IMG/VR virus record: IMGVR_UViG_2582580966_000005
From: a virus
Lineage: Duplodnaviria; Heunggongvirae; Uroviricota; Caudoviricetes
Reading direction: 5' to 3' (one strand)
DNA length: 18,833 nt
In this document: piece by piece, positions 1 through 18,833 of the stretch
How positions within the stretch are numbered: position 1 is the stretch's first letter
Layout of the letters: each line of letters starts with the position of its first letter
Translations under genes and position numbers: made by a program
Notes under the pieces: model-generated
Told to the model about the DNA's origin: nothing
Databases searched by the model: none
What the model saw: the letters and a program-made list of their open reading frames with translations, nothing else

Positions 1-269
1 TCAGGGTTAATGGCGATAAATTCCTCTACCATCAGTGCAATCATGGAACCTCGCCCCCAGAGTTCTCTTGCTTGTGAAGCTCGGGTAATACGTACTGGTA
101 CATCAAGCTGACCGCGCCCCTGAATGGTAGTGTCTTTCATTGCAGCCTGACCAAACAACAGTACCGCCTGACGCTGTGGTGGAGTGCCGGTCACGGCCAT
201 TGAATTATTGATTTCAATCTGTACCAGCGGAATGCGATTGTTATCGCCGATATAATCAAAGTTAATCAT
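1..269 (-). CDS. Tail sheath protein (Mu L / gp39-like), N-terminal part only; continues beyond the window start
   Basis: ATG at 267..269 with AGGGGA Shine-Dalgarno. My translation reads MINFDYIGDNNRIPLVQIEINNSMAVTGTPPQRQAVLLFGQAAMKDTTIQG..., open to coordinate 1; pattern typical of contractile tail sheath N-termini. Confidence 0.6.
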   Translation of the reverse strand, partial: MINFDYIGDNNRIPLVQIEINNSMAVTGTPPQRQAVLLFGQAAMKDTTIQGRGQLDVPVRITRASQARELWGRGSMIALMVEEFIAINP

Positions 270-541
270 CAGGACGTCCCCTTGTCTGATGCTGCGGGTT
301 TTTCAGTCGCAGGTTTTTCTGCTGCCGCTCCCGCGGGTTTTCCGGCGGCATCAGTCGTTGCAGACGCTGCTGCCGGTGCTGCTTCAGCCGCTTTTTCCAC
401 CACAATGACGTCCCCGTCATTAAGACGGCGGCACCAGAACGGGGTGAAGGGTTTCTCTTCACCGTTCTGTGAGAGCGGAGTCATCGTGTCGGGATCGCGA
501 ATCAGGCATCCCGGCGCAGGTTTAATAAAAATGGTTGTCAT
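269..541 (-). CDS. Small protein (90 aa) with Ala/Pro/Lys-rich low-complexity C-terminus, Mu gp38 position
   Basis: ATG start with GAGGAA Shine-Dalgarno; stop overlaps the sheath ATG by 1 nt. C-terminus AAEAAPAAASATTDAAGKPAGAAAEKPATEKPAASDKGTS. Confidence 0.5.
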   Translation of the reverse strand: MTTIFIKPAPGCLIRDPDTMTPLSQNGEEKPFTPFWCRRLNDGDVIVVEKAAEAAPAAASATTDAAGKPAGAAAEKPATEKPAASDKGTS

Positions 542-544
542 CTG

Positions 545-1108
545 TTATTCCTCTGACGGTCCGGCGTTTTCACCGGCGGCAGTTGCACCAGGCAGACGGA
601 TGTGTGCCTTAAACTCCGGCGTGCCTTCCGGTTCGGTAAAGGTTTCGTAATGGCGCAGGAAATCATCCAGCGAGCTGATATCCGTCAGCGGGTCGATCAT
701 TTCCTCGCATGAGAAATACAGGGCGTACATCACGGCACCGCTGCCTGCCTGCGTTTCGGTGTAACCGTTGACCGCCTTTTCAAAGTAAAGCGGTGAGGTT
801 TTTTCTGCTCTGAAGCCGTCCAGCACGGTAATCAGGCGGGCCACAATCTGATAAAGCCCGGGACGGCTGACCTCACGGCCATTGAGCATGTCGCCGATGA
901 CGTAGAACACCCAGTGACTGACCAGACGCCCACGGGTACGCCCTTCACCGGCACCCAGCCAGGCAACATAGATAGCCGGGGCGTTAATCAGCATGGTGCG
1001 CAGTACGCTGTCGCTCCAGTCGCCGGGATGTGTGTCAACAGACACCAGTTCATTCCCGAAATACTCACGGATACGGGCGATGTACGCCTGCTCGGTTTCC
1101 GTAATCAT
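545..1108 (-). CDS. Mu gp37-like protein (DUF1834 family), 187 aa
   Basis: ATG start overlapping the upstream stop; family assignment from recollection and position. Confidence 0.55.
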   Translation of the reverse strand: MITETEQAYIARIREYFGNELVSVDTHPGDWSDSVLRTMLINAPAIYVAWLGAGEGRTRGRLVSHWVFYVIGDMLNGREVSRPGLYQIVARLITVLDGFRAEKTSPLYFEKAVNGYTETQAGSGAVMYALYFSCEEMIDPLTDISSLDDFLRHYETFTEPEGTPEFKAHIRLPGATAAGENAGPSEE

Positions 1109-1524
1109 ATAAAGCCCTTCTGGTTGCGCCCGAACACCGCCGCATCAGACTGCACCTGCGGTAAATCCCCGGATTCAGGGGCCGCACCGTCTGTATCCAC
1201 GCCGACCGGCACGTTACCGTTCATGACATCTTTCAGCCAGGCCAGCGCCTCACGGTAACGGTCACGCGCCTGATCGGATGCCCGCTGATCGCACAGGTAA
1301 TAAAAGGCAATCGTGCAGCAATGCTGAACAAGGACCGCCGGAACCACCGCCAGCGGCAGCGTGTAACGGGAAGACAGATAGCTGTCGATAAGGGCAGACG
1401 CGTCCGTCAGTGCCCGGTTCAGCTTGCGCGTGTCCGGTTCATCCGAACGGGGCACGGCCAGTAATGGCCTGAGCAAATCCTCGCGGTAACGTGCCCGCAT
1501 ATCGGTTTCGGTGGCGTAATTCAT
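1105..1524 (-). CDS. Mu gp36-like head protein (DUF1320 family), 139 aa
   Basis: ATG start, coupled by ATGA overlap at both ends. Family assignment is from recollection plus position after the capsid gene. Confidence 0.55.
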   Translation of the reverse strand: MNYATETDMRARYREDLLRPLLAVPRSDEPDTRKLNRALTDASALIDSYLSSRYTLPLAVVPAVLVQHCCTIAFYYLCDQRASDQARDRYREALAWLKDVMNGNVPVGVDTDGAAPESGDLPQVQSDAAVFGRNQKGFI

Positions 1525-1886
1525 GCGCGCGCCTTTTTCGCCTGTCTGGCGTTATTGCCGGTCTTTTTCCGGGGAGCATCCTGTACGGTTTCGGTTTCGG
1601 CTTCGGCTAAATCTGCACCGGTCTCTGCATGAACCACACCCGCCACGGCTCCCGCATCATCACCAGGCGTCTGTAGTATTCGTACAGTGAGGCATGGCTC
1701 CGCTTCCAGTCGGGCAAGCTGCTCCGGGGTGACGTCAACCTGCTGGCGTCCCCGCATGAACAGGAACCCCGCACGACGAAAATGCGTACGACTGCAACGC
1801 ACTTCTGCCAGTACCGTGACAGGACTGTCACCACTGACCTGAAGGCCTGAATCATCTGTTGCTGCCACAGTGTGATGTTCATTCAT
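1521..1886 (-). CDS. Hypothetical head-module protein (121 aa), Mu gp35 position
   Basis: ATG start with GGAGGG Shine-Dalgarno; stop overlaps the next ATG (ATGA). Confidence 0.5.
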   Translation of the reverse strand: MNEHHTVAATDDSGLQVSGDSPVTVLAEVRCSRTHFRRAGFLFMRGRQQVDVTPEQLARLEAEPCLTVRILQTPGDDAGAVAGVVHAETGADLAEAETETVQDAPRKKTGNNARQAKKARA

Positions 1887-1903
1887 ATTTGCCCTCCGCA
1901 GGG

Positions 1904-1922
1904 GCCGGGCCGTAAGCCCGGC
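1904..1922 (-). other. GC-rich stem-loop immediately downstream of the capsid gene (no U-tract)
   Basis: Minus strand reads GCCGGGC-ttacg-GCCCGGC (7-bp stem), placed between the capsid stop (1930) and the Shine-Dalgarno of the next gene. Confidence 0.45.
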
Positions 1923-1929
1923 TCACCGT

Positions 1930-2751
1930 TTACAGATAATCCGCGACAACCAGCTCCAGCTTGCCCTTCATCTCGTTAGAGACTGTGGCGTTACCGTCTG
2001 CGAACAGCTCGCGCTCCAGCAGCTGCACCGCCTGTTTTTCCAGCGAGGTGGGGACAACAATATGGGTGGGTTTGATGCCGAGTTTGCGGCCACCGTCAGC
2101 CTTAAAGTCACGCATGGCTGCCCAGCCGTGCCACAGCGCATCCAGCGTCAGCGGTGACTGCATCATGTAGGCCATCTGCCAGAAGCCGTAGCCCACATTG
2201 CGACGGGCGGAAGCACCGAACACAAACTCGTTATCAGTAAACGCACGGCCTTCATCGACTTTTGTCTGGGCAACCAGTTCGGCTTTGCGGCGATCCTGAT
2301 AAATCAGCGGTTTTACCGCGCGGGAGCAGTCAAGCAGATACCAGGCCGGGCCGCTGTAATCCGCCTGTGCACCGACAGAGCCGGTTTTTGCCACAAACAT
2401 ATTGCTGACCATCTGTGCATCACCGGAGCCATCCACTTTGGGGTAAACAGGGTGTTCGGTATCAAAGAAGTTCTGGCCGTCATAGCAGGCCGCATTCAGA
2501 CCATCACGCAGTGCAGCAAAGACCAGTTCATCCGGTTGTGCCGCAGCGGCACGACCCATTTCCTGGAATAACGGGGAGTAGATGCCGAGATTGTCGTCTT
2601 CAAAGTCATCGCGGCTATCCGCGTTCGCTTTTGAAAATGCGTCCTTCGGACTCAGCCTTATCCAGCAACTGCTCCAGCGTGGTGCTGCCGTGTTGTGCCG
2701 ACAGCGCGGCATATTCGGTACGCAGGGCGTTATACGTCTCAACGGGCACAT
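1930..2751 (-). CDS. Major capsid protein (Mu T / gp34-like); start unresolved
   Basis: The frame codes convincingly from about 2640 downward (...DDFEDDNLGIYSPLFQEMGRAAAAQPDELVF... to ...KGKLELVVADYL). The only upstream in-frame starts (ATG 2751, TTG 2742, ATG 2712) lie inside the I gene in a stretch with poor codon usage (aga, ata, agg) and four Cys; a stop at 2758..2760 closes the frame. Confidence 0.7.
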   Translation of the reverse strand: MCPLRRITPCVPNMPRCRHNTAAPRWSSCWIRLSPKDAFSKANADSRDDFEDDNLGIYSPLFQEMGRAAAAQPDELVFAALRDGLNAACYDGQNFFDTEHPVYPKVDGSGDAQMVSNMFVAKTGSVGAQADYSGPAWYLLDCSRAVKPLIYQDRRKAELVAQTKVDEGRAFTDNEFVFGASARRNVGYGFWQMAYMMQSPLTLDALWHGWAAMRDFKADGGRKLGIKPTHIVVPTSLEKQAVQLLERELFADGNATVSNEMKGKLELVVADYL

Positions 2752-3529
2752 ATTTCGTCAGATCAATAGTGCCGCCAGTTGGTGTGCCTTTTGCGGTTTC
2801 CAGTTCTGCCGACAGGCTGGCAACCTGCGTTTTCAGGGTGTCGTGCGCATCCGCACGGGTTTTGCTCCCGGTAAGGGCAGACAGCGCCGCCGTGCCCAGT
2901 TCCGGTGTAAATTCGTCACCGTCAGCCACGGTCAGACCGAGCGCCGTCAGCAACTGGCGTAATTGCTCATTCATGGGGGATTGCTCCTGAGAAGGGGAAA
3001 CGACATAGAGATCATCAGCACTGAGTGCCGCGACAGGGTTCATACCCGTAATACCCGGATCATTCGTCAGGGAAGCCATGCGCAACAGGTAGGGCTCCCC
3101 GGTGTCAGCGAAATAATGCATATATGCAGACAGATAGGCATATTCACGGTCATCAATATGTTTTTGTGCCTGTGGTGTCCATTCAGGTTTAATGAAAATC
3201 CCCTGACCCTCACGCCATTCGATGTTTTCCGGCTTAACCCATCCTGCAGCAATAGCCTTGAATCCGTTTTTCTGCGCATTCACGGAGTGATGGTCATAAT
3301 CAATCAGTAACGGCTGATGCAGGGCGGAAAGCCCGGCTTTCATCCGGTTACAGGCGGATTCGTTAATCAGCCAGCCTTCAGTCGGTTTTTCCGGGCGACC
3401 GTCACGGGCCTTTACCCGACCGGCTGGCAGTAACTGACACCATCCGTCGCCGGATGCAGTCAGCGAAGCTGAAAGCACGGCTAAACCGGAGGGGCGATTT
3501 GCGTCTTTTGGGTGATTTTCTGTCTTCAT
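2615..3529 (-). CDS. Protease/scaffold protein (Mu I / gp32-like), 304 aa
   Basis: ATG start; Ala/Leu/Thr-rich coiled-coil-like C-terminal half, consistent with a scaffold domain. My hand translation of 2641..2950 confirms this frame with host-like codon usage. Confidence 0.75.
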   Translation of the reverse strand: MKTENHPKDANRPSGLAVLSASLTASGDGWCQLLPAGRVKARDGRPEKPTEGWLINESACNRMKAGLSALHQPLLIDYDHHSVNAQKNGFKAIAAGWVKPENIEWREGQGIFIKPEWTPQAQKHIDDREYAYLSAYMHYFADTGEPYLLRMASLTNDPGITGMNPVAALSADDLYVVSPSQEQSPMNEQLRQLLTALGLTVADGDEFTPELGTAALSALTGSKTRADAHDTLKTQVASLSAELETAKGTPTGGTIDLTKYVPVETYNALRTEYAALSAQHGSTTLEQLLDKAESEGRIFKSERG

Positions 3530-3706
3530 ACCGGCAGCATAAGCCGGGTATTTTTGGGGCTGGTTTTGCGGGACTTCAGAAAGTGCTGACAGGGGGGGAA
3601 TGAGAAAGGCGCTTCACGCAGATTTTAAAGCCCGTTAAATACAGGTTAGAAAATCACGACACGCGCCTGAAGGGGGTAAGGTAATACGTTTACATACCTT
3701 AAACCA
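3530..3706 (-). promoter_or_regulatory. Candidate late promoter/operator region upstream of the I gene
   Basis: Longest non-coding gap in the head module (177 bp). Contains a 7-bp inverted repeat (plus 3677..3683 taaggta and 3695..3701 tacctta) and C-tracts (CCCCC, CCCCCCC) on the minus strand. Mu has a C-dependent promoter upstream of I. Confidence 0.3.
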
Positions 3707-4180
3707 TTACGGCGTTTCTGTGGCCTTTTTAAAGCGTTTTCTGATTTCGTCCATGATCTCCTGTTCTGCCACCTGATCAAAGCCCATATACGGACGTGCG
3801 CCAATGGCCGCCGGTCCCGGTGGCATACCAGGCAGGCCACCCCACTGATGAATGGCTGCATAAGGTTCATTTGATCCAATCAGCGCCCAGGTATCGCCAT
3901 AATCCGTGGTCAGGCGGCGGGCCAGATCGCCGTTCAGCGTCAGGATTTTGCCGGGCGTGTATCCCTTACGGGTACGCCACTCACGGTAAGGATCTGACCA
4001 GTCATGCCAGCGTTCACCATCCGGCTCTTTTTCCTGCTCAAACGCCATTTCTGACGATGACAGAAGACTCGCCGCCACACTGCGGGCCAGGTCTTTTCCG
4101 CCGCCCACAAACTGAAGCCGGGCAAACACTCGCTGGAGACGCGTAACGTCAACAACGACAGCTGCATCAATGGATGACAT
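3707..4180 (-). CDS. Virion morphogenesis protein (Mu G / gp31-like), 157 aa
   Basis: ATG start with GGAGG Shine-Dalgarno; size and position between F and I match Mu G. Confidence 0.7.
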   Translation of the reverse strand: MSSIDAAVVVDVTRLQRVFARLQFVGGGKDLARSVAASLLSSSEMAFEQEKEPDGERWHDWSDPYREWRTRKGYTPGKILTLNGDLARRLTTDYGDTWALIGSNEPYAAIHQWGGLPGMPPGPAAIGARPYMGFDQVAEQEIMDEIRKRFKKATETP

Positions 4181-4301
4181 ATTGCCTCCGCATAAAGGAT
4201 GAATATAAAATAAACAGGCGGTCAGTGTACGCTTAACTGGTAAAGTCGGTGCCTGCCTCCGGGTGGATCATGTATGCGGGTTCGACCCCCGCCACTGACC
4301 G

Positions 4302-5633
4302 TTAATCAATTTGTCCTTCCAGCACCTCAAGCATTCCGCCCCGGATATCCGATTTCAGCTTATCCATATTGATAACCCGGTAAGCATTCACAATCACATC
4401 CAGTTTGTCGGGCTGACGTTTCAGACTGTACGGTGCATTAACGGCAATCTGCACACTGCCATCCTGATTTTCCACGATATACATCAGATTGTTGTGCCGT
4501 TTGTCCCACAGTACCGCTTTTGGCCTTGCCAGCATTGCCGGTAAGCGCCCGAAGTCCTCCGGCGTCAGAGCGATGCCGTCATTCTGATGTTTCACACTGT
4601 CCGCATGGAGCACATTTTTACCGCTCATCGCCAGCAGGCGGGCCGGTGGCGTTCCCGTCCGGCTTTCCACTGCCTGCGCAATGCTTTCAGTCATAAAGCC
4701 CAGCGTGCGGATATCGTTACCACCTCGCCGGGTCTGCATGATGTTTTTTGCCCAGATGCGGAACGCCAGCTGCCGCTCCGGGCTGTTGTTCATCTCCTGA
4801 ACCACCATTTCCCGTAACGCCGGGCTTTTCACCTCGATCAGTTTGCGGATCAGCGCCTGGTCTGTGCCGAACGCTGCCGAGCCGGGGTTATATGACCAGC
4901 CCACATCCGGTGTCATGGTTCTGGTGCCATCTGAATATGTGGTCACCGGCATTTCTCTGACTTCTCCGGTCTGTTTATCCACGCCAGCCTCAACATTGCG
5001 GGTGGAGAGATGATCCTCACCGGATGAAACGGATAACCCCATTGCATCCAGACGGGCCTGAGACAATGGCCGCACACGGCAGCGGCAGTTCCAGCCATTG
5101 GGCGGGTAGTGTGTTTTCCAGAACGGATCGTCATAGCGGAATACCAGACCGTTAAGGGCGGAATGCGACGGGCGGGTACGGCTGTCCATGACCGCCACAT
5201 ACTGCCAGAACGGATGCGTGTCCGTGTTGTTCATCATCTGCGTGTAACGCCCGGCATTGTAAGCCACACGGGTGTTCACGTTGTAAATCAGCACCAGACG
5301 ACGGGGACTGCCCAGCTGCACTTCTTCCGCGTTACCGTCGCTGTCCACCACAATCTGCTTTCCCCACCATCCCAGCTTTTGCAGGCGTGGCGTCAGTGTG
5401 CGGATAAATTCTTTCTGTGAAATCCCCTCATCAATGGCCCGCTGCACTTCGGCCTGTAATGTGGTTACCACATCCAGCCGTGCCGTTTTTGCTGCCGTGA
5501 ATGAGCGGGCATGAACATCCGCGTCTGTTTCGAACCAGTTCCAGCTGATATGCGCCCCTTTGGCGCGGAAGTATGCCACCGTCTCTTTTGAGGGAAGCGT
5601 GGCGGCATAACCTAAATCAATCCCCTGAGCCAT
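4302..5633 (-). CDS. Head morphogenesis protein (Mu F / gp30-like, SPP1 gp7 family), 443 aa
   Basis: ATG start with AAGGGGA Shine-Dalgarno; overlaps the portal 3-prime end by 17 nt. Central region with conserved-looking motifs (PFWQYVAVMDSRTRPSH, GWNCRCRV) typical of this family. Confidence 0.8.
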   Translation of the reverse strand: MAQGIDLGYAATLPSKETVAYFRAKGAHISWNWFETDADVHARSFTAAKTARLDVVTTLQAEVQRAIDEGISQKEFIRTLTPRLQKLGWWGKQIVVDSDGNAEEVQLGSPRRLVLIYNVNTRVAYNAGRYTQMMNNTDTHPFWQYVAVMDSRTRPSHSALNGLVFRYDDPFWKTHYPPNGWNCRCRVRPLSQARLDAMGLSVSSGEDHLSTRNVEAGVDKQTGEVREMPVTTYSDGTRTMTPDVGWSYNPGSAAFGTDQALIRKLIEVKSPALREMVVQEMNNSPERQLAFRIWAKNIMQTRRGGNDIRTLGFMTESIAQAVESRTGTPPARLLAMSGKNVLHADSVKHQNDGIALTPEDFGRLPAMLARPKAVLWDKRHNNLMYIVENQDGSVQIAVNAPYSLKRQPDKLDVIVNAYRVINMDKLKSDIRGGMLEVLEGQID

Positions 5634-7215
5634 CCAGCATCCCCTTCATTTCCGCAGCAAACATGGCATCACTGAGCAGCGTCATCAGGCGGGAATCATC
5701 CATTTCACGGTAAAGGGCAGGCAGGTCTGCCAGTGCCTCCGCCAGCCCCCGCGTTCTGATGACATCAATGACCGGCTCCAGCACCGGATCGATGGCCTCC
5801 TGTAAGCGGCGGGCAGGCACCGCGTCCCCCATGTCGTCCAGTTCATCACGCGGCGTGTTTTTCGCTTCCGGCAGTCGGGCTGAAAGCGCCGTCTGTTCTG
5901 TCTTTTCCTGTTTTTCCGGTAGCGTTTCCCTGTCAGGCATGGCCGGTTCATTACTGCTCTGACGGACACGGAATATGGCTTCACCGGGCGTGGGCTGTGG
6001 AATACCGGTCTGCTCCCGTACCCAGGGATCAGGAATATCCATCCCCGCACTGAGTTGCATCACCGCACTGGCTATTTTGGTGATATCCCCCGGTTCTTTG
6101 GTCTGGAAACAGATACGCGGCAGGCGACGGATATCAATGGCGTGGGCGGTGTTCAGGGCATACAGCGGATACACCAGATCGCGGTTTAGGGTTGCAGCCA
6201 GCTGGCGTAAATCAGAATCCCTGATTTCCCGGCGCACCTCGTTATGCACCTCACCCAGCGAGCGCGCGCCTTTGTCTCCGGCTTCTGTGGTCAGCGTGCC
6301 GCCGAGTATTGCTTTGGAGATGGAACGCTCACCCCACGAAATCATGGTTTCAAACGGATCGGCCTGACCGTTCGCTGCCGCCTGAAACTCCAGCGACATC
6401 CCGGCCGGGATGATCCCGCCTGTACGTCGCCCGATATCCATCACCGCCCGCATCAGGGCACTTTTCTGCTCCGGTGTTGCCCCGGACGGGTATTTCCCGA
6501 CCTTCATTGGCAGGCCGTACACCTCCAGAAATTCCGCCAGATCGCGCACGGAATAGTTTTTGAAAATGAACGGCCAGATAAGCGTTCTGACAAGCCCCGT
6601 CGCACCACCGTAGCCGGTGCGTGAACGCGACTGATGCACTATCCAGCCAAAGGGCTGAAACGCCACCCCGGCATGGCTGCCGTCACGCAGCCGCAGTTCG
6701 CTCAAATCATCCGGGTTAAGGCAGAAATGCCCGCTGTCACGCCATCGGATGGCGCGGATGATGTGCATCTTACCGAGCATCCCGTGCTCAATCTCCATGC
6801 AGGAATAGCCCTTCAGGATGGCATCGGTGGCATCAAATAACATGGCATCAAACCAGTCGGCGGAATGCAGATATTCGTCGAGCATTTCCGCGTCCTTTTT
6901 CTCATTCGCGCTGGCGTTCGGTGGCGGCTCAATGCTCCATGGCACCCCCTGAATGGCAAGACGTCGCTTGCCCAGCTCCGCAAAAAGGTGGGTGTCCTTT
7001 TCTTCAATGTCAGCCGCCAGATCGGACTGGGCAATCAGATCGCCACGTTCAGCCCCGCGAAGGCACTGCGCCGCCCGGTTCGGGGTGATACCCGAGGCGG
7101 GATGCTCAACATAACGGCTGGCAATCTGCGGAATATCCAGCGCGGTACTTTGCATCTCCGGGTCAAAGGAGAAAGGTTTTCCGTCAAGATCAATTATGCG
7201 TCCCACTACCAGCAC
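5617..7215 (-). CDS. Portal protein (Mu gp29-like, DUF935 family), about 532 aa
   Basis: Track start at 7213..7215 is a GTG overlapping the terminase stop by 10 nt; first in-frame ATG is 20 codons further in. Large protein between terminase and F, as in Mu. Confidence 0.8.
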   Translation of the reverse strand: MLVVGRIIDLDGKPFSFDPEMQSTALDIPQIASRYVEHPASGITPNRAAQCLRGAERGDLIAQSDLAADIEEKDTHLFAELGKRRLAIQGVPWSIEPPPNASANEKKDAEMLDEYLHSADWFDAMLFDATDAILKGYSCMEIEHGMLGKMHIIRAIRWRDSGHFCLNPDDLSELRLRDGSHAGVAFQPFGWIVHQSRSRTGYGGATGLVRTLIWPFIFKNYSVRDLAEFLEVYGLPMKVGKYPSGATPEQKSALMRAVMDIGRRTGGIIPAGMSLEFQAAANGQADPFETMISWGERSISKAILGGTLTTEAGDKGARSLGEVHNEVRREIRDSDLRQLAATLNRDLVYPLYALNTAHAIDIRRLPRICFQTKEPGDITKIASAVMQLSAGMDIPDPWVREQTGIPQPTPGEAIFRVRQSSNEPAMPDRETLPEKQEKTEQTALSARLPEAKNTPRDELDDMGDAVPARRLQEAIDPVLEPVIDVIRTRGLAEALADLPALYREMDDSRLMTLLSDAMFAAEMKGMLDGSGD

Positions 7216-8870
7216 CCCCGATCAAATTCATGATATGCCTCATCGTCATCACGATAACCGCCCTCCATTGCCCGCGACCGCTCCGGCAGCGCCTGACAGG
7301 CTGATTCATCCAGGATGAAACCCTCCATGTATGACGCCCGGTTTGCCATACAGAGTGCCACGGCAAAATCACCATGGCGGCGGGCGTTCGCAGCCGTTGC
7401 GTTCTGGTCCTTCGTGCGCCCCTTGTCGATTTGCGGGATACCATTCACCACCTTCACATGGCGCAAATCATCAAGCGTGGTCTGATGGCGGGCGACGAGG
7501 ATATTCTGATCTTCAAACTCGGCTTTCAGTTTTGGCATCCACTCGCCGTACCACTTCGGCGACAACATCACGCAGTCGATGATGTCCGGGCCAAAGGCCA
7601 GCAGTGCGGCCTCTGCCAGATAGCCGCCGTTACCGGTGGCGTCGAACGCCGCACCGACCAGCGCCGGAACGCGGGTCAGGATGTACATCATCACCTGTTC
7701 CTGCTGGGCATACGGCAGGTTGCGCAGCTCCACGCGAAACACCTCGCGCTTTGCCAGGAGTTCGGTGATTTCCAGCAGCACAAAGCAGGACAGGTCACCG
7801 GTGCGGGCAAAGTCTTCCCCGAAGCTGAAGCGGGAACGGGGATTTAATTTCTCTGTAAGCGGTTTTAAATGTTCTTCACACCAGGTTAAAACTTCCGATT
7901 CACGCAGCCATGCGGCACGGCTGATGAAGTCGTCCGGGGCTTCAAACGTCAGAATCGGGATGTCACGAATCATCGCCATTTCAATAAGCGCGTGAGGAAT
8001 ATAGGCACCGCCGGATTTTTTCGGGATACAGCCGTATTCCTCGTCGGCATCCTCACGGGTCGGGGCGTTTTTGTAGAGATCATCACGCCATTTCTGCTCG
8101 CTTTCCGGTGACCATTCCTGATCGGTGACGTAACAGATACGACGGTACAGCCCGTCCGCAATGGCATCATCCAGGGTTATGCGGTGGACGCTGTAATCCT
8201 TGCGCCCCTCGCGGGCTTCCTGAATGTACTGATTAAACAGATTATCGACGCCGTTATGCGTGGAAATAATGCGCACGCGTGCGCCCCACATGGTAAGCGC
8301 CATTGCCGCCTTGAGAAGCTCATCCAGTGACTCGTGGAACGCGGCTTCATCAATCACCACATCCCCCTGAAGACCGCGCAGGTTTGACGGACGGGAAGAC
8401 AATGCCTGAATTTTGAATCCACTGTTCGGAAAGCGGATCATGTAGGTCAGAATTTCTTCTTTTTTATCCCGATCCCAGAATGTCTGCTCATACACATCAG
8501 CATCTGCCAGCTGGTTAAAGGCACGGGAGAACAGCGCGCAGGCAGAAATATATTCCAGCGCCATCTCCTGTTTTGACCCCACATAAAACACATTACGGCC
8601 ACCACGACGCTTAGGCTTTGCGGCGGTAATGACGTTACGCCCGGCTTCCGCCCAGGTAAGCCCGGTGCGTCGGGATTTCTCCGCGATGCAGACCTGACTT
8701 TCATCTGCAAACCAGCGGGCCTGATAATCCAGAAACACCGGCATATCACCGGGCAAATCAAGGCTGTCCGGCACATCCACGCCCAGCAGGGCTTTTTCAC
8801 CGGACAGATCAATTTTGCGGGGAGGTGTCATTTGTATCAGTGAAGGAGACTTTTCTTTGGCTTTGTTCAT
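7206..8870 (-). CDS. Terminase large subunit (Mu gp28-like), 554 aa
   Basis: ATG at 8868..8870, coupled to the upstream ORF. Size, position upstream of the portal, and ATPase/nuclease-type motifs (e.g. VIDEAAFHE) fit a large terminase. Confidence 0.85.
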   Translation of the reverse strand: MNKAKEKSPSLIQMTPPRKIDLSGEKALLGVDVPDSLDLPGDMPVFLDYQARWFADESQVCIAEKSRRTGLTWAEAGRNVITAAKPKRRGGRNVFYVGSKQEMALEYISACALFSRAFNQLADADVYEQTFWDRDKKEEILTYMIRFPNSGFKIQALSSRPSNLRGLQGDVVIDEAAFHESLDELLKAAMALTMWGARVRIISTHNGVDNLFNQYIQEAREGRKDYSVHRITLDDAIADGLYRRICYVTDQEWSPESEQKWRDDLYKNAPTREDADEEYGCIPKKSGGAYIPHALIEMAMIRDIPILTFEAPDDFISRAAWLRESEVLTWCEEHLKPLTEKLNPRSRFSFGEDFARTGDLSCFVLLEITELLAKREVFRVELRNLPYAQQEQVMMYILTRVPALVGAAFDATGNGGYLAEAALLAFGPDIIDCVMLSPKWYGEWMPKLKAEFEDQNILVARHQTTLDDLRHVKVVNGIPQIDKGRTKDQNATAANARRHGDFAVALCMANRASYMEGFILDESACQALPERSRAMEGGYRDDDEAYHEFDRGCW

Positions 8871-9118
8871 CAGGCTTTACCTGTCAGAATGCTTTTGATT
8901 CGGAACTCAAGCTCTTCAGTCATCACGTCCACGCCACTCAACTCATCAGTGACAGCCCCTGCCAGCAGCGAATGCAGTTGTTCCAGGGATATTTCCCCGG
9001 CAATGCTGAGTTCAGTCAACTCACGACACGCTTTTATGGTTTCAGGAGGTAACTGTGTTGCAAGACTGAATGCCTTCTGATGAGCACTGCTCATCAGTGA
9101 GCGGTTATCTGTTACCAC
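8870..9118 (-). CDS. Small protein (82 aa) sharing the C-terminal motif of the upstream gp27-like protein
   Basis: GTG start at 9116..9118 (checked by hand) with a strong AGGAGGTG Shine-Dalgarno overlapping the gp27-like stop; its stop overlaps the large terminase ATG. C-terminus AVTDELSGVDVMTEELEFRIKSILTGKA parallels AVTDELRGVDGMSEQIEFRIRQMLLGKA. Confidence 0.5.
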   Translation of the reverse strand: MVTDNRSLMSSAHQKAFSLATQLPPETIKACRELTELSIAGEISLEQLHSLLAGAVTDELSGVDVMTEELEFRIKSILTGKA

Positions 9119-9128
9119 GATTCACCTC

Positions 9129-9710
9129 CTACGCCTTACCAAGCAGCATCTGCCTGATACGGAATTCTATCTGCTCGCTCATGCCATCCACGCCGCGCAA
9201 CTCGTCGGTGACGGCGTTCGCCATCTCTTCAGCAAATGCGGCCCGGATTTCTTTTTCACGCTTAATGCTGCGCTCGGCGGCACTTTCCGCACGCTGTGCC
9301 GACAGGAGGATGTCCTTAATAAGGCGCATATCCACATCGCTGTCGCTGTTCAGGGATTCGGTGGCGGCACGCAGACGGCGGTACATCAGGGCACGGGACA
9401 TCTCCAGAATCAGTGCCGTGGTTTCACCGGTCGGCTTATCCCCCAGTTCGGCCATCATGGCTTTTGTCTGCTCGCGTAAATCACGCAGATTACGGGCAAT
9501 CAGCTCATTACGGGAGGCTTCCCGGCTGATGGCCGCCGGTGAAAGCTGCTGCTCTTCCGGCAGGCCTGCCTCACGGATCAGACGGTTGATTTCCTCGCGG
9601 ATCTGGACCTGCGTCAGGCGTTTTTCACGCAGCATTTCCAGCAGCGGCTTACGGATGCTGTCGGGGAGCAAATCCACCTTGCGTACACGGCCACGCGTCG
9701 GCTTATCCAT
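9129..9710 (-). CDS. Mu gp27-like DNA-binding protein (DUF3486 family; putative small terminase-like subunit), 193 aa
   Basis: ATG start with AAGGGGG Shine-Dalgarno. Basic N-terminus (RGRVRKVDLLPDSIRKPLLEMLREKRLTQVQIREEINRL); located two genes upstream of the large terminase. Confidence 0.6.
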   Translation of the reverse strand: MDKPTRGRVRKVDLLPDSIRKPLLEMLREKRLTQVQIREEINRLIREAGLPEEQQLSPAAISREASRNELIARNLRDLREQTKAMMAELGDKPTGETTALILEMSRALMYRRLRAATESLNSDSDVDMRLIKDILLSAQRAESAAERSIKREKEIRAAFAEEMANAVTDELRGVDGMSEQIEFRIRQMLLGKA

Positions 9711-9712
9711 CG

Positions 9713-10003
9713 TTACCCCCTTGCGCGTGGTTTCTTCACACCCGGAACAGTGGCACGACCTTCCGCCACATCCTGACCCCGGCCGGTCAGTTCAGCGATG
9801 AAATAACCGTTAACAAGCGTGCGCTTACGCACCAGTCCCTGCTCAGCAAGCCAGGCAATGTGGGTGTGAACGGTGTCGCGGGACACGCGGTGGCCGTAAT
9901 CATCCAGGCAGTCCTGAAGCACGGATTCGCCCAGTTCGCCGTTGTAATCCGCCAGCGACCGCAGAATGACAAGACGCTGATCTTCAGTAATGAAATCACT
10001 CAT
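9713..10003 (-). CDS. Hypothetical protein (96 aa), Mu gp26 position; possible winged-helix fold
   Basis: ATG start with AAGGA Shine-Dalgarno; overlaps the upstream gene by 8 nt. Confidence 0.5.
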   Translation of the reverse strand: MSDFITEDQRLVILRSLADYNGELGESVLQDCLDDYGHRVSRDTVHTHIAWLAEQGLVRKRTLVNGYFIAELTGRGQDVAEGRATVPGVKKPRARG

Positions 10004-10307
10004 TGTGTTTTTTCCTTACAGCCTGCTCCAGCAGCAGTTCGTTCTGATGAGAGACGGATTTCAGGGTGGCGTTGGTGGCCTTTAGCTCACCGCGCAGGGT
10101 GGTGATTTCGATATTGAGTCTGTTCACCTCCTGCTGCGTGGGCAGGCCGGAAATCCGGCTCTCCACCCGCTCAACCCGATCGGAGAGTTTTTCAAAGGCC
10201 TCGCGGGGGACGAAGGTTTTGCGCATCAGCGCCATGAAGATCCCCCCGGCCGTGGCCGTTGCCGACAGGATCGGCACAACATAATCTTTAACGATGCTGA
10301 CCCACAT
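9996..10307 (-). CDS. Small membrane protein with N-terminal TM helix and coiled-coil C-terminus (103 aa); Mu gp25/DUF2730-like, possible releasin
   Basis: ATG start with GGAGG Shine-Dalgarno. TM segment VVPILSATATAGGIFMALM. Sits after the spanins as in the Mu lysis cassette. The releasin assignment is inferred from position and architecture. Confidence 0.45.
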   Translation of the reverse strand: MWVSIVKDYVVPILSATATAGGIFMALMRKTFVPREAFEKLSDRVERVESRISGLPTQQEVNRLNIEITTLRGELKATNATLKSVSHQNELLLEQAVRKKHNE

Positions 10308-10515
10308 GACCGGCCTCCATGATGTTCTGGCAGTTCACACAACGGATGGCATCCGGCACGGCAACCAGACGGGCAGCCGGAATGTCACCCCCGCAGTCCG
10401 CGCATACACGCCTGCCCGGTGTCTCCGCCACCCGGCGCTTACGTGTCAGCCGGTCACAAAGGGCGCGTTCTGTTGCCCGCTCCATGACAGCCTGAGCACA
10501 ATCTGAATCATCCAT
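10288..10515 (-). CDS. TraR/DksA-family C4 zinc-finger protein (75 aa)
   Basis: ATG at 10513..10515 with AAGGAAAAAGG Shine-Dalgarno, 10 nt after the o-spanin stop; the track start at 10581 has a poorly placed Shine-Dalgarno. Two CxxC pairs (CADCGG ... CVNCQ) at the spacing typical of TraR/DksA. Confidence 0.7.
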   Translation of the reverse strand: MDDSDCAQAVMERATERALCDRLTRKRRVAETPGRRVCADCGGDIPAARLVAVPDAIRCVNCQNIMEAGHVGQHR

Positions 10516-10525
10516 ACCTTTTTCC

Positions 10526-10897
10526 TTACTTCGTCTTTCCTGCCGGAACAGCAGGCGTTCCGGCCATATCAGTAAATTCATGTTGTCGCCGCGCCTCCAG
10601 ACGACGAATACTGGCCTTGTCCACGTTGCAGTTCTTGATCACCGCCAGCAGTTGCAGGTTGTAAGTGACCGATGCCCCAAACGTGAACGGCTCCGGCGCA
10701 GGAGGGACCAGGCAGTCAGCCAGCCATTCAGCGGGGATCGGAACCGGCTGCACAGGCACGTATTTCACAGACGGCCCGGCGCACCCGCTCAGCCACATCA
10801 TCAGGCACAGGAACAGAGGCCGCAGGCACTGTTGCCAGCGACCGGCGGACAACGCTCTGCTGCTCCTCGCTGTGCTGAATGTTCTGTTGCTTTTCAT
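10526..10897 (-). CDS. Putative o-spanin (outer-membrane lipoprotein, Rz1-like), overlapping the i-spanin; start uncertain
   Basis: Lipobox-like LSGC with an upstream hydrophobic stretch (RPLFLCLMMWLSGCAGP), followed by a proline-rich mature region. ATG at 10895..10897 is the most upstream ATG before the lipobox, giving an unusually long signal region. Confidence 0.5.
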   Translation of the reverse strand: MKSNRTFSTARSSRALSAGRWQQCLRPLFLCLMMWLSGCAGPSVKYVPVQPVPIPAEWLADCLVPPAPEPFTFGASVTYNLQLLAVIKNCNVDKASIRRLEARRQHEFTDMAGTPAVPAGKTK

Positions 10898-11249
10898 TCG
10901 TGGCCGCCTTGCTGATTTGTGAAATGAGTTGCAGGGTGCGTTGCTGGTTTGCCAGCACCAGACGGGCTTCGTCCCGTTCACGCACAAGCACATGATTATT
11001 GTCCTCAAGGCGCTGCGTCTTCTGGTGCATTCCCCATACCACGGCAGCCAGCACGCTCATCCCCCCCAGCGCCGCCATACAGCCTCCGGCAATCAGGGCC
11101 GGTAAGGGATTGTTCACCGCAGCCACAGCACACCCCGCAGCAGCACAACGGCACACAGCAGCGCAATCATGAGCGGTCGCCAGAAGCGGTTCAGACTTTC
11201 GGCAAATCGTAACGACATAACCATTCATCCGCCGAACGGCGGGCCTCAA
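10728..11249 (-). CDS. Putative i-spanin (inner-membrane spanin, Rz-like); start uncertain
   Basis: Track start at 11249 is a TTG; an in-frame ATG lies at 11226..11228. Predicted TM segment LPALIAGGCMAALGGMSVLAAVVWGM, then a coiled-coil-like QKTQRLEDNNHVLVRERDEARLVLANQQRTLQLISQ. Overlaps the endolysin 3-prime end and contains the o-spanin in another frame. Confidence 0.5.
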   Translation of the reverse strand: MRPAVRRMNGYVVTICRKSEPLLATAHDCAAVCRCAAAGCAVAAVNNPLPALIAGGCMAALGGMSVLAAVVWGMHQKTQRLEDNNHVLVRERDEARLVLANQQRTLQLISQISKAATNEKQQNIQHSEEQQSVVRRSLATVPAASVPVPDDVAERVRRAVCEIRACAAGSDPR

Positions 11250-11691
11250 GACCGGGGAGTTTTACCCCCTTTGAATAAATCCAGCGGATATACTGCTTAC
11301 AGGACGCGGGCATCTGCCCGGCATTGATAAGGCGCAGGAGCGTGGAGTTGCGAAAGTTCGTTTCACCGGCCCAGAAAATCCAGGAGGCCAGCGCCACCGT
11401 CTGACCACGGGTAAGCGGCACCTGAACATGACGATCGATAGCCGCAAAGGCCCATTTCATGTCCTTTTCCAGCAGCTCCAGACACTCTTCATCAGTTTTT
11501 GTCATCCCCGGTTTCACATCCGGGCCGGTATGGCCGTAACAGATGGTGGGGGTGCCGGTGGGATCAATGTACGTGGTGTTTTCTTTCCCTTCCCAGTAGC
11601 CGGTGTAGTGCGTGGCAATAGTGAACGTCCCGGCTCCGGCCAGAACAAGGGCAATCAGCTTTTTACGCAGTGGCGCGGGGAGTTTTGGCAT
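11191..11691 (-). CDS. lys: SAR endolysin (glycoside hydrolase family 24 phage lysozyme with N-terminal signal-anchor-release domain), 166 aa
   Basis: ATG start. N-terminal weakly hydrophobic Gly/Ala-rich segment LIALVLAGAGTFTIATHY, followed by the catalytic spacing E-x8-D-x5-T in WEGKENTTYIDPTGTPT. Confidence 0.8.
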   Translation of the reverse strand: MPKLPAPLRKKLIALVLAGAGTFTIATHYTGYWEGKENTTYIDPTGTPTICYGHTGPDVKPGMTKTDEECLELLEKDMKWAFAAIDRHVQVPLTRGQTVALASWIFWAGETNFRNSTLLRLINAGQMPASCKQYIRWIYSKGVKLPGLEARRSADEWLCRYDLPKV

Positions 11692-11762
11692 TGTTACGCT
11701 GTCTCATGGTGTTCTCTGAGCCAGCGTAACCGTGGAAAAAAGGGGGCAGGATTTGCGGAATA
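11692..11762 (-). promoter_or_regulatory. Candidate activator-dependent late promoter region upstream of the endolysin gene
   Basis: 71-bp non-coding gap between the activator gene and the first lysis gene; in Mu the lys promoter sits in the equivalent place. No clear sigma-70 -35/-10 was identified. Confidence 0.3.
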
Positions 11763-12185
11763 TCAGAAAAGCCGGGGCTGCGTGCGCTCCTGATGCAGGC
11801 GACGCTGGTTGCGGATAACGGAGTAAATCTGCGTCTCTGACATCTGGTAATGGCGGCGCAGGGGTTCAATTTTTTCACCCTGGCTCCAGCGGGAAAAAAT
11901 CTCATTATTGCGCAGTTCGGTGAAAAGGGATTCACCGACCGGGAGATAATAACCACGCCCGCCCATGTACCCGGCCTGTGCGGCCGCAACCTTACGGGCA
12001 AGCATTCCCGCCTGAGCAGATTCAATCCCCTGACGGTGCAGTTCAGCACTGATCACATCAACCAGGTCACGCAGCGTGCCGGGCCAGTTCTTTTTCAGCT
12101 CATCATCAGGAATATCATCCAGACGGTCAATCAGCGCGTGCAGCTGTTCGCTGTCACCAAACATGCTCATCTGTGTTTCAGCCAT
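11763..12185 (-). CDS. mor: Mor/C-family transcriptional activator (140 aa)
   Basis: ATG start with GGAGG Shine-Dalgarno. Motifs typical of the Mor/C family as I recall them: N-terminal MFGDSEQLHALIDRL, GRGYYLP, and a C-terminal HTH-like QMSETQIYSVIRNQRRL. It is the only Mor/C-type gene in the window, so it could equally be the C-type late activator. Confidence 0.75.
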   Translation of the reverse strand: MAETQMSMFGDSEQLHALIDRLDDIPDDELKKNWPGTLRDLVDVISAELHRQGIESAQAGMLARKVAAAQAGYMGGRGYYLPVGESLFTELRNNEIFSRWSQGEKIEPLRRHYQMSETQIYSVIRNQRRLHQERTQPRLF

Positions 12186-12216
12186 CCCCGCCTCCGGTCA
12201 CCATTACACAGGGCAA

Positions 12217-12252
12217 GTTTAAAATAAAAATCCCGCGCTGTGGCGGGATTTG
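12217..12252 (-). terminator. Rho-independent terminator for minus-strand transcripts, between gemA and the Mor/C-like gene
   Basis: Read on the minus strand: AAATCCCGC-cacagc-GCGGGATTT (9-bp stem, 6-nt loop) followed by TTATTTTAAA. Plus-strand arms are 12228..12236 and 12243..12251. Confidence 0.6.
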
Positions 12253-12255
12253 GGG

Positions 12256-12765
12256 TTAAAAAGGGGAGGATTCTTCATACAGCCTGCAAACGCGCTCATA
12301 ACTCATCACTGTACGCACTGACATCCCCAGCACATCCAGCATCTTGCGACGGTGCCAGCGTTTGAGACACTCCAGCACATCCGAGGCCAGTGCGGGGTGT
12401 TGCTCCAGCCACTGCCAGTTAGCCACACCTTCGCCACCGTTCTGCGCGGCCGTCTGCGACTTCACCCAGCGGTTAAGGGCCGTTTCCCCGCCATCAGCGA
12501 TAAAGCCCTGCCGGTGCATTACCTTCCAGATGGCGCGAATTTTGGCGGTCACCGTACCCGGTTTTAAGGCCCGGTTAACCGGTTTCTGACGCACTTTAAA
12601 ACCGCGTTTTTTGAAAACATCCAGCACGCGGGATAACTCATCCGGTGACATATCCCGGCAACTGGATTTGCCGGTGGCTGCCAGCAGAACGAATGTATAG
12701 GTTTCATCATCCAGGGCAAGCTCGCGCTTTGCCACATGAATGGCGGATATCAGTTTCCCTCTCAT
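12256..12765 (-). CDS. gemA: GemA-like regulatory protein (Mu gp16 / DUF1018 family), 169 aa
   Basis: ATG start. N-terminal LISAIHVAKRELALDDETYTFVLLAATGKSSCRDMSPDELSRVLDVFKKRGF matches my recollection of the GemA family; sits immediately upstream of the Mor/C-like gene as in Mu. Confidence 0.75.
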   Translation of the reverse strand: MRGKLISAIHVAKRELALDDETYTFVLLAATGKSSCRDMSPDELSRVLDVFKKRGFKVRQKPVNRALKPGTVTAKIRAIWKVMHRQGFIADGGETALNRWVKSQTAAQNGGEGVANWQWLEQHPALASDVLECLKRWHRRKMLDVLGMSVRTVMSYERVCRLYEESSPF

Positions 12766-13058
12766 GCTGTATCAACACTCCTGCTGATATGATAGATATT
12801 ATTTTCCCGATCGAGCTGAACCCGATACTCCGGAGGAATCACAAAAATATTAAAACCATCAACAGTTTTTATTCTTGAGTAGTATTCCCCCTTATGATAT
12901 CTGGCAAGTGCATTAATCAGAGAAGCCGCCGCCAGCCCAATCAGGTATTTTTTATGAAAAATACTGATAACTTTCCGGCACAGCCATCGTGTAATGACGA
13001 ATGCACCGAAAAACGATGTGATATATAAACACCAGAACAACTGCGAACTACTGTCCAT
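12762..13058 (-). CDS. Small membrane protein (98 aa, one N-terminal TM helix)
   Basis: ATG start with AAGGAG Shine-Dalgarno; stop overlaps the gemA start (ATGA). TM segment LFWCLYITSFFGAFVITRWLC. Very AT-rich (about 27% G+C on one sampled line). Confidence 0.5.
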   Translation of the reverse strand: MDSSSQLFWCLYITSFFGAFVITRWLCRKVISIFHKKYLIGLAAASLINALARYHKGEYYSRIKTVDGFNIFVIPPEYRVQLDRENNIYHISRSVDTA

Positions 13059-13245
13059 TATCTTTCTCCTTATTCAGTCTTCTGCGGCATTCGGCACAGT
13101 CATCAGGGCTTTCAAATGTATCCGGCTCGCGATTATGAGCCAGATATAACCACCGCCCACATATACTGATATTTTCACCTGTTTTAAAAAAATGATGCTT
13201 CTTAGCCATCAATGGCCGCGCCCATCCAGCGGGTAGACTATTCAT
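13048..13245 (-). CDS. Small Cys/His-containing protein (65 aa), possible zinc-binding
   Basis: ATG start with GGAGGA Shine-Dalgarno; overlaps both neighbours. Cys and His residues spaced as ...HHFF...C...H...CAEC...; zinc binding is a guess. Confidence 0.45.
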   Translation of the reverse strand: MNSLPAGWARPLMAKKHHFFKTGENISICGRWLYLAHNREPDTFESPDDCAECRRRLNKEKDNGQ

Positions 13246-13612
13246 TAGCTTTATCCTCCATGCTGGACAGAATCATATGTATTAATGTCGGGCGTGGAGA
13301 TATACGCATTTCATTAAGCGTCTGAAGGGCAGCAACAGCAGCCATTTTATCGGTGCCTCTGGCAATTTCTGCAAGAGAATGCACAATCCATAACGGACTT
13401 AACGCTACGGCTGAATCCAGAATCATGTCATCCATAATAATTTCTGGCACATCCCGTTTGTCACATTCTTTATCCATAAAAGAAACGATTTTTTCCGCAT
13501 CTTCCGGTTTCATACCTCCGGCGATAAGAATTTTACGATATTCATAAGACGTTCTTAATTCAATGCTCATATTCATCTCCTGTAACTCTGACAAGGACGT
13601 GATTTTTCTCAT
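13238..13612 (-). CDS. Hypothetical soluble protein (124 aa) in the AT-rich island
   Basis: ATG start with GGGAGG Shine-Dalgarno, coupled to the upstream gene. Manual counts on lines within this gene give about 37-42% G+C. Confidence 0.5.
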   Translation of the reverse strand: MRKITSLSELQEMNMSIELRTSYEYRKILIAGGMKPEDAEKIVSFMDKECDKRDVPEIIMDDMILDSAVALSPLWIVHSLAEIARGTDKMAAVAALQTLNEMRISPRPTLIHMILSSMEDKANE

Positions 13613-13794
13613 TTACGCCTCCCGGAAATACGAATGTATATACCGATGAGAAAATCCATAATAAACAGGAAGAGCGACATCCTGATAAAGAACCAAATGT
13701 CAGGCATAATGGACAGGTTTCCTGTAATCGCAAATATAAAACCAGTCCCCCACACTGGAACGATAATTGCGAAAAATACAAGTCTCTTTATCAT
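13609..13794 (-). CDS. Small hydrophobic membrane protein (61 aa, two predicted TM helices)
   Basis: ATG start with GGGAG Shine-Dalgarno; ATGA overlap at both ends. Hydrophobic stretches LVFFAIIVPVWGTGFIFAITG and IWFFIRMSLFLFIMDFLIGIYI. AT-rich. Confidence 0.45.
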   Translation of the reverse strand: MIKRLVFFAIIVPVWGTGFIFAITGNLSIMPDIWFFIRMSLFLFIMDFLIGIYIRISGRRK

Positions 13795-14342
13795 GGCGTT
13801 AACTCCCGTAATACAGCGTCCTCGGCGGTCCGTCGACGGTAATAAACAGCGTGAGCAGAATGTTCAGATATGCCAAACTTTTCGCCAATTTCCCGGAATG
13901 ACAGACGGCGAGGGTAATCGGAATCCCGTAGTGCACGTATAAGACGAACATCCTCATCAGATATACGTGTGCCGGGGCGTAACTCACCGCACTTTGTTAA
14001 TCCGGCACCAATCATTCCTGCGCGGCACCTGACAGAGTCTTTATTACGTCCGAGATAATCCCCCATTTGCTGGCAGGTCATTGTCCGGGCATTTTTTCGG
14101 ATAAATTTATCTTCATCAGGTGTAAATCGCGGTCGTTTATATTTCAGCAACTCCGGGTATGTACTGCGCAATACGCCAGTCCGGTTATATACGGCCCAGA
14201 CACTTCTTTTTATTCTGGCGGCAATATCCTTAACCGGGGTGGAGGAATAAAGCGCAATCAGCAGCGCATCTTCTTCAGGTGTCCACGGGCGGACATGAGC
14301 AGGTGCACGACCTTTTCGCCCCATGGGTTGTAATTTCATCAT
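13791..14342 (-). CDS. Putative DNA-binding protein with Myb/SANT-like repeats and a C-terminal HTH (183 aa)
   Basis: ATG start with AGGGGGTGA Shine-Dalgarno. Repeats WTPEEDALLIALYSSTPVKDIAARIKRSVWAVYNRTG and FTPDEDKFIRKNARTMTCQQMGDYLGRNKDSVRCRAG resemble Myb/SANT helices; the C-terminal LSFREIGEKFGISEHSAHAVYY looks like an HTH. G+C is lower than the backbone. Confidence 0.55.
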   Translation of the reverse strand: MMKLQPMGRKGRAPAHVRPWTPEEDALLIALYSSTPVKDIAARIKRSVWAVYNRTGVLRSTYPELLKYKRPRFTPDEDKFIRKNARTMTCQQMGDYLGRNKDSVRCRAGMIGAGLTKCGELRPGTRISDEDVRLIRALRDSDYPRRLSFREIGEKFGISEHSAHAVYYRRRTAEDAVLRELTP

Positions 14343-14345
14343 GCA

Positions 14346-14861
14346 TCACCCCCTGACTCGCTTTTCAGCAGCATAAAACTCATCAGACAGAATTTCGGTC
14401 ATTTTCTGATTTGCGGGTTTTACACCGCACTGAAGATAAATCACATCGTCAACGCAGAACCACTCCACAGGGCCATACAGGATTGCTGAGAAATCAATGC
14501 CCAGCCAGAACAACAGGGCATCGGTTCTGGCATACGTGACGGGCGAATATTCACGCCACAGACTGTTCAGTTCGTCAGAGGCAGTGCGCAGGGCTTTGGG
14601 AATGCGCGATGTGCGCGGCGTGCAGCTCCAGCCATTCGACGCAGTCGGTTTTCGCCATAAATCACGATGAAAAGGATATTTGTCATTCGTAAAACGCAGC
14701 CCCTTAAAACAAAAACCGCTGATACCGGATACAAATACCGACCGGCACTCAACATTCAGCACGGCCTCAAGGCGTTTTGCCTCATCCTTAACTTGCTGGC
14801 AGTCCTGCTGATATTTTTGCCACGCAGCCAGCGCGGAAGGGTTCGATGTTTTAAAGAACAT
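14346..14861 (-). CDS. Hypothetical protein (171 aa), variable early region
   Basis: ATG start with GGAGGTG Shine-Dalgarno, overlapping the upstream stop. No family recognised. Confidence 0.5.
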   Translation of the reverse strand: MFFKTSNPSALAAWQKYQQDCQQVKDEAKRLEAVLNVECRSVFVSGISGFCFKGLRFTNDKYPFHRDLWRKPTASNGWSCTPRTSRIPKALRTASDELNSLWREYSPVTYARTDALLFWLGIDFSAILYGPVEWFCVDDVIYLQCGVKPANQKMTEILSDEFYAAEKRVRG

Positions 14862-15394
14862 TACGCCACCTCCGCAGATATCCCGGCAGGCGCTGCCGTC
14901 CGGTCAACAATCAGGTAACGCAGAACATGTTCGGTGATATTCCAGCCGCTTAAACCGCAGATAATGGTCCCCAGGCGAATGTCGATATACGCCATCACAA
15001 ACTGGGGCACACCTTCTTTCATTGCCTGCTCATCAACTTCAGCCACCACATAAACGGTTTCACAGGTCAGAACGCCCTGCGCAAATTCCCACGCCATCGA
15101 CGGAATATCATGCCCTTCAACCCACGGCAGGGATTTTCTGAAGCTGCACCACTGAACATCATCAGCCACAGACTCCTGGCGGCATTTGCGACGAACCGGC
15201 TGTACCGGGCGGGGACGCGGAATATCATAAAAACCGTTACATTCTGTCAGCACACCGGCATCAACCGCATCACGCAGAAAATAGACCATCGAGGATGGCG
15301 GCATATTCATTCTTTGAGCCAGAACGCCGCAGGTCAGACGCCCGTAAATGCTCAGCCAGTTTTTAACCCCTTCAAGCACTTTTGCATCTATCAT
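14861..15394 (-). CDS. Hypothetical protein (177 aa), variable early region
   Basis: ATG start with GGAGGA Shine-Dalgarno; stop overlaps the next ATG (TAATG). No family recognised. Confidence 0.5.
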   Translation of the reverse strand: MIDAKVLEGVKNWLSIYGRLTCGVLAQRMNMPPSSMVYFLRDAVDAGVLTECNGFYDIPRPRPVQPVRRKCRQESVADDVQWCSFRKSLPWVEGHDIPSMAWEFAQGVLTCETVYVVAEVDEQAMKEGVPQFVMAYIDIRLGTIICGLSGWNITEHVLRYLIVDRTAAPAGISAEVA

Positions 15395-15397
15395 GAA

Positions 15398-15940
15398 TTA
15401 TTCCTCCGTCAGCGCCACATATTCAGAATGTTTAATTTCCTGACATTCTTCAGGAATACGCCCGTTTATTTCCCTGCCATAAGCACCTACTTTAAACACC
15501 ACGCACAGGGCATCACGGGAGAGAGACGGGGTCCACCAGGAGTCTGTGTTAAACATGGAGGGCATTCTCATTACCCCCAGCTTTTCACAGAGCCAGACAA
15601 GGAAATCAGGTCGCTTTCTTAAATCGCGTTCAGCGGCTTCAACCATTGTGGCAATCGCCGGTCCTTCAGGGCATGACTCATCAGGTCTGGCTATAAAGCA
15701 CTGTCCGCTACCGATAAAAGCCACATCATCGCGCTTACGCCAGCCCGCAGGCAGAGCACCGGCAAAATAAAACTCACTGATTCTGTCCATGGCGAACGGC
15801 TTTAAGCGCAATCCGGCAGCGCCTGTATTTTTCAGTAACGTCCGAAGAATACTGTTGCGTAGCGGTAAAACAGTCTGTTGATATTTGGTGAAATATTTAT
15901 TTGTCTGTGCTCTGTCTAATTTGAAATAAAAATATGCCAT
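15398..15940 (-). CDS. Hypothetical protein (180 aa), variable early region
   Basis: ATG start with AAGGAACAGGA Shine-Dalgarno; first gene after a 97-bp gap downstream of gam; stop lies 3 nt from the next start. No family recognised. Confidence 0.5.
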   Translation of the reverse strand: MAYFYFKLDRAQTNKYFTKYQQTVLPLRNSILRTLLKNTGAAGLRLKPFAMDRISEFYFAGALPAGWRKRDDVAFIGSGQCFIARPDESCPEGPAIATMVEAAERDLRKRPDFLVWLCEKLGVMRMPSMFNTDSWWTPSLSRDALCVVFKVGAYGREINGRIPEECQEIKHSEYVALTEE

Positions 15941-16037
15941 ATTTCCTGTTCCTTATTTTCAGTTTACAGGCGCAAGCAGCCCTCTGACGCGAGCGCCATA
16001 ATTAAAACAATGTGATATCTAAAGATTTAATGCGGTG

Positions 16038-16568
16038 TTATTTATTCAGTCCGGCGTCCTGTTCAAAAGGCTCGACAGAAAAACTTTCAGCGCCTTTATT
16101 CACCTTAATACCGGCAATACCCTTTACCGCATCCGGTTCCGCCAGAATGGCTTGCTTATTCACTTCCTCTTTCGTGCGGATGAAACGCTCAAGCCCCATA
16201 CGGCGCAGCATTTCAATCACACCTTCCACATCACGGCTGACGCTGCATGATGGCTTTTCCAGCCGCCATGACACCGTTCCGGTTGTCAGATTGGCAGTTT
16301 TGGTTTCGCCACCGTTCGTCAGCTCATCGCGGTTGGTTTTGCACCAGTCATGAATCCCCTTAAAAAGCACTTTGATTTCTTTTTTAAGGTTTTCAATCTG
16401 CGGCGTATAACGGGCGGTGATTTCTGCCACTTCATCATTCATTGCCGTTTCCAGGCGCAGCGCCTCTCGCTGCATATCCCCAAAGCGACGGATATCGCGA
16501 CTGACTTCTTCCCGGGTCTGCGGTGCCGCCTCGGCTGCGGCCTTTAATTTTGTAACGCGTTTAGCCAT
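16038..16568 (-). CDS. gam: Gam-like host-nuclease inhibitor (Mu Gam / Ku-like DNA end-binding family), 176 aa
   Basis: ATG start with AAGGA Shine-Dalgarno. Size and motifs (RLETAMNDEVAEI, RDELTNGGETKTANLTTGTVSWR, RFIRTKEEVNK) fit the Mu Gam family as I remember it; located between B and GemA as in Mu. Confidence 0.8.
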   Translation of the reverse strand: MAKRVTKLKAAAEAAPQTREEVSRDIRRFGDMQREALRLETAMNDEVAEITARYTPQIENLKKEIKVLFKGIHDWCKTNRDELTNGGETKTANLTTGTVSWRLEKPSCSVSRDVEGVIEMLRRMGLERFIRTKEEVNKQAILAEPDAVKGIAGIKVNKGAESFSVEPFEQDAGLNK

Positions 16569-16579
16569 TTTGTTTTTCC

Positions 16580-16873
16580 TTATTGCAGTGTGCCTGATGC
16601 TTTATGCACGCGGTGGCGTTTAATGATGGCATCCGCCCCAAAAGCCTGTACAGATGCCTGAAATTCCGCTGAGAGAAACTGAATAATTGCAGGACTGTGA
16701 TACTGGAGAATACTTGCATAAACGTCACAGAGTGACGTCGGGCTGTTATCCGTATCACGTTCTGTTTTCACATCCACTCCAATCTTTTCATGCACTTCAA
16801 CACAGTCATTGCCTGCCAACTTTTCGTCATGCGAAACATGATTAAATTCAAAAATAACGCGTACTTTGCTCAT
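16580..16873 (-). CDS. Hypothetical small protein (97 aa), second of a diverged tandem pair
   Basis: Track ORF starts at 16900, but the ATG at 16871..16873 has an AGGGG Shine-Dalgarno and gives the N-terminus MSKVRVIFEFNHVSH, parallel to the upstream paralog. Confidence 0.5.
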   Translation of the reverse strand: MSKVRVIFEFNHVSHDEKLAGNDCVEVHEKIGVDVKTERDTDNSPTSLCDVYASILQYHSPAIIQFLSAEFQASVQAFGADAIIKRHRVHKASGTLQ

Positions 16874-16877
16874 GGAA

Positions 16878-17150
16878 TTACCCCTGCTGATTAAATTCAT
16901 TACCTTTAATAACCCCGGAACGCATGCTCATATCTTTCATGAGCGCACTGGCTTTCATTGCCACAAGTTCAGCAAAGTCTCTGCTTTCCGCGAGCATAAC
17001 CACCCCAAAAATCATGGCGGGTCCATCACCTTTCTGCTTTATCCCGGTTGAACGTATGTCCAGACTTACCCCCATGCGCACTGTTCCATCAGGGTTTTTA
17101 TGGATAACGTGCTCCTTGTATTCGAAAATAATGCGTACGACTTTACTCAT
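16878..17150 (-). CDS. Hypothetical small protein (90 aa), first of a diverged tandem pair
   Basis: ATG at 17148..17150 with GAGGA Shine-Dalgarno. N-terminus MSKVVRIIFEYKEHV closely matches the next gene. Confidence 0.5.
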   Translation of the reverse strand: MSKVVRIIFEYKEHVIHKNPDGTVRMGVSLDIRSTGIKQKGDGPAMIFGVVMLAESRDFAELVAMKASALMKDMSMRSGVIKGNEFNQQG

Positions 17151-17428
17151 CCTCTGGTCCTCGTTCTGTTTGGATAACTGACCCGGCGTCTGACCTCACG
17201 GCAGAACCGAATCATGGCATTAAAGGCTTCTTCCTCCGTCACCGCTTCCGGTATCCCCGGAACCAGTAACTGCTCCTGTTCATCACGTCCATGACGCGCC
17301 ATAACCTCAATCACATGCCGTACCGTGGCAGGCTTTCCGGCAACTATCGGCAATGCACCTTCCGGCAGGACGTAACCAAACTCAATAAGACCACTCGACC
17401 ACGCCCATGCAATGAGATTTCGTTTCAC
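17147..17428 (-). CDS. Hypothetical small early protein (93 aa), GTG start
   Basis: GTG start at 17426..17428 (checked by hand) with GGGAGGTG Shine-Dalgarno; begins 1 nt after the upstream stop; its own stop overlaps the next ATG. Confidence 0.45.
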   Translation of the reverse strand: MKRNLIAWAWSSGLIEFGYVLPEGALPIVAGKPATVRHVIEVMARHGRDEQEQLLVPGIPEAVTEEEAFNAMIRFCREVRRRVSYPNRTRTRG

Positions 17429-17429
17429 C

Positions 17430-17696
17430 TCACACCTCCCAGTAAACCGTGCAGCCGCTGATGCGGGTGGCCTTCACACGGCGGCGCAGGCCGTTGGTCT
17501 GTATGGTGATTTCAATTTCACCGGTTCCCTGCACGTTGCCTACCGGCGGCGTGGTTTTCAGTGCAAAACGTTGCGGATAGCGCTTACTGCGTTCCAGTAC
17601 CGCACCGGCAAGTTCGGTCAGACGGCGCGCGCTGTTCAGGGAGTCGAATAAATTCATTTTGTTACCGCAGGATTGCATATTCATATAACACCTCAT
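17430..17696 (-). CDS. Hypothetical small early protein (84-88 aa; start uncertain)
   Basis: ATG at 17696 abuts the upstream stop with no Shine-Dalgarno; the in-frame ATG at 17684 is preceded by GAGGTG. Tight packing with neighbours on the same strand. Confidence 0.4.
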   Translation of the reverse strand: MRCYMNMQSCGNKMNLFDSLNSARRLTELAGAVLERSKRYPQRFALKTTPPVGNVQGTGEIEITIQTNGLRRRVKATRISGCTVYWEV

Positions 17697-17918
17697 TTAG
17701 CTGACTTGTTTCGCACCAACAGAACGGCATATTCCGCTGTAAACGTCTGTCGCACCTTTGCGATCAAGTCCGGCAGATATCACCATTCGTGTGCGGTCAT
17801 TAAATTCAAAAAGTAAATCGCCACATTCTTTATTTTCGGCCAGTGAAATCACCTTCACGTTATCGAAATTAACCAGGTAAAAGCGTCCGTAAATATCAGG
17901 AATATTAAATACCGCCAT
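17697..17918 (-). CDS. Small early protein in the position of Mu kil (about 73 aa); function not established
   Basis: Track ORF starts at a GTG at 17924; the ATG two codons in (17916..17918) has an AGGTG Shine-Dalgarno 5 nt upstream and overlaps the B stop codon. Assignment is by position and size only. Confidence 0.4.
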   Translation of the reverse strand: MAVFNIPDIYGRFYLVNFDNVKVISLAENKECGDLLFEFNDRTRMVISAGLDRKGATDVYSGICRSVGAKQVS

Positions 17919-17920
17919 AA

Positions 17921-18833
17921 TCACACCTGTGAGAGTAATTCAGGGTTGGTATAAACCTCTTTAAAGGCCGCATTAATATGTTTTTCTGTCAGCGCCGCGC
18001 CTTCACCGCTGGCGGTGAGCCACGCCTGGTTAAGCGTATGTGTCAGAACGCGTAACGCTCCCGGTTTTTCAGCGATAGCCTGCATGACGGCCAGCTCGGC
18101 CTCACCACTGATACCCCATGCCCTGGCAATGGCCAGCACATCCGCCTTTTTAGCCTTGCGAAGTTGTTTTGTACGGGCAAGACGACTGAACAGGCGCGAT
18201 AAGTCATCAACGGCGCGGCGTCCACCCTTAAACAGTCCGCGCGGGTTACCAATAAGCACCATCCCGATCCCCGTGGCGTCCTGGATTGCACGCAGTTGTT
18301 CCAGACCGTCAATACCCAGATGATCCGCCTCATCCACAATCACCAGTCCACGCGTTCCCGTCAGGCGACGGCGGATGGCGCGGGATAACGCCCCCTTGTT
18401 CGCGCGGGTGTAATCAATCCCCAGCGCATCGGCCAGCTCCAGCAGACCCTCCGTGACGCTGGAGTGCGCGGGTGACAGGGTGATCATCCAGGTGTTTGGT
18501 TGCTCCTGGCAGTAATTACGGGCGGTGGCCGTTTTACCCACACCCGGTACGCCCACAATGACGTTAATACAGCCCATCAGGCGAACCGCCTGAAACAGTG
18601 CGCGCAGCTCCTGGACTGTCTGCGTTTCCACAAACTGCGGCGGTTCCGGCAGTGCGCTTTGTTTATTCCAGTTCTCATACCAGGAACGCAGGGAAGCAGC
18701 CACAGCGGCGTTATCGCCTTTATATTTCCCCTTGCGGAAAGCCGATAATGTGCCGTCGAAAATCCCCGCCTCTCTGGCGATGGCATACTGCGTCAGTACG
18801 CCGCCATCAATAAGTTCATCAATGGTCTTGATT
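17921..18833 (-). CDS. B: MuB-like transposition ATPase (AAA+), partial: N-terminus lies beyond the window end
   Basis: Frame is open to the window edge. My translation of 18704..18832 gives IKTIDELIDGGVLTQYAIAREAGIFDGTLSAFRKGKYKGDNAAVAAS (HTH domain), followed by the Walker A motif GVPGVGKT and Walker B LVIVDEADHL in the track ORF. The M at 18703 in the track is an internal GTG. Stop at 17921 overlaps the next gene. Confidence 0.8.
   Translation of the reverse strand, partial: IKTIDELIDGGVLTQYAIAREAGIFDGTLSAFRKGKYKGDNAAVAASLRSWYENWNKQSALPEPPQFVETQTVQELRALFQAVRLMGCINVIVGVPGVGKTATARNYCQEQPNTWMITLSPAHSSVTEGLLELADALGIDYTRANKGALSRAIRRRLTGTRGLVIVDEADHLGIDGLEQLRAIQDATGIGMVLIGNPRGLFKGGRRAVDDLSRLFSRLARTKQLRKAKKADVLAIARAWGISGEAELAVMQAIAEKPGALRVLTHTLNQAWLTASGEGAALTEKHINAAFKEVYTNPELLSQV

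Follow-up and report, generated by a model that had tools for sequence, protein, structure and literature searches.

The unusual junction between the scaffold gene I and the capsid gene T in this Mu-like prophage was very probably made by a 481-bp deletion, and the element is then a recently inactivated, defective prophage in one Escherichia coli clone. The window, that is the whole stretch of DNA analyzed here (18,833 bp), is the entire contig JMGU01000157.1 of the draft genome of E. coli 2-011-08_S3_C2 (GCA_000687025.1). The relevant genes are located on the minus strand and constitute a Mu-type head module, which includes homologs of Mu gp35, gp36 and gp37 on the same strand and the following features:

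7215..5617, minus strand: portal gene
5633..4302, minus strand: F/gp30
4180..3707, minus strand: G
3529..2615, minus strand: I open reading frame (304 aa) with its TAG at 2617..2615
end at 1930, minus strand: capsid (gpT) frame

Structure of the I/T junction

The initial annotation had described an I reading frame that ends with the TAG at 2617..2615, and a capsid frame with an ATG at 2751 and a TGA upstream at 2760..2758. Both were recovered on the minus strand, the latter as an ORF of 273 amino acids (2751..1930) with its first ATG at 2751, as was the +1 position of the capsid frame with respect to I (GGA TAG C versus GAT AGC). The lack of a credible start in the capsid frame was also confirmed. 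This frame crosses gene I upstream of about 2617, and its N-terminal 44 or so residues (MCPLRRITPCVPNMPRCRHNTAAPRWSSCWIRLSPKDAFSKANAD) are rich in Cys, Trp and Arg, as had been remarked, and show no homology to gpT. The next ATG, at 2559 (codon 65 of the ORF), is directly preceded by AGGA-A. Capsid coding had been placed from about 2640 onward. The frame found there is indeed the real capsid frame, but homology puts the true frame switch at 2617/2616. What did not stand is the treatment of I as an intact gene with its native stop, as the TAG was created by the junction and I is short by 73 codons.

Absence of 481 bp at the junction

Positions 1900-3600 of the window (1701 bp) were compared with complete E. 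coli genomes by megablast. Six complete genomes matched this region at 99.6-99.8% identity in two pieces that span 2182 bp rather than 1701. In a blastn comparison with the corresponding locus of E. coli JE86-ST05 (L001), query positions 1-985 matched L001 3001-3985 and query positions 984-1701 matched L001 4465-5182; the latter piece, which harbors the T remnant, is 99.9% identical. In total, the remnants differ from functional alleles at 4 of 1,701 positions. The break is located at window position 2617/2616, and the 481 bp present in the relatives at this point are absent. The resulting features are:

2616..2617, no strand applicable: deletion junction, where the 2-nt overlap of the blastn pieces is the TA microhomology of both breakpoints
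2615..3529, minus strand: protease/scaffold gene I, truncated to codons 1-304 of 377 and ending in a junction-made stop
2615..2974, minus strand: remnant of a Z-like internal scaffold frame, with an in-frame ATG at 2974, AGGAG 9 nt upstream and 119 of 192 codons left
1930..2616, minus strand: T remnant, codons 88-315 and the native TAA stop, with neither ribosome-binding site nor start codon
2618..2751, minus strand: spurious 5' extension of the capsid frame, which is I codons 260-304 in the I frame and whose capsid-frame peptide matches no gpT
2557..2559, minus strand: internal ATG, equivalent to Met107 of intact gpT (FQEMGR) and start of the 209-aa KDA76728.1

Lost with this block are the coding sequence for I residues 305-377, the ribosome-binding site (GAGGA) and start of T, and the coding sequence for T residues 1-87. 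As 481 equals 3 x 160 + 1, what is left of I and of T no longer shares a reading frame. The terminal TAG of I arose at the junction, with TA contributed by codon 305 of I (TAC, Tyr) and G by codon 88 of T (AGC, Ser). Upstream of 2617, the capsid frame reads I codons 260-304 in +1, so that its codon usage is poor and the peptide odd.

Comparison of the junction with related prophages, a check that the initial annotation had proposed, revealed the intact I/T arrangement with 481 bp more. Intact E. coli relatives encode an I protein of 377 and a T protein of 315 amino acids, with TAATG at the boundary and thus an overlap of 1 nt. The same layout occurs in more distant relatives; across the intact prophages, I measures 374-377 aa and T 315 aa. 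According to the annotation of Mu (NC_000929), its I has 361 amino acids and an internal Z start, its T has 305 amino acids and a start confirmed by protein sequencing, and the two genes overlap by 4 nt (ATGA). The sequence comparison indicates that the difference is a deletion in the window and not an insertion in the relatives, as the whole of Mu I can be aligned with the intact 377-aa I. The alignment includes YxExLGxQIGVAALSAQL..., with which Mu and the relatives continue where the I of the window ends with ...RIFKSERG. The same direction follows from intact T, whose alignment with the solved Mu-type capsid proteins 9jod (E 2e-142) and 8rkc starts at residue 5. Near-identical alleles elsewhere thus carry additional sequence for exactly those conserved protein parts that are missing here, as in a deletion pseudogene.

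The loss very probably occurred as a single 481-bp deletion via illegitimate recombination between two sites with only TA in common. It removed the 3' end of I (codons 305-377), and with it the C-terminal part of both the protease/scaffold and the internal Z-like product, as well as the I/T boundary with the ribosome-binding site and start codon of T, and T codons 1-87. With a loss of 3n + 1 nucleotides, the I frame runs into the assembled TAG and the T remnant is left in the +1 frame without a start. In the intact allele, no direct or inverted repeat longer than the TA dinucleotide was detected at the breakpoint ends. An 11-nt inverted repeat (4006-4016/4484-4494) is located about 20 nt off both ends and is not regarded as causal. 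A role for the strong gyrase site of Mu was likewise not supported; in Mu it sits in the G-I spacer, hundreds of bases from either breakpoint. A scan for promoters and terminators (1850-3750) yielded no relevant coding-strand feature at the junction and a terminator-like hairpin at 2610-2623 on the opposite strand only.

Remnants of genes I and T

Apart from I222S, the truncated I has the same sequence as the first 304 residues of the 377-aa I protein from E. coli JE86-ST05. It matches profile positions 1-262 of 330 of Pfam PF10123 (E 5.6e-71), whereas the intact protein matches positions 1-330. The N-terminal protease part of the profile and the gene's own start are present, but profile positions 263-330 are unmatched, and the C-terminal scaffold end, comprising about 70 last residues that are conserved from Mu to the E. 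coli prophages, is absent. No solved structure sequence-related to the I protein was found. The Z-like start, with its AGGAG at about 2983-2987 on the minus strand, aligns with the annotated Z start of Mu (PMNETLRKLL in Mu, PMNEQLRQLL in the window, with CAGGAG before both). As this start is conserved in the window, the scaffold product is likewise truncated, from 192 to 119 residues. The public gene call for the contig is this 119-aa product from ATG 2974, and the 304-aa ORF has no call.

In the capsid frame, the match to Pfam PF10124 (gpT) starts at ORF residue 45 and covers profile positions 78-289 of 289 only, compared with 2-289 in the intact relative; a full-length match to this HK97-fold family, with N-terminal arm and extended loop, was not obtained. 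Alignment with Mu-family capsid proteins, the other proposed check, confirmed that N-terminal residues are missing, with homology to Mu gpT beginning at about residue 86, at SRDDFEDDNLGIY. Homologs with the same overlap and a start at 2751 or 2559 had been named as evidence for ordinary gene overlap, but the homologs start 87 codons further upstream. A start and ribosome-binding site of T abutting the I stop (TAATG or ATGA) are not found in the window; the GAGGAAATGCAATAATG start region lies inside the deleted 481 bp. The ATG at 2559 is the sole in-frame ATG left in the T remnant. The apparent Shine-Dalgarno sequence before it consists of the codons CAG GAA, which encode a Q-E that is conserved in Mu, and an AGGA only 1 nt upstream would, on a reading of the sequence, be poorly spaced for initiation.

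In the capsid protein of phage JBD30 (8rkc), the N-terminal arm comprises residues 6-25 and the extended loop includes Lys66, and both make inter-subunit contacts in the shell (PMC11445458). The N-arm (6-25) and the E-loop (Lys66) both fall within the 87 residues missing from T. From this we infer that the missing part of T holds the N-terminal arm and the extended loop of the HK97 fold.

Occurrence of the junction and alternative explanations

The same junction is present in three assemblies: the window, the Logan assembly of SRR1186459 and the IMG/VR contig UViG_2609459825_000003. These may represent one isolate, clone or sibling colonies and need not reflect wide inheritance. The Logan contig encodes the exact 304-aa truncated I, matches window positions 1911-9529 with one mismatch and crosses the junction for several kb. 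UViG_2609459825_000003 (19,478 bp) matches window positions 1-13352 with four mismatches and reaches 806 bp past the window end. A 160-nt junction query against 5,426 complete E. coli genomes did not recover the scar, and the listed full-coverage matches are all split and span 641 bp. The exact junction 24-mer had no match in one-genome-per-species GTDB and JGI metagenomes, which shows rarity only. A literature search on the strain name yielded nothing about the prophage. The window differs from the other two scar-bearing assemblies only at positions 2121, 11062, 11864 and 12186, with G in the window versus T at three of these sites and C versus A at one. At 2121 the window has G (Ala, in the context GCTGGGCAG), whereas both other assemblies and the intact relatives have T (Ser). 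The four differences may be sequencing errors in the draft contig and not real SNPs.

An assembly or library artefact would mean that the strain harbors intact I and T genes and that the 481-bp gap is the product of a misjoin or of chimeric reads. The short draft contig ends inside conserved phage genes, so that repeats evidently troubled its assembly, and the few G/T differences from the other two assemblies are possible sequencing errors. However, three assemblies from different pipelines carry the junction, and the Logan contig continues straight across it. The breakpoints share 2 nt only; in the lack of a longer direct repeat, a k-mer graph should not collapse here unless reads span the junction. 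An artefact is therefore unlikely. The initial annotation had offered three readings of its own, a genuine long overlap, a +1 frameshift that yields a scaffold-capsid fusion, and an indel that makes the capsid gene a pseudogene. Only the last proved right, and it fell short in one respect, as the 481-bp deletion also cuts 73 codons off I. A genuine long overlap, with a 273-aa capsid protein made from ATG 2751 or a nearby GTG or TTG inside I, is in agreement with the presence of an open frame with an ATG. Its first 44 residues, however, lack gpT homology, the match begins only at Pfam position 78 and at about Mu residue 86, the T starts of relatives overlap the I stop by just 1 or 4 nt, and the overlapped stretch is simply I in the +1 frame, whereas relatives encode the 87 missing N-terminal residues on the absent 481 bp. 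This explanation is accordingly given hardly any credence.

Programmed +1 frameshifting at a stop codon is known from prfB, where the site is CUU UGA C and a slippery codon acts together with a Shine-Dalgarno stimulator. The junction has a superficial likeness to this type, in that a stop codon precedes an open +1 frame: relative to I, the T remnant lies in +1 and is open from 2757, and a +1 slip at GGA-TAG-C, or elsewhere in 2757-2618, would yield an I(1-304)-T(88-315) fusion. But the scar has neither a slippery P-site codon nor a Shine-Dalgarno stimulator upstream, and it is not conserved. On a reading of the sequence, the tRNA-Gly on GGA could not re-pair on GAU, the upstream sequence AGCGAACGC contains no Shine-Dalgarno-like stimulator, and in AGC GAA CGC GGA TAG C no such motif appears 3-6 nt upstream. 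Moreover, GGA-TAG-C was itself made by the deletion, the listed complete E. coli matches that cover both sides and Mu all show the intact arrangement without this site, and any fusion would lack the capsid N-arm, the E-loop and the scaffold C-terminus. A functional fusion produced in this way is thus extremely improbable. The remnants might also be kept because they are useful. If the truncated 304-aa scaffold/protease, or the 209-aa capsid fragment from ATG 2559, were expressed, it could act as a dominant-negative assembly poison against the heads of superinfecting Mu-like phages and so protect the clone; more rarely, a +1 slip at the scar could supply a fusion. Nothing speaks directly for this idea, although truncated I retains its own start and protease part and the lesion occurs in more than one assembly. 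Against it, a single clone carries the scar, which does not occur among the listed matches in the 5,426 complete genomes, ATG 2559 appears badly spaced from its AGGA, and a recent origin suffices to explain the intact state of the remnants. Such a function is very improbable. The 481-bp deletion remains the preferred explanation of the junction.

The remaining prophage

Gene content is colinear with intact Mu-like E. coli prophages across the whole 18.8 kb. The colinear FORC_069 prophage has 33 other annotated genes, and each is present at full length in the window, with protein identities of mostly 92-100% and a few more divergent ones down to 60%; B extends past the contig end, and a small gene of the lysis region differs at its start only. 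In matches to the whole window, the length difference is essentially the 481 bp, and one relative has IS66 inserted as well. The deletion is thus the sole lesion detected in the 18.8 kb, and it is probably recent.

The contig begins (position 1) inside the tail-sheath/DUF2635 region and ends (position 18833) inside the B (AAA ATPase) gene, and the Logan contig breaks at 1911, just past the T stop. Such breaks within conserved phage genes may point to another, related Mu-like prophage in this genome. The I protein shares only about 69% identity with its FORC_069 counterpart, whereas identities of 99-100% are seen for the flanking G, F, gp36 and gp37 products. The comparison (window 2618..3529, minus-strand I, with L004 3377..4501) suggests that I was exchanged between Mu-like prophage lineages, a case of mosaicism. 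Between Gp27 and the large terminase-like gene, an 82-aa protein has a tail of 31 residues that is 64.5% identical to the last 31 residues of Gp27. The two tails form a short local duplication:

8873..8965 and 9132..9224, minus strand: duplicated protein tails

An 80-nt tRNA-like element is located at 4221..4300 on the plus strand. It is antisense to the late genes and falls within the 121-nt spacer that separates the F/gp30 stop (4302) from the G start (4180). With permissive filters only, the Rfam tRNA model matched 4221..4300 at 31.0 bits (gathering threshold 29, E 3.7e-5); ARAGORN and the gathering run on the whole window missed the element. PGAP places a 'tRNA-OTHER' at the equivalent spot in two relatives. 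The acceptor, D and T arms appear canonical (GGUUCGA), but 24 nt instead of 18 make up the region of the anticodon arm, which does not fold with a normal 7-nt loop.

Consequences for the prophage

A capsid protein without N-arm and extended loop, together with a scaffold without its C-terminus, would leave no functional capsid protein and thus no heads. Judged from homology and fold topology, the prophage would be unable to build heads, and no particles are expected from it unless I and T come from a co-resident Mu-like prophage. Supply in trans by such a second prophage is possible, as E. coli strains often harbor several and the contig ends lie within conserved phage genes. The case is ordinary prophage decay, of interest for annotation and without new biology. 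The database lists the 209-aa "gpT family protein" (KDA76728.1) and the 119-aa I fragment as genes; both should be marked as pseudogenes, and inventories of prophages should score this one as head-assembly defective. With one lesion and all neighbours intact, the prophage illustrates, in a cleanly dated case, the initial step of inactivation in prophage decay.

Comparison with phage Mu and other prophages

The order portal-F-G-I/Z-T-gp35-gp36-gp37 is like that of the Mu head module (NC_000929, with I, Z and T as Mup32-34). Mu I aligns with the I of the intact relative over the full length, the T proteins are about 67% identical, and the internal Z start of Mu with its Shine-Dalgarno sequence is conserved in the window. 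In contrast to Mu, I in the window is without its last 73 codons, and T without its ribosome-binding site, its start and codons 1-87. The prophage family of the window also harbors the 121-nt F-G spacer, whereas Mu has no such spacer and its F and G genes overlap.

Among E. coli prophages, intact Mu-like elements such as those of JE86-ST05 (NZ_AP022815.1), 23CRST047 and FORC_069 carry the 481 bp. In the intact relatives the DNA flanking the scar is 99.6-99.8% identical, and the Mu-like prophages of O157 strains are about 92-94% identical. The prophage of the window resembles cryptic prophages inactivated by small deletions, in which likewise a structural gene was destroyed by a short-homology deletion and its neighbours were left untouched. 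Compared with other cryptic prophages it looks very young, with one lesion in 18.8 kb.

Follow-up and report, generated by a model that had tools for sequence, protein, structure and literature searches.

The window analyzed here (the whole stretch of 18,833 nucleotides of the virus record IMGVR_UViG_2582580966_000005) belongs to an E. coli Mu-like prophage, and all genes of the locus under study lie on its minus strand (Table 1). They are gp27, encoding the small terminase subunit (TerS), a short open reading frame that we refer to as the mini-gene, and the gene for the large terminase (TerL), which is syntenic with Mu gp28. The gp27 product matches Pfam PF11985 (Phage_Mu_Gp27) over its full length (E 3e-33; 116 bits against a cut-off of 28) and PHROG phrog_426, 'terminase small subunit' (E 9e-55), and the identical protein (WP_000360580.1) is encoded by every E. 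coli relative fetched. The mini-gene is embedded in the late operon. A scan for promoters and terminators revealed neither a sigma-70-like promoter nor a convincing terminator on the minus strand flanking it, and it thus lacks the promoter and terminator of its own that are the classical trait of a moron. It does show the traits of an accessory ORF, being short, located between core genes in a non-homologous segment, and variably present. No RNA family was returned by an Rfam scan of the window.

Table 1. Features of the gp27-TerL locus, with positions in the window
Feature	Position	Strand	Remarks
gp27, small terminase subunit (TerS)	9129..9710	minus	193 aa; C-terminus AVTDELRGVDGMSEQIEFRIRQMLLGKA
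Tail A, last 31 codons of gp27, MANAVTDELRGVDGMSEQIEFRIRQMLLGKA	9132..9224	minus	conserved C-terminal motif of the family
Spacer between gp27 and mini-gene	9119..9129	minus	Shine-Dalgarno GGAGGTG (9123-9129), its first G is also the last base of the gp27 stop TAG
Mini-gene ORF	8870..9118	minus	GTG start; 82 aa; C-terminus AVTDELSGVDVMTEELEFRIKSILTGKA
Mini-gene N-domain, residues 1-54	8957..9118	minus	unnamed 'post-gp27' small-protein family (family A)
Tail B, mini-gene residues 52-82, LAGAVTDELSGVDVMTEELEFRIKSILTGKA	8873..8965	minus	captured gp27-type C-terminal motif
TGATG, overlap of mini-gene stop and TerL start	8868..8872	minus	putative translational coupling point, read from sequence
TerL, large terminase, homologue of Mu gp28	7206..8870	minus	554 aa; PHROG phrog_2, E 6e-43
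TerL codons 1-17, hypervariable	8820..8870	minus	same mosaic cassette as tail B

The original prediction had assigned a strong Shine-Dalgarno sequence and a GTG start to the mini-gene, and both were confirmed, with GGAGGTG lying 4 nt upstream of the GTG. Predicted pairing energies with the anti-Shine-Dalgarno sequence are -11.5 kcal/mol for the mini-gene, -11.8 for gp27 and -3.8 for TerL. The perfect 7-nt Shine-Dalgarno sequence is kept at the correct spacing in all mini-gene alleles and in distant members of its protein family, and the start codon is ATG or GTG in every allele. The proposed linkage to the TerL ATG takes the form of an overlap, in which the stop codon TGA (8870-8872) and the ATG (8868-8870) share one base. 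A better TerL site (-6.4) exists only in an uncoupled arrangement of the locus (Type III), and where the mini-gene has been deleted (Type IV) a 9-codon leader keeps the strong Shine-Dalgarno sequence and still ends on the TerL start. Since the TerL ribosome-binding site is weak and its start lies on the mini-gene stop, coupling probably keeps the frame open, and TerL would probably be expressed by translational coupling from the mini-gene.

The similarity between the C-termini of the mini-protein and gp27, on which the original prediction was built, is significant. Over the stretch quoted there 19 of 28 positions are identical, and pairwise BLASTP aligns mini-protein residues 52-82 with gp27 residues 163-193 (20 of 31 identical, 26 of 31 positive, E 1e-12). 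That the two proteins share nothing outside this region also stands, as hhalign of the two family alignments aligns the tail alone. BLASTP and hhalign cover only the last 27-31 residues, and the mini-protein is therefore without the gp27 body (residues 1-160), the presumed seat of DNA recognition and oligomerization. As an independent check against PHROGs, gp27 matches the mini-gene profile phrog_30922 at residues 162-193 only (E 6e-8); the mini-protein matches neither phrog_426 nor, at E <= 0.1, any Pfam family. In DNA, tails A and B are about 64-66% identical, with 11 synonymous codon differences, and an identity of only 66% argues against a recent duplication.

The C-terminal tail is the best-conserved part of gp27 when E. 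coli, Mu and a Vibrio phage are compared, and 33 distinct tails define the motif a-v-x-x-e-L-r-G-x-d-G-m-S-e-x-l-E-x-x-i-r-x-x-L-l-G-k-a, where capitals are invariant. The last 13 residues of tail A, IEFRIRQMLLGKA, deviate from the family consensus LExRI+xxLLGKA and mark the left homology break relative to prophages that lack the mini-gene (Type I). Tail B retains about 13 of 17 conserved positions. Compared with the 33 gp27 tails it carries R172S, G176V, S178T and L190T in all alleles, G176 and S178 being invariant and R172 and L190 near-invariant in gp27; in some alleles the invariant G173 or L181 is replaced as well (G173S, L181P).

The N-terminal part of the mini-protein has a separate origin. 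In a search of 1.8 billion proteins, a tail-less protein of 67 aa (P0012) was found to be 57% identical to mini-protein residues 1-54 (E 3e-7), and ORFs at two further loci (L052 and L053) match the N-domain in BLASTP (E 1e-6 to 4e-7). A profile search with this family (family A) recovered 58 proteins of 49-89 aa (56-89 aa when full-length; E down to 1e-19), all annotated as hypothetical and none with a Pfam domain. Their N-domain of about 55 aa follows the pattern AH..AF ... C/R ... G.S ... QL..L, which the mini-protein fits. Mu-like prophages of E. coli, Salmonella, Citrobacter, Kluyvera and Mixta encode family A genes that start 8-10 nt past the gp27 stop, and more distant tail-less homologues also occur in IMG/VR. 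In the other genera their Shine-Dalgarno sequence is built on the gp27 stop (TAG-GRG), and in the window the spacer is 10 nt long, TAGGAGGTG. Members found elsewhere have no gp27 tail, the 28-aa tail being confined to the E. coli members with the arrangement of the window (Type II), and hhalign joins family A to gp27 solely via the tail of these E. coli members. The comparisons show that the N-terminal three-helix domain derives from a family of 56-89-aa proteins encoded right after gp27 in many Mu-like prophages; its behavior is that of an accessory ('moron-like') gene that is dispensable and evolves fast. A derivation of the N-domain from the TerL N-terminus, suggested by an 'SL..PP..I' likeness, was dropped when the true tail-less homologues were found.

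The AlphaFold2 (AF2) model of the mini-protein contains three helices (residues 5-20, 25-39 and 45-60; pLDDT 73-86) and, within tail B, a low-confidence helix at residues 68-79 (pLDDT 47-65). A Foldseek search of the PDB with this model yielded nothing below E 0.16 and only generic helical matches, and a PDB sequence search revealed no relative of the mini-protein or of gp27. NCBIfam held no match for the mini-protein, and PADLOC-DB none for it or for five family A members. Over residues 1-82 the mini-protein does match phrog_30922 (PHROGs v4, 82 positions; E 7.6e-57), and this full-length match means that the sequence family has already been catalogued; the entry has no function, and the chimeric build and the gp27 tail are not recorded there.

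The remainder of the mini-gene corresponds to a junction found in E. coli prophages that lack it. Mini-protein residues 55-82, the TGATG and TerL codons 1-17 line up without interruption with the junction of gp27 and TerL in Type I prophages, in which TGATG also joins gp27 to TerL, and window positions 8790-8965 align with this junction in about 205 E. coli genomes without the mini-gene (99% coverage, about 77% identity). Tail B is 71% identical in amino acids and 77% in nucleotides to the Type I gp27 tail, versus 65% and 64% to resident tail A; the tail of the mini-gene is thus nearer to that of Type I gp27 than to that of its own gp27, and this holds for both halves. Between tail B and the Type I tail pS is 0.47 and pN 0.14, which indicates that most of the divergence of tail B arose inside a still-constrained gp27. 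These results show that the last 28-31 residues, the TGATG and TerL codons 1-17 are a second, Type-I-like gp27 3' end together with its TerL junction.

Relative to Mu and the Type I prophages the insert measures exactly 259 bp, and the homology break-points against relatives coincide exactly with the borders of N-domain, tail and TerL start; homology to the Type IV relatives restarts only at about 8840. The locus encoding P0012 (L010) has the same gp27, the same Shine-Dalgarno sequence and the same mini-gene codons 1-35 as the window, and differs beyond codon 35, where it has another C-terminus that lacks the tail, a gap of 120 nt and another TerL N-terminus. Three unrelated TerL N-termini (MNKAKEKSPSLIQMT..., MNNAEELSPLLTNTVST... 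and MSKRTGEEKIKPDTGLIKLS...) occur on TerL proteins that are otherwise 96-99% identical. The tail-less N-domain family, the Type I-collinear tail and TerL start and the matching break-points lend good support to the earlier suggestion that the repeat is the scar of a recombination junction. A donor search encountered no E. coli genome in which identity between the gp27/TerL junction and tail B exceeds 80%, and the recombination history is for this reason a reconstruction. The Type I tail is itself mixed, its first half being 88% identical to A and 75% to B, its second half 61% to A and 78% to B. This had suggested that a crossover joining tail A to tail B turned Type II into Type I, an idea that was rejected, B being only 78% identical; this value, and the sharing of the Type I layout by Mu and Vibrio phages, indicate that the Type I layout is ancestral. 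The A-then-B pattern reflects the left cassette border inside tail A.

The distribution of the arrangement was assessed across gp27 loci. Among about 120 other gp27 loci none carries a second copy of the gp27 tail, which occurs only where gp27 is 100% identical to that of the window. The arrangement is viable: 25 complete E. coli genomes carry it, with up to three copies per genome, and each of them has the mini-gene annotated as a CDS. It is confined to one narrow E. coli prophage lineage. The mini-gene is absent from Mu, D108, SfMu and the Type I prophages; among complete E. coli genomes Type III was found in none and Type IV in one. Over 130 gp27 loci the distance separating gp27 from TerL varies between -4 and about 850 nt, and 0-3 small ORFs, belonging to at least two families, lie within it. 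The original prediction had named loss of the ORF from otherwise identical relatives as evidence against it, and essentially such a loss is seen in E. coli CI5 and two IMG/VR contigs (L025 and L030), the Type IV relatives, where a 9-codon remnant, MATDWFSYE*, overlaps the TerL start. They share with the window the gp27 protein and a 99%-identical TerL, and both flanks are 96-97% identical. The disrupted alleles P0008-P0011 were uninformative: two had no entry on record, one, from a Logan contig of 1.5 kb, carries a frameshift, and one is a large deletion or chimera.

Pooled dN/dS is 0.45 for the mini-gene, 0.008 for gp27, 0.04 for gp26 and 0.08 for TerL. Counted as events, 20 synonymous and 31 non-synonymous changes in the mini-gene give an omega of about 0.64, at which neutrality is not rejected (P = 0.08). 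Within the lineage omega is about 0.5-0.6 for the mini-gene and 0.01-0.13 for its neighbors (gp27 about 0.01-0.02; TerL about 0.08-0.13), and reaches about 1.5 in TerL codons 2-20. Evolution of the mini-gene within the lineage is thus almost neutral.

With moderate confidence, we interpret the 82-codon ORF as a translated, weakly constrained chimeric accessory gene generated by recombination at a TerS/TerL hot spot. A phage with the order gp27, small gene, gap and TerL would have recombined in frame with one whose gp27 overlaps TerL, the crossover probably falling at shared Ala-x-Ala codons directly ahead of VTDEL. Selection would then mainly maintain the passage of ribosomes from the strong mini-gene site to the start codon of TerL, whose own site is weak and which, judging from the sequence, would be expressed by translational coupling. 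The tail-coding DNA may have been kept because the TerL initiation region lies in it, and the peptide that it encodes would be largely a passenger, decaying slowly; it may still bind TerL weakly, but such binding would not be what maintains the gene. Two observations sit less easily with this account. The ORF is intact in all of about 10 distinct alleles and both indels at the domain border (P0002 and P0003) are in frame, the chance of finding no stop being 0.24 under neutrality, and tail omega (about 0.3-0.45) is the lowest within the mini-gene and below that of the N-domain, so that the tail may be under some amino-acid constraint. On the whole, the locus looks like ordinary phage mosaicism and not like a proven new packaging regulator.

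A possible but doubtful reading, close to the role first proposed for the mini-gene, is that its product docks, through the borrowed TerS tail, at the TerL site used by gp27 and thereby competes with or regulates the assembly of the terminase, or else serves as an adaptor. As an adaptor it would bring the N-domain to the packaging motor. The target might also be the TerL of a co-resident Type I prophage; strain 48 appears to hold both Type I and Type II copies (four junction matches against two mini-gene matches). Docking of a TerS C-terminus on the N-terminus of TerL is known from lambda (gpNu1 on gpA) and from P22 (gp3 residues 140-162 on gp2 residues 1-58; PMC9611059). The motif repeated here likewise lies at the extreme C-terminus of TerS, no part of gp27 is better conserved, and motif type and TerL type vary together. 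Across the 92 loci, of 110 scored, whose TerL residues 61-554 are less than 90% identical to the window, tail type switches with TerL type, independently of the gp27 body: one locus (L150) shows 17% identity in the gp27 body, 71% in the tail and 67% in TerL, and another (L110) 53%, 18% and 46%. This indirectly supports a tie between gp27 tail and TerL, and by analogy with lambda and P22 the tail is likely the TerL-contacting element of Mu-like phages. The association is nevertheless confounded, tail and TerL being adjacent DNA.

For the mini-protein itself, the strong Shine-Dalgarno sequence and late-operon position predict that it should be made together with TerL, and its largely retained conserved positions and low tail omega would also fit docking. 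Against docking stand the near-neutral evolution of the gene as a whole, the replacement in all alleles of two invariant and two near-invariant tail residues, with G173 or L181 lost in some, the restriction of the arrangement to a single narrow lineage, the normally tail-less state of family A and the loss of the gene in near-identical relatives. Unlike in lambda and P22, the motif here is also carried by a second, non-TerS protein without the DNA-binding and oligomerization parts. Two unrelated TerL N-termini are compatible with gp27 tail A, which excludes TerL residues 1-20 as the specific docking site; the AF2 monomer of TerL (mean pLDDT 45, shallow alignment) was not usable. That the tail-tagged accessory protein docks on its own or a competing Type I TerL and so tunes or sabotages terminase assembly is, in our estimate, unlikely. 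Precedents for a competitor exist in PICI Rpp and SaPI Ppi, small helical proteins that interfere with terminase assembly and, by binding the TerS of the phage, divert packaging or stop it (PMC6739421). They differ in being satellite-encoded, in binding TerS and not TerL, and in the absence of TerS-tail mimicry; homology of the mini-protein to them was neither expected nor found. Our literature search revealed no paper on a Mu gp27/gp28 interaction or on this small gene, and no description of a natural free-standing 'TerS-tail' protein.

It is very improbable that the mini-ORF is a chance open frame in a mosaic spacer, neither translated nor selected. An omega that is statistically not separable from 1, the non-significant absence of stops (P = 0.24) and the lack of Pfam, NCBIfam, PADLOC or PDB matches are in keeping with such a frame, but it would not be expected to keep a 7-nt Shine-Dalgarno sequence at the correct spacing and an ATG or GTG start throughout, to belong to a family recognizable across genera at the same position, to have a three-helix fold predicted at moderate confidence, or to provide the stop codon on which a TerL without a good Shine-Dalgarno sequence of its own starts. 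A tandem duplication of the last ~259 bp of the resident gp27, with its upstream part diverged beyond recognition, would explain the exact 259-bp insert and the direct repeat of the tail, but is hardly credible and was rejected, since no DNA repeat is detectable outside the tail and hhalign aligns the tail only, homologues of the N-domain in other genera are tail-less while the gp27 body shows no likeness to it, Type I tails are closer matches to tail B than tail A is, and the TerL N-terminus co-varies with the cassette.

The reading of the mini-gene as a recombinant accessory gene has parallels in Pseudomonas Mu-like phages, where accessory ORFs, including an anti-CRISPR locus, occupy regions of genomic plasticity (Cazares et al. 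2014, PMC4378225), and in phage hyper-variability hot spots in general (bioRxiv 10.1101/2024.10.15.618418). The ORFs in those regions are short (34-100 codons) and uncharacterized, lie between core late genes, vary in presence among close relatives, evolve fast and have homology breaks on either side, and the gp27-TerL junction behaves likewise. The Pseudomonas hot spot lies at G/protease, whereas the one described here lies between TerS and TerL in Enterobacterales hosts and has no sequence relation to it, and, unlike the Pseudomonas cargo ORFs, the cargo gene here is fused to a piece of the adjacent core gene.

If the recombination reading is correct, the locus would be a clean, datable case of phage mosaicism building a new fusion ORF, in which an accessory gene became fused, in frame, with a core gene's 3' end for the reason that the translation start of the next gene sits there, and it would illustrate that an ORF can persist by translational coupling and not by protein function. 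Should the tail be functional, the mini-gene product would be a natural TerL-binding mini-protein, of interest for packaging regulation or phage-phage competition. The gp27/TerL junction of enterobacterial Mu-like phages emerges as a previously unremarked cargo hot spot with at least two uncharacterized small-protein families, and the C-terminal 30-45 residues of gp27 co-vary with TerL as a unit, a pointer to the TerS/TerL contact in Mu; both may prove more useful than the mini-gene itself.

The window belongs to a Mu-like prophage of E. coli and matches several complete genomes, FORC_069 for one, at 100% identity. On the minus strand, the gene for a gp26-like protein is followed by gp27 (the small terminase, TerS), a spacer, the mini-ORF, the large terminase gene (TerL) and the portal gene. 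BLASTP aligned residues 52-82 of the mini-protein (tail B) with residues 163-193 of gp27 (tail A), with significant similarity (20/31 identities, E 1e-12) and no other alignment, and in a profile-profile comparison of the two families the tail was the sole aligned part. The original prediction of a shared C-terminal motif on otherwise unrelated proteins therefore holds, and the strong Shine-Dalgarno (SD) sequence (GGAGGTG) and the overlap of the mini stop with the TerL start (TGATG) are present as it described.

Positions of the genes and small ORFs discussed
Feature	Locus	Position	Strand	Match or remark
gp26-like winged-helix protein	window	9713-10003	minus	
gp27 (TerS)	window	9129-9710	minus	Pfam Phage_Mu_Gp27, E 3e-33
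Spacer gp27/mini-ORF	window		minus	10 nt
Mini-ORF	window	8870-9118	minus	82 codons, GTG start
TerL	window	7206-8870	minus	PHROG 'terminase large subunit', E 6e-43
Portal	window	5617-7215	minus	
Tail B, junction, first TerL codons	window	8790-8965		
TerL codons 2-20	window	8811-8867		
TraR/DksA zinc-finger ORF	window	10288-10581		
9-codon remnant ORF	L151 (E. coli CI5)	4032-4063		
9-codon remnant ORF	L025	3083-3114		
9-codon remnant ORF	L030	about 2477-2508		
Second-family ORF	L055	3254-3451		BLASTP
Second-family ORF	L057	3093-3299		BLASTP
Second-family ORF	L060	3262-3465		BLASTP
Second-family ORF	L074	3249-3440		BLASTP
Second-family ORF	L076	3247-3444		BLASTP
Second-family ORF	L080	about 3090-3284		BLASTP
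Other small ORF	L087	3070-3243		
Other small ORF	L097	3067-3255		
Other small ORF	L145	3055-3309		
Other small ORF	L116	3067-3261		
Salmonella family-A ORF	L044	3090-3353		
Split gp27	L083	2823-3080		
Split gp27	L120, L126, L106	around 2830		

TerL gave no Pfam or NCBIfam match at E <= 0.1 and was recognised by PHROGs only; RefSeq annotation of E. coli genomes lists it as a 'hypothetical protein', and its Mu homologue gp28 is a 'putative portal protein' in RefSeq NC_000929 versus terminase large subunit in AF083977. The TraR/DksA ORF spans 97 aa from its first ATG, versus 75 aa annotated in RefSeq relatives, and its start is ambiguous because its 5' part overlaps an Rz1/LysC-like region.

At the DNA level the two tails share 66% identity and differ by synonymous changes at 11 codons, which rules out a recent local duplication. 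Tail B is nearer, in both halves, to the tails of Type I loci, where gp27 abuts TerL without a mini-ORF (77% nt and 71% aa identity, versus 64% and 65% with tail A), and the window segment made up of tail B, the junction and the first TerL codons aligns over 99% of its length, at ~77% identity, with the Type I gp27/TerL junction. By its sequence, the C-terminal part of the mini-gene represents the 3' end of a different gp27. Between tail B and a Type I tail pS was 0.47 and pN 0.14, so most of the divergence accrued under purifying selection, presumably for the most part inside a working gp27 of an unsampled lineage; no donor more than 80% identical to tail B was found. Resident and Type I gp27 share 97% identity, with almost all differences falling in the last 13 residues (IEFRIRQMLLGKA in the resident versus LESRIKGILLGKA in Type I); this marks the cassette's left border, and its right border is at TerL codon 11-18.

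The N-terminal part is, from its relatives, assignable to a separate gene family. An all-against-library search identified P0012 (67 aa), 57% identical to mini residues 1-54. Its locus (L010; Type III, with a tail-less small gene) encodes an identical gp27 protein with the same SD and a gene homologous to mini codons 1-35; beyond codon 35 this gene encodes a different C-terminal half that lacks the gp27 tail, and a 120-nt gap separates it from a TerL whose first 20 residues are unrelated. A survey of 130 loci with a gp27 relative, drawn from 80 IMG/VR contigs and 50 species genomes, showed that this junction is variable: the gp27-TerL gap spans -4 to about 850 nt and contains 0-3 small ORFs. 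Many of these ORFs begin 8-10 nt downstream of the gp27 stop, use an SD that incorporates the TAG stop, and show homology to the mini N-domain (BLASTP E 1e-6 to 1e-12). A profile search with this family (family A) collected 58 'hypothetical' proteins (49-89 aa; 56-89 aa for full-length members), none with a Pfam domain, in Salmonella, Citrobacter, Mixta and E. coli; only the E. coli form of the window arrangement (Type II) carries the gp27 tail. With the family alignment, AlphaFold2 predicted three helices for mini residues 5-60 (pLDDT 73-86) and, at low confidence, a loop plus helix for the tail; Foldseek with this model returned no informative match.

The mini-ORF as the scar of a recombination junction, also raised in the original prediction, is well supported by a tail-less N-domain family and by the collinearity of tail B with the Type I junction. 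The simplest history would be in-frame recombination between Type III-like and Type I-like genomes near the shared Ala-x-Ala codons before VTDEL. Type I and Type II may plausibly meet in one cell, as strain 48 gave four junction matches versus two mini-gene matches.

Other small ORFs occupy the same junction. A second family, unrelated to family A, comprises 63-68-aa ORFs with the pattern '..ELALELYPVVK..ALYLLMQMVDGP..AG..' (BLASTP E 1e-9 to 1e-32 among members), located directly after gp27 or behind a family-A gene in other Mu-like prophages, and further unrelated ORFs in distant lineages include two strongly hydrophobic, membrane-like ones of 57-62 aa. A Salmonella family-A subfamily (83-89 aa; L044, P0054-P0063) terminates in '...AERLRGAELYLFVRYFVGKTS', with the gene overlapping the start of TerL; its 'LRG...GK' spacing, a very short similarity, hints at a second, far more decayed gp27-tail remnant. 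At several loci a frameshift or stop divides gp27 in two; the second ORF (78-85 aa) resembles a small tail-bearing protein and is actually the gp27 C-terminal half, a possible source of false 'mini-TerS' calls.

The mini-gene is present in 25 of 5,426 complete E. coli genomes (87-100% identity, up to 3 copies per genome) and annotated as a CDS in all 25; ~205 further genomes carry Type I. Full-length relatives came from E. coli only (79-98% identity; 5.8 billion plus 1.8 billion proteins searched), and the sequence is already catalogued as phrog_30922, an entry with no assigned function. The mini-ORF is absent from Mu, D108, SfMu and related Yersinia phages. It is also lacking in the nearest phage-collection records, Mu-like elements (flanks ~91% identical) that sit within Stx phages; in all of these mini-less phages a 1301-nt query maps to ~1042 nt, with 259 nt missing. 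Among the surveyed gp27 loci, a tail HMM detected a second tail copy only where gp27 is 100% identical to the window's.

Three loci (E. coli CI5 and the IMG/VR contigs L025 and L030; Type IV) encode the same gp27 protein and a TerL 99% identical to the window's, and their flanking DNA on both sides is 96-97.5% identical to the window, versus 91-94% for Type I relatives. Between gp27 and TerL they hold only ATG GCA ACA GAC TGG TTT AGT TAT GAG TAA. This 9-codon ORF (MATDWFSYE, then stop), a Type III gene remnant with the strong mini-gene SD, overlaps the TerL start and looks like a minimal coupling leader after deletion of the Type III small gene. The mini-ORF is therefore missing from near-identical relatives, in essence the outcome that the original prediction had named as counting against its proposal.

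Pooled dN/dS over eight alleles was 0.008 for gp27, 0.04 for gp26, 0.08 for TerL (~1.5 for its codons 2-20) and 0.45 for the mini-gene, whose 20 synonymous and 31 non-synonymous events (omega about 0.64) were not distinguishable from neutrality (P = 0.08); the lack of stop codons in its alleles was not significant (P = 0.24). The wider family A also evolves fast: omega ranged from 0.1 to 1.3, compared with about 0.05-0.08 for the gp27 genes of those pairs. Set against 33 distinct gp27 tails, all alleles of tail B carry substitutions at the invariant G176 and S178 and the near-invariant R172 and L190, and some also at G173 or L181.

The mini-gene and gp27 have predicted anti-SD pairing of -11.5 and -11.8 kcal/mol, respectively. 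For TerL it was -3.8 in Types I and II, where its ATG overlaps the upstream stop, -6.4 in Type III, where it is uncoupled, and -2.2 in the Type IV deletion, where the strong-SD leader ends on its start. These values are consistent with translational coupling of TerL to any upstream ORF, and such coupling would explain why any rearrangement at the junction must bring the gp27 3' end along with TerL. Coupling probably holds the mini-ORF open; it would select an open frame through to TGATG and leave the peptide unconstrained. A recombination scar retained through translational coupling is the best-supported reading, and we judge it somewhat better than even.

The other proposal, that the mini-protein is a functional competitor or adaptor docking on TerL, is possible but less likely. 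The TerS C-terminus binds the TerL N-terminus in lambda and P22 (PMC9611059), and no structure or mapping for Mu gp27/gp28 was found in the PDB or the literature; against putative binding stand the near-neutral evolution of the mini-gene, its replaced invariant tail residues and its loss in close relatives. Tail A, as one sequence, is paired with TerLs having unrelated first 20 residues, so these residues are not the specific docking site.

At 92 of 110 scored loci, those whose TerL 61-554 shares <90% identity with the window, the tails fell into two classes of identity to the window tail (0.61-0.82 or 0.14-0.29). Tail class switches with TerL identity (at least 0.66, or at most 0.55), and gp27 body identity varies independently, as at L150 (body 17%, tail 71%, TerL 67%), L119 (32%, 82%, 68%) and L110 (53%, 18%, 46%). 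This agrees with a co-adapted tail-TerL unit, with physical adjacency as a confounder. Conservation of gp27 residues 150-193 across L021-L150 is bimodal and tracks TerL class, not the gp27 body. The TerL N-terminus is hypervariable, with three unrelated versions of codons 2-20 on TerLs otherwise 96-99% identical (omega about 1.5 within the Type II lineage).

Together, these results settle the origin of the mini-gene fairly well, as a chimeric accessory ORF built at a TerS/TerL cargo hot spot, in which tail B is a copy of the C-terminal TerS motif that was captured and is slowly decaying. As phage mosaic or moron-like cargo it is of a known kind and of modest interest. Two other results are more reusable: the hot spot, together with the small-protein families found there, and the tail-TerL co-variation, which suggests that TerS tail and TerL form a specificity module in Mu-like phages.

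Follow-up and report, generated by a model that had tools for sequence, protein, structure and literature searches.

The window analysed here, an 18,833-nucleotide stretch of DNA, is a Mu-like E. coli prophage. Its identity to a prophage of strain FORC_069 is 97-99.6%, and that to the Sp18 type carried by O157 and other STEC about 85-90%. The complete FORC_069 prophage (L004) is about 39 kb long and sits within a fimbrial usher gene. All genes of the window are carried on the minus strand, and the junction between its early and late genes is composed of the following features:

12256..12765, minus strand: gemA (gp16 family; Pfam GemA E 3.6e-29; PHROG 286), annotated as gp16 family in the near-identical prophage
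12258..12256, minus strand: TAA stop codon of gemA, the last gene upstream of the hairpin
12228..12251, minus strand: perfect hairpin (dyad) AAATCCCGC-CACAGC-GCGGGATTT, with the left arm at 12243..12251, the loop at 12237..12242 and the right arm at 12228..12236
12221..12230, minus strand: T tract TTTTTATTTT, whose first three T are also paired in the stem
12191..12195, minus strand: Shine-Dalgarno sequence GGAGG of the activator gene, kept in relatives
11763..12185, minus strand: activator gene of the Mor/C family, C-like, 140 aa (Pfam Mor E 1.1e-30; PHROG 532 E 6e-44)
11191..11691, minus strand: endolysin (lysozyme) gene, first of the late lysis operon (Pfam Phage_lysozyme E 1e-36)

The gap between gemA and the activator gene measures 70 bp (12186..12255), and that between the activator and lysozyme genes 71 bp (11692..11762). 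The original prediction had placed a 9-bp GC-cored hairpin and a U-rich tract in the former and the endolysin gene directly after the activator; both placements hold, with the hairpin on the minus strand, and both gap sizes were right. Sp18, which has the same layout and belongs to the group of relatives with 83% activator identity, is predicted to be intact, and its DNA is packaged efficiently into particles (PMC2669165). The layout of gemA, hairpin and activator is therefore compatible with phage DNA amplification and packaging.

Some observations concern the remainder of the prophage. Relative to the 97-98% identical FORC_069 prophage, 479 bp (L001 2547-3025) that run from the end of the protease gene into the start of the major head gene are absent at about 2616-2617 of the window, and 385 bp next to this gap (window 2977-3361) are unalignable with that prophage. 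The head genes of the window prophage may be defective or replaced. The public annotation of the near-identical prophage lists a 'tRNA-OTHER' at window 4221..4300 (plus strand), antisense to the phage genes and between the F-like and G-like ones; ARAGORN found no tRNA anywhere in the window.

The hairpin starts 4 nt past the gemA stop codon on the minus (coding) strand. It consists of nine Watson-Crick pairs, five of them G-C, and a 6-nt loop, and is followed by the tail TTATTTTAAA (starting TTATTTT); counted from the GC core of the hairpin, the U-rich tail is TTTTTATTTT. A local fold of 41 nt has an energy of -13.5 kcal/mol (z = -4.0), and none of 200 shuffles was equally stable, while a 90-nt fold around the hairpin gives z = -1.0, being diluted by the flanks. 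A strict scan of both strands of the 18.8-kb window, which demanded a minimum of 8 perfect pairs and of 5 G-C, plus a T-rich tail, returned the hairpin as the sole match on either strand, and any match at all was obtained in only 1 of 200 dinucleotide shuffles. In the near-identical prophage L004, the hairpin ranks first among the terminator-like sites on the coding strand of the initial 20 kb. Its d'Aubenton-Carafa-type terminator score is about +24, an approximate value calculated with modern energy parameters, and equals that of the Mu hairpin after mor. A search of Rfam with the element gave sub-threshold noise only and no known RNA family. The element unites a GC-rich stem-loop with a U tract, the stability and score of an intrinsic terminator, and a site at an operon boundary after a stop codon. 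By its form it is an ordinary intrinsic terminator; from that form we infer termination itself. A literature search for transcript maps of Sp18 or of this prophage type returned no 5'- or 3'-end data.

A tool scan gave its top rank for terminator-like hairpins to another site, 17532..17553 on the plus (non-coding) strand inside an early ORF. It reads CACGTTGCC-TACC-GGCGGCGTG, followed by GTTTTC, and probably reflects chance or an antisense feature.

The early, middle and late cascade of phage Mu is the textbook case of such a junction. The Mu gene order is gemA, mor, a gap, E18, E19, gp20, C, a gap and lys, in agreement with the original prediction, which had mor as the last early gene and a separate C after it. 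Under the same scan, the top-ranked terminator-like site on the coding strand of Mu, within its first 18 kb, is AAAGCCGG-TTAAT-CCGGCTTT, followed by TTTT, at NC_000929 9176-9196. It starts 5 nt past the mor stop codon and folds with -12.2 kcal/mol (z = -4.0). Judging by its sequence form, this hairpin is probably also the early-transcript terminator t9.2, reportedly described by Marrs and Howe (1990) and Stoddard and Howe (1990). Numbered from the hairpin, the Pm start site falls about 734 bp upstream of C, in accord with a mapped start at about 740 bp. The Mor-binding dyad of Mu Pm extends from -51 to -36, centred at -43.5, and Pm has a -10 and no -35 (PMC4287176). The gap after mor has one dyad, the hairpin, and this coincides with the published Mor-binding dyad.

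Since the Mu hairpin after mor matches it in place, form and score, the hairpin of the window is the positional and formal equivalent of the Mu early/middle boundary element. In both phages the element directly follows the last early gene and precedes the operon that encodes a C-type activator, and in both it runs from AAA through a GC-rich arm, a 5-6-nt loop and the complementary arm to TTT and more T. The Mu hairpin has eight pairs and that of the window nine, with five G-C pairs each, energies of -12.2 and -13.5 kcal/mol and the same z (-4.0). As in Pm, a proposed downstream promoter has a -10 without a -35 and a T-rich stretch after the dyad (TAAACT, GCCACA and TTTTTATTTT). The differences are equally clear. 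The arm sequences are not the same (GCCGG in Mu, TCCCGC in the window), and the dyad, centred at -43.5 in Pm, lies at about -30.5 here when numbered with the conserved -10. Whereas the Mu dyad is bound by Mor, encoded just upstream, there is no Mor in the window; the C-like gene follows the element directly, where Mu has three small genes in between. The C gene of Mu, like the C-like gene of the window, lies directly upstream of the endolysin gene. For the original prediction this means that the anatomy stands, but that the hairpin is no peculiarity of this prophage, the same kind being present in Mu after mor.

With Mu Mor, Mu C and the window protein as queries, tblastn returned a single homolog both in the window and in the complete 39-kb prophage, and the public annotation of the prophage likewise lists one Mor-family protein. 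The single Mor/C activator predicted for the window is thus confirmed, and the second homolog nearby that was named as the refuting case was not found in the 39-kb prophage. A candidate second Mor/C gene at 17703..17816 was rejected, its Mor match being weak (E 0.047) and without a Mor domain. The activator shares 39.7% identity with Mu C (E 3e-37) and 27.6% with Mu Mor (E 2e-15), and by these values is to be classed as C-like rather than Mor-like, which refines the earlier assignment to the Mor/C family as a whole. The parts missing relative to Mu are therefore mor and the three small middle genes. PHROG 532 carries the label 'late transcriptional activator', and the Mor domain (PF08765) covers residues 33-139 with the dimerisation and helix-turn-helix regions, in a family whose members measure about 130-140 aa. 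The GG, the beta-strand Y/P and the recognition-helix S, Q and Y are common to the activator and Mu C, these residues being those named in 10.1101/2025.05.02.651988. Two beta-clamp-binding motifs, QHDLF and QPDLF, have been reported in Mu C (PMC12867686). Residues 5-9 (QMSMF) and 136-140 at the C-terminus (QPRLF) of the activator align with them, and like Mu C the activator may couple late transcription to replication.

The activator is expected to act on late promoters, two of which are predicted in the window:

11723..11769, minus strand: late promoter of the lysis operon (Plys-like), with TTTCTGA overlapping the activator TGA stop codon, box CCGCAAATCCTGCCCC (11743..11758) and -10 TACGCT (11723..11728)
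3536..3582, minus strand: second late promoter (PI-like), preceding the head protease gene, with TTTCTGA, box CCGCAAAACCAGCCCC (3556..3571) and -10 TATGCT (3536..3541)

Both have a common 47-nt architecture of TTTCTGA, N2-T-N, CCGCAAAWCCWGCCCC, N13 and TAYGCT. The box core starts 23-24 nt before the hexamer, as it does in Mu Plys, PP and Pmom and in the lys promoters of relatives, and the late promoters of Mu (Plys, PI, PP, Pmom) resemble the pair in the window in having an (A/T)AATCC-type box 23-24 nt before TAnnnT and no -35. This spacing is constant over nine late promoters, whereas the distance from the core to the hexamer at the hairpin is 27 nt in the window and 25-29 nt in relatives. 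The left arm of the hairpin thus has the same box core as the C-dependent late promoters of Mu, but its spacing is not that of 11723..11769 and 3536..3582, and a full late-type box at the hairpin was rejected since the upstream TTTCTGA half does not stand at the right distance. The TATGCT of the protease promoter ends 6 nt before the first ATG of the ORF (3527..3529), so that either the head protease mRNA is nearly leaderless or the true start codon lies further downstream.

Relatives were gathered at about 99, 94, 83, 66-68, 56, 52, 51 and 46% activator identity. A hairpin copy follows the gemA stop codon in seven relative groups compared upstream of the activator, as well as in all six loci in which gemA and the activator are separated by a cassette or insertion sequence. 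Down to 51% activator identity the relatives keep the stem core ATCCCGC/GCGGGAT, and in the 66% group (Citrobacter, Salmonella) the hairpin is identical although the flanks have diverged. The loops (CACAGC, CACAAC, CACAGA, GTCA, ATCC and CCGGTCAGA) vary between 4 and 9 nt in length across groups, and the arms are still complementary. The stem pairs were read by hand, MAFFT having aligned the shorter loop of L038 without a gap. Besides this loop, L038 shows two compensatory double changes from A-T to C-G (AA/TT to CC/GG), and an A to G change in the first copy of L036 is still paired as G-U. Apart from one mismatch each in L017, L020 and L052, the stem is otherwise invariant among relatives; compensatory change is confined to one lineage. 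The varying loop length together with the kept pairing fits an RNA hairpin better than a fixed protein site, and the near-identical arms across lineages of 51-100% activator identity exceed the needs of a terminator. A terminator ahead of a single activator is also found in the distant Vibrio phage martha and in loci L059 and L060 (two Pasteurellaceae-like contigs).

Further elements were noticed around this junction in some relatives. A second canonical terminator (CCGGC-GTAT-GCCGG, then TTTTT) lies between the activator gene and the lys promoter in Mu and in the 66-68% group (L005 6420-6470; same place in L035 and L036). The window and the 83% group have no second terminator there, and their late-promoter upstream element overlaps the activator stop codon (window 11763..11769). 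In the 51% group (L105 2415-2445; L104 2005-2045), the gemA stop codon falls within another box-like sequence, CATAATCCCCG, and the hairpin arm CAAATCCCGCC follows about 15 nt downstream, so that two AATCCC motifs stand in tandem.

In four relatives, a cassette of 650-800 bp with a reverse-strand gene splits gemA from the activator (L019 5286-5960, L021 2566-3315, L035 5366-5960, L036 5290-5960). Each cassette has one reverse-strand ORF without assigned function (113, 140, 85 and 111 aa, respectively), and those of L019, L021 and L036 contain an AT-rich stretch with GATC sites. The first copy of the 24-bp hairpin stands after gemA, and a second copy, or just its part from GCCACA to the hexamer, remains at the activator gene. 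The copy next to the activator gene is degenerate in L035, and in L036 it has lost its left arm and retained the right arm and GCCACA-N17-TATAGT, which would set the terminator part apart from the promoter part. L104 and L128 carry a different insert, with TACAAT ahead of the activator. In L015 (4493-5960), the hairpin loop is interrupted by an IS4-family element with a target duplication of 11 bp, GCCACAGCGCG; the transposase of this element is 445 aa long with Pfam Nterm_IS4 and DDE_Tnp_1 domains. No Mor/C homolog was found in the inserts of relatives. As three kinds of cassette, distinguished by their ORFs, are flanked by two hairpin copies, it is suggested that the hairpin is a hotspot of insertion or exchange.

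The gap also holds a candidate promoter of the activator gene, which overlaps the hairpin:

12239..12244, minus strand: GCCACA at the -35 position, with a 17-nt spacer and 3/6 match to TTGACA
12216..12221, minus strand: TAAACT, proposed -10, with 4/6 match to TATAAT and a start site at about 12209 (12208-12210)

With a match of only 3/6, GCCACA leaves the promoter effectively without a -35. A -10-like hexamer stands directly past the T tract in six of six lineages, at a distance of 25-29 nt from the T of TCCCGC and with 27-38 nt left to the start codon. It is TAAACT in the window and the 83% group and GATTAT in L038 (both 4/6 matches to TATAAT), TATATT in L005, TATAGT in L039 and TATACT in L105 (5/6 each), and TATAAT in L106 (6/6). 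Between the window and the 66% group the hexamer positions T1, A2, A4 and T6 are invariant, and the block that the window shares with the 83% group stops immediately after TAAACT. The chance of a match of at least 5/6 in four of six lineages is about 3e-6 on the measured background and 2e-4 with the background tripled for AT richness, values that are only indicative because the lineages are related and AT-rich terminator tails also raise the chance of -10-like hexamers. A promoter scan of the gap did not call TAAACT and reported no consensus promoter. Two other -10 candidates were rejected. TGTAAT (12203..12208, minus strand), which lies 32-37 nt past the dyad centre and would put that centre near -43.5 as in Mu Pm, is missing in the 83% (Sp18-type) and 66% groups; this geometry is confined to the window's own group. 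TATTTT (12226..12221), which would have late-promoter spacing, is replaced by TCCTTT in the 66% group.

It seems on balance probable, though by no wide measure, that early transcripts stop at the hairpin and that the activator gene is driven by its own overlapping promoter, which lacks a -35. The 70-bp gap would then be a compact two-in-one control element. In RNA from the early promoter, the hairpin and U tract would act as a Rho-independent terminator that ends the early operon after gemA, with 3' ends of terminated transcripts expected at the T tract 12221..12230, and would shield the late activator gene from most early transcription. As DNA, the hairpin would constitute the upstream half of the activator promoter, from about -42 to -19, with TAAACT (12221..12216) as the -10. 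Because transcripts from this promoter would start past the hairpin, at about 12209, they would not be terminated by it. Once made, the activator would switch on the late promoters, one at its own stop codon for the lysis operon and one before the head protease gene. An element at the site of the Mu early terminator and Pm dyad would in this way act straight on a C-like gene, without the intermediate steps of Mor and a middle operon. The promoter is a prediction, and above all its switch-on is something we infer; turning on by read-through priming and autoactivation is possible. The promoter of a late activator must stay silent in the lysogen, and no regulator of this one was identified. Of the two mechanisms offered by the original prediction, transcription from a promoter in the gap is favoured by the conserved -10-like hexamer and by the relatives with cassettes and two hairpin copies, and attenuated read-through into the activator may act together with it.

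The proposed readings overlap and are not strictly exclusive. In a rather unlikely but still plausible alternative, the gap would hold a terminator and no promoter; the activator would be made solely by read-through from the early operon, and attenuation would supply the delay that the Mor-Pm-C cascade provides in Mu. This is consistent with the strength of the terminator in the strict scan, score and z, with the shortness of the gap, in which no consensus promoter was called, and with some other Mu-like phages. One Mor/C homolog downstream of gemA is present in records of Vibrio martha, Pasteurella Pmp9, Shewanella MuM16-1, Pseudoalteromonas HS6 and BcepMu. The activator gene overlaps gemA itself in MuM16-1 and the second of two genes after gemA in HS6, with no terminator before the activator in either phage; given that no gap separates it from the upstream early-operon gene, the activator would there be made from the early transcript. 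This layout would be a Mor-like arrangement, unlike the insulated one of the window, which martha shares in having a strong terminator and then TATACT between gemA and the activator. The conserved -10-like hexamer speaks against a gap devoid of a promoter. Moreover, in the cassette relatives an early transcript would reach the activator only after passing both hairpin copies and some 700 nt that are antisense to another gene, and the activator-side copy of L036, although without its left arm, has kept GCCACA-N17-TATAGT.

Autoregulation through a Pm-like promoter is quite unlikely. Here the left arm would be a Mor/C-type element through which the sole activator, after priming by read-through, feeds back on its own gene as a commitment switch. 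Under the pattern CAAATCCYGCC, CAAATCCCGCC (12252..12242) equals CAAATCCTGCC (11755..11745) of the late-promoter box, exactly so in both gaps, and a search of a 43-kb locus with the 16-mer box at up to 3 mismatches returned four places, two of them the late promoters and one the hairpin arm with its flank CCCCAAATCCCGCCAC. Likewise, AATCCCGC also occurs in Mu Plys and TAATCCGGC within the Mu Pm dyad, and L106 has CTGACATA...TCCCGCC in common between its activator-upstream region and its own Plys. The equivalent Mu hairpin is a Mor binding site (PMC4287176), and a missing -35 is the hallmark of Mor/C-dependent promoters (PMC2582627). Nevertheless, the box stands 25-29 nt from the -10, as against the constant 23-24 nt of the nine late promoters, TTTCTGA is absent at the distance that the upstream half would occupy, and upstream of the arm the window is wholly unlike L019 and L021, which also differ from each other. 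The geometry thus gives no support to the activator binding its own promoter, although such binding is possible. A spacing of 4-9 nt between the arms would, in addition, be intolerable for a rigid dimer or tetramer site, and the geometry of Mu Pm (centre at -43.5) finds a -10 in the window's own group only.

It is very improbable that the palindrome is kept mainly as DNA, either as an operator for a repressor that holds the activator promoter silent in lysogens, with the dyad centred at about -30.5, or as a recombination or insertion hotspot ('linker') at the boundary of the early and late modules. The arms are near-identical in lineages with unalignable flanks, the three kinds of cassette in four relatives lie between two hairpin copies, one relative has an IS4-family insertion in the loop, and a perfect dyad over the -35 and spacer occupies a typical repressor position. 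On the other side, no candidate binding protein was identified for the dyad, a fixed protein site is hard to reconcile with loops of varying length, and in L036, as in L035 with its degenerate copy, no dyad remains beside the activator gene. A hotspot would also be compatible with a role as terminator and promoter and may follow from it. Several of these readings could hold jointly, the hairpin being at once terminator, core of the activator promoter and degenerate Mor/C box. The result would be a self-amplifying, one-protein commitment switch primed by read-through, with the Mor-Pm-C arrangement of Mu as its duplicated and split descendant and the 24-bp palindrome as a landing pad for cassettes in Mu-like genomes. 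Taken as a whole, this combination is unlikely.

The Mu counterpart of the hairpin is well studied and single-activator Mu-like phages are common. To our knowledge, the timing of late genes in single-activator Mu-like prophages such as Sp18 of E. coli O157 Sakai has not been studied. A literature search found no description of a boundary element that directly drives a C-like gene, nor of its dual use; both this arrangement and the seeming double role appear to be undescribed. The element suggests how timing could be achieved, a terminator insulating the activator gene and an overlapping promoter without a -35 driving it, and the hairpin also appears as a landing site for accessory genes and insertion sequences. 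With a length of about 40 bp, it is suited to reporter and in vitro work. If confirmed, the element would be an easily tested minimal timing switch of phages, from which the Mu middle promoter could plausibly have descended.

Follow-up and report, generated by a model that had tools for sequence, protein, structure and literature searches.

Directly upstream of gemA in a Mu-like prophage lie four small genes of low G+C content, and the question raised by this locus is whether they constitute one defence or toxin system carried as a unit, or a set of separate accessory genes sharing a variable site. The window, i.e. the whole stretch of 18,833 nucleotides that was analyzed, is an Sp18-type Mu-like E. 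coli prophage displaying 100% identity to strain FORC_069. Prophages of this type are present in about 4% of complete E. coli genomes (232/5426), many of them Shiga-toxin-producing. The Mu-like assignment is based on Pfam matches to Gam, Gp11_C and GemA and on 47-67% identity to the Mu Gam, gp11, gp12 and GemA proteins. Along the minus strand, the genes are ordered as B-like ATPase, gam, gp11 homologue, gp12 homologue, Myb-like gene, the four small genes, gemA, mor and lysozyme. The four small genes are oriented in the same direction as their neighbours and lie between the transposition genes and the middle/late regulators, which places them in the early operon. The features of the interval are as follows.

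13791..14342, minus strand: Myb/SANT-like HTH gene, 183 aa, left boundary of the slot; PHROG 323 'D5-like transcriptional regulator', E=2.5e-53
13609..13794, minus strand: orf61, 61 aa, predicted two-helix hairpin inner-membrane peptide; the ORF shares an ATGA overlap with the stop of the Myb gene
13238..13570, minus strand: orf110, 110 aa, acidic soluble protein predicted to be all-helical (PHROG 1988); start set by the homologues, with AGGAG 6 nt before Met15 of the longer ORF
13048..13245, minus strand: orf65, 65 aa, basic Cys/His protein; PHROG 2358, E=4.7e-34
12762..13058, minus strand: orf98, 98 aa, with a putative N-terminal hydrophobic anchor; PHROG 17269, E=8.5e-66, profile positions 1-98 of 98
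12256..12765, minus strand: gemA (Mu gp16 family), right boundary of the slot; Pfam GemA E=3.6e-29, 47% identity to Mu GemA

The four genes had initially been located in a hypervariable position between gam and gemA. Hypervariability is indeed found directly upstream of gemA, but the variable slot does not fill the gam-gemA interval, in which the gp11 and gp12 homologues are conserved; its true limits are the Myb-like gene and gemA. The Myb-like gene, whose Pfam Myb and HTH matches fall under the gathering cut-off, is present in all the relatives examined as two alleles (71-75% and 95-100% identity). It is conserved in the lineage, whereas Mu has no Myb-like gene at the same position. Exchange of modules begins no more than 8 nt past its stop codon.

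The sequence-only reading had described 12762-13794 as an AT-rich stretch, foreign in composition to the phage backbone. Proper computation bears this out and rules out a uniform G+C content: the G+C fraction of 12762-13794 is 0.409 (40.9%), the lowest value (rank 1) among the 17,801 sliding 1033-nt windows (mean 0.539, sd 0.044). Windows of 300 nt within the stretch range from 0.39 to 0.45, against 0.52-0.63 in the late region (1-12500). Next to its direct early neighbours the stretch stands out less than had been implied, since the adjoining early region (13800-17000) itself displays only 0.40-0.54. The individual G+C values of the four small genes are 0.39/0.40/0.45/0.40, compared to 0.55 for gemA, and the corresponding GC3 values are 0.47/0.38/0.41/0.40, compared to 0.62. 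The other slot fillings found in relatives are likewise AT-rich (0.39-0.44), with the exception of the slot gene F2 (about 0.50).

As minus-strand ORFs, the four genes extend over 13609-13794 (61 aa), 13238-13612 (124 aa), 13048-13245 (65 aa) and 12762-13058 (98 aa). The sizes of 61-124 aa originally given hold for four small genes, except that the longest product is most likely 110 aa. All the homologues of this protein are 102-111 aa long and start with MSIELR or MMSIELR, and the PGAP start and the PHROG profile start agree with them. The start was therefore set at Met15, the 124-aa form was dropped, and a gap of 38 nt most likely separates orf110 from orf61. The remaining junctions are overlapping: 4 nt (ATGA) between the Myb-like gene and orf61, 8 nt between orf110 and orf65, 11 nt between orf65 and orf98, and 4 nt (ATGA) between orf98 and gemA. 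The four genes are preceded by the Shine-Dalgarno sequences GGGAG, AGGAG, GGAGG and AAGGAG, with spacers of 8, 6, 9 and 7 nt, respectively. Their lengths are kept across all relatives, and pairwise dN/dS ratios of 0.05-0.33 among relatives indicate purifying selection on all four (gemA: 0.06-0.24). The four genes are genuine, and the initial description of short, coupled genes with ribosome-binding sites stands, most of the stops and starts being overlapping.

Annotation of these genes is scarce, as had been anticipated when none of them was recognized. The RefSeq label is hypothetical protein for all four; the exact sequence of each gene occurs on 611-728 contigs, always under this name. None of the proteins belongs to a curated family: Pfam, NCBIfam and PADLOC produced no match of note, PADLOC giving nothing at E<=1, so that these libraries link none of the four to a known family of defence proteins or toxins. 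Searches of the PDB by sequence and by profile returned nothing under E=0.04, and Rfam, tRNA and repeat scans of 12762-13794 returned nothing either. Orf110, orf65 and orf98 match PHROGs 1988, 2358 and 17269, which are families without known function, and orf61 has no PHROG. A literature search on the PHROG numbers, the RefSeq accessions, Pbunavirus early zinc proteins and transposable-phage anti-defence yielded no paper on the four proteins.

The behaviour of the genes as a unit was assessed by comparing 40 slots, i.e. 11 E. coli loci (with 10 relatives) and 29 IMG/VR slots anchored on gemA, a small sample biased to clonal STEC lineages. At least 10 arrangements were observed between the Myb-like gene and gemA, with conserved flanks. 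Orf110 occurs without orf65 and orf98 (L011, L027, L028, L039, L041, L055), orf98 occurs without orf110 and orf65 (L010, L012, L013, L031, L053), and the presence or absence of orf61 is independent of the other three. Exchange junctions fall at gene starts. Other relatives hold a gp14-like gene and an orf110-like gene in the slot, and some carry reverse-strand genes (DUF2513, F9) beside hairpins. In Mu, the slot is filled with the unrelated gp13, gp14 and Mu_54, and all four genes are missing. These results substantiate the proposed hypervariable site and do not support the proposed four-gene cargo island: with high confidence, the four genes are independently swapped accessory genes and not one system. 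The interval is best explained, and in our estimate probably, as the current content of a recombination hot spot that extends from the Myb-like gene to gemA within the early (Pe-type) operon. Each of the four genes would enter or leave alone, through exchange at short shared sequences near gene starts. Orf65 deserves a separate remark: in the Sp18-type lineage it is always flanked by orf110 and orf98 (14/14 IMG/VR slots and 5/5 E. coli loci), and it may have a local functional link with them.

The four proteins were then considered individually. Orf61 is hydrophobic throughout, in two segments (Kyte-Doolittle 19-residue maximum of 2.38), with a pI of 11.5 and basic termini (K3 R4 and R55 R59 R60 K61). 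It is confined to the Sp18-type prophage lineage, where the slot may or may not include it: it occurs in 3/11 E. coli slot variants and 11/29 IMG/VR slots, it is joined with other genes in some slots, and slots lacking it hold F2 alone or F2 and F6. Its dN/dS ratios (pairwise, among relatives) range from 0.13 to 0.33. Two small membrane proteins had been proposed among the four; hydropathy supports two hydrophobic helices in orf61, and the call is weaker for orf98, which displays a single hydrophobic stretch of 17 residues (positions 7-23, KD 1.85) followed by R24, R28, K29, K36 and K37. From this segment and the positive-inside rule, the C-terminal part of orf98 is probably cytoplasmic. A lipoprotein or Sec signal was considered and rejected, as orf98 has neither a basic n-region nor a lipobox.

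Orf98 is found in E. coli only, within the Sp18-type lineage only, as two alleles which share 27 of the 30 N-terminal residues and only 22 of the remaining 68 (about 32% identity). At the DNA level, the alleles are only 45-50% identical inside the gene, with identity rising again to 85-98% in gemA, and both alleles pair with both kinds of upstream gene set. The dN/dS ratio between alleles is 0.13-0.19; the within-allele values, relying on 4-10 differences only, are uninformative.

Orf65 contains three Cys and three His residues and its PHROG 2358 match spans profile positions 4-67 of 146. Seven sequences were compared, originating from the Mu-like prophage, Salmonella, Scandinavium, a Klebsiella phage, Pbunavirus 14-1 (gp85), Cedarrivervirus Sf11 (gp34) and Wifcevirus ECML-117 (gp14). 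The invariant columns are G7, W8, P11, H18, F20, S27, C29, C50 and C53; four potential ligands, H18, C29, C50 and C53, are thus maintained down to 35% identity, and H17 is not conserved. The small Cys/His protein first noticed as a putative zinc binder does possess an invariant His-Cys-Cys-Cys set, and orf65 is a probable mini-domain with a single zinc site. An AF2 model built from 17 sequences predicts a strand-strand-strand-helix order at a pLDDT of 58.8, too weak to be trusted. The dN/dS ratios are low (0.05-0.08). The family is widespread, with 271 matching phage records: relatives are located downstream of O-like, P and DUF1627 genes in lambdoid prophages, in integrase islands, and in virulent Pbunavirus, Wifcevirus and Cedarrivervirus phages, some of them in early regions. 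In a Klebsiella phage the relative adjoins DNA methyltransferase genes, and in Sf11 it is flanked by genes for a KorB-like regulator and a DNA polymerase. A recurrent neighbour was sought as a functional clue and discarded, since the neighbours differ across lambdoid prophages, integrase islands and virulent phages; none of orf61, orf110 and orf98 is among them in other phages. The literature search found no described function for any member of PHROG 2358.

Orf110 is acidic (pI 4.9) and soluble, in agreement with the small soluble protein expected among the four. PHROG 1988 matches residues 15-123 of the ORF over profile positions 1-105 of 106 (E=1.9e-43), and dN/dS ratios are 0.06-0.19. An exhaustive HMMER search among 1.84 billion representative proteins produced 8 matches, including 4 fragments, the representative of its own cluster and a secreted repeat protein sharing a short motif only. 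A protein 47% identical to orf110, P0037, is encoded by phages closely related to Mu, with gp13 and gp14 on either side, and relatives with 34-36% identity occur in SfMu and the Yersinia vB_YpM phages. Orf110 therefore represents a rare family restricted to Mu-group phages, always in the slot upstream of gemA. Its AF2 model (12 sequences) consists of six helices with a pLDDT of 64.8, too weak to be trusted, and no fold match was obtained for it.

The expression of the four genes was addressed by consensus scans over 11600-16700, which detected 7 promoter-like sites (7.1 expected) and 7 terminator-like sites (5.6 expected), none of which brackets any of the four genes; such scans are weak evidence of absence, as AT-rich DNA can hide promoters. 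In Mu, Pe gives one long transcript from ner to C, across a semi-essential region whose genes are largely uncharacterized (PMC3820752). Being co-directional and coupled to the early operon and having no promoter of their own, the four genes would be expressed at the same time as the transposition and Gam functions, and by analogy with Mu their expression is likely early-lytic. As the signals are at chance level, nothing suggests the lysogen-specific expression needed for exclusion, abortive-infection or toxin-antitoxin roles; the reverse-strand DUF2513 and F9 genes look more like lysogen-expressed cargo, and the four genes do not. The proteins would be produced right after induction or infection and, judging from Mu, would at most be leaky in the lysogen. 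In Mu lysogens, Pe is reportedly transcribed at a low level, so that lysogen phenotypes are possible, and a back-up promoter has also been described (PMC3820752).

The overall reading that we favour, and hold to be rather probable, is that of independent early-lytic accessory proteins. Its details, namely the membrane topology, zinc binding, expression timing and mode of action, are those that we infer. Each small protein would act alone by binding one target. Orf61 and orf98 would act at the inner membrane, most likely blocking or modulating a membrane protein, e.g. one involved in DNA entry of competing phages. Orf65 would bind, through a zinc-stabilized mini-fold, a cytoplasmic target that Enterobacteria and Pseudomonas share, because virulent phages of both carry its relatives, and orf110 would act as a helical binding protein peculiar to Mu-group phages. 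Single-gene anti-defence or exclusion roles are possible, and it seems evenly balanced whether at least two of the four genes have a role of the host-takeover, anti-defence or exclusion type.

Several more specific explanations can be weighed against this reading. One is that at least one of the four proteins, most likely orf65 or orf110, acts early in lytic growth as an inhibitor of a host anti-phage system. The genes are small, AT-rich and patchy in distribution and belong to the early operon downstream of gam, a known nuclease inhibitor; the early-region location of orf65 relatives in virulent phages and their proximity to methyltransferase genes in the Klebsiella phage point the same way. 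There is nevertheless no structural or sequence match to anything, and the conservation of orf65 from Pseudomonas to enterobacterial phages would demand a very widespread target; this explanation is rather unlikely. A bolder combination appears doubtful: orf65 as a pan-phage zinc-dependent inhibitor, the orf98 alleles as the mark of an arms race and the slot as a source of counter-defence and exclusion factors. If true, orf65 would inhibit a host factor or defence system conserved between Pseudomonas and Enterobacteria, with Mu-like, lambdoid, Pbunavirus, Wifcevirus and Cedarrivervirus phages as carriers, the C-terminal alleles of orf98 would track a variable membrane-associated target, e.g. 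the entry machinery of competitors, and the slot would offer a ready supply of new single-gene factors of this kind.

Lysogenic conversion, in which orf61 and/or orf98 would be produced by the lysogen and, like prophage Sie proteins, keep superinfecting phages out at the inner membrane, is unlikely. The predicted membrane location of both proteins, the residual Pe transcription and back-up promoter of Mu lysogens (PMC3820752) and the exclusion of other phages upon expression of the early gene 10 of the Pseudomonas Mu-like phage Fc02 (PMC9936078) are in its favour, and the diverged C-terminal alleles of orf98 would fit recognition of a variable partner. The genes are however inside a repressed early operon, on the same strand and with no promoter signal, and the reverse-strand genes with hairpins in the slots of relatives look likelier lysogen cargo. 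Moreover, orf61 and orf98 show no similarity to known exclusion protein families in Pfam and PHROGs, and no phage match outside the lineage.

It is quite improbable that the proteins are phage-internal helpers tuning transposition-replication or regulation, e.g. as a DNA-binding zinc protein or a regulator. Such helpers would suit the position of orf65 relatives directly behind the replication genes of lambdoid prophages or beside the KorB-like regulator and polymerase genes of Sf11, the restriction of orf110 to a single slot in Mu-group phages, and the vicinity of the Myb-like, gemA and mor regulators. Yet the genes appear dispensable, as deduced from their absence in close relatives and in Mu, and Pfam detects no DNA-binding domain in them.

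The sequence-only reading had paired the small membrane proteins with a zinc-binding partner in one module, i.e. a toxin-antitoxin, abortive infection or superinfection exclusion system with membrane effectors and a Cys/His or soluble partner. Tight packing, translational coupling, two predicted membrane proteins and the constant position of orf65 between orf110 and orf98 in the lineage would be expected of such a module. Coupling is not specific to the four genes, because all the neighbouring early genes are equally packed. Orf61, orf110 and orf98 are each found without the others in close relatives, relatives of orf65 and orf110 exist elsewhere without the other genes, PADLOC, Pfam and NCBIfam return no match, and no promoter or terminator of its own rises above chance; a single module is consequently very unlikely. 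Finally, that some ORFs, chiefly the 61-codon one, which is very short and devoid of any PHROG or other family, are chance frames in AT-rich filler can practically be dismissed in view of the orf61 dN/dS (0.13-0.33 at dS up to 0.58) and lower values for the other three, the Shine-Dalgarno sites, stop-start overlaps, conserved lengths and RefSeq annotation.

The independent accessory genes thus favoured have counterparts in known systems. Lambdoid morons, described by Hendrix and colleagues, are extra genes of deviant composition present in some relatives only; a classical moron comes with a promoter and a terminator of its own, and the prophage expresses it. The four genes share with them deviant composition (0.409 vs 0.539) and presence/absence polymorphism among relatives, but they are embedded in an operon, and the consensus scans, weak evidence in this respect, provided no promoter or terminator signal above chance. 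T4 Imm and Sp are early-expressed exclusion proteins. Orf61 and orf98 resemble them, as well as gene 10/olg1, in being small and probably encoded on early transcripts, some of these proteins being membrane-bound, but are unrelated in sequence. Gene 10/olg1 of the Pseudomonas Mu-like phages Fc02 and Ps56 is an early-expressed exclusion gene and, in Fc02, belongs to the early operon (PMC9936078). Fc02 gene 10 adjoins ner (PMC9936078), whereas the four genes adjoin gemA. An exclusion activity of orf61 and orf98 would be a guess.

A counterpart in the same position is the semi-essential early region of Mu, where gp13 (E14), gp14 (E15) and Mu_54 occupy the same operon interval, from the gp12 homologue to gemA. 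Like the four genes, they are short and closely packed, have a G+C content below that of the phage and are functionally uncharacterized, but the best BLASTP E value between Mu early proteins and the four proteins is 0.057, i.e. no sequence similarity. Mu gp13 is a small Cys-rich protein, as is orf65; homology between the two was considered and rejected as BLAST shows no similarity. Unlike Mu, the Sp18-type lineage has a conserved Myb-like gene in front of the slot. In Pseudomonas aeruginosa Mu-like phages, accessory ORFs cluster in plasticity regions, mostly in the left arm and at G+C lows (PMC4378225); these ORFs have 34-100 codons, occupy fixed sites and are either unique to one phage or shared in a patchy manner (Cazares et al. 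2014, PMC4378225). The slot likewise holds short, patchy, low-G+C ORFs in the early arm, in a different host and lineage and with different proteins. Some accessory genes of the Pseudomonas phages are known anti-CRISPRs, whereas no known gene is present among the four. The locus is a variable accessory site of the kind typical of transposable phages and not a new four-gene defence or toxin module.

The practical value of this result is a short list of single-gene candidates for functional screens. The best candidate is orf65, a protein with an invariant His-Cys3 set and with relatives in hundreds of phages, virulent as well as temperate, that infect Pseudomonas and Enterobacteria, followed by orf98, with its conserved anchored N-terminus and two alleles for the rest of the protein. 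If either of them turned out to inhibit a host system, this would matter generally to the study of phage-host conflict and to phage therapy strains (Pbunavirus). Among the members of PHROG 2358, 14-1 gp85 (ORF85), Sf11 gp34 and ECML-117 gp14 share with orf65 the pattern G-W...P...H.F...S.C...C..C; the three phages are virulent, unlike the Mu-like prophage, and ECML-117 gp14 carries an additional C-terminal part of about 85 residues compared to orf65.

The AT-rich stretch at 12762-13794 is best explained as a set of four accessory genes, independent of one another and foreign in composition, that currently fill a recombination hot spot of the early operon. The window holds a Mu-like prophage of E. 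coli running from its late to its early end, and the genes thus lie on the minus strand. Backbone genes were named using Pfam and BLASTP against phage Mu.

16038-16568, minus: Gam, 57% identity to Mu Gam
14861-15394, minus: gp11 homologue, 67% identity to Mu
14346-14861, minus: gp12 homologue, 53% identity to Mu
13791-14342, minus: Myb/SANT-like helix-turn-helix gene, 183 aa, PHROG 323 ('D5-like regulator')
12256-12765, minus: GemA, 47% identity to Mu
11763-12185, minus: Mor, with the lysozyme gene next

Between the gp12 homologue and gemA come the Myb/SANT-like gene and then the four small genes, designated orf61, orf110, orf65 and orf98. Several human isolates, strain FORC_069 among them, match this region at 100% identity. 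The Myb/SANT-like gene, absent from this position in Mu, is found in every relative of the lineage as two alleles (71-75% and 95-100% identity); most of the divergence falls in the 3' half, with DNA identity down to 53-75%. By eye, its N-terminal Myb/SANT motif alone resembles Mu gp9 (E8).

All four genes are real, at the ORF positions originally proposed. Translational coupling with Shine-Dalgarno sequences, also part of the sequence-only reading, was borne out: stops and starts overlap as ATGA at the Myb/orf61 and orf98/gemA junctions, by 8 nt at orf110/orf65 and by 11 nt at orf65/orf98, and a Shine-Dalgarno match lies 6-9 nt upstream of each of the four starts. One gene had been given as 124 aa. 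That ORF exists, but its product is most likely the 110-aa protein encoded at 13238-13570 (orf110), since all homologues measure 102-111 aa and start with M(M)SIELR, as do the PGAP call and the PHROG profile, and since AGGAG lies 6 nt before Met15. The 14 extra codons are seen only where orf61 is upstream. Pairwise dN/dS among relatives is 0.05-0.33 wherever differences suffice, similar to gemA, and this substitution pattern excludes chance ORFs.

The AT-richness noted at the outset proved to be extreme: at 0.409, the G+C content of the stretch is the lowest among 17,801 windows of the same length (mean 0.539, sd 0.044). Individually the four genes have G+C of 0.39-0.45 and GC3 of 0.38-0.47, against 0.55 and 0.62 for gemA. 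The late region stands at 0.52-0.63. As the remaining early region has only 0.40-0.54, the genes next to the stretch differ from it genuinely, but less than the late genes do. Alternative fillings of the slot are mostly AT-rich too (0.39-0.44).

The interval from the Myb/SANT-like gene to gemA was found in 232 of 5426 complete E. coli genomes. Ten E. coli variants were read and their proteins clustered (F2, F6, F9 and F10 being clusters that fill the slot in relatives), and an IMG/VR survey anchored on GemA yielded 29 complete slots.

Myb to gemA, 8 IMG/VR slots: F2, gp14-like, reverse-strand F9
Myb to gemA, 7 IMG/VR slots: orf61, orf110, orf65, orf98 allele a
Myb to gemA, 4 IMG/VR slots: orf61, orf110, orf65, orf98 allele b
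Myb to gemA, 4 IMG/VR slots: F2, F6, orf110, reverse-strand DUF2513
Myb to gemA, 3 IMG/VR slots: F2, F6, orf110, orf65, orf98 (either allele)
Myb to gemA, 2 IMG/VR slots: F2, orf98 allele b
Myb to gemA, 1 IMG/VR slot: F2, F6, orf110
Myb to gemA, locus L006, added by the E. coli set: orf61, F10, F2, F6, orf110, orf65, orf98
Myb to gemA, locus L010, added by the E. coli set: F2, F6, orf98

With at least ten arrangements overall, the position is hypervariable as anticipated, but the cassette that had been envisaged is not supported, because these arrangements show orf61, orf110 and orf98 each without the others. Only orf65 is constantly flanked in this lineage, by orf110 and orf98 (19/19 slots). 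Exchange junctions fall at gene starts: sequences with orf61 and with F2 agree for 7-8 nt past the Myb stop, and the ribosome-binding site of orf110 is where similarity on its upstream side begins. This independent assortment and the lack of a match to any defence family speak against a single multi-gene system. In some relatives, a gene on the reverse strand lies directly upstream of gemA and encodes either a 136-aa DUF2513 protein or an uncharacterised 79-aa protein (minus strand; L011 1810-2220, L014/L015 1587-1826). G+C-rich hairpin-like sequences adjoin these genes and the gemA 5' end differs (MNRASL...); they resemble cargo expressed from the prophage (true morons) more than the four studied genes do.

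None of the four proteins had been recognised from sequence, and none matched Pfam, NCBIfam, PADLOC or PDB sequences. They are already present in public databases, annotated in RefSeq as hypothetical proteins, and three belong to PHROGs lacking an assigned function (1988, orf110; 2358, orf65; 17269, orf98); orf61 has no PHROG match. AlphaFold2 models were of low confidence (58.8 and 64.8) and fold searches with them returned noise only. The two membrane proteins proposed earlier are likewise predicted here from hydrophobic segments. The whole length of orf61 is hydrophobic apart from its basic ends; two helix-length segments and a short loop make it read as an N-in/C-in hairpin. The weaker call is orf98, at 12762-13058 on the minus strand: its 17-residue hydrophobic stretch (residues 7-23) has an acidic residue before it and five basic residues after it, an arrangement that would anchor the protein N-out/C-in and leave the C-terminal part in the cytoplasm. 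Its two alleles share 45-50% DNA identity within the gene, against 85-98% in adjoining gemA; 27/30 N-terminal residues are identical versus 22/68 in the remainder, and synonymous sites are saturated (dS about 2 or more), with near identity over the first 30 residues. This pattern indicates an old dimorphism or domain replacement inside one gene. Orf65 is basic, and its residues G7, W8, P11, H18, F20, S27, C29, C50 and C53, invariant in seven sequences down to 35% identity, fit one putative His-Cys3 metal site. Orf110 is acidic, with six helices predicted by AlphaFold2.

Orf61 and orf98 were found only in this E. coli/Shigella prophage lineage. Orf110 is very rare (8 matches among 1.84 billion representative proteins); its relatives occupy the same slot in close relatives of Mu, between gp13 and gp14, and occur in phage SfMu and Yersinia vB_YpM phages. 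Orf65 matches 271 phage records, 229 of them from Pseudomonas phages including Pbunavirus, where gp85 of phage 14-1 lies inside an array of small genes; other carriers are Wifcevirus, Cedarrivervirus, a Klebsiella phage (adjoining methyltransferase genes) and a Pantoea phage. Across IMG/VR and genomes, its commonest non-Mu context is the lambdoid prophage, where an O-like gene, lambda P and DUF1627 come directly before it and a Hok/Gef gene lies farther along; the second is an island with a tyrosine recombinase. Relatives of orf61, orf110 and orf98 were absent from these phage, lambdoid and recombinase-island contexts. In the lambdoid IMG/VR fragments (L077-L105) the run reads O-like (DnaT domain), lambda P, DUF1627, orf65-like (for example L085 4570-4782), 103-aa, 187-aa and Hok/Gef, the 103-aa and 187-aa neighbours being likewise uncharacterised. 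In Escherichia phage ECML-117, a Wifcevirus, gp14 (L022 1486-1935) joins an orf65-type domain to about 85 extra C-terminal residues with no Pfam match, which accounts for the 146-position length of the PHROG 2358 profile.

Features like this are well known. The semi-essential region of Mu is one, and so are the regions of genomic plasticity in Pseudomonas Mu-like phages, whose short accessory ORFs form clusters that coincide with G+C lows and lie mainly in the left arm (PMC4378225). In Mu, a single long transcript from the early promoter runs from ner through the semi-essential region, most of which is uncharacterised; in the lysogen this promoter is repressed save for low-level transcription (PMC3820752). 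By analogy with Mu, expression of the four genes is most likely early-lytic. Each small protein would most likely act on one target early in lytic growth, orf61 and orf98 at the inner membrane, orf65 by binding, in a zinc-stabilised form, a widely conserved target in the cytoplasm, and orf110 as a Mu-specific helical binder. A counter-defence role is a plausible candidate for single genes. It is possible that the membrane proteins are expressed in the lysogen and exclude phages; an early gene of the Mu-like phage Fc02 keeps other phages out (PMC9936078). There is, however, no sign of a dedicated promoter: promoter- and terminator-like sites in 11600-16700 are at chance level, and they do not bracket any one of the four genes. 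The only hint of a phage-internal role comes from the replication genes adjoining orf65 relatives. A literature search found no paper mentioning the four proteins. New here are the slot map, the revised start of orf110, the two-allele structure of orf98 and, for the orf65 family, its broad range and conserved His-Cys3 set; the four genes form a useful candidate set for functional screens.

No Rfam family, tRNA or notable repeat was found in the stretch. RefSeq (FORC_069) places a 'tRNA-OTHER' at about 4221-4300, plus strand, between the virion-morphogenesis (3707-4180) and head-morphogenesis (4302-5633) genes; ARAGORN detected neither a tRNA nor a tmRNA in the entire window, and no Rfam family reached the gathering score. 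Further early G+C lows lie at 15751-16050 (0.40), 16651-16950 (0.42) and 17701-18000 (0.43), and these three may be additional accessory slots. The first covers a 97-nt gap (15941-16037) between gam and the next gene, together with the start of that next gene, which encodes 180 aa (PHROG 2260) and has no counterpart in Mu itself; the close Mu relative L016 has a 182-aa gene in the same position, between gam and gp11. A strong terminator-like hairpin (12228-12251, minus; 9-bp stem, 5 G-C pairs, followed by a T-run) occupies the 70-nt gap from the gemA stop (12256) to the mor start (12185), whereas the gemA and mor genes of Mu overlap, with no annotated element of this type there. The 73-nt stretch containing it folds at -26.2 kcal/mol (z = -2.1), and six relatives keep the hairpin almost unchanged, also where the gemA 3' end and mor start diverge, which suggests that the early transcript may end or be attenuated ahead of mor in this lineage.

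Follow-up and report, generated by a model that had tools for sequence, protein, structure and literature searches.

Transposable phages have a semi-essential early region, which is described as long, poorly conserved and rich in small uncharacterised genes (PMC8705779), and the gene studied here raises the question of what one such product is and what it may do for its phage. The DNA analysed, referred to as the window, is a stretch of 18,833 nucleotides (IMG/VR record IMGVR_UViG_2582580966_000005) that comes from a Mu-like prophage of Escherichia coli. The gene lies at 13791..14342 on the minus strand as an open reading frame with an ATG start, encodes 183 amino acids (aa) and heads the list of features in Table 1. 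The best explanation, to which we assign a probability of roughly 0.6, is that its product is an accessory early protein of three Myb/SANT-like helix-turn-helix (HTH) modules, a member of PHROG 323 and a modulator of the D5 type.

The gene and its surroundings

The gene is an ordinary one and its Myb-like annotation is already present in databases, the encoded protein being identical to RefSeq WP_000977064.1, which is named "SANT/Myb-like DNA-binding domain-containing protein". Several complete genomes are 100% identical to the stretch 13600-14500, and in one of them a truncated fimbrial usher gene adjoins the prophage. Related proteins form more than 280 clusters at 90% identity, found in E. 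coli, Salmonella, Hafnia and Citrobacter, and a scan of genome contigs yielded one locus only, in Citrobacter murliniae. The ORF is a genuine gene that evolves under purifying selection, with a dN/dS of 0.05-0.25 against the alleles of other prophages (0.05-0.08 inside its own allele class, higher against a second class). The protein itself is strongly basic (pI 10.1; 37 K+R versus 22 D+E).

The second allele, an O157-type 'AsnC family protein' with 72-75% amino acid identity (loci L028-L048), sits between flanks that are 91-95% identical, and its dS of 0.65-0.70 stands against 0.16-0.25 in those flanks. Positive selection on this allele was considered and rejected in view of the high dS and a dN/dS of 0.23-0.25; the same values argue for a cassette-like replacement by recombination.

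On the minus strand the genes run in the order Gam, a gene at the gp10 position, gp11, a gp12-like gene, the gene at 13791..14342, four small genes, GemA and Mor, with Pfam support from Phage_Mu_Gam for Gam and from Gp11_C for gp11. This placement, between the gp12-like gene and GemA/Mor of a Mu-like prophage, bears out the early operon proposed in the sequence-only reading. The same position was found in the 43 Mu-like IMG/VR loci (L009-L051), where the gene comes ahead of GemA and Mor and, where the upstream flank is covered, after gp12. The Shine-Dalgarno-like motif of the gene falls within the 3' end of the gp12-like gene, whose stop codon is at 14346-14348, and its stop codon overlaps the next start codon in a way that suggests an operon-style layout with translational coupling. 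Between GemA and Mor, a strong terminator-like hairpin (12228-12251, minus strand; 9 pairs followed by a T run) lies at the end of the early gene run. At about 4221-4300 of the window (5622-5701 of locus L001), between virion and head morphogenesis genes, RefSeq places a 'tRNA-OTHER'; ARAGORN and Rfam at gathering thresholds found no tRNA or RNA family anywhere in the window.

Homologs also occur outside Mu-like prophages. In Citrobacter, one lies directly before GemA in a B3-like transposable prophage (with DUF3164, DUF2786 and GemA), and in Salmonella, Hafnia and Citrobacter the homolog belongs to a P2-like early operon, upstream of the replication gene A. Its presence across Mu-like, B3-like and P2-like prophages therefore marks it as a mobile accessory early gene. 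In Mu, the equivalent slot is taken by the unrelated small genes gp13-gp15, and since Mu carries its two-unit relative gp9 elsewhere and other genes at this slot, the gene is dispensable for this type of phage.

Table 1. Features of the gene for the 183-aa protein and of its borders, in window coordinates
Feature	Position	Strand	Basis
CDS, triple Myb-like HTH protein, 183 aa	13791..14342	-	ORF, RefSeq identity, dN/dS
N-terminal arm, residues 1-18 (MMKLQPMGRKGRAPAHVR)	14289..14342	-	basic, low pLDDT, family-conserved
Unit 1, residues 19-61, starts WTPEED; predicted helices 22-31/37-44/48-61	14160..14288	-	alignment, profiles, model
Unit 2, residues 72-110, starts FTPDED; predicted helices 75-84/90-97/101-110	14013..14129	-	alignment, profiles, model
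Unit 3, residues 125-169, starts ISDEDV; predicted helices 129-140/149-156/160-169	13836..13970	-	Pfam, profiles, model
C-terminal helix, residues 173-181	13800..13826	-	alignment and model
Shine-Dalgarno-like AGGGGG, 6 nt upstream of ATG	14349..14354	-	read from sequence
ATGA stop/start overlap with downstream 61-aa membrane-protein gene	13791..13794	-	read from sequence

Three copies of one module

The motifs WTPEED and FTPDED, from which tandem repeats had been claimed, are present at residues 20-25 and 73-78. For a test of repetition, an alignment of 33 family sequences was cut into three segments that were compared profile against profile, giving E-values of 1.4e-15 for units 1 and 2, 3.2e-7 for units 2 and 3, and 2.8e-5 for units 1 and 3. 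Judged by these profiles, the repetition within the protein is far above chance, and the tandem arrangement of the first two units stands as originally described.

Structure prediction, which had been named as a check, points the same way. The AlphaFold2 model built on the family alignment (mean pLDDT 86.5, pTM 0.59) comprises three three-helix bundles with a period of 53 residues, a disordered basic N-terminal arm and an extra C-terminal helix, so that three-helix bundles of about 50 residues whose helices 2-3 make up an HTH, in tandem as in Myb/SANT proteins, are seen in all three units. Given homologous unit profiles and three bundles, the protein can be regarded as three copies of one module. 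By the same profile comparison, unit 3 is the most diverged copy of the repeat rather than a separate element; the "third HTH at the C-terminus" of the sequence-only reading is thus present, at about residues 125-170, but as a diverged third repeat and not as an element of a different kind. At a pTM of 0.59 the relative orientation of the units, and hence a DNA footprint, is not predicted. A Foldseek search of the PDB with the whole model gave no match at E<=1e-3.

The N-terminal arm follows the family consensus M.L.PMG.PGKCPAH.R, and residues 2-54, which include most of it, match PHROG 38779. The C-terminal helix has the consensus TA.DAIAREYLP and is confined to the 180-aa subfamily. A candidate metal site formed by C13, H16 and C118 was dropped, as position 13 is Ala in the 183-aa protein and position 118 is Tyr in others.

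Relation to Myb, GcrA and other tri-helical domains

In Pfam, Myb_DNA-binding (PF00249) matched the protein with 23.6 bits (E 5.8e-5, residues 19-33 aligned), 0.8 bits short of the gathering cut-off of 24.4. Myb_DNA-bind_6 matched more weakly, and unit 3 (125-170) drew weak matches to HTH_AsnC, HTH_10, HTH_38 and sigma-70 region 4. A sub-threshold sigma-70 ECF match was the sole NCBIfam result for the protein, and the PADLOC defence models gave no match to it or to seven neighbours at E<=0.01. Close relatives carry precomputed PF00249/PF13921 matches, and P0126 reaches 140 bits on Myb_DNA-binding. When the family profile was run against all PDB sequences, the best match was c-Myb R2R3 (E 2.7e-7), with two consecutive family units aligned on two consecutive Myb repeats, followed by B-Myb, v-Myb and the CRISPR-repeat-binding protein 2lvs. 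The claim of Myb/SANT repeats is supported by the c-Myb match of the family and by the high-scoring relatives; for the protein itself, the HMM search proposed earlier returned weak Myb and HTH matches and none above the Pfam Myb cut-off.

Compared with the eukaryotic Myb R2R3/SANT domains (PF00249, PF13921), the phage units keep only the first of the three tryptophans: W20 of unit 1 is invariant across the family, F73 of unit 2 is F, W or L, and the positions of the second and third Myb tryptophans are aliphatic or variable. In addition, the loop between helix 1 and helix 2 is about 3 residues shorter, and the context is a prokaryotic virus rather than a eukaryote. The likeness to Caulobacter GcrA (PDB 5yiu) is a fold match limited to its DNA-binding domain (DBD), of which GcrA has one where the phage protein has three. 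The sigma-70-interacting CCCH zinc domain of GcrA is missing here, Pfam GcrA (PF07750) gave no match for the 183-aa protein, and the model contains HTH units only. Archaeal Cbp (2lvs), which matched in fold as well as in the sequence-profile search (E 4.8e-5), and the bipartite DBDs of Tc3 and paired domains likewise consist of small tri-helical HTHs with linkers that together read a longer site; these belong to other lineages and biological roles, and the likeness is one of modules only. A fair description of the module is that of a Myb/SANT-like, GcrA-DBD-like tri-helical HTH. Domains of the SANT type can bind proteins in place of DNA.

A family with T5 D5 and Mu gp9

The protein matched PHROG 323, labelled "transcriptional regulator, D5-like", with an E-value of 2.5e-53 (182.7 bits), residues 2-182 lying on positions 80-256 of the 319 in the profile. 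The D5 protein of phage T5 and gp9 of phage Mu matched the same profile (E 1.2e-71 and 5.2e-29, respectively). These profile matches place the 183-aa protein, with its three units, in the T5 D5/Mu gp9 family as an uncharacterised member.

Direct comparison with D5 (T5.118, YP_006946.1) by hhalign with the family profile gave an E-value of 1.5e-10 over 147 columns, with residues 17-168 on D5 71-232 and all three units included, and tblastn of D5 against the window gave 6.9e-6 at 24.9% identity over 169 aa. The units align one to one, with WTPEQE and FTPDEE at the matching unit starts, and D5 is also an early gene. D5 is longer, with 255 aa, and carries about 70 additional residues at its N-terminus as well as a tail at its C-terminus. 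The absence of this D5-type N-terminal region is evident from where the matches begin, at position 80 of the profile and at residue 71 of D5. Units 1 and 2 are spaced by 63 residues in D5 and by 53 here, and D5 is essential to a virulent phage, in contrast to the gene at 13791..14342, which temperate phages carry as an accessory. D5 is reported to bind duplex DNA preferentially and cooperatively. The entry for D5 in the T5 GenBank record describes it as DNA-binding, as needed for DNA replication and late transcription, and as acting in the shutoff of other (earlier) T5 genes, with which the summary of McCorquodale et al. 1979 on D5, as cited in PMC12630848, agrees. A further T5 protein, T5.108 (1546-4332 of locus L088), which is annotated 'replication origin binding' and has a SANT/Myb InterPro domain, was set aside, as it shows no detectable relation to the family profile (hhalign E 0.48).

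Mu gp9 (E8, Mup09; 99 aa; 983-1282 of locus L087) aligned with the family profile over units 2-3 (hhalign E 3.2e-14). It has two units only and lies just upstream of gam, not after gp12. Like the 183-aa protein, it is an uncharacterised product of the semi-essential early region in a transposable phage; no separate gp9 homolog was found in the prophage. Mu gp9 and T5 D5 (9311-10078 of locus L088) can be seen as two-unit and three-unit arrays, respectively, of the same Myb-like module, and in the literature searched we found no description of either as such an array, no paper on the function of Mu gp9 and nothing on Myb-like proteins of Mu-like prophages.

A common module in phages

Myb-type repeats had been thought uncommon in bacterial and phage proteins, a view that does not hold. 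An exhaustive HMM search of 1.84 billion cluster representatives with the family profile found the repeat in 15,801 at E<=1e-3 and in 3,296 at E<=1e-10, many of them long and with 5-12 matched stretches, and PHROG 323 and 34 phage structures in BFVD matching at E<=1e-3 tell the same. The BFVD matches include a "Myb-like domain-containing protein" of phage Goslar, endonucleases and a "D5 protein". Copy numbers range from 2 to more than 10 in many phage proteins; P0126, an 807-aa metagenome protein, consists of an SF2 helicase followed by about ten tandem units, and P0224 exceeds the Pfam GcrA cut-off. Fusions to helicases, HNH endonucleases and Vsr endonucleases thus characterise a generic DNA-binding module. 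A precedent in bacteria and phages is found in phage G, in which Myb-type HTH factors related to RsfA of Firmicutes are expanded (PMC7824862); these differ from the 183-aa protein in hosts and architectures.

Two further architectures were noted. In Salmonella, a 280-aa protein (P0111) fuses DUF4406 to the full three-unit protein. In Thibault-like phages, as in gp109 of Mycobacterium phage Bombitas (2504-3931 of locus L007), a two-unit module lies inside a gene annotated as DNA methyltransferase or as HNH endonuclease, of which methyltransferase profiles match residues 1-180 only, with a second methyltransferase fragment following. This type of gene looks like a mobile endonuclease element that splits a methylase gene.

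Alternative readings

The surroundings of the gene had led to the proposal of a regulator of the neighbouring AT-rich island or of a host-directed factor. The AT-rich block (12762-13794) consists of four small genes (61, 124, 65 and 98 aa; GC 0.39-0.45), the 61-aa and 98-aa products of which read as membrane proteins, and its genes are variably present or replaced among similar prophages, the 98-aa gene being about 97% or about 51% identical. Our gene does adjoin this block, as had been remarked, but its own GC of 0.498 is like that of the upstream early genes and unlike that of the island. A multi-HTH protein encoded beside four small low-GC genes, and the existence of Myb-type HTH transcription factors in Firmicutes (RsfA) and phage G (PMC7824862), would fit a transcription factor with sequence-specific control over the island or over particular host genes. 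We consider such a role doubtful, as the island genes come after the gene within one operon and are probably coupled to it in translation through the ATGA overlap, promoter-like sites in the island number 7 against 6.8 expected, whether an island gene is present, missing or replaced does not depend on the gene, and homologs occur in P2-like and B3-like phages that do not have this island; scans for promoter-like and terminator-like signals near the gene likewise stayed at chance level. No evidence was found for a regulatory link to the island or for a host-directed role. It is far less probable that the protein is what remains, on its own, of the DNA-binding part of a homing endonuclease, a selfish element without a role for the phage. 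The two-unit module does occur in HNH endonuclease genes and in the element inserted into a DNA methylase gene of a mycobacteriophage, and endonucleases are among the BFVD matches, but the 183-aa protein has no nuclease domain, it keeps its full length, N-terminal arm and C-terminal helix, with purifying selection acting in Mu-like, B3-like and P2-like phages alike, and D5 and gp9, its free-standing homologs, are genuine early genes of their phages. Least credible of all is a metabolite-responsive regulator of the AsnC/Lrp family, a reading that draws on the name 'AsnC family protein' of many RefSeq relatives and on a weak HTH_AsnC-type match at residues 131-164 (E 7.4e-4). This match, at 19.7 bits against a cut-off of 27, covers the HTH alone, the AsnC_trans_reg (RAM) ligand-binding domain is absent in the Pfam search, and the model has helices only and no beta strands. 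Membership was rejected on this domain architecture, and because the RAM domain is absent and the HTH match is below threshold, the name is unjustified and was most likely carried over from a match to the HTH alone.

A different lead comes from P2-like prophages, in which a D12-class adenine methylase (Dam) is linked to the homolog in all 25 of the 25 IMG/VR loci, usually 0-700 bp upstream and often with a 4-nt overlap; in 2 of the 25 a different Dam (34% identical) lies directly downstream instead. When the search was started from Dam, the homolog was within 3 kb in 22 of 27 loci. In such prophages of Salmonella and relatives (7045-9547 of loci L002/L003; L052-L078; L089-L115), Dam and the triple-HTH homolog, sometimes joined by a PAPS-reductase-like gene, are closely packed upstream of the replication gene A, and their stop and start codons often overlap. 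The DNA-binding domain of GcrA reads methylated GANTC. Dam linkage together with the GcrA-like fold thus suggests a reader of N6-methyladenine or of hemimethylated GATC, or a partner or regulator of the adjacent phage Dam; in the Mu-like prophage, the mark would come from the host Dam. We regard this as unlikely, since the window has no Dam, several P2-like and all transposable phages have the homolog without Dam, two further upstream genes travel with the Dam/homolog pair, and the GcrA methyl-pocket residues R33, N34, I37 and G38 fall on variable positions of the repeat in a hand alignment. A shade less likely still is the fuller form of this idea, that the triple Myb-like protein reads or partners adenine methylation, as a two-gene module with phage Dam in P2-like prophages and together with host Dam in Mu-like ones, where its GcrA-DBD-like units would bind methylated or hemimethylated GATC DNA and couple methylation to phage replication or transcription.

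Proposed role and significance

We therefore return to the reading of an accessory, D5-like early protein. Fold, charge and homology make DNA binding very likely, and the protein most likely serves to modulate early lytic development by binding duplex DNA. In the mechanism we propose, the protein would be made from the early transcript after induction, and the third helix of each module (48-61, 101-110 and 160-169) would be inserted in the major groove of DNA; with three such helices in the groove, a monomer might contact an extended stretch of duplex. The protein may then sit on phage DNA and perhaps also on that of the host, and this occupancy might tune transposition replication and the switch from early to middle/late transcription, as reported for T5 D5. 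The analogy to D5, at 25% identity, speaks weakly for a D5-like regulatory role, and the specific roles of D5 may not transfer, owing to this low identity and to the N-terminal region of about 70 residues found only in D5.

For a specialist, nothing in this picture is surprising, and no new kind of system is described. The analysis places in a definable family a further gene from the semi-essential early region of Mu-like phages, a region that is poorly understood, and it ties together, as Myb-like HTH arrays, three proteins that are not commonly treated side by side: T5 D5, Mu gp9/E8 and a widespread prophage protein mislabelled as 'AsnC family'. It thus corrects an over-transferred name and provides a structural hypothesis for gp9 and for D5, a classical protein that is structurally undescribed. 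In addition, the frequent pairing with Dam in P2-like prophages represents a testable lead, and Myb-type repeats emerge as common building blocks in phages.

Follow-up and report, generated by a model that had tools for sequence, protein, structure and literature searches.

Two adjacent early genes of an Escherichia coli Mu-like prophage are probably diverged paralogues of one variable, uncharacterised family

Two small genes placed side by side upstream of gam in an Escherichia coli Mu-like prophage, designated here X1 and X2, are very probably diverged paralogues of a single family, as judged from sequence comparison. The explanation we favored, with a probability of about 0.6, is that both are real members of a family of early proteins of ~90–100 amino acids from enterobacterial Mu-like transposable prophages. 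One copy of the gene would usually lie between kil, followed or not by a PHROG-1518 gene, and either gam or a gene for a DUF3164 protein; in the E. coli lineage, a second and strongly diverged copy, X1, would be set directly before X2, which is of the conserved type, and each of them would be translated from its own ribosome-binding site. The pair may have originated through an in situ tandem duplication, or else through the unequal recombination of two Mu-like prophages bearing different alleles.

The window, i.e., the whole stretch of 18,833 nucleotides that was analyzed, corresponds to an E. coli Mu-like prophage; the region is 100% identical to E. coli AST198 and ~95% identical to a "Mu-like phage" insert in an Stx2c phage record. 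The genes all have the same orientation, on the minus strand, and follow the order B, a 75-amino-acid open reading frame (ORF), a Kil-like gene, a 93-amino-acid PHROG-1518 gene, X1, X2, and gam. The features of this region are as follows:

17921–18703, minus strand: B, with Phage-MuB_C and AAA_22 domains
17697–17924, minus strand: 75-amino-acid ORF after B
17430–17696, minus strand: Kil-like gene, PHROG 2679
17147–17428, minus strand: 93-amino-acid upstream gene, PHROG 1518
17158–17162, minus strand: Shine-Dalgarno sequence of X1, GAGGA, read directly from the sequence and ending 7 nt before the ATG
16878–17150, minus strand: X1, 90 amino acids, starting MSKVVRIIFEYKEHV..., PHROG 4107 (phrog_4107, E 4e-61), RefSeq CDS WP_000049435
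16881–16885, minus strand: Shine-Dalgarno sequence of X2, AGGGG, ending 7 nt before the ATG, within the last codons of X1
16580–16873, minus strand: X2, 97 amino acids, starting MSKVRVIFEFNHVSH..., PHROG 2230 (phrog_2230, E 1.3e-38)
16844–16873, minus strand: first 30 nt of X2, near-invariant in 23 alleles (pi 0.003 vs 0.1–0.27 in the rest of the gene)
16038–16568, minus strand: gam, the downstream neighbor of X2, Pfam PF07352 Phage_Mu_Gam (E 4e-40)
15398–15940: 180-amino-acid ORF located 3' of gam

The coordinates of X1 and X2 coincided with the RefSeq CDS calls in the identical E. coli record, where both are annotated as hypothetical proteins. The ATG of X1 overlaps the stop codon of the upstream PHROG-1518 gene (ATGA), the stop of X1 and the start of X2 are separated by 4 nt on the same strand, and X2 ends 11 nt before gam, X1 being one gene further upstream. 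The predicted product of X1 is basic (pI 9.45), and that of X2 mildly acidic (pI 6.0). The scanning of the coding (minus) strand from B to gam for promoter-like and terminator-like sites retrieved no match, and this is consistent with a single early polycistronic transcript. Some database entries of X1 (P0001 and P0013, 116 amino acids) carry 26 extra N-terminal residues (MKLLHGSALSSGQTPGQLS...). This extended form was rejected, since positions 17151–17228 of the window contain an in-frame TGA 15 codons 5' of the X1 ATG; with the frame closed in this way, the extra residues probably reflect misannotation in a subset of prophages.

The gene upstream of X1 showed variation of its own. In a presence/absence survey of related E. 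coli prophages, the PHROG-1518 gene (17147–17428) was variably present, and all that was left in the prophages without it was a segment corresponding to its last 22 codons, immediately 5' of X1. In Citrobacter and Klebsiella, homologues of 90–92 amino acids lie ahead of the one family gene present. PHROG 1518 carries the label "host nuclease inhibitor", which is the PHROG label alone, and the 93-amino-acid gene had no Pfam, NCBIfam, or PADLOC match.

The BLASTP comparison of X1 with X2 aligned the N-terminal 17 residues only (65% identity, E 0.004), and no significant direct match was found past residue 17. When the N-terminal 20-mers of all 32 minus-strand ORFs of the window were compared with each other, X1/X2 ranked at the top of the 496 pairs, with a score of 46 against 27 for the runner-up (z 10.6). 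The initial annotation had described adjacent genes with similar starts and a Shine-Dalgarno sequence each, and this was borne out, with translations as quoted there and matching RefSeq. With the direct match stopping at residue 17, paralogy is argued here from profiles and from an intermediate sequence. The alignment of the narrow X1 and X2 family alignments with hhalign gave a probability of 84% (E 8e-6, 42 columns), and that of the X1 family with the wider X2 family gave 85–91% (E 1.3e-6 to 5.9e-6), collinear over 77–80 columns. The real hhalign score was 37.8, and column-shuffled X1 alignments (n = 120) reached 10.6 ± 2.2, with a maximum of 18.9. After the N-terminal 16–17 residues were cut from both families, the score was still 19.1 vs a shuffle null of 9.6 ± 1.7 (maximum 15.3), and the alignment kept the register of the full one. 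An HMM built with 84 X2-family sequences recognized X1 with 17 bits over HMM positions 1–80 (single-test E 2.5e-7), and when it was run against all 259 six-frame segments of the window, X2 was found at E 2e-33, X1 at E 1e-4, and the next segment at 1.8.

In plain BLASTP, residues 28–72 of X1 matched residues 31–75 of a Klebsiella-type member of the family (P0163) with E 3e-6, and this protein and two others (P0164 and P0141) each matched both phrog_2230 and phrog_4107. The PHROG 2230 model itself gave no hmmscan match with X1 at E values up to 10; the link between PHROG 2230 and PHROG 4107 comes from the profiles and intermediate sequences of this analysis, according to which the two groups can be merged into one family. 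Collectively, these comparisons argue strongly for X1 and X2 being diverged paralogues. The tandem paralogy proposed from the shared starts thus withstood the objection of a coincidental N-terminus, as similarity beyond the first residues persisted both in the truncated profiles (19.1 vs 9.6 ± 1.7) and in the match to the Klebsiella-type protein. The strong divergence proposed after about 15 residues held in the pairwise alignment and did not at the profile level, where ~80 columns were collinear.

The comparison of 14 family representatives with <70% mutual identity placed the lowest entropy at the first 11 positions, which form an N-terminal strand with the motif M-S-[N]-K-V-x-V-I-F-x-F. After position 11, conservation was periodic through the predicted helices (G-P, Y-A-x-I-L, P-x-I-I-x-F-L, E, G), and the most variable parts were the hairpin (~12–47) and the tail (~80–97). 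The N-terminal strand is therefore the slowest-evolving part of the family, and this explains why it is the sole similarity visible by eye after deep divergence. Across genera, the motif was kept as protein and not as DNA (MSKVRVIFEF vs MSNKVQVIFTFE). AlphaFold2 models generated from narrow alignments were of low confidence for both X1 (pLDDT 63; strands 3–18, 24–33, and 46–54, helix 57–78) and X2 (pLDDT 59; strands 4–20 and 24–39, helices 48–58 and 60–78). These low-confidence models have in common an N-terminal hairpin and a C-terminal helix, and they differ in the middle of the protein, where residues 46–54 of X1 are modeled as a strand vs a helix at residues 48–58 of X2, stretches that hhalign pairs together.

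A word-based search for relatives retrieved 41 sequences for X1, none below 73% identity and, where named, always from E. coli, and 22 for X2, close ones only. An exhaustive HMM search with the X2 family reached members 25–30% identical (MSNKAQVIFTFE...), another profile search retrieved 159 proteins, distributed among Salmonella, Serratia, Klebsiella, and E. coli, and the profile search of genome contigs found one locus. The Salmonella, Serratia, and Klebsiella members matched PHROG 2230 at 1e-6 to 1e-24. By tblastn, X1 and X2 were detected among 50,697 phage records only in the Mu-like inserts of two Stx phages, and Mu itself gave no match; the plasmid search retrieved two E. coli records only.

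The loci read outside E. coli were from Citrobacter braakii, several Salmonella, Klebsiella oxytoca, Serratia, and five more IMG/VR contigs. In these, a single family gene was found 8–9 nt before DUF3164 (Citrobacter, Salmonella, and Klebsiella) or Gam (Serratia), and 3' of kil, sometimes with a PHROG-1518-like gene between them; in Citrobacter and Klebsiella, the stop codon of this intervening gene overlaps the start of the family gene. No tandem pair of family genes was present in any of the non-E. coli loci read. The region was carried by 232 of 5,426 complete E. coli genomes, with up to four matching places per genome, and 226 of the 232 have both X1 and X2. We are highly confident that other lineages normally have one copy of the gene and that the tandem arrangement belongs to the E. 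coli lineage alone. X2 has retained the sequence type seen across the wider family, and X1 is the E. coli-restricted, strongly diverged copy. X1 was absent from strain CI5 and from one IMG/VR locus (L041), where the sequence upstream of X1 runs directly into a b-type X2.

Other arrangements were recorded at these loci. The loss of X1 was clean, with the usual X1-upstream sequence abutting the X2 start codon (L003, strain CI5, 2815–2888; L041), and one E. coli protein (P0036) was an in-frame deletion fusion of X1 residues 1–49 with X2 residues 79–97 at a shared "FG". The slot 3' of the family gene was occupied by Gam in E. coli and Serratia and by a 212-amino-acid DUF3164 protein in Salmonella, Citrobacter, and Klebsiella, with a spacing of 8–11 nt. 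This comparison, which set loci L086–L089 and L092–L099 against L091/L097 and positions 16038–16568 of the window, suggests that a single slot can be filled by either Gam or DUF3164.

The family gene diverged much faster than the flanking genes of the same genomes. In the same pairs of prophages from different genera or serovars, the family protein was 31–40% identical, Kil 77–94%, and DUF3164 81–96%, and the family split into >80 clusters at 90% identity, mostly from Salmonella. Within E. coli, 20 distinct prophages of the same architecture were compared, and X1 and X2 formed the peak of nucleotide diversity between kil and gam: values were 0–0.04 for kil and the PHROG-1518 gene, 0.02–0.15 for X1, 0–0.17 for X2, and 0.003–0.10 for gam. 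Troughs were found at the start of X1, the X1/X2 junction, and the X2/gam junction. X2 occurs as two allele classes ~60% identical, X1 alleles are 78–100% identical, and all the combinations were found. This pattern looks like variable cassettes exchanged through conserved junctions. The conservation at the near-invariant start of X2 extends to synonymous sites, as dS was 0.02 in codons 1–10 of 23 alleles that are otherwise 10–27% different. The junction observation spans this segment (16844–16873) and the 3' end of X1 (16874–16916), and the first 30 nt of X2 could be a conserved cassette junction, acting either as a recombination linker or as an RNA-level constraint on translation initiation.

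Frameshifted or truncated alleles of the family were common (P0050, P0051, P0053, P0060, P0062, L044/L085, and L082, and the Salmonella-type L095, L096, L098, and L099), and thus, many of the resident prophage copies may be decaying, with sequencing errors as the cause in some cases. Early-region mosaicism extended well beyond X1 and X2. The 180-amino-acid gene (15398–15940) is substituted in several related prophages by a version only 23–24% identical, and its dN/dS of 0.35 is as high as that of X2, while the 75-amino-acid ORF (17697–17924) occurs as two allele classes, with about 73–85% and 95–100% identity.

The analysis of selection, based on pairwise NG86 estimates of dN/dS from intact E. 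coli alleles, gene-wide or by region, gave values of 0.29 for X1 and 0.35 for X2. The other genes showed 0.11 (B), 0.21 (75-amino-acid ORF), 0.09 (kil), 0.12 (PHROG-1518 gene), 0.095 (gam), and 0.35 (180-amino-acid ORF downstream of gam). The ratio for X1 and X2 was thus about threefold that of gam, B, and kil, yet below 1, indicating that both are under purifying selection and are therefore real genes; the core early genes are under a constraint about three times stronger. By region, dN/dS was 0–0.05 in the N-terminal strand, 0.30–0.42 in the hairpin, 0.13–0.21 in the core, and 0.55–0.72 in the tail. The N-terminus of X1 showed normal synonymous divergence (dS 0.32) and a dN/dS of 0.05. No value above 1 was obtained by pairwise NG86, either gene-wide or regionally, the maximum being 0.72 in the X2 tail. 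The arms-race selection invoked in the initial annotation is thus matched by a divergence faster than that of the flanks, and not by dN/dS, which at 0.29 and 0.35 is elevated but below 1.

The scans of X1, X2, and distant family members against Pfam, NCBIfam, and PADLOC retrieved no match, and neither did PDB sequence searches with both family profiles; the neighboring genes, scanned against the same three libraries, offered no usable clue; Foldseek searches of BFVD gave best E values of 0.05–0.16, with no fold match. Across these five resources, no homology or fold match to a characterized anti-defence, defence, or nuclease-inhibitor protein was found, and the literature on the Mu semi-essential region, anti-defence in Mu-like phages, DUF3164, and the RefSeq accessions of X1 and X2 contained nothing on these proteins. 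The proposal that they inhibit host defence or host nucleases found no backing here, as the library and fold searches returned no function.

In Mu, the interval between kil and gam holds gp6–gp9 (formerly E5–E8), all annotated as hypothetical. Mu gp8 and gp9 were unrelated to X1 and X2, and no significant homologue of either was found in Mu itself, so the idea that this slot holds host-interaction genes in Mu was only loosely right. A link with Mu gp7 (E6, MAKVIIEIKN...) was suspected by eye and dropped, as the profile-profile, HMM, and BLASTP tests were non-significant (hhalign probability <1%, HMM 0.7 bits). Mu gp7 (PHROG 10252) resembles X1 and X2 in its length of 87 amino acids, its location in the early region, and its MAKV... 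start; it weakly matches PHROG 2230 over residues 1–78 (E 0.009), and its best Smith-Waterman z values (~4–4.7) were with Klebsiella-type intermediates, the same ones that bridge to X1. Unlike X2, it is not next to gam, as gp8 and gp9 lie between them. On these comparisons, the kinship of gp7 to the family is an unproven lead. The members of PHROG 2230, for their part, share with X2 an equal length, the N-terminal motif, and the position directly 5' of gam or DUF3164, whereas X1 is cataloged apart as PHROG 4107. Temperate phages have slots for variable accessory and anti-defence genes. X1 and X2 resemble these in being hypervariable small genes at a fixed position between conserved genes, with lineage-specific change in copy number and early expression, but they show no homology to any described anti-defence protein, and their dN/dS is below 1.

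Other explanations for the pair were weighed against duplication and divergence within one family. The shared N-terminus could be coincidental, or it could reflect only an element acting at the nucleotide level, e.g., a translation-initiation region or recombination junction, the two proteins being otherwise unrelated. The 17-residue limit of the pairwise BLASTP match, the invariance of the first 30 nt of X2 even at synonymous sites, the diversity troughs at the gene junctions, and the X1-less variants (CI5 and L041), in which the X1-upstream region joins straight to the X2 start, would all fit such an element. However, the similarity survived removal of the N-terminus, with X1 residues 28–72 matching the Klebsiella-type protein, the motif is conserved across genera as protein and not as DNA, and the X1 N-terminus combines a normal dS of 0.32 with a dN/dS of 0.05. 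As a complete explanation, unrelated proteins are largely refuted, and we consider this reading very improbable. A toxin-antitoxin-like or obligate heterodimeric pair, made of a basic X1 and an acidic X2, seems just as improbable. The two genes are indeed adjacent, co-oriented, and of ~90–100 amino acids, with products of opposite charge (pI 9.45 vs 6.0), but they are mutually homologous, one copy suffices for the family in all the other genera examined, some E. coli prophages have X2 without X1 (CI5 and L041), and neither a toxin or antitoxin domain nor a PADLOC match was found. The toxin-antitoxin interpretation was rejected because of the homology between X1 and X2 and the single-copy state of the gene elsewhere.

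The way in which the two copies came together is less settled. Unequal or illegitimate recombination between co-resident Mu-like prophages could have stacked two alleles that were already divergent, in place of a duplication followed by fast divergence; we see this as a possible route, with less than even chances. Alleles 31–40% identical coexist in one host genus between conserved flanks; outside the N-terminus, X1 is nearer to Klebsiella-type members (z 6.7–9.3, E 3e-6) than to its neighbor X2, which hints at this route; the allele types of X1 and X2 reassort freely, with conserved junction sequences between them; and the presence of up to four matching places in one E. coli genome indicates that such prophages co-reside. 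Set against this, no single-copy X1-type gene was found in other lineages by the word-based search, whose reach is limited, and in its N-terminus (MSKV..), X1 follows E. coli X2 and not the MSNKV type. With regard to the duplication followed by rapid divergence put forward in the initial annotation, paralogy is sustained and rapid divergence after duplication is not established, as the family is already hyperdiverse among prophages; the pair could equally come from recombination juxtaposing two already divergent alleles. It is also conceivable, and in our opinion unlikely, that the two genes are dispensable accessory ORFs undergoing drift and devoid of current function, whose variability reflects relaxed constraint and not selection exerted by an antagonist. 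A dN/dS about threefold that of gam, B, and kil, the many frameshifted, truncated, and fused alleles, and the existence of prophages without X1 would agree with drift, but the ratio is well below 1, falling to 0–0.21 in the N-terminal strand and core, and length, motif, and exact position are kept in at least five genera while the flanks swap between gam and DUF3164.

Under the favored explanation, i.e., real paralogues of one early-protein family, X1 and X2 would be small cytoplasmic proteins in which the N-terminal strand and amphipathic helices make up the conserved scaffold; the hairpin and the C-terminal tail, both variable, would be displayed on it and bind a variable partner. This partner would most likely be a host or competitor factor, e.g., a component of a defence system or a nuclease, and a second copy would broaden the range of partners. 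A fixed position in the early operon, extreme variability, a variable hairpin and tail, and the gain of a copy are the features expected of a protein whose target is a polymorphic factor of the host or of a competitor, and on this basis, we only tentatively propose the function of a scaffold with a variable binding face. More tentative still is the proposal that the gene 5' of gam or DUF3164 may be a previously unrecognized hypervariable specificity cassette that neutralizes a polymorphic component of host defence, a host nuclease, or a competitor phage, with two specialized copies in E. coli that would be swapped as modules through conserved junctions.

Most of the "semi-essential" early region of Mu-like phages is still without assigned function, and the merged family is the most variable gene of an otherwise conserved early operon in several enterobacterial genera. 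If the genes were inert, their variation would amount to ordinary accessory-gene turnover. The case is one of a variable, uncharacterised phage accessory family that has undergone paralogous expansion in one lineage; X1 and X2 are reasonable, though unproven, candidates for host-interaction factors, and the pattern nominates a small, cheap-to-test pair for host-takeover and anti-defence screens in the prophages of pathogenic E. coli and Salmonella.
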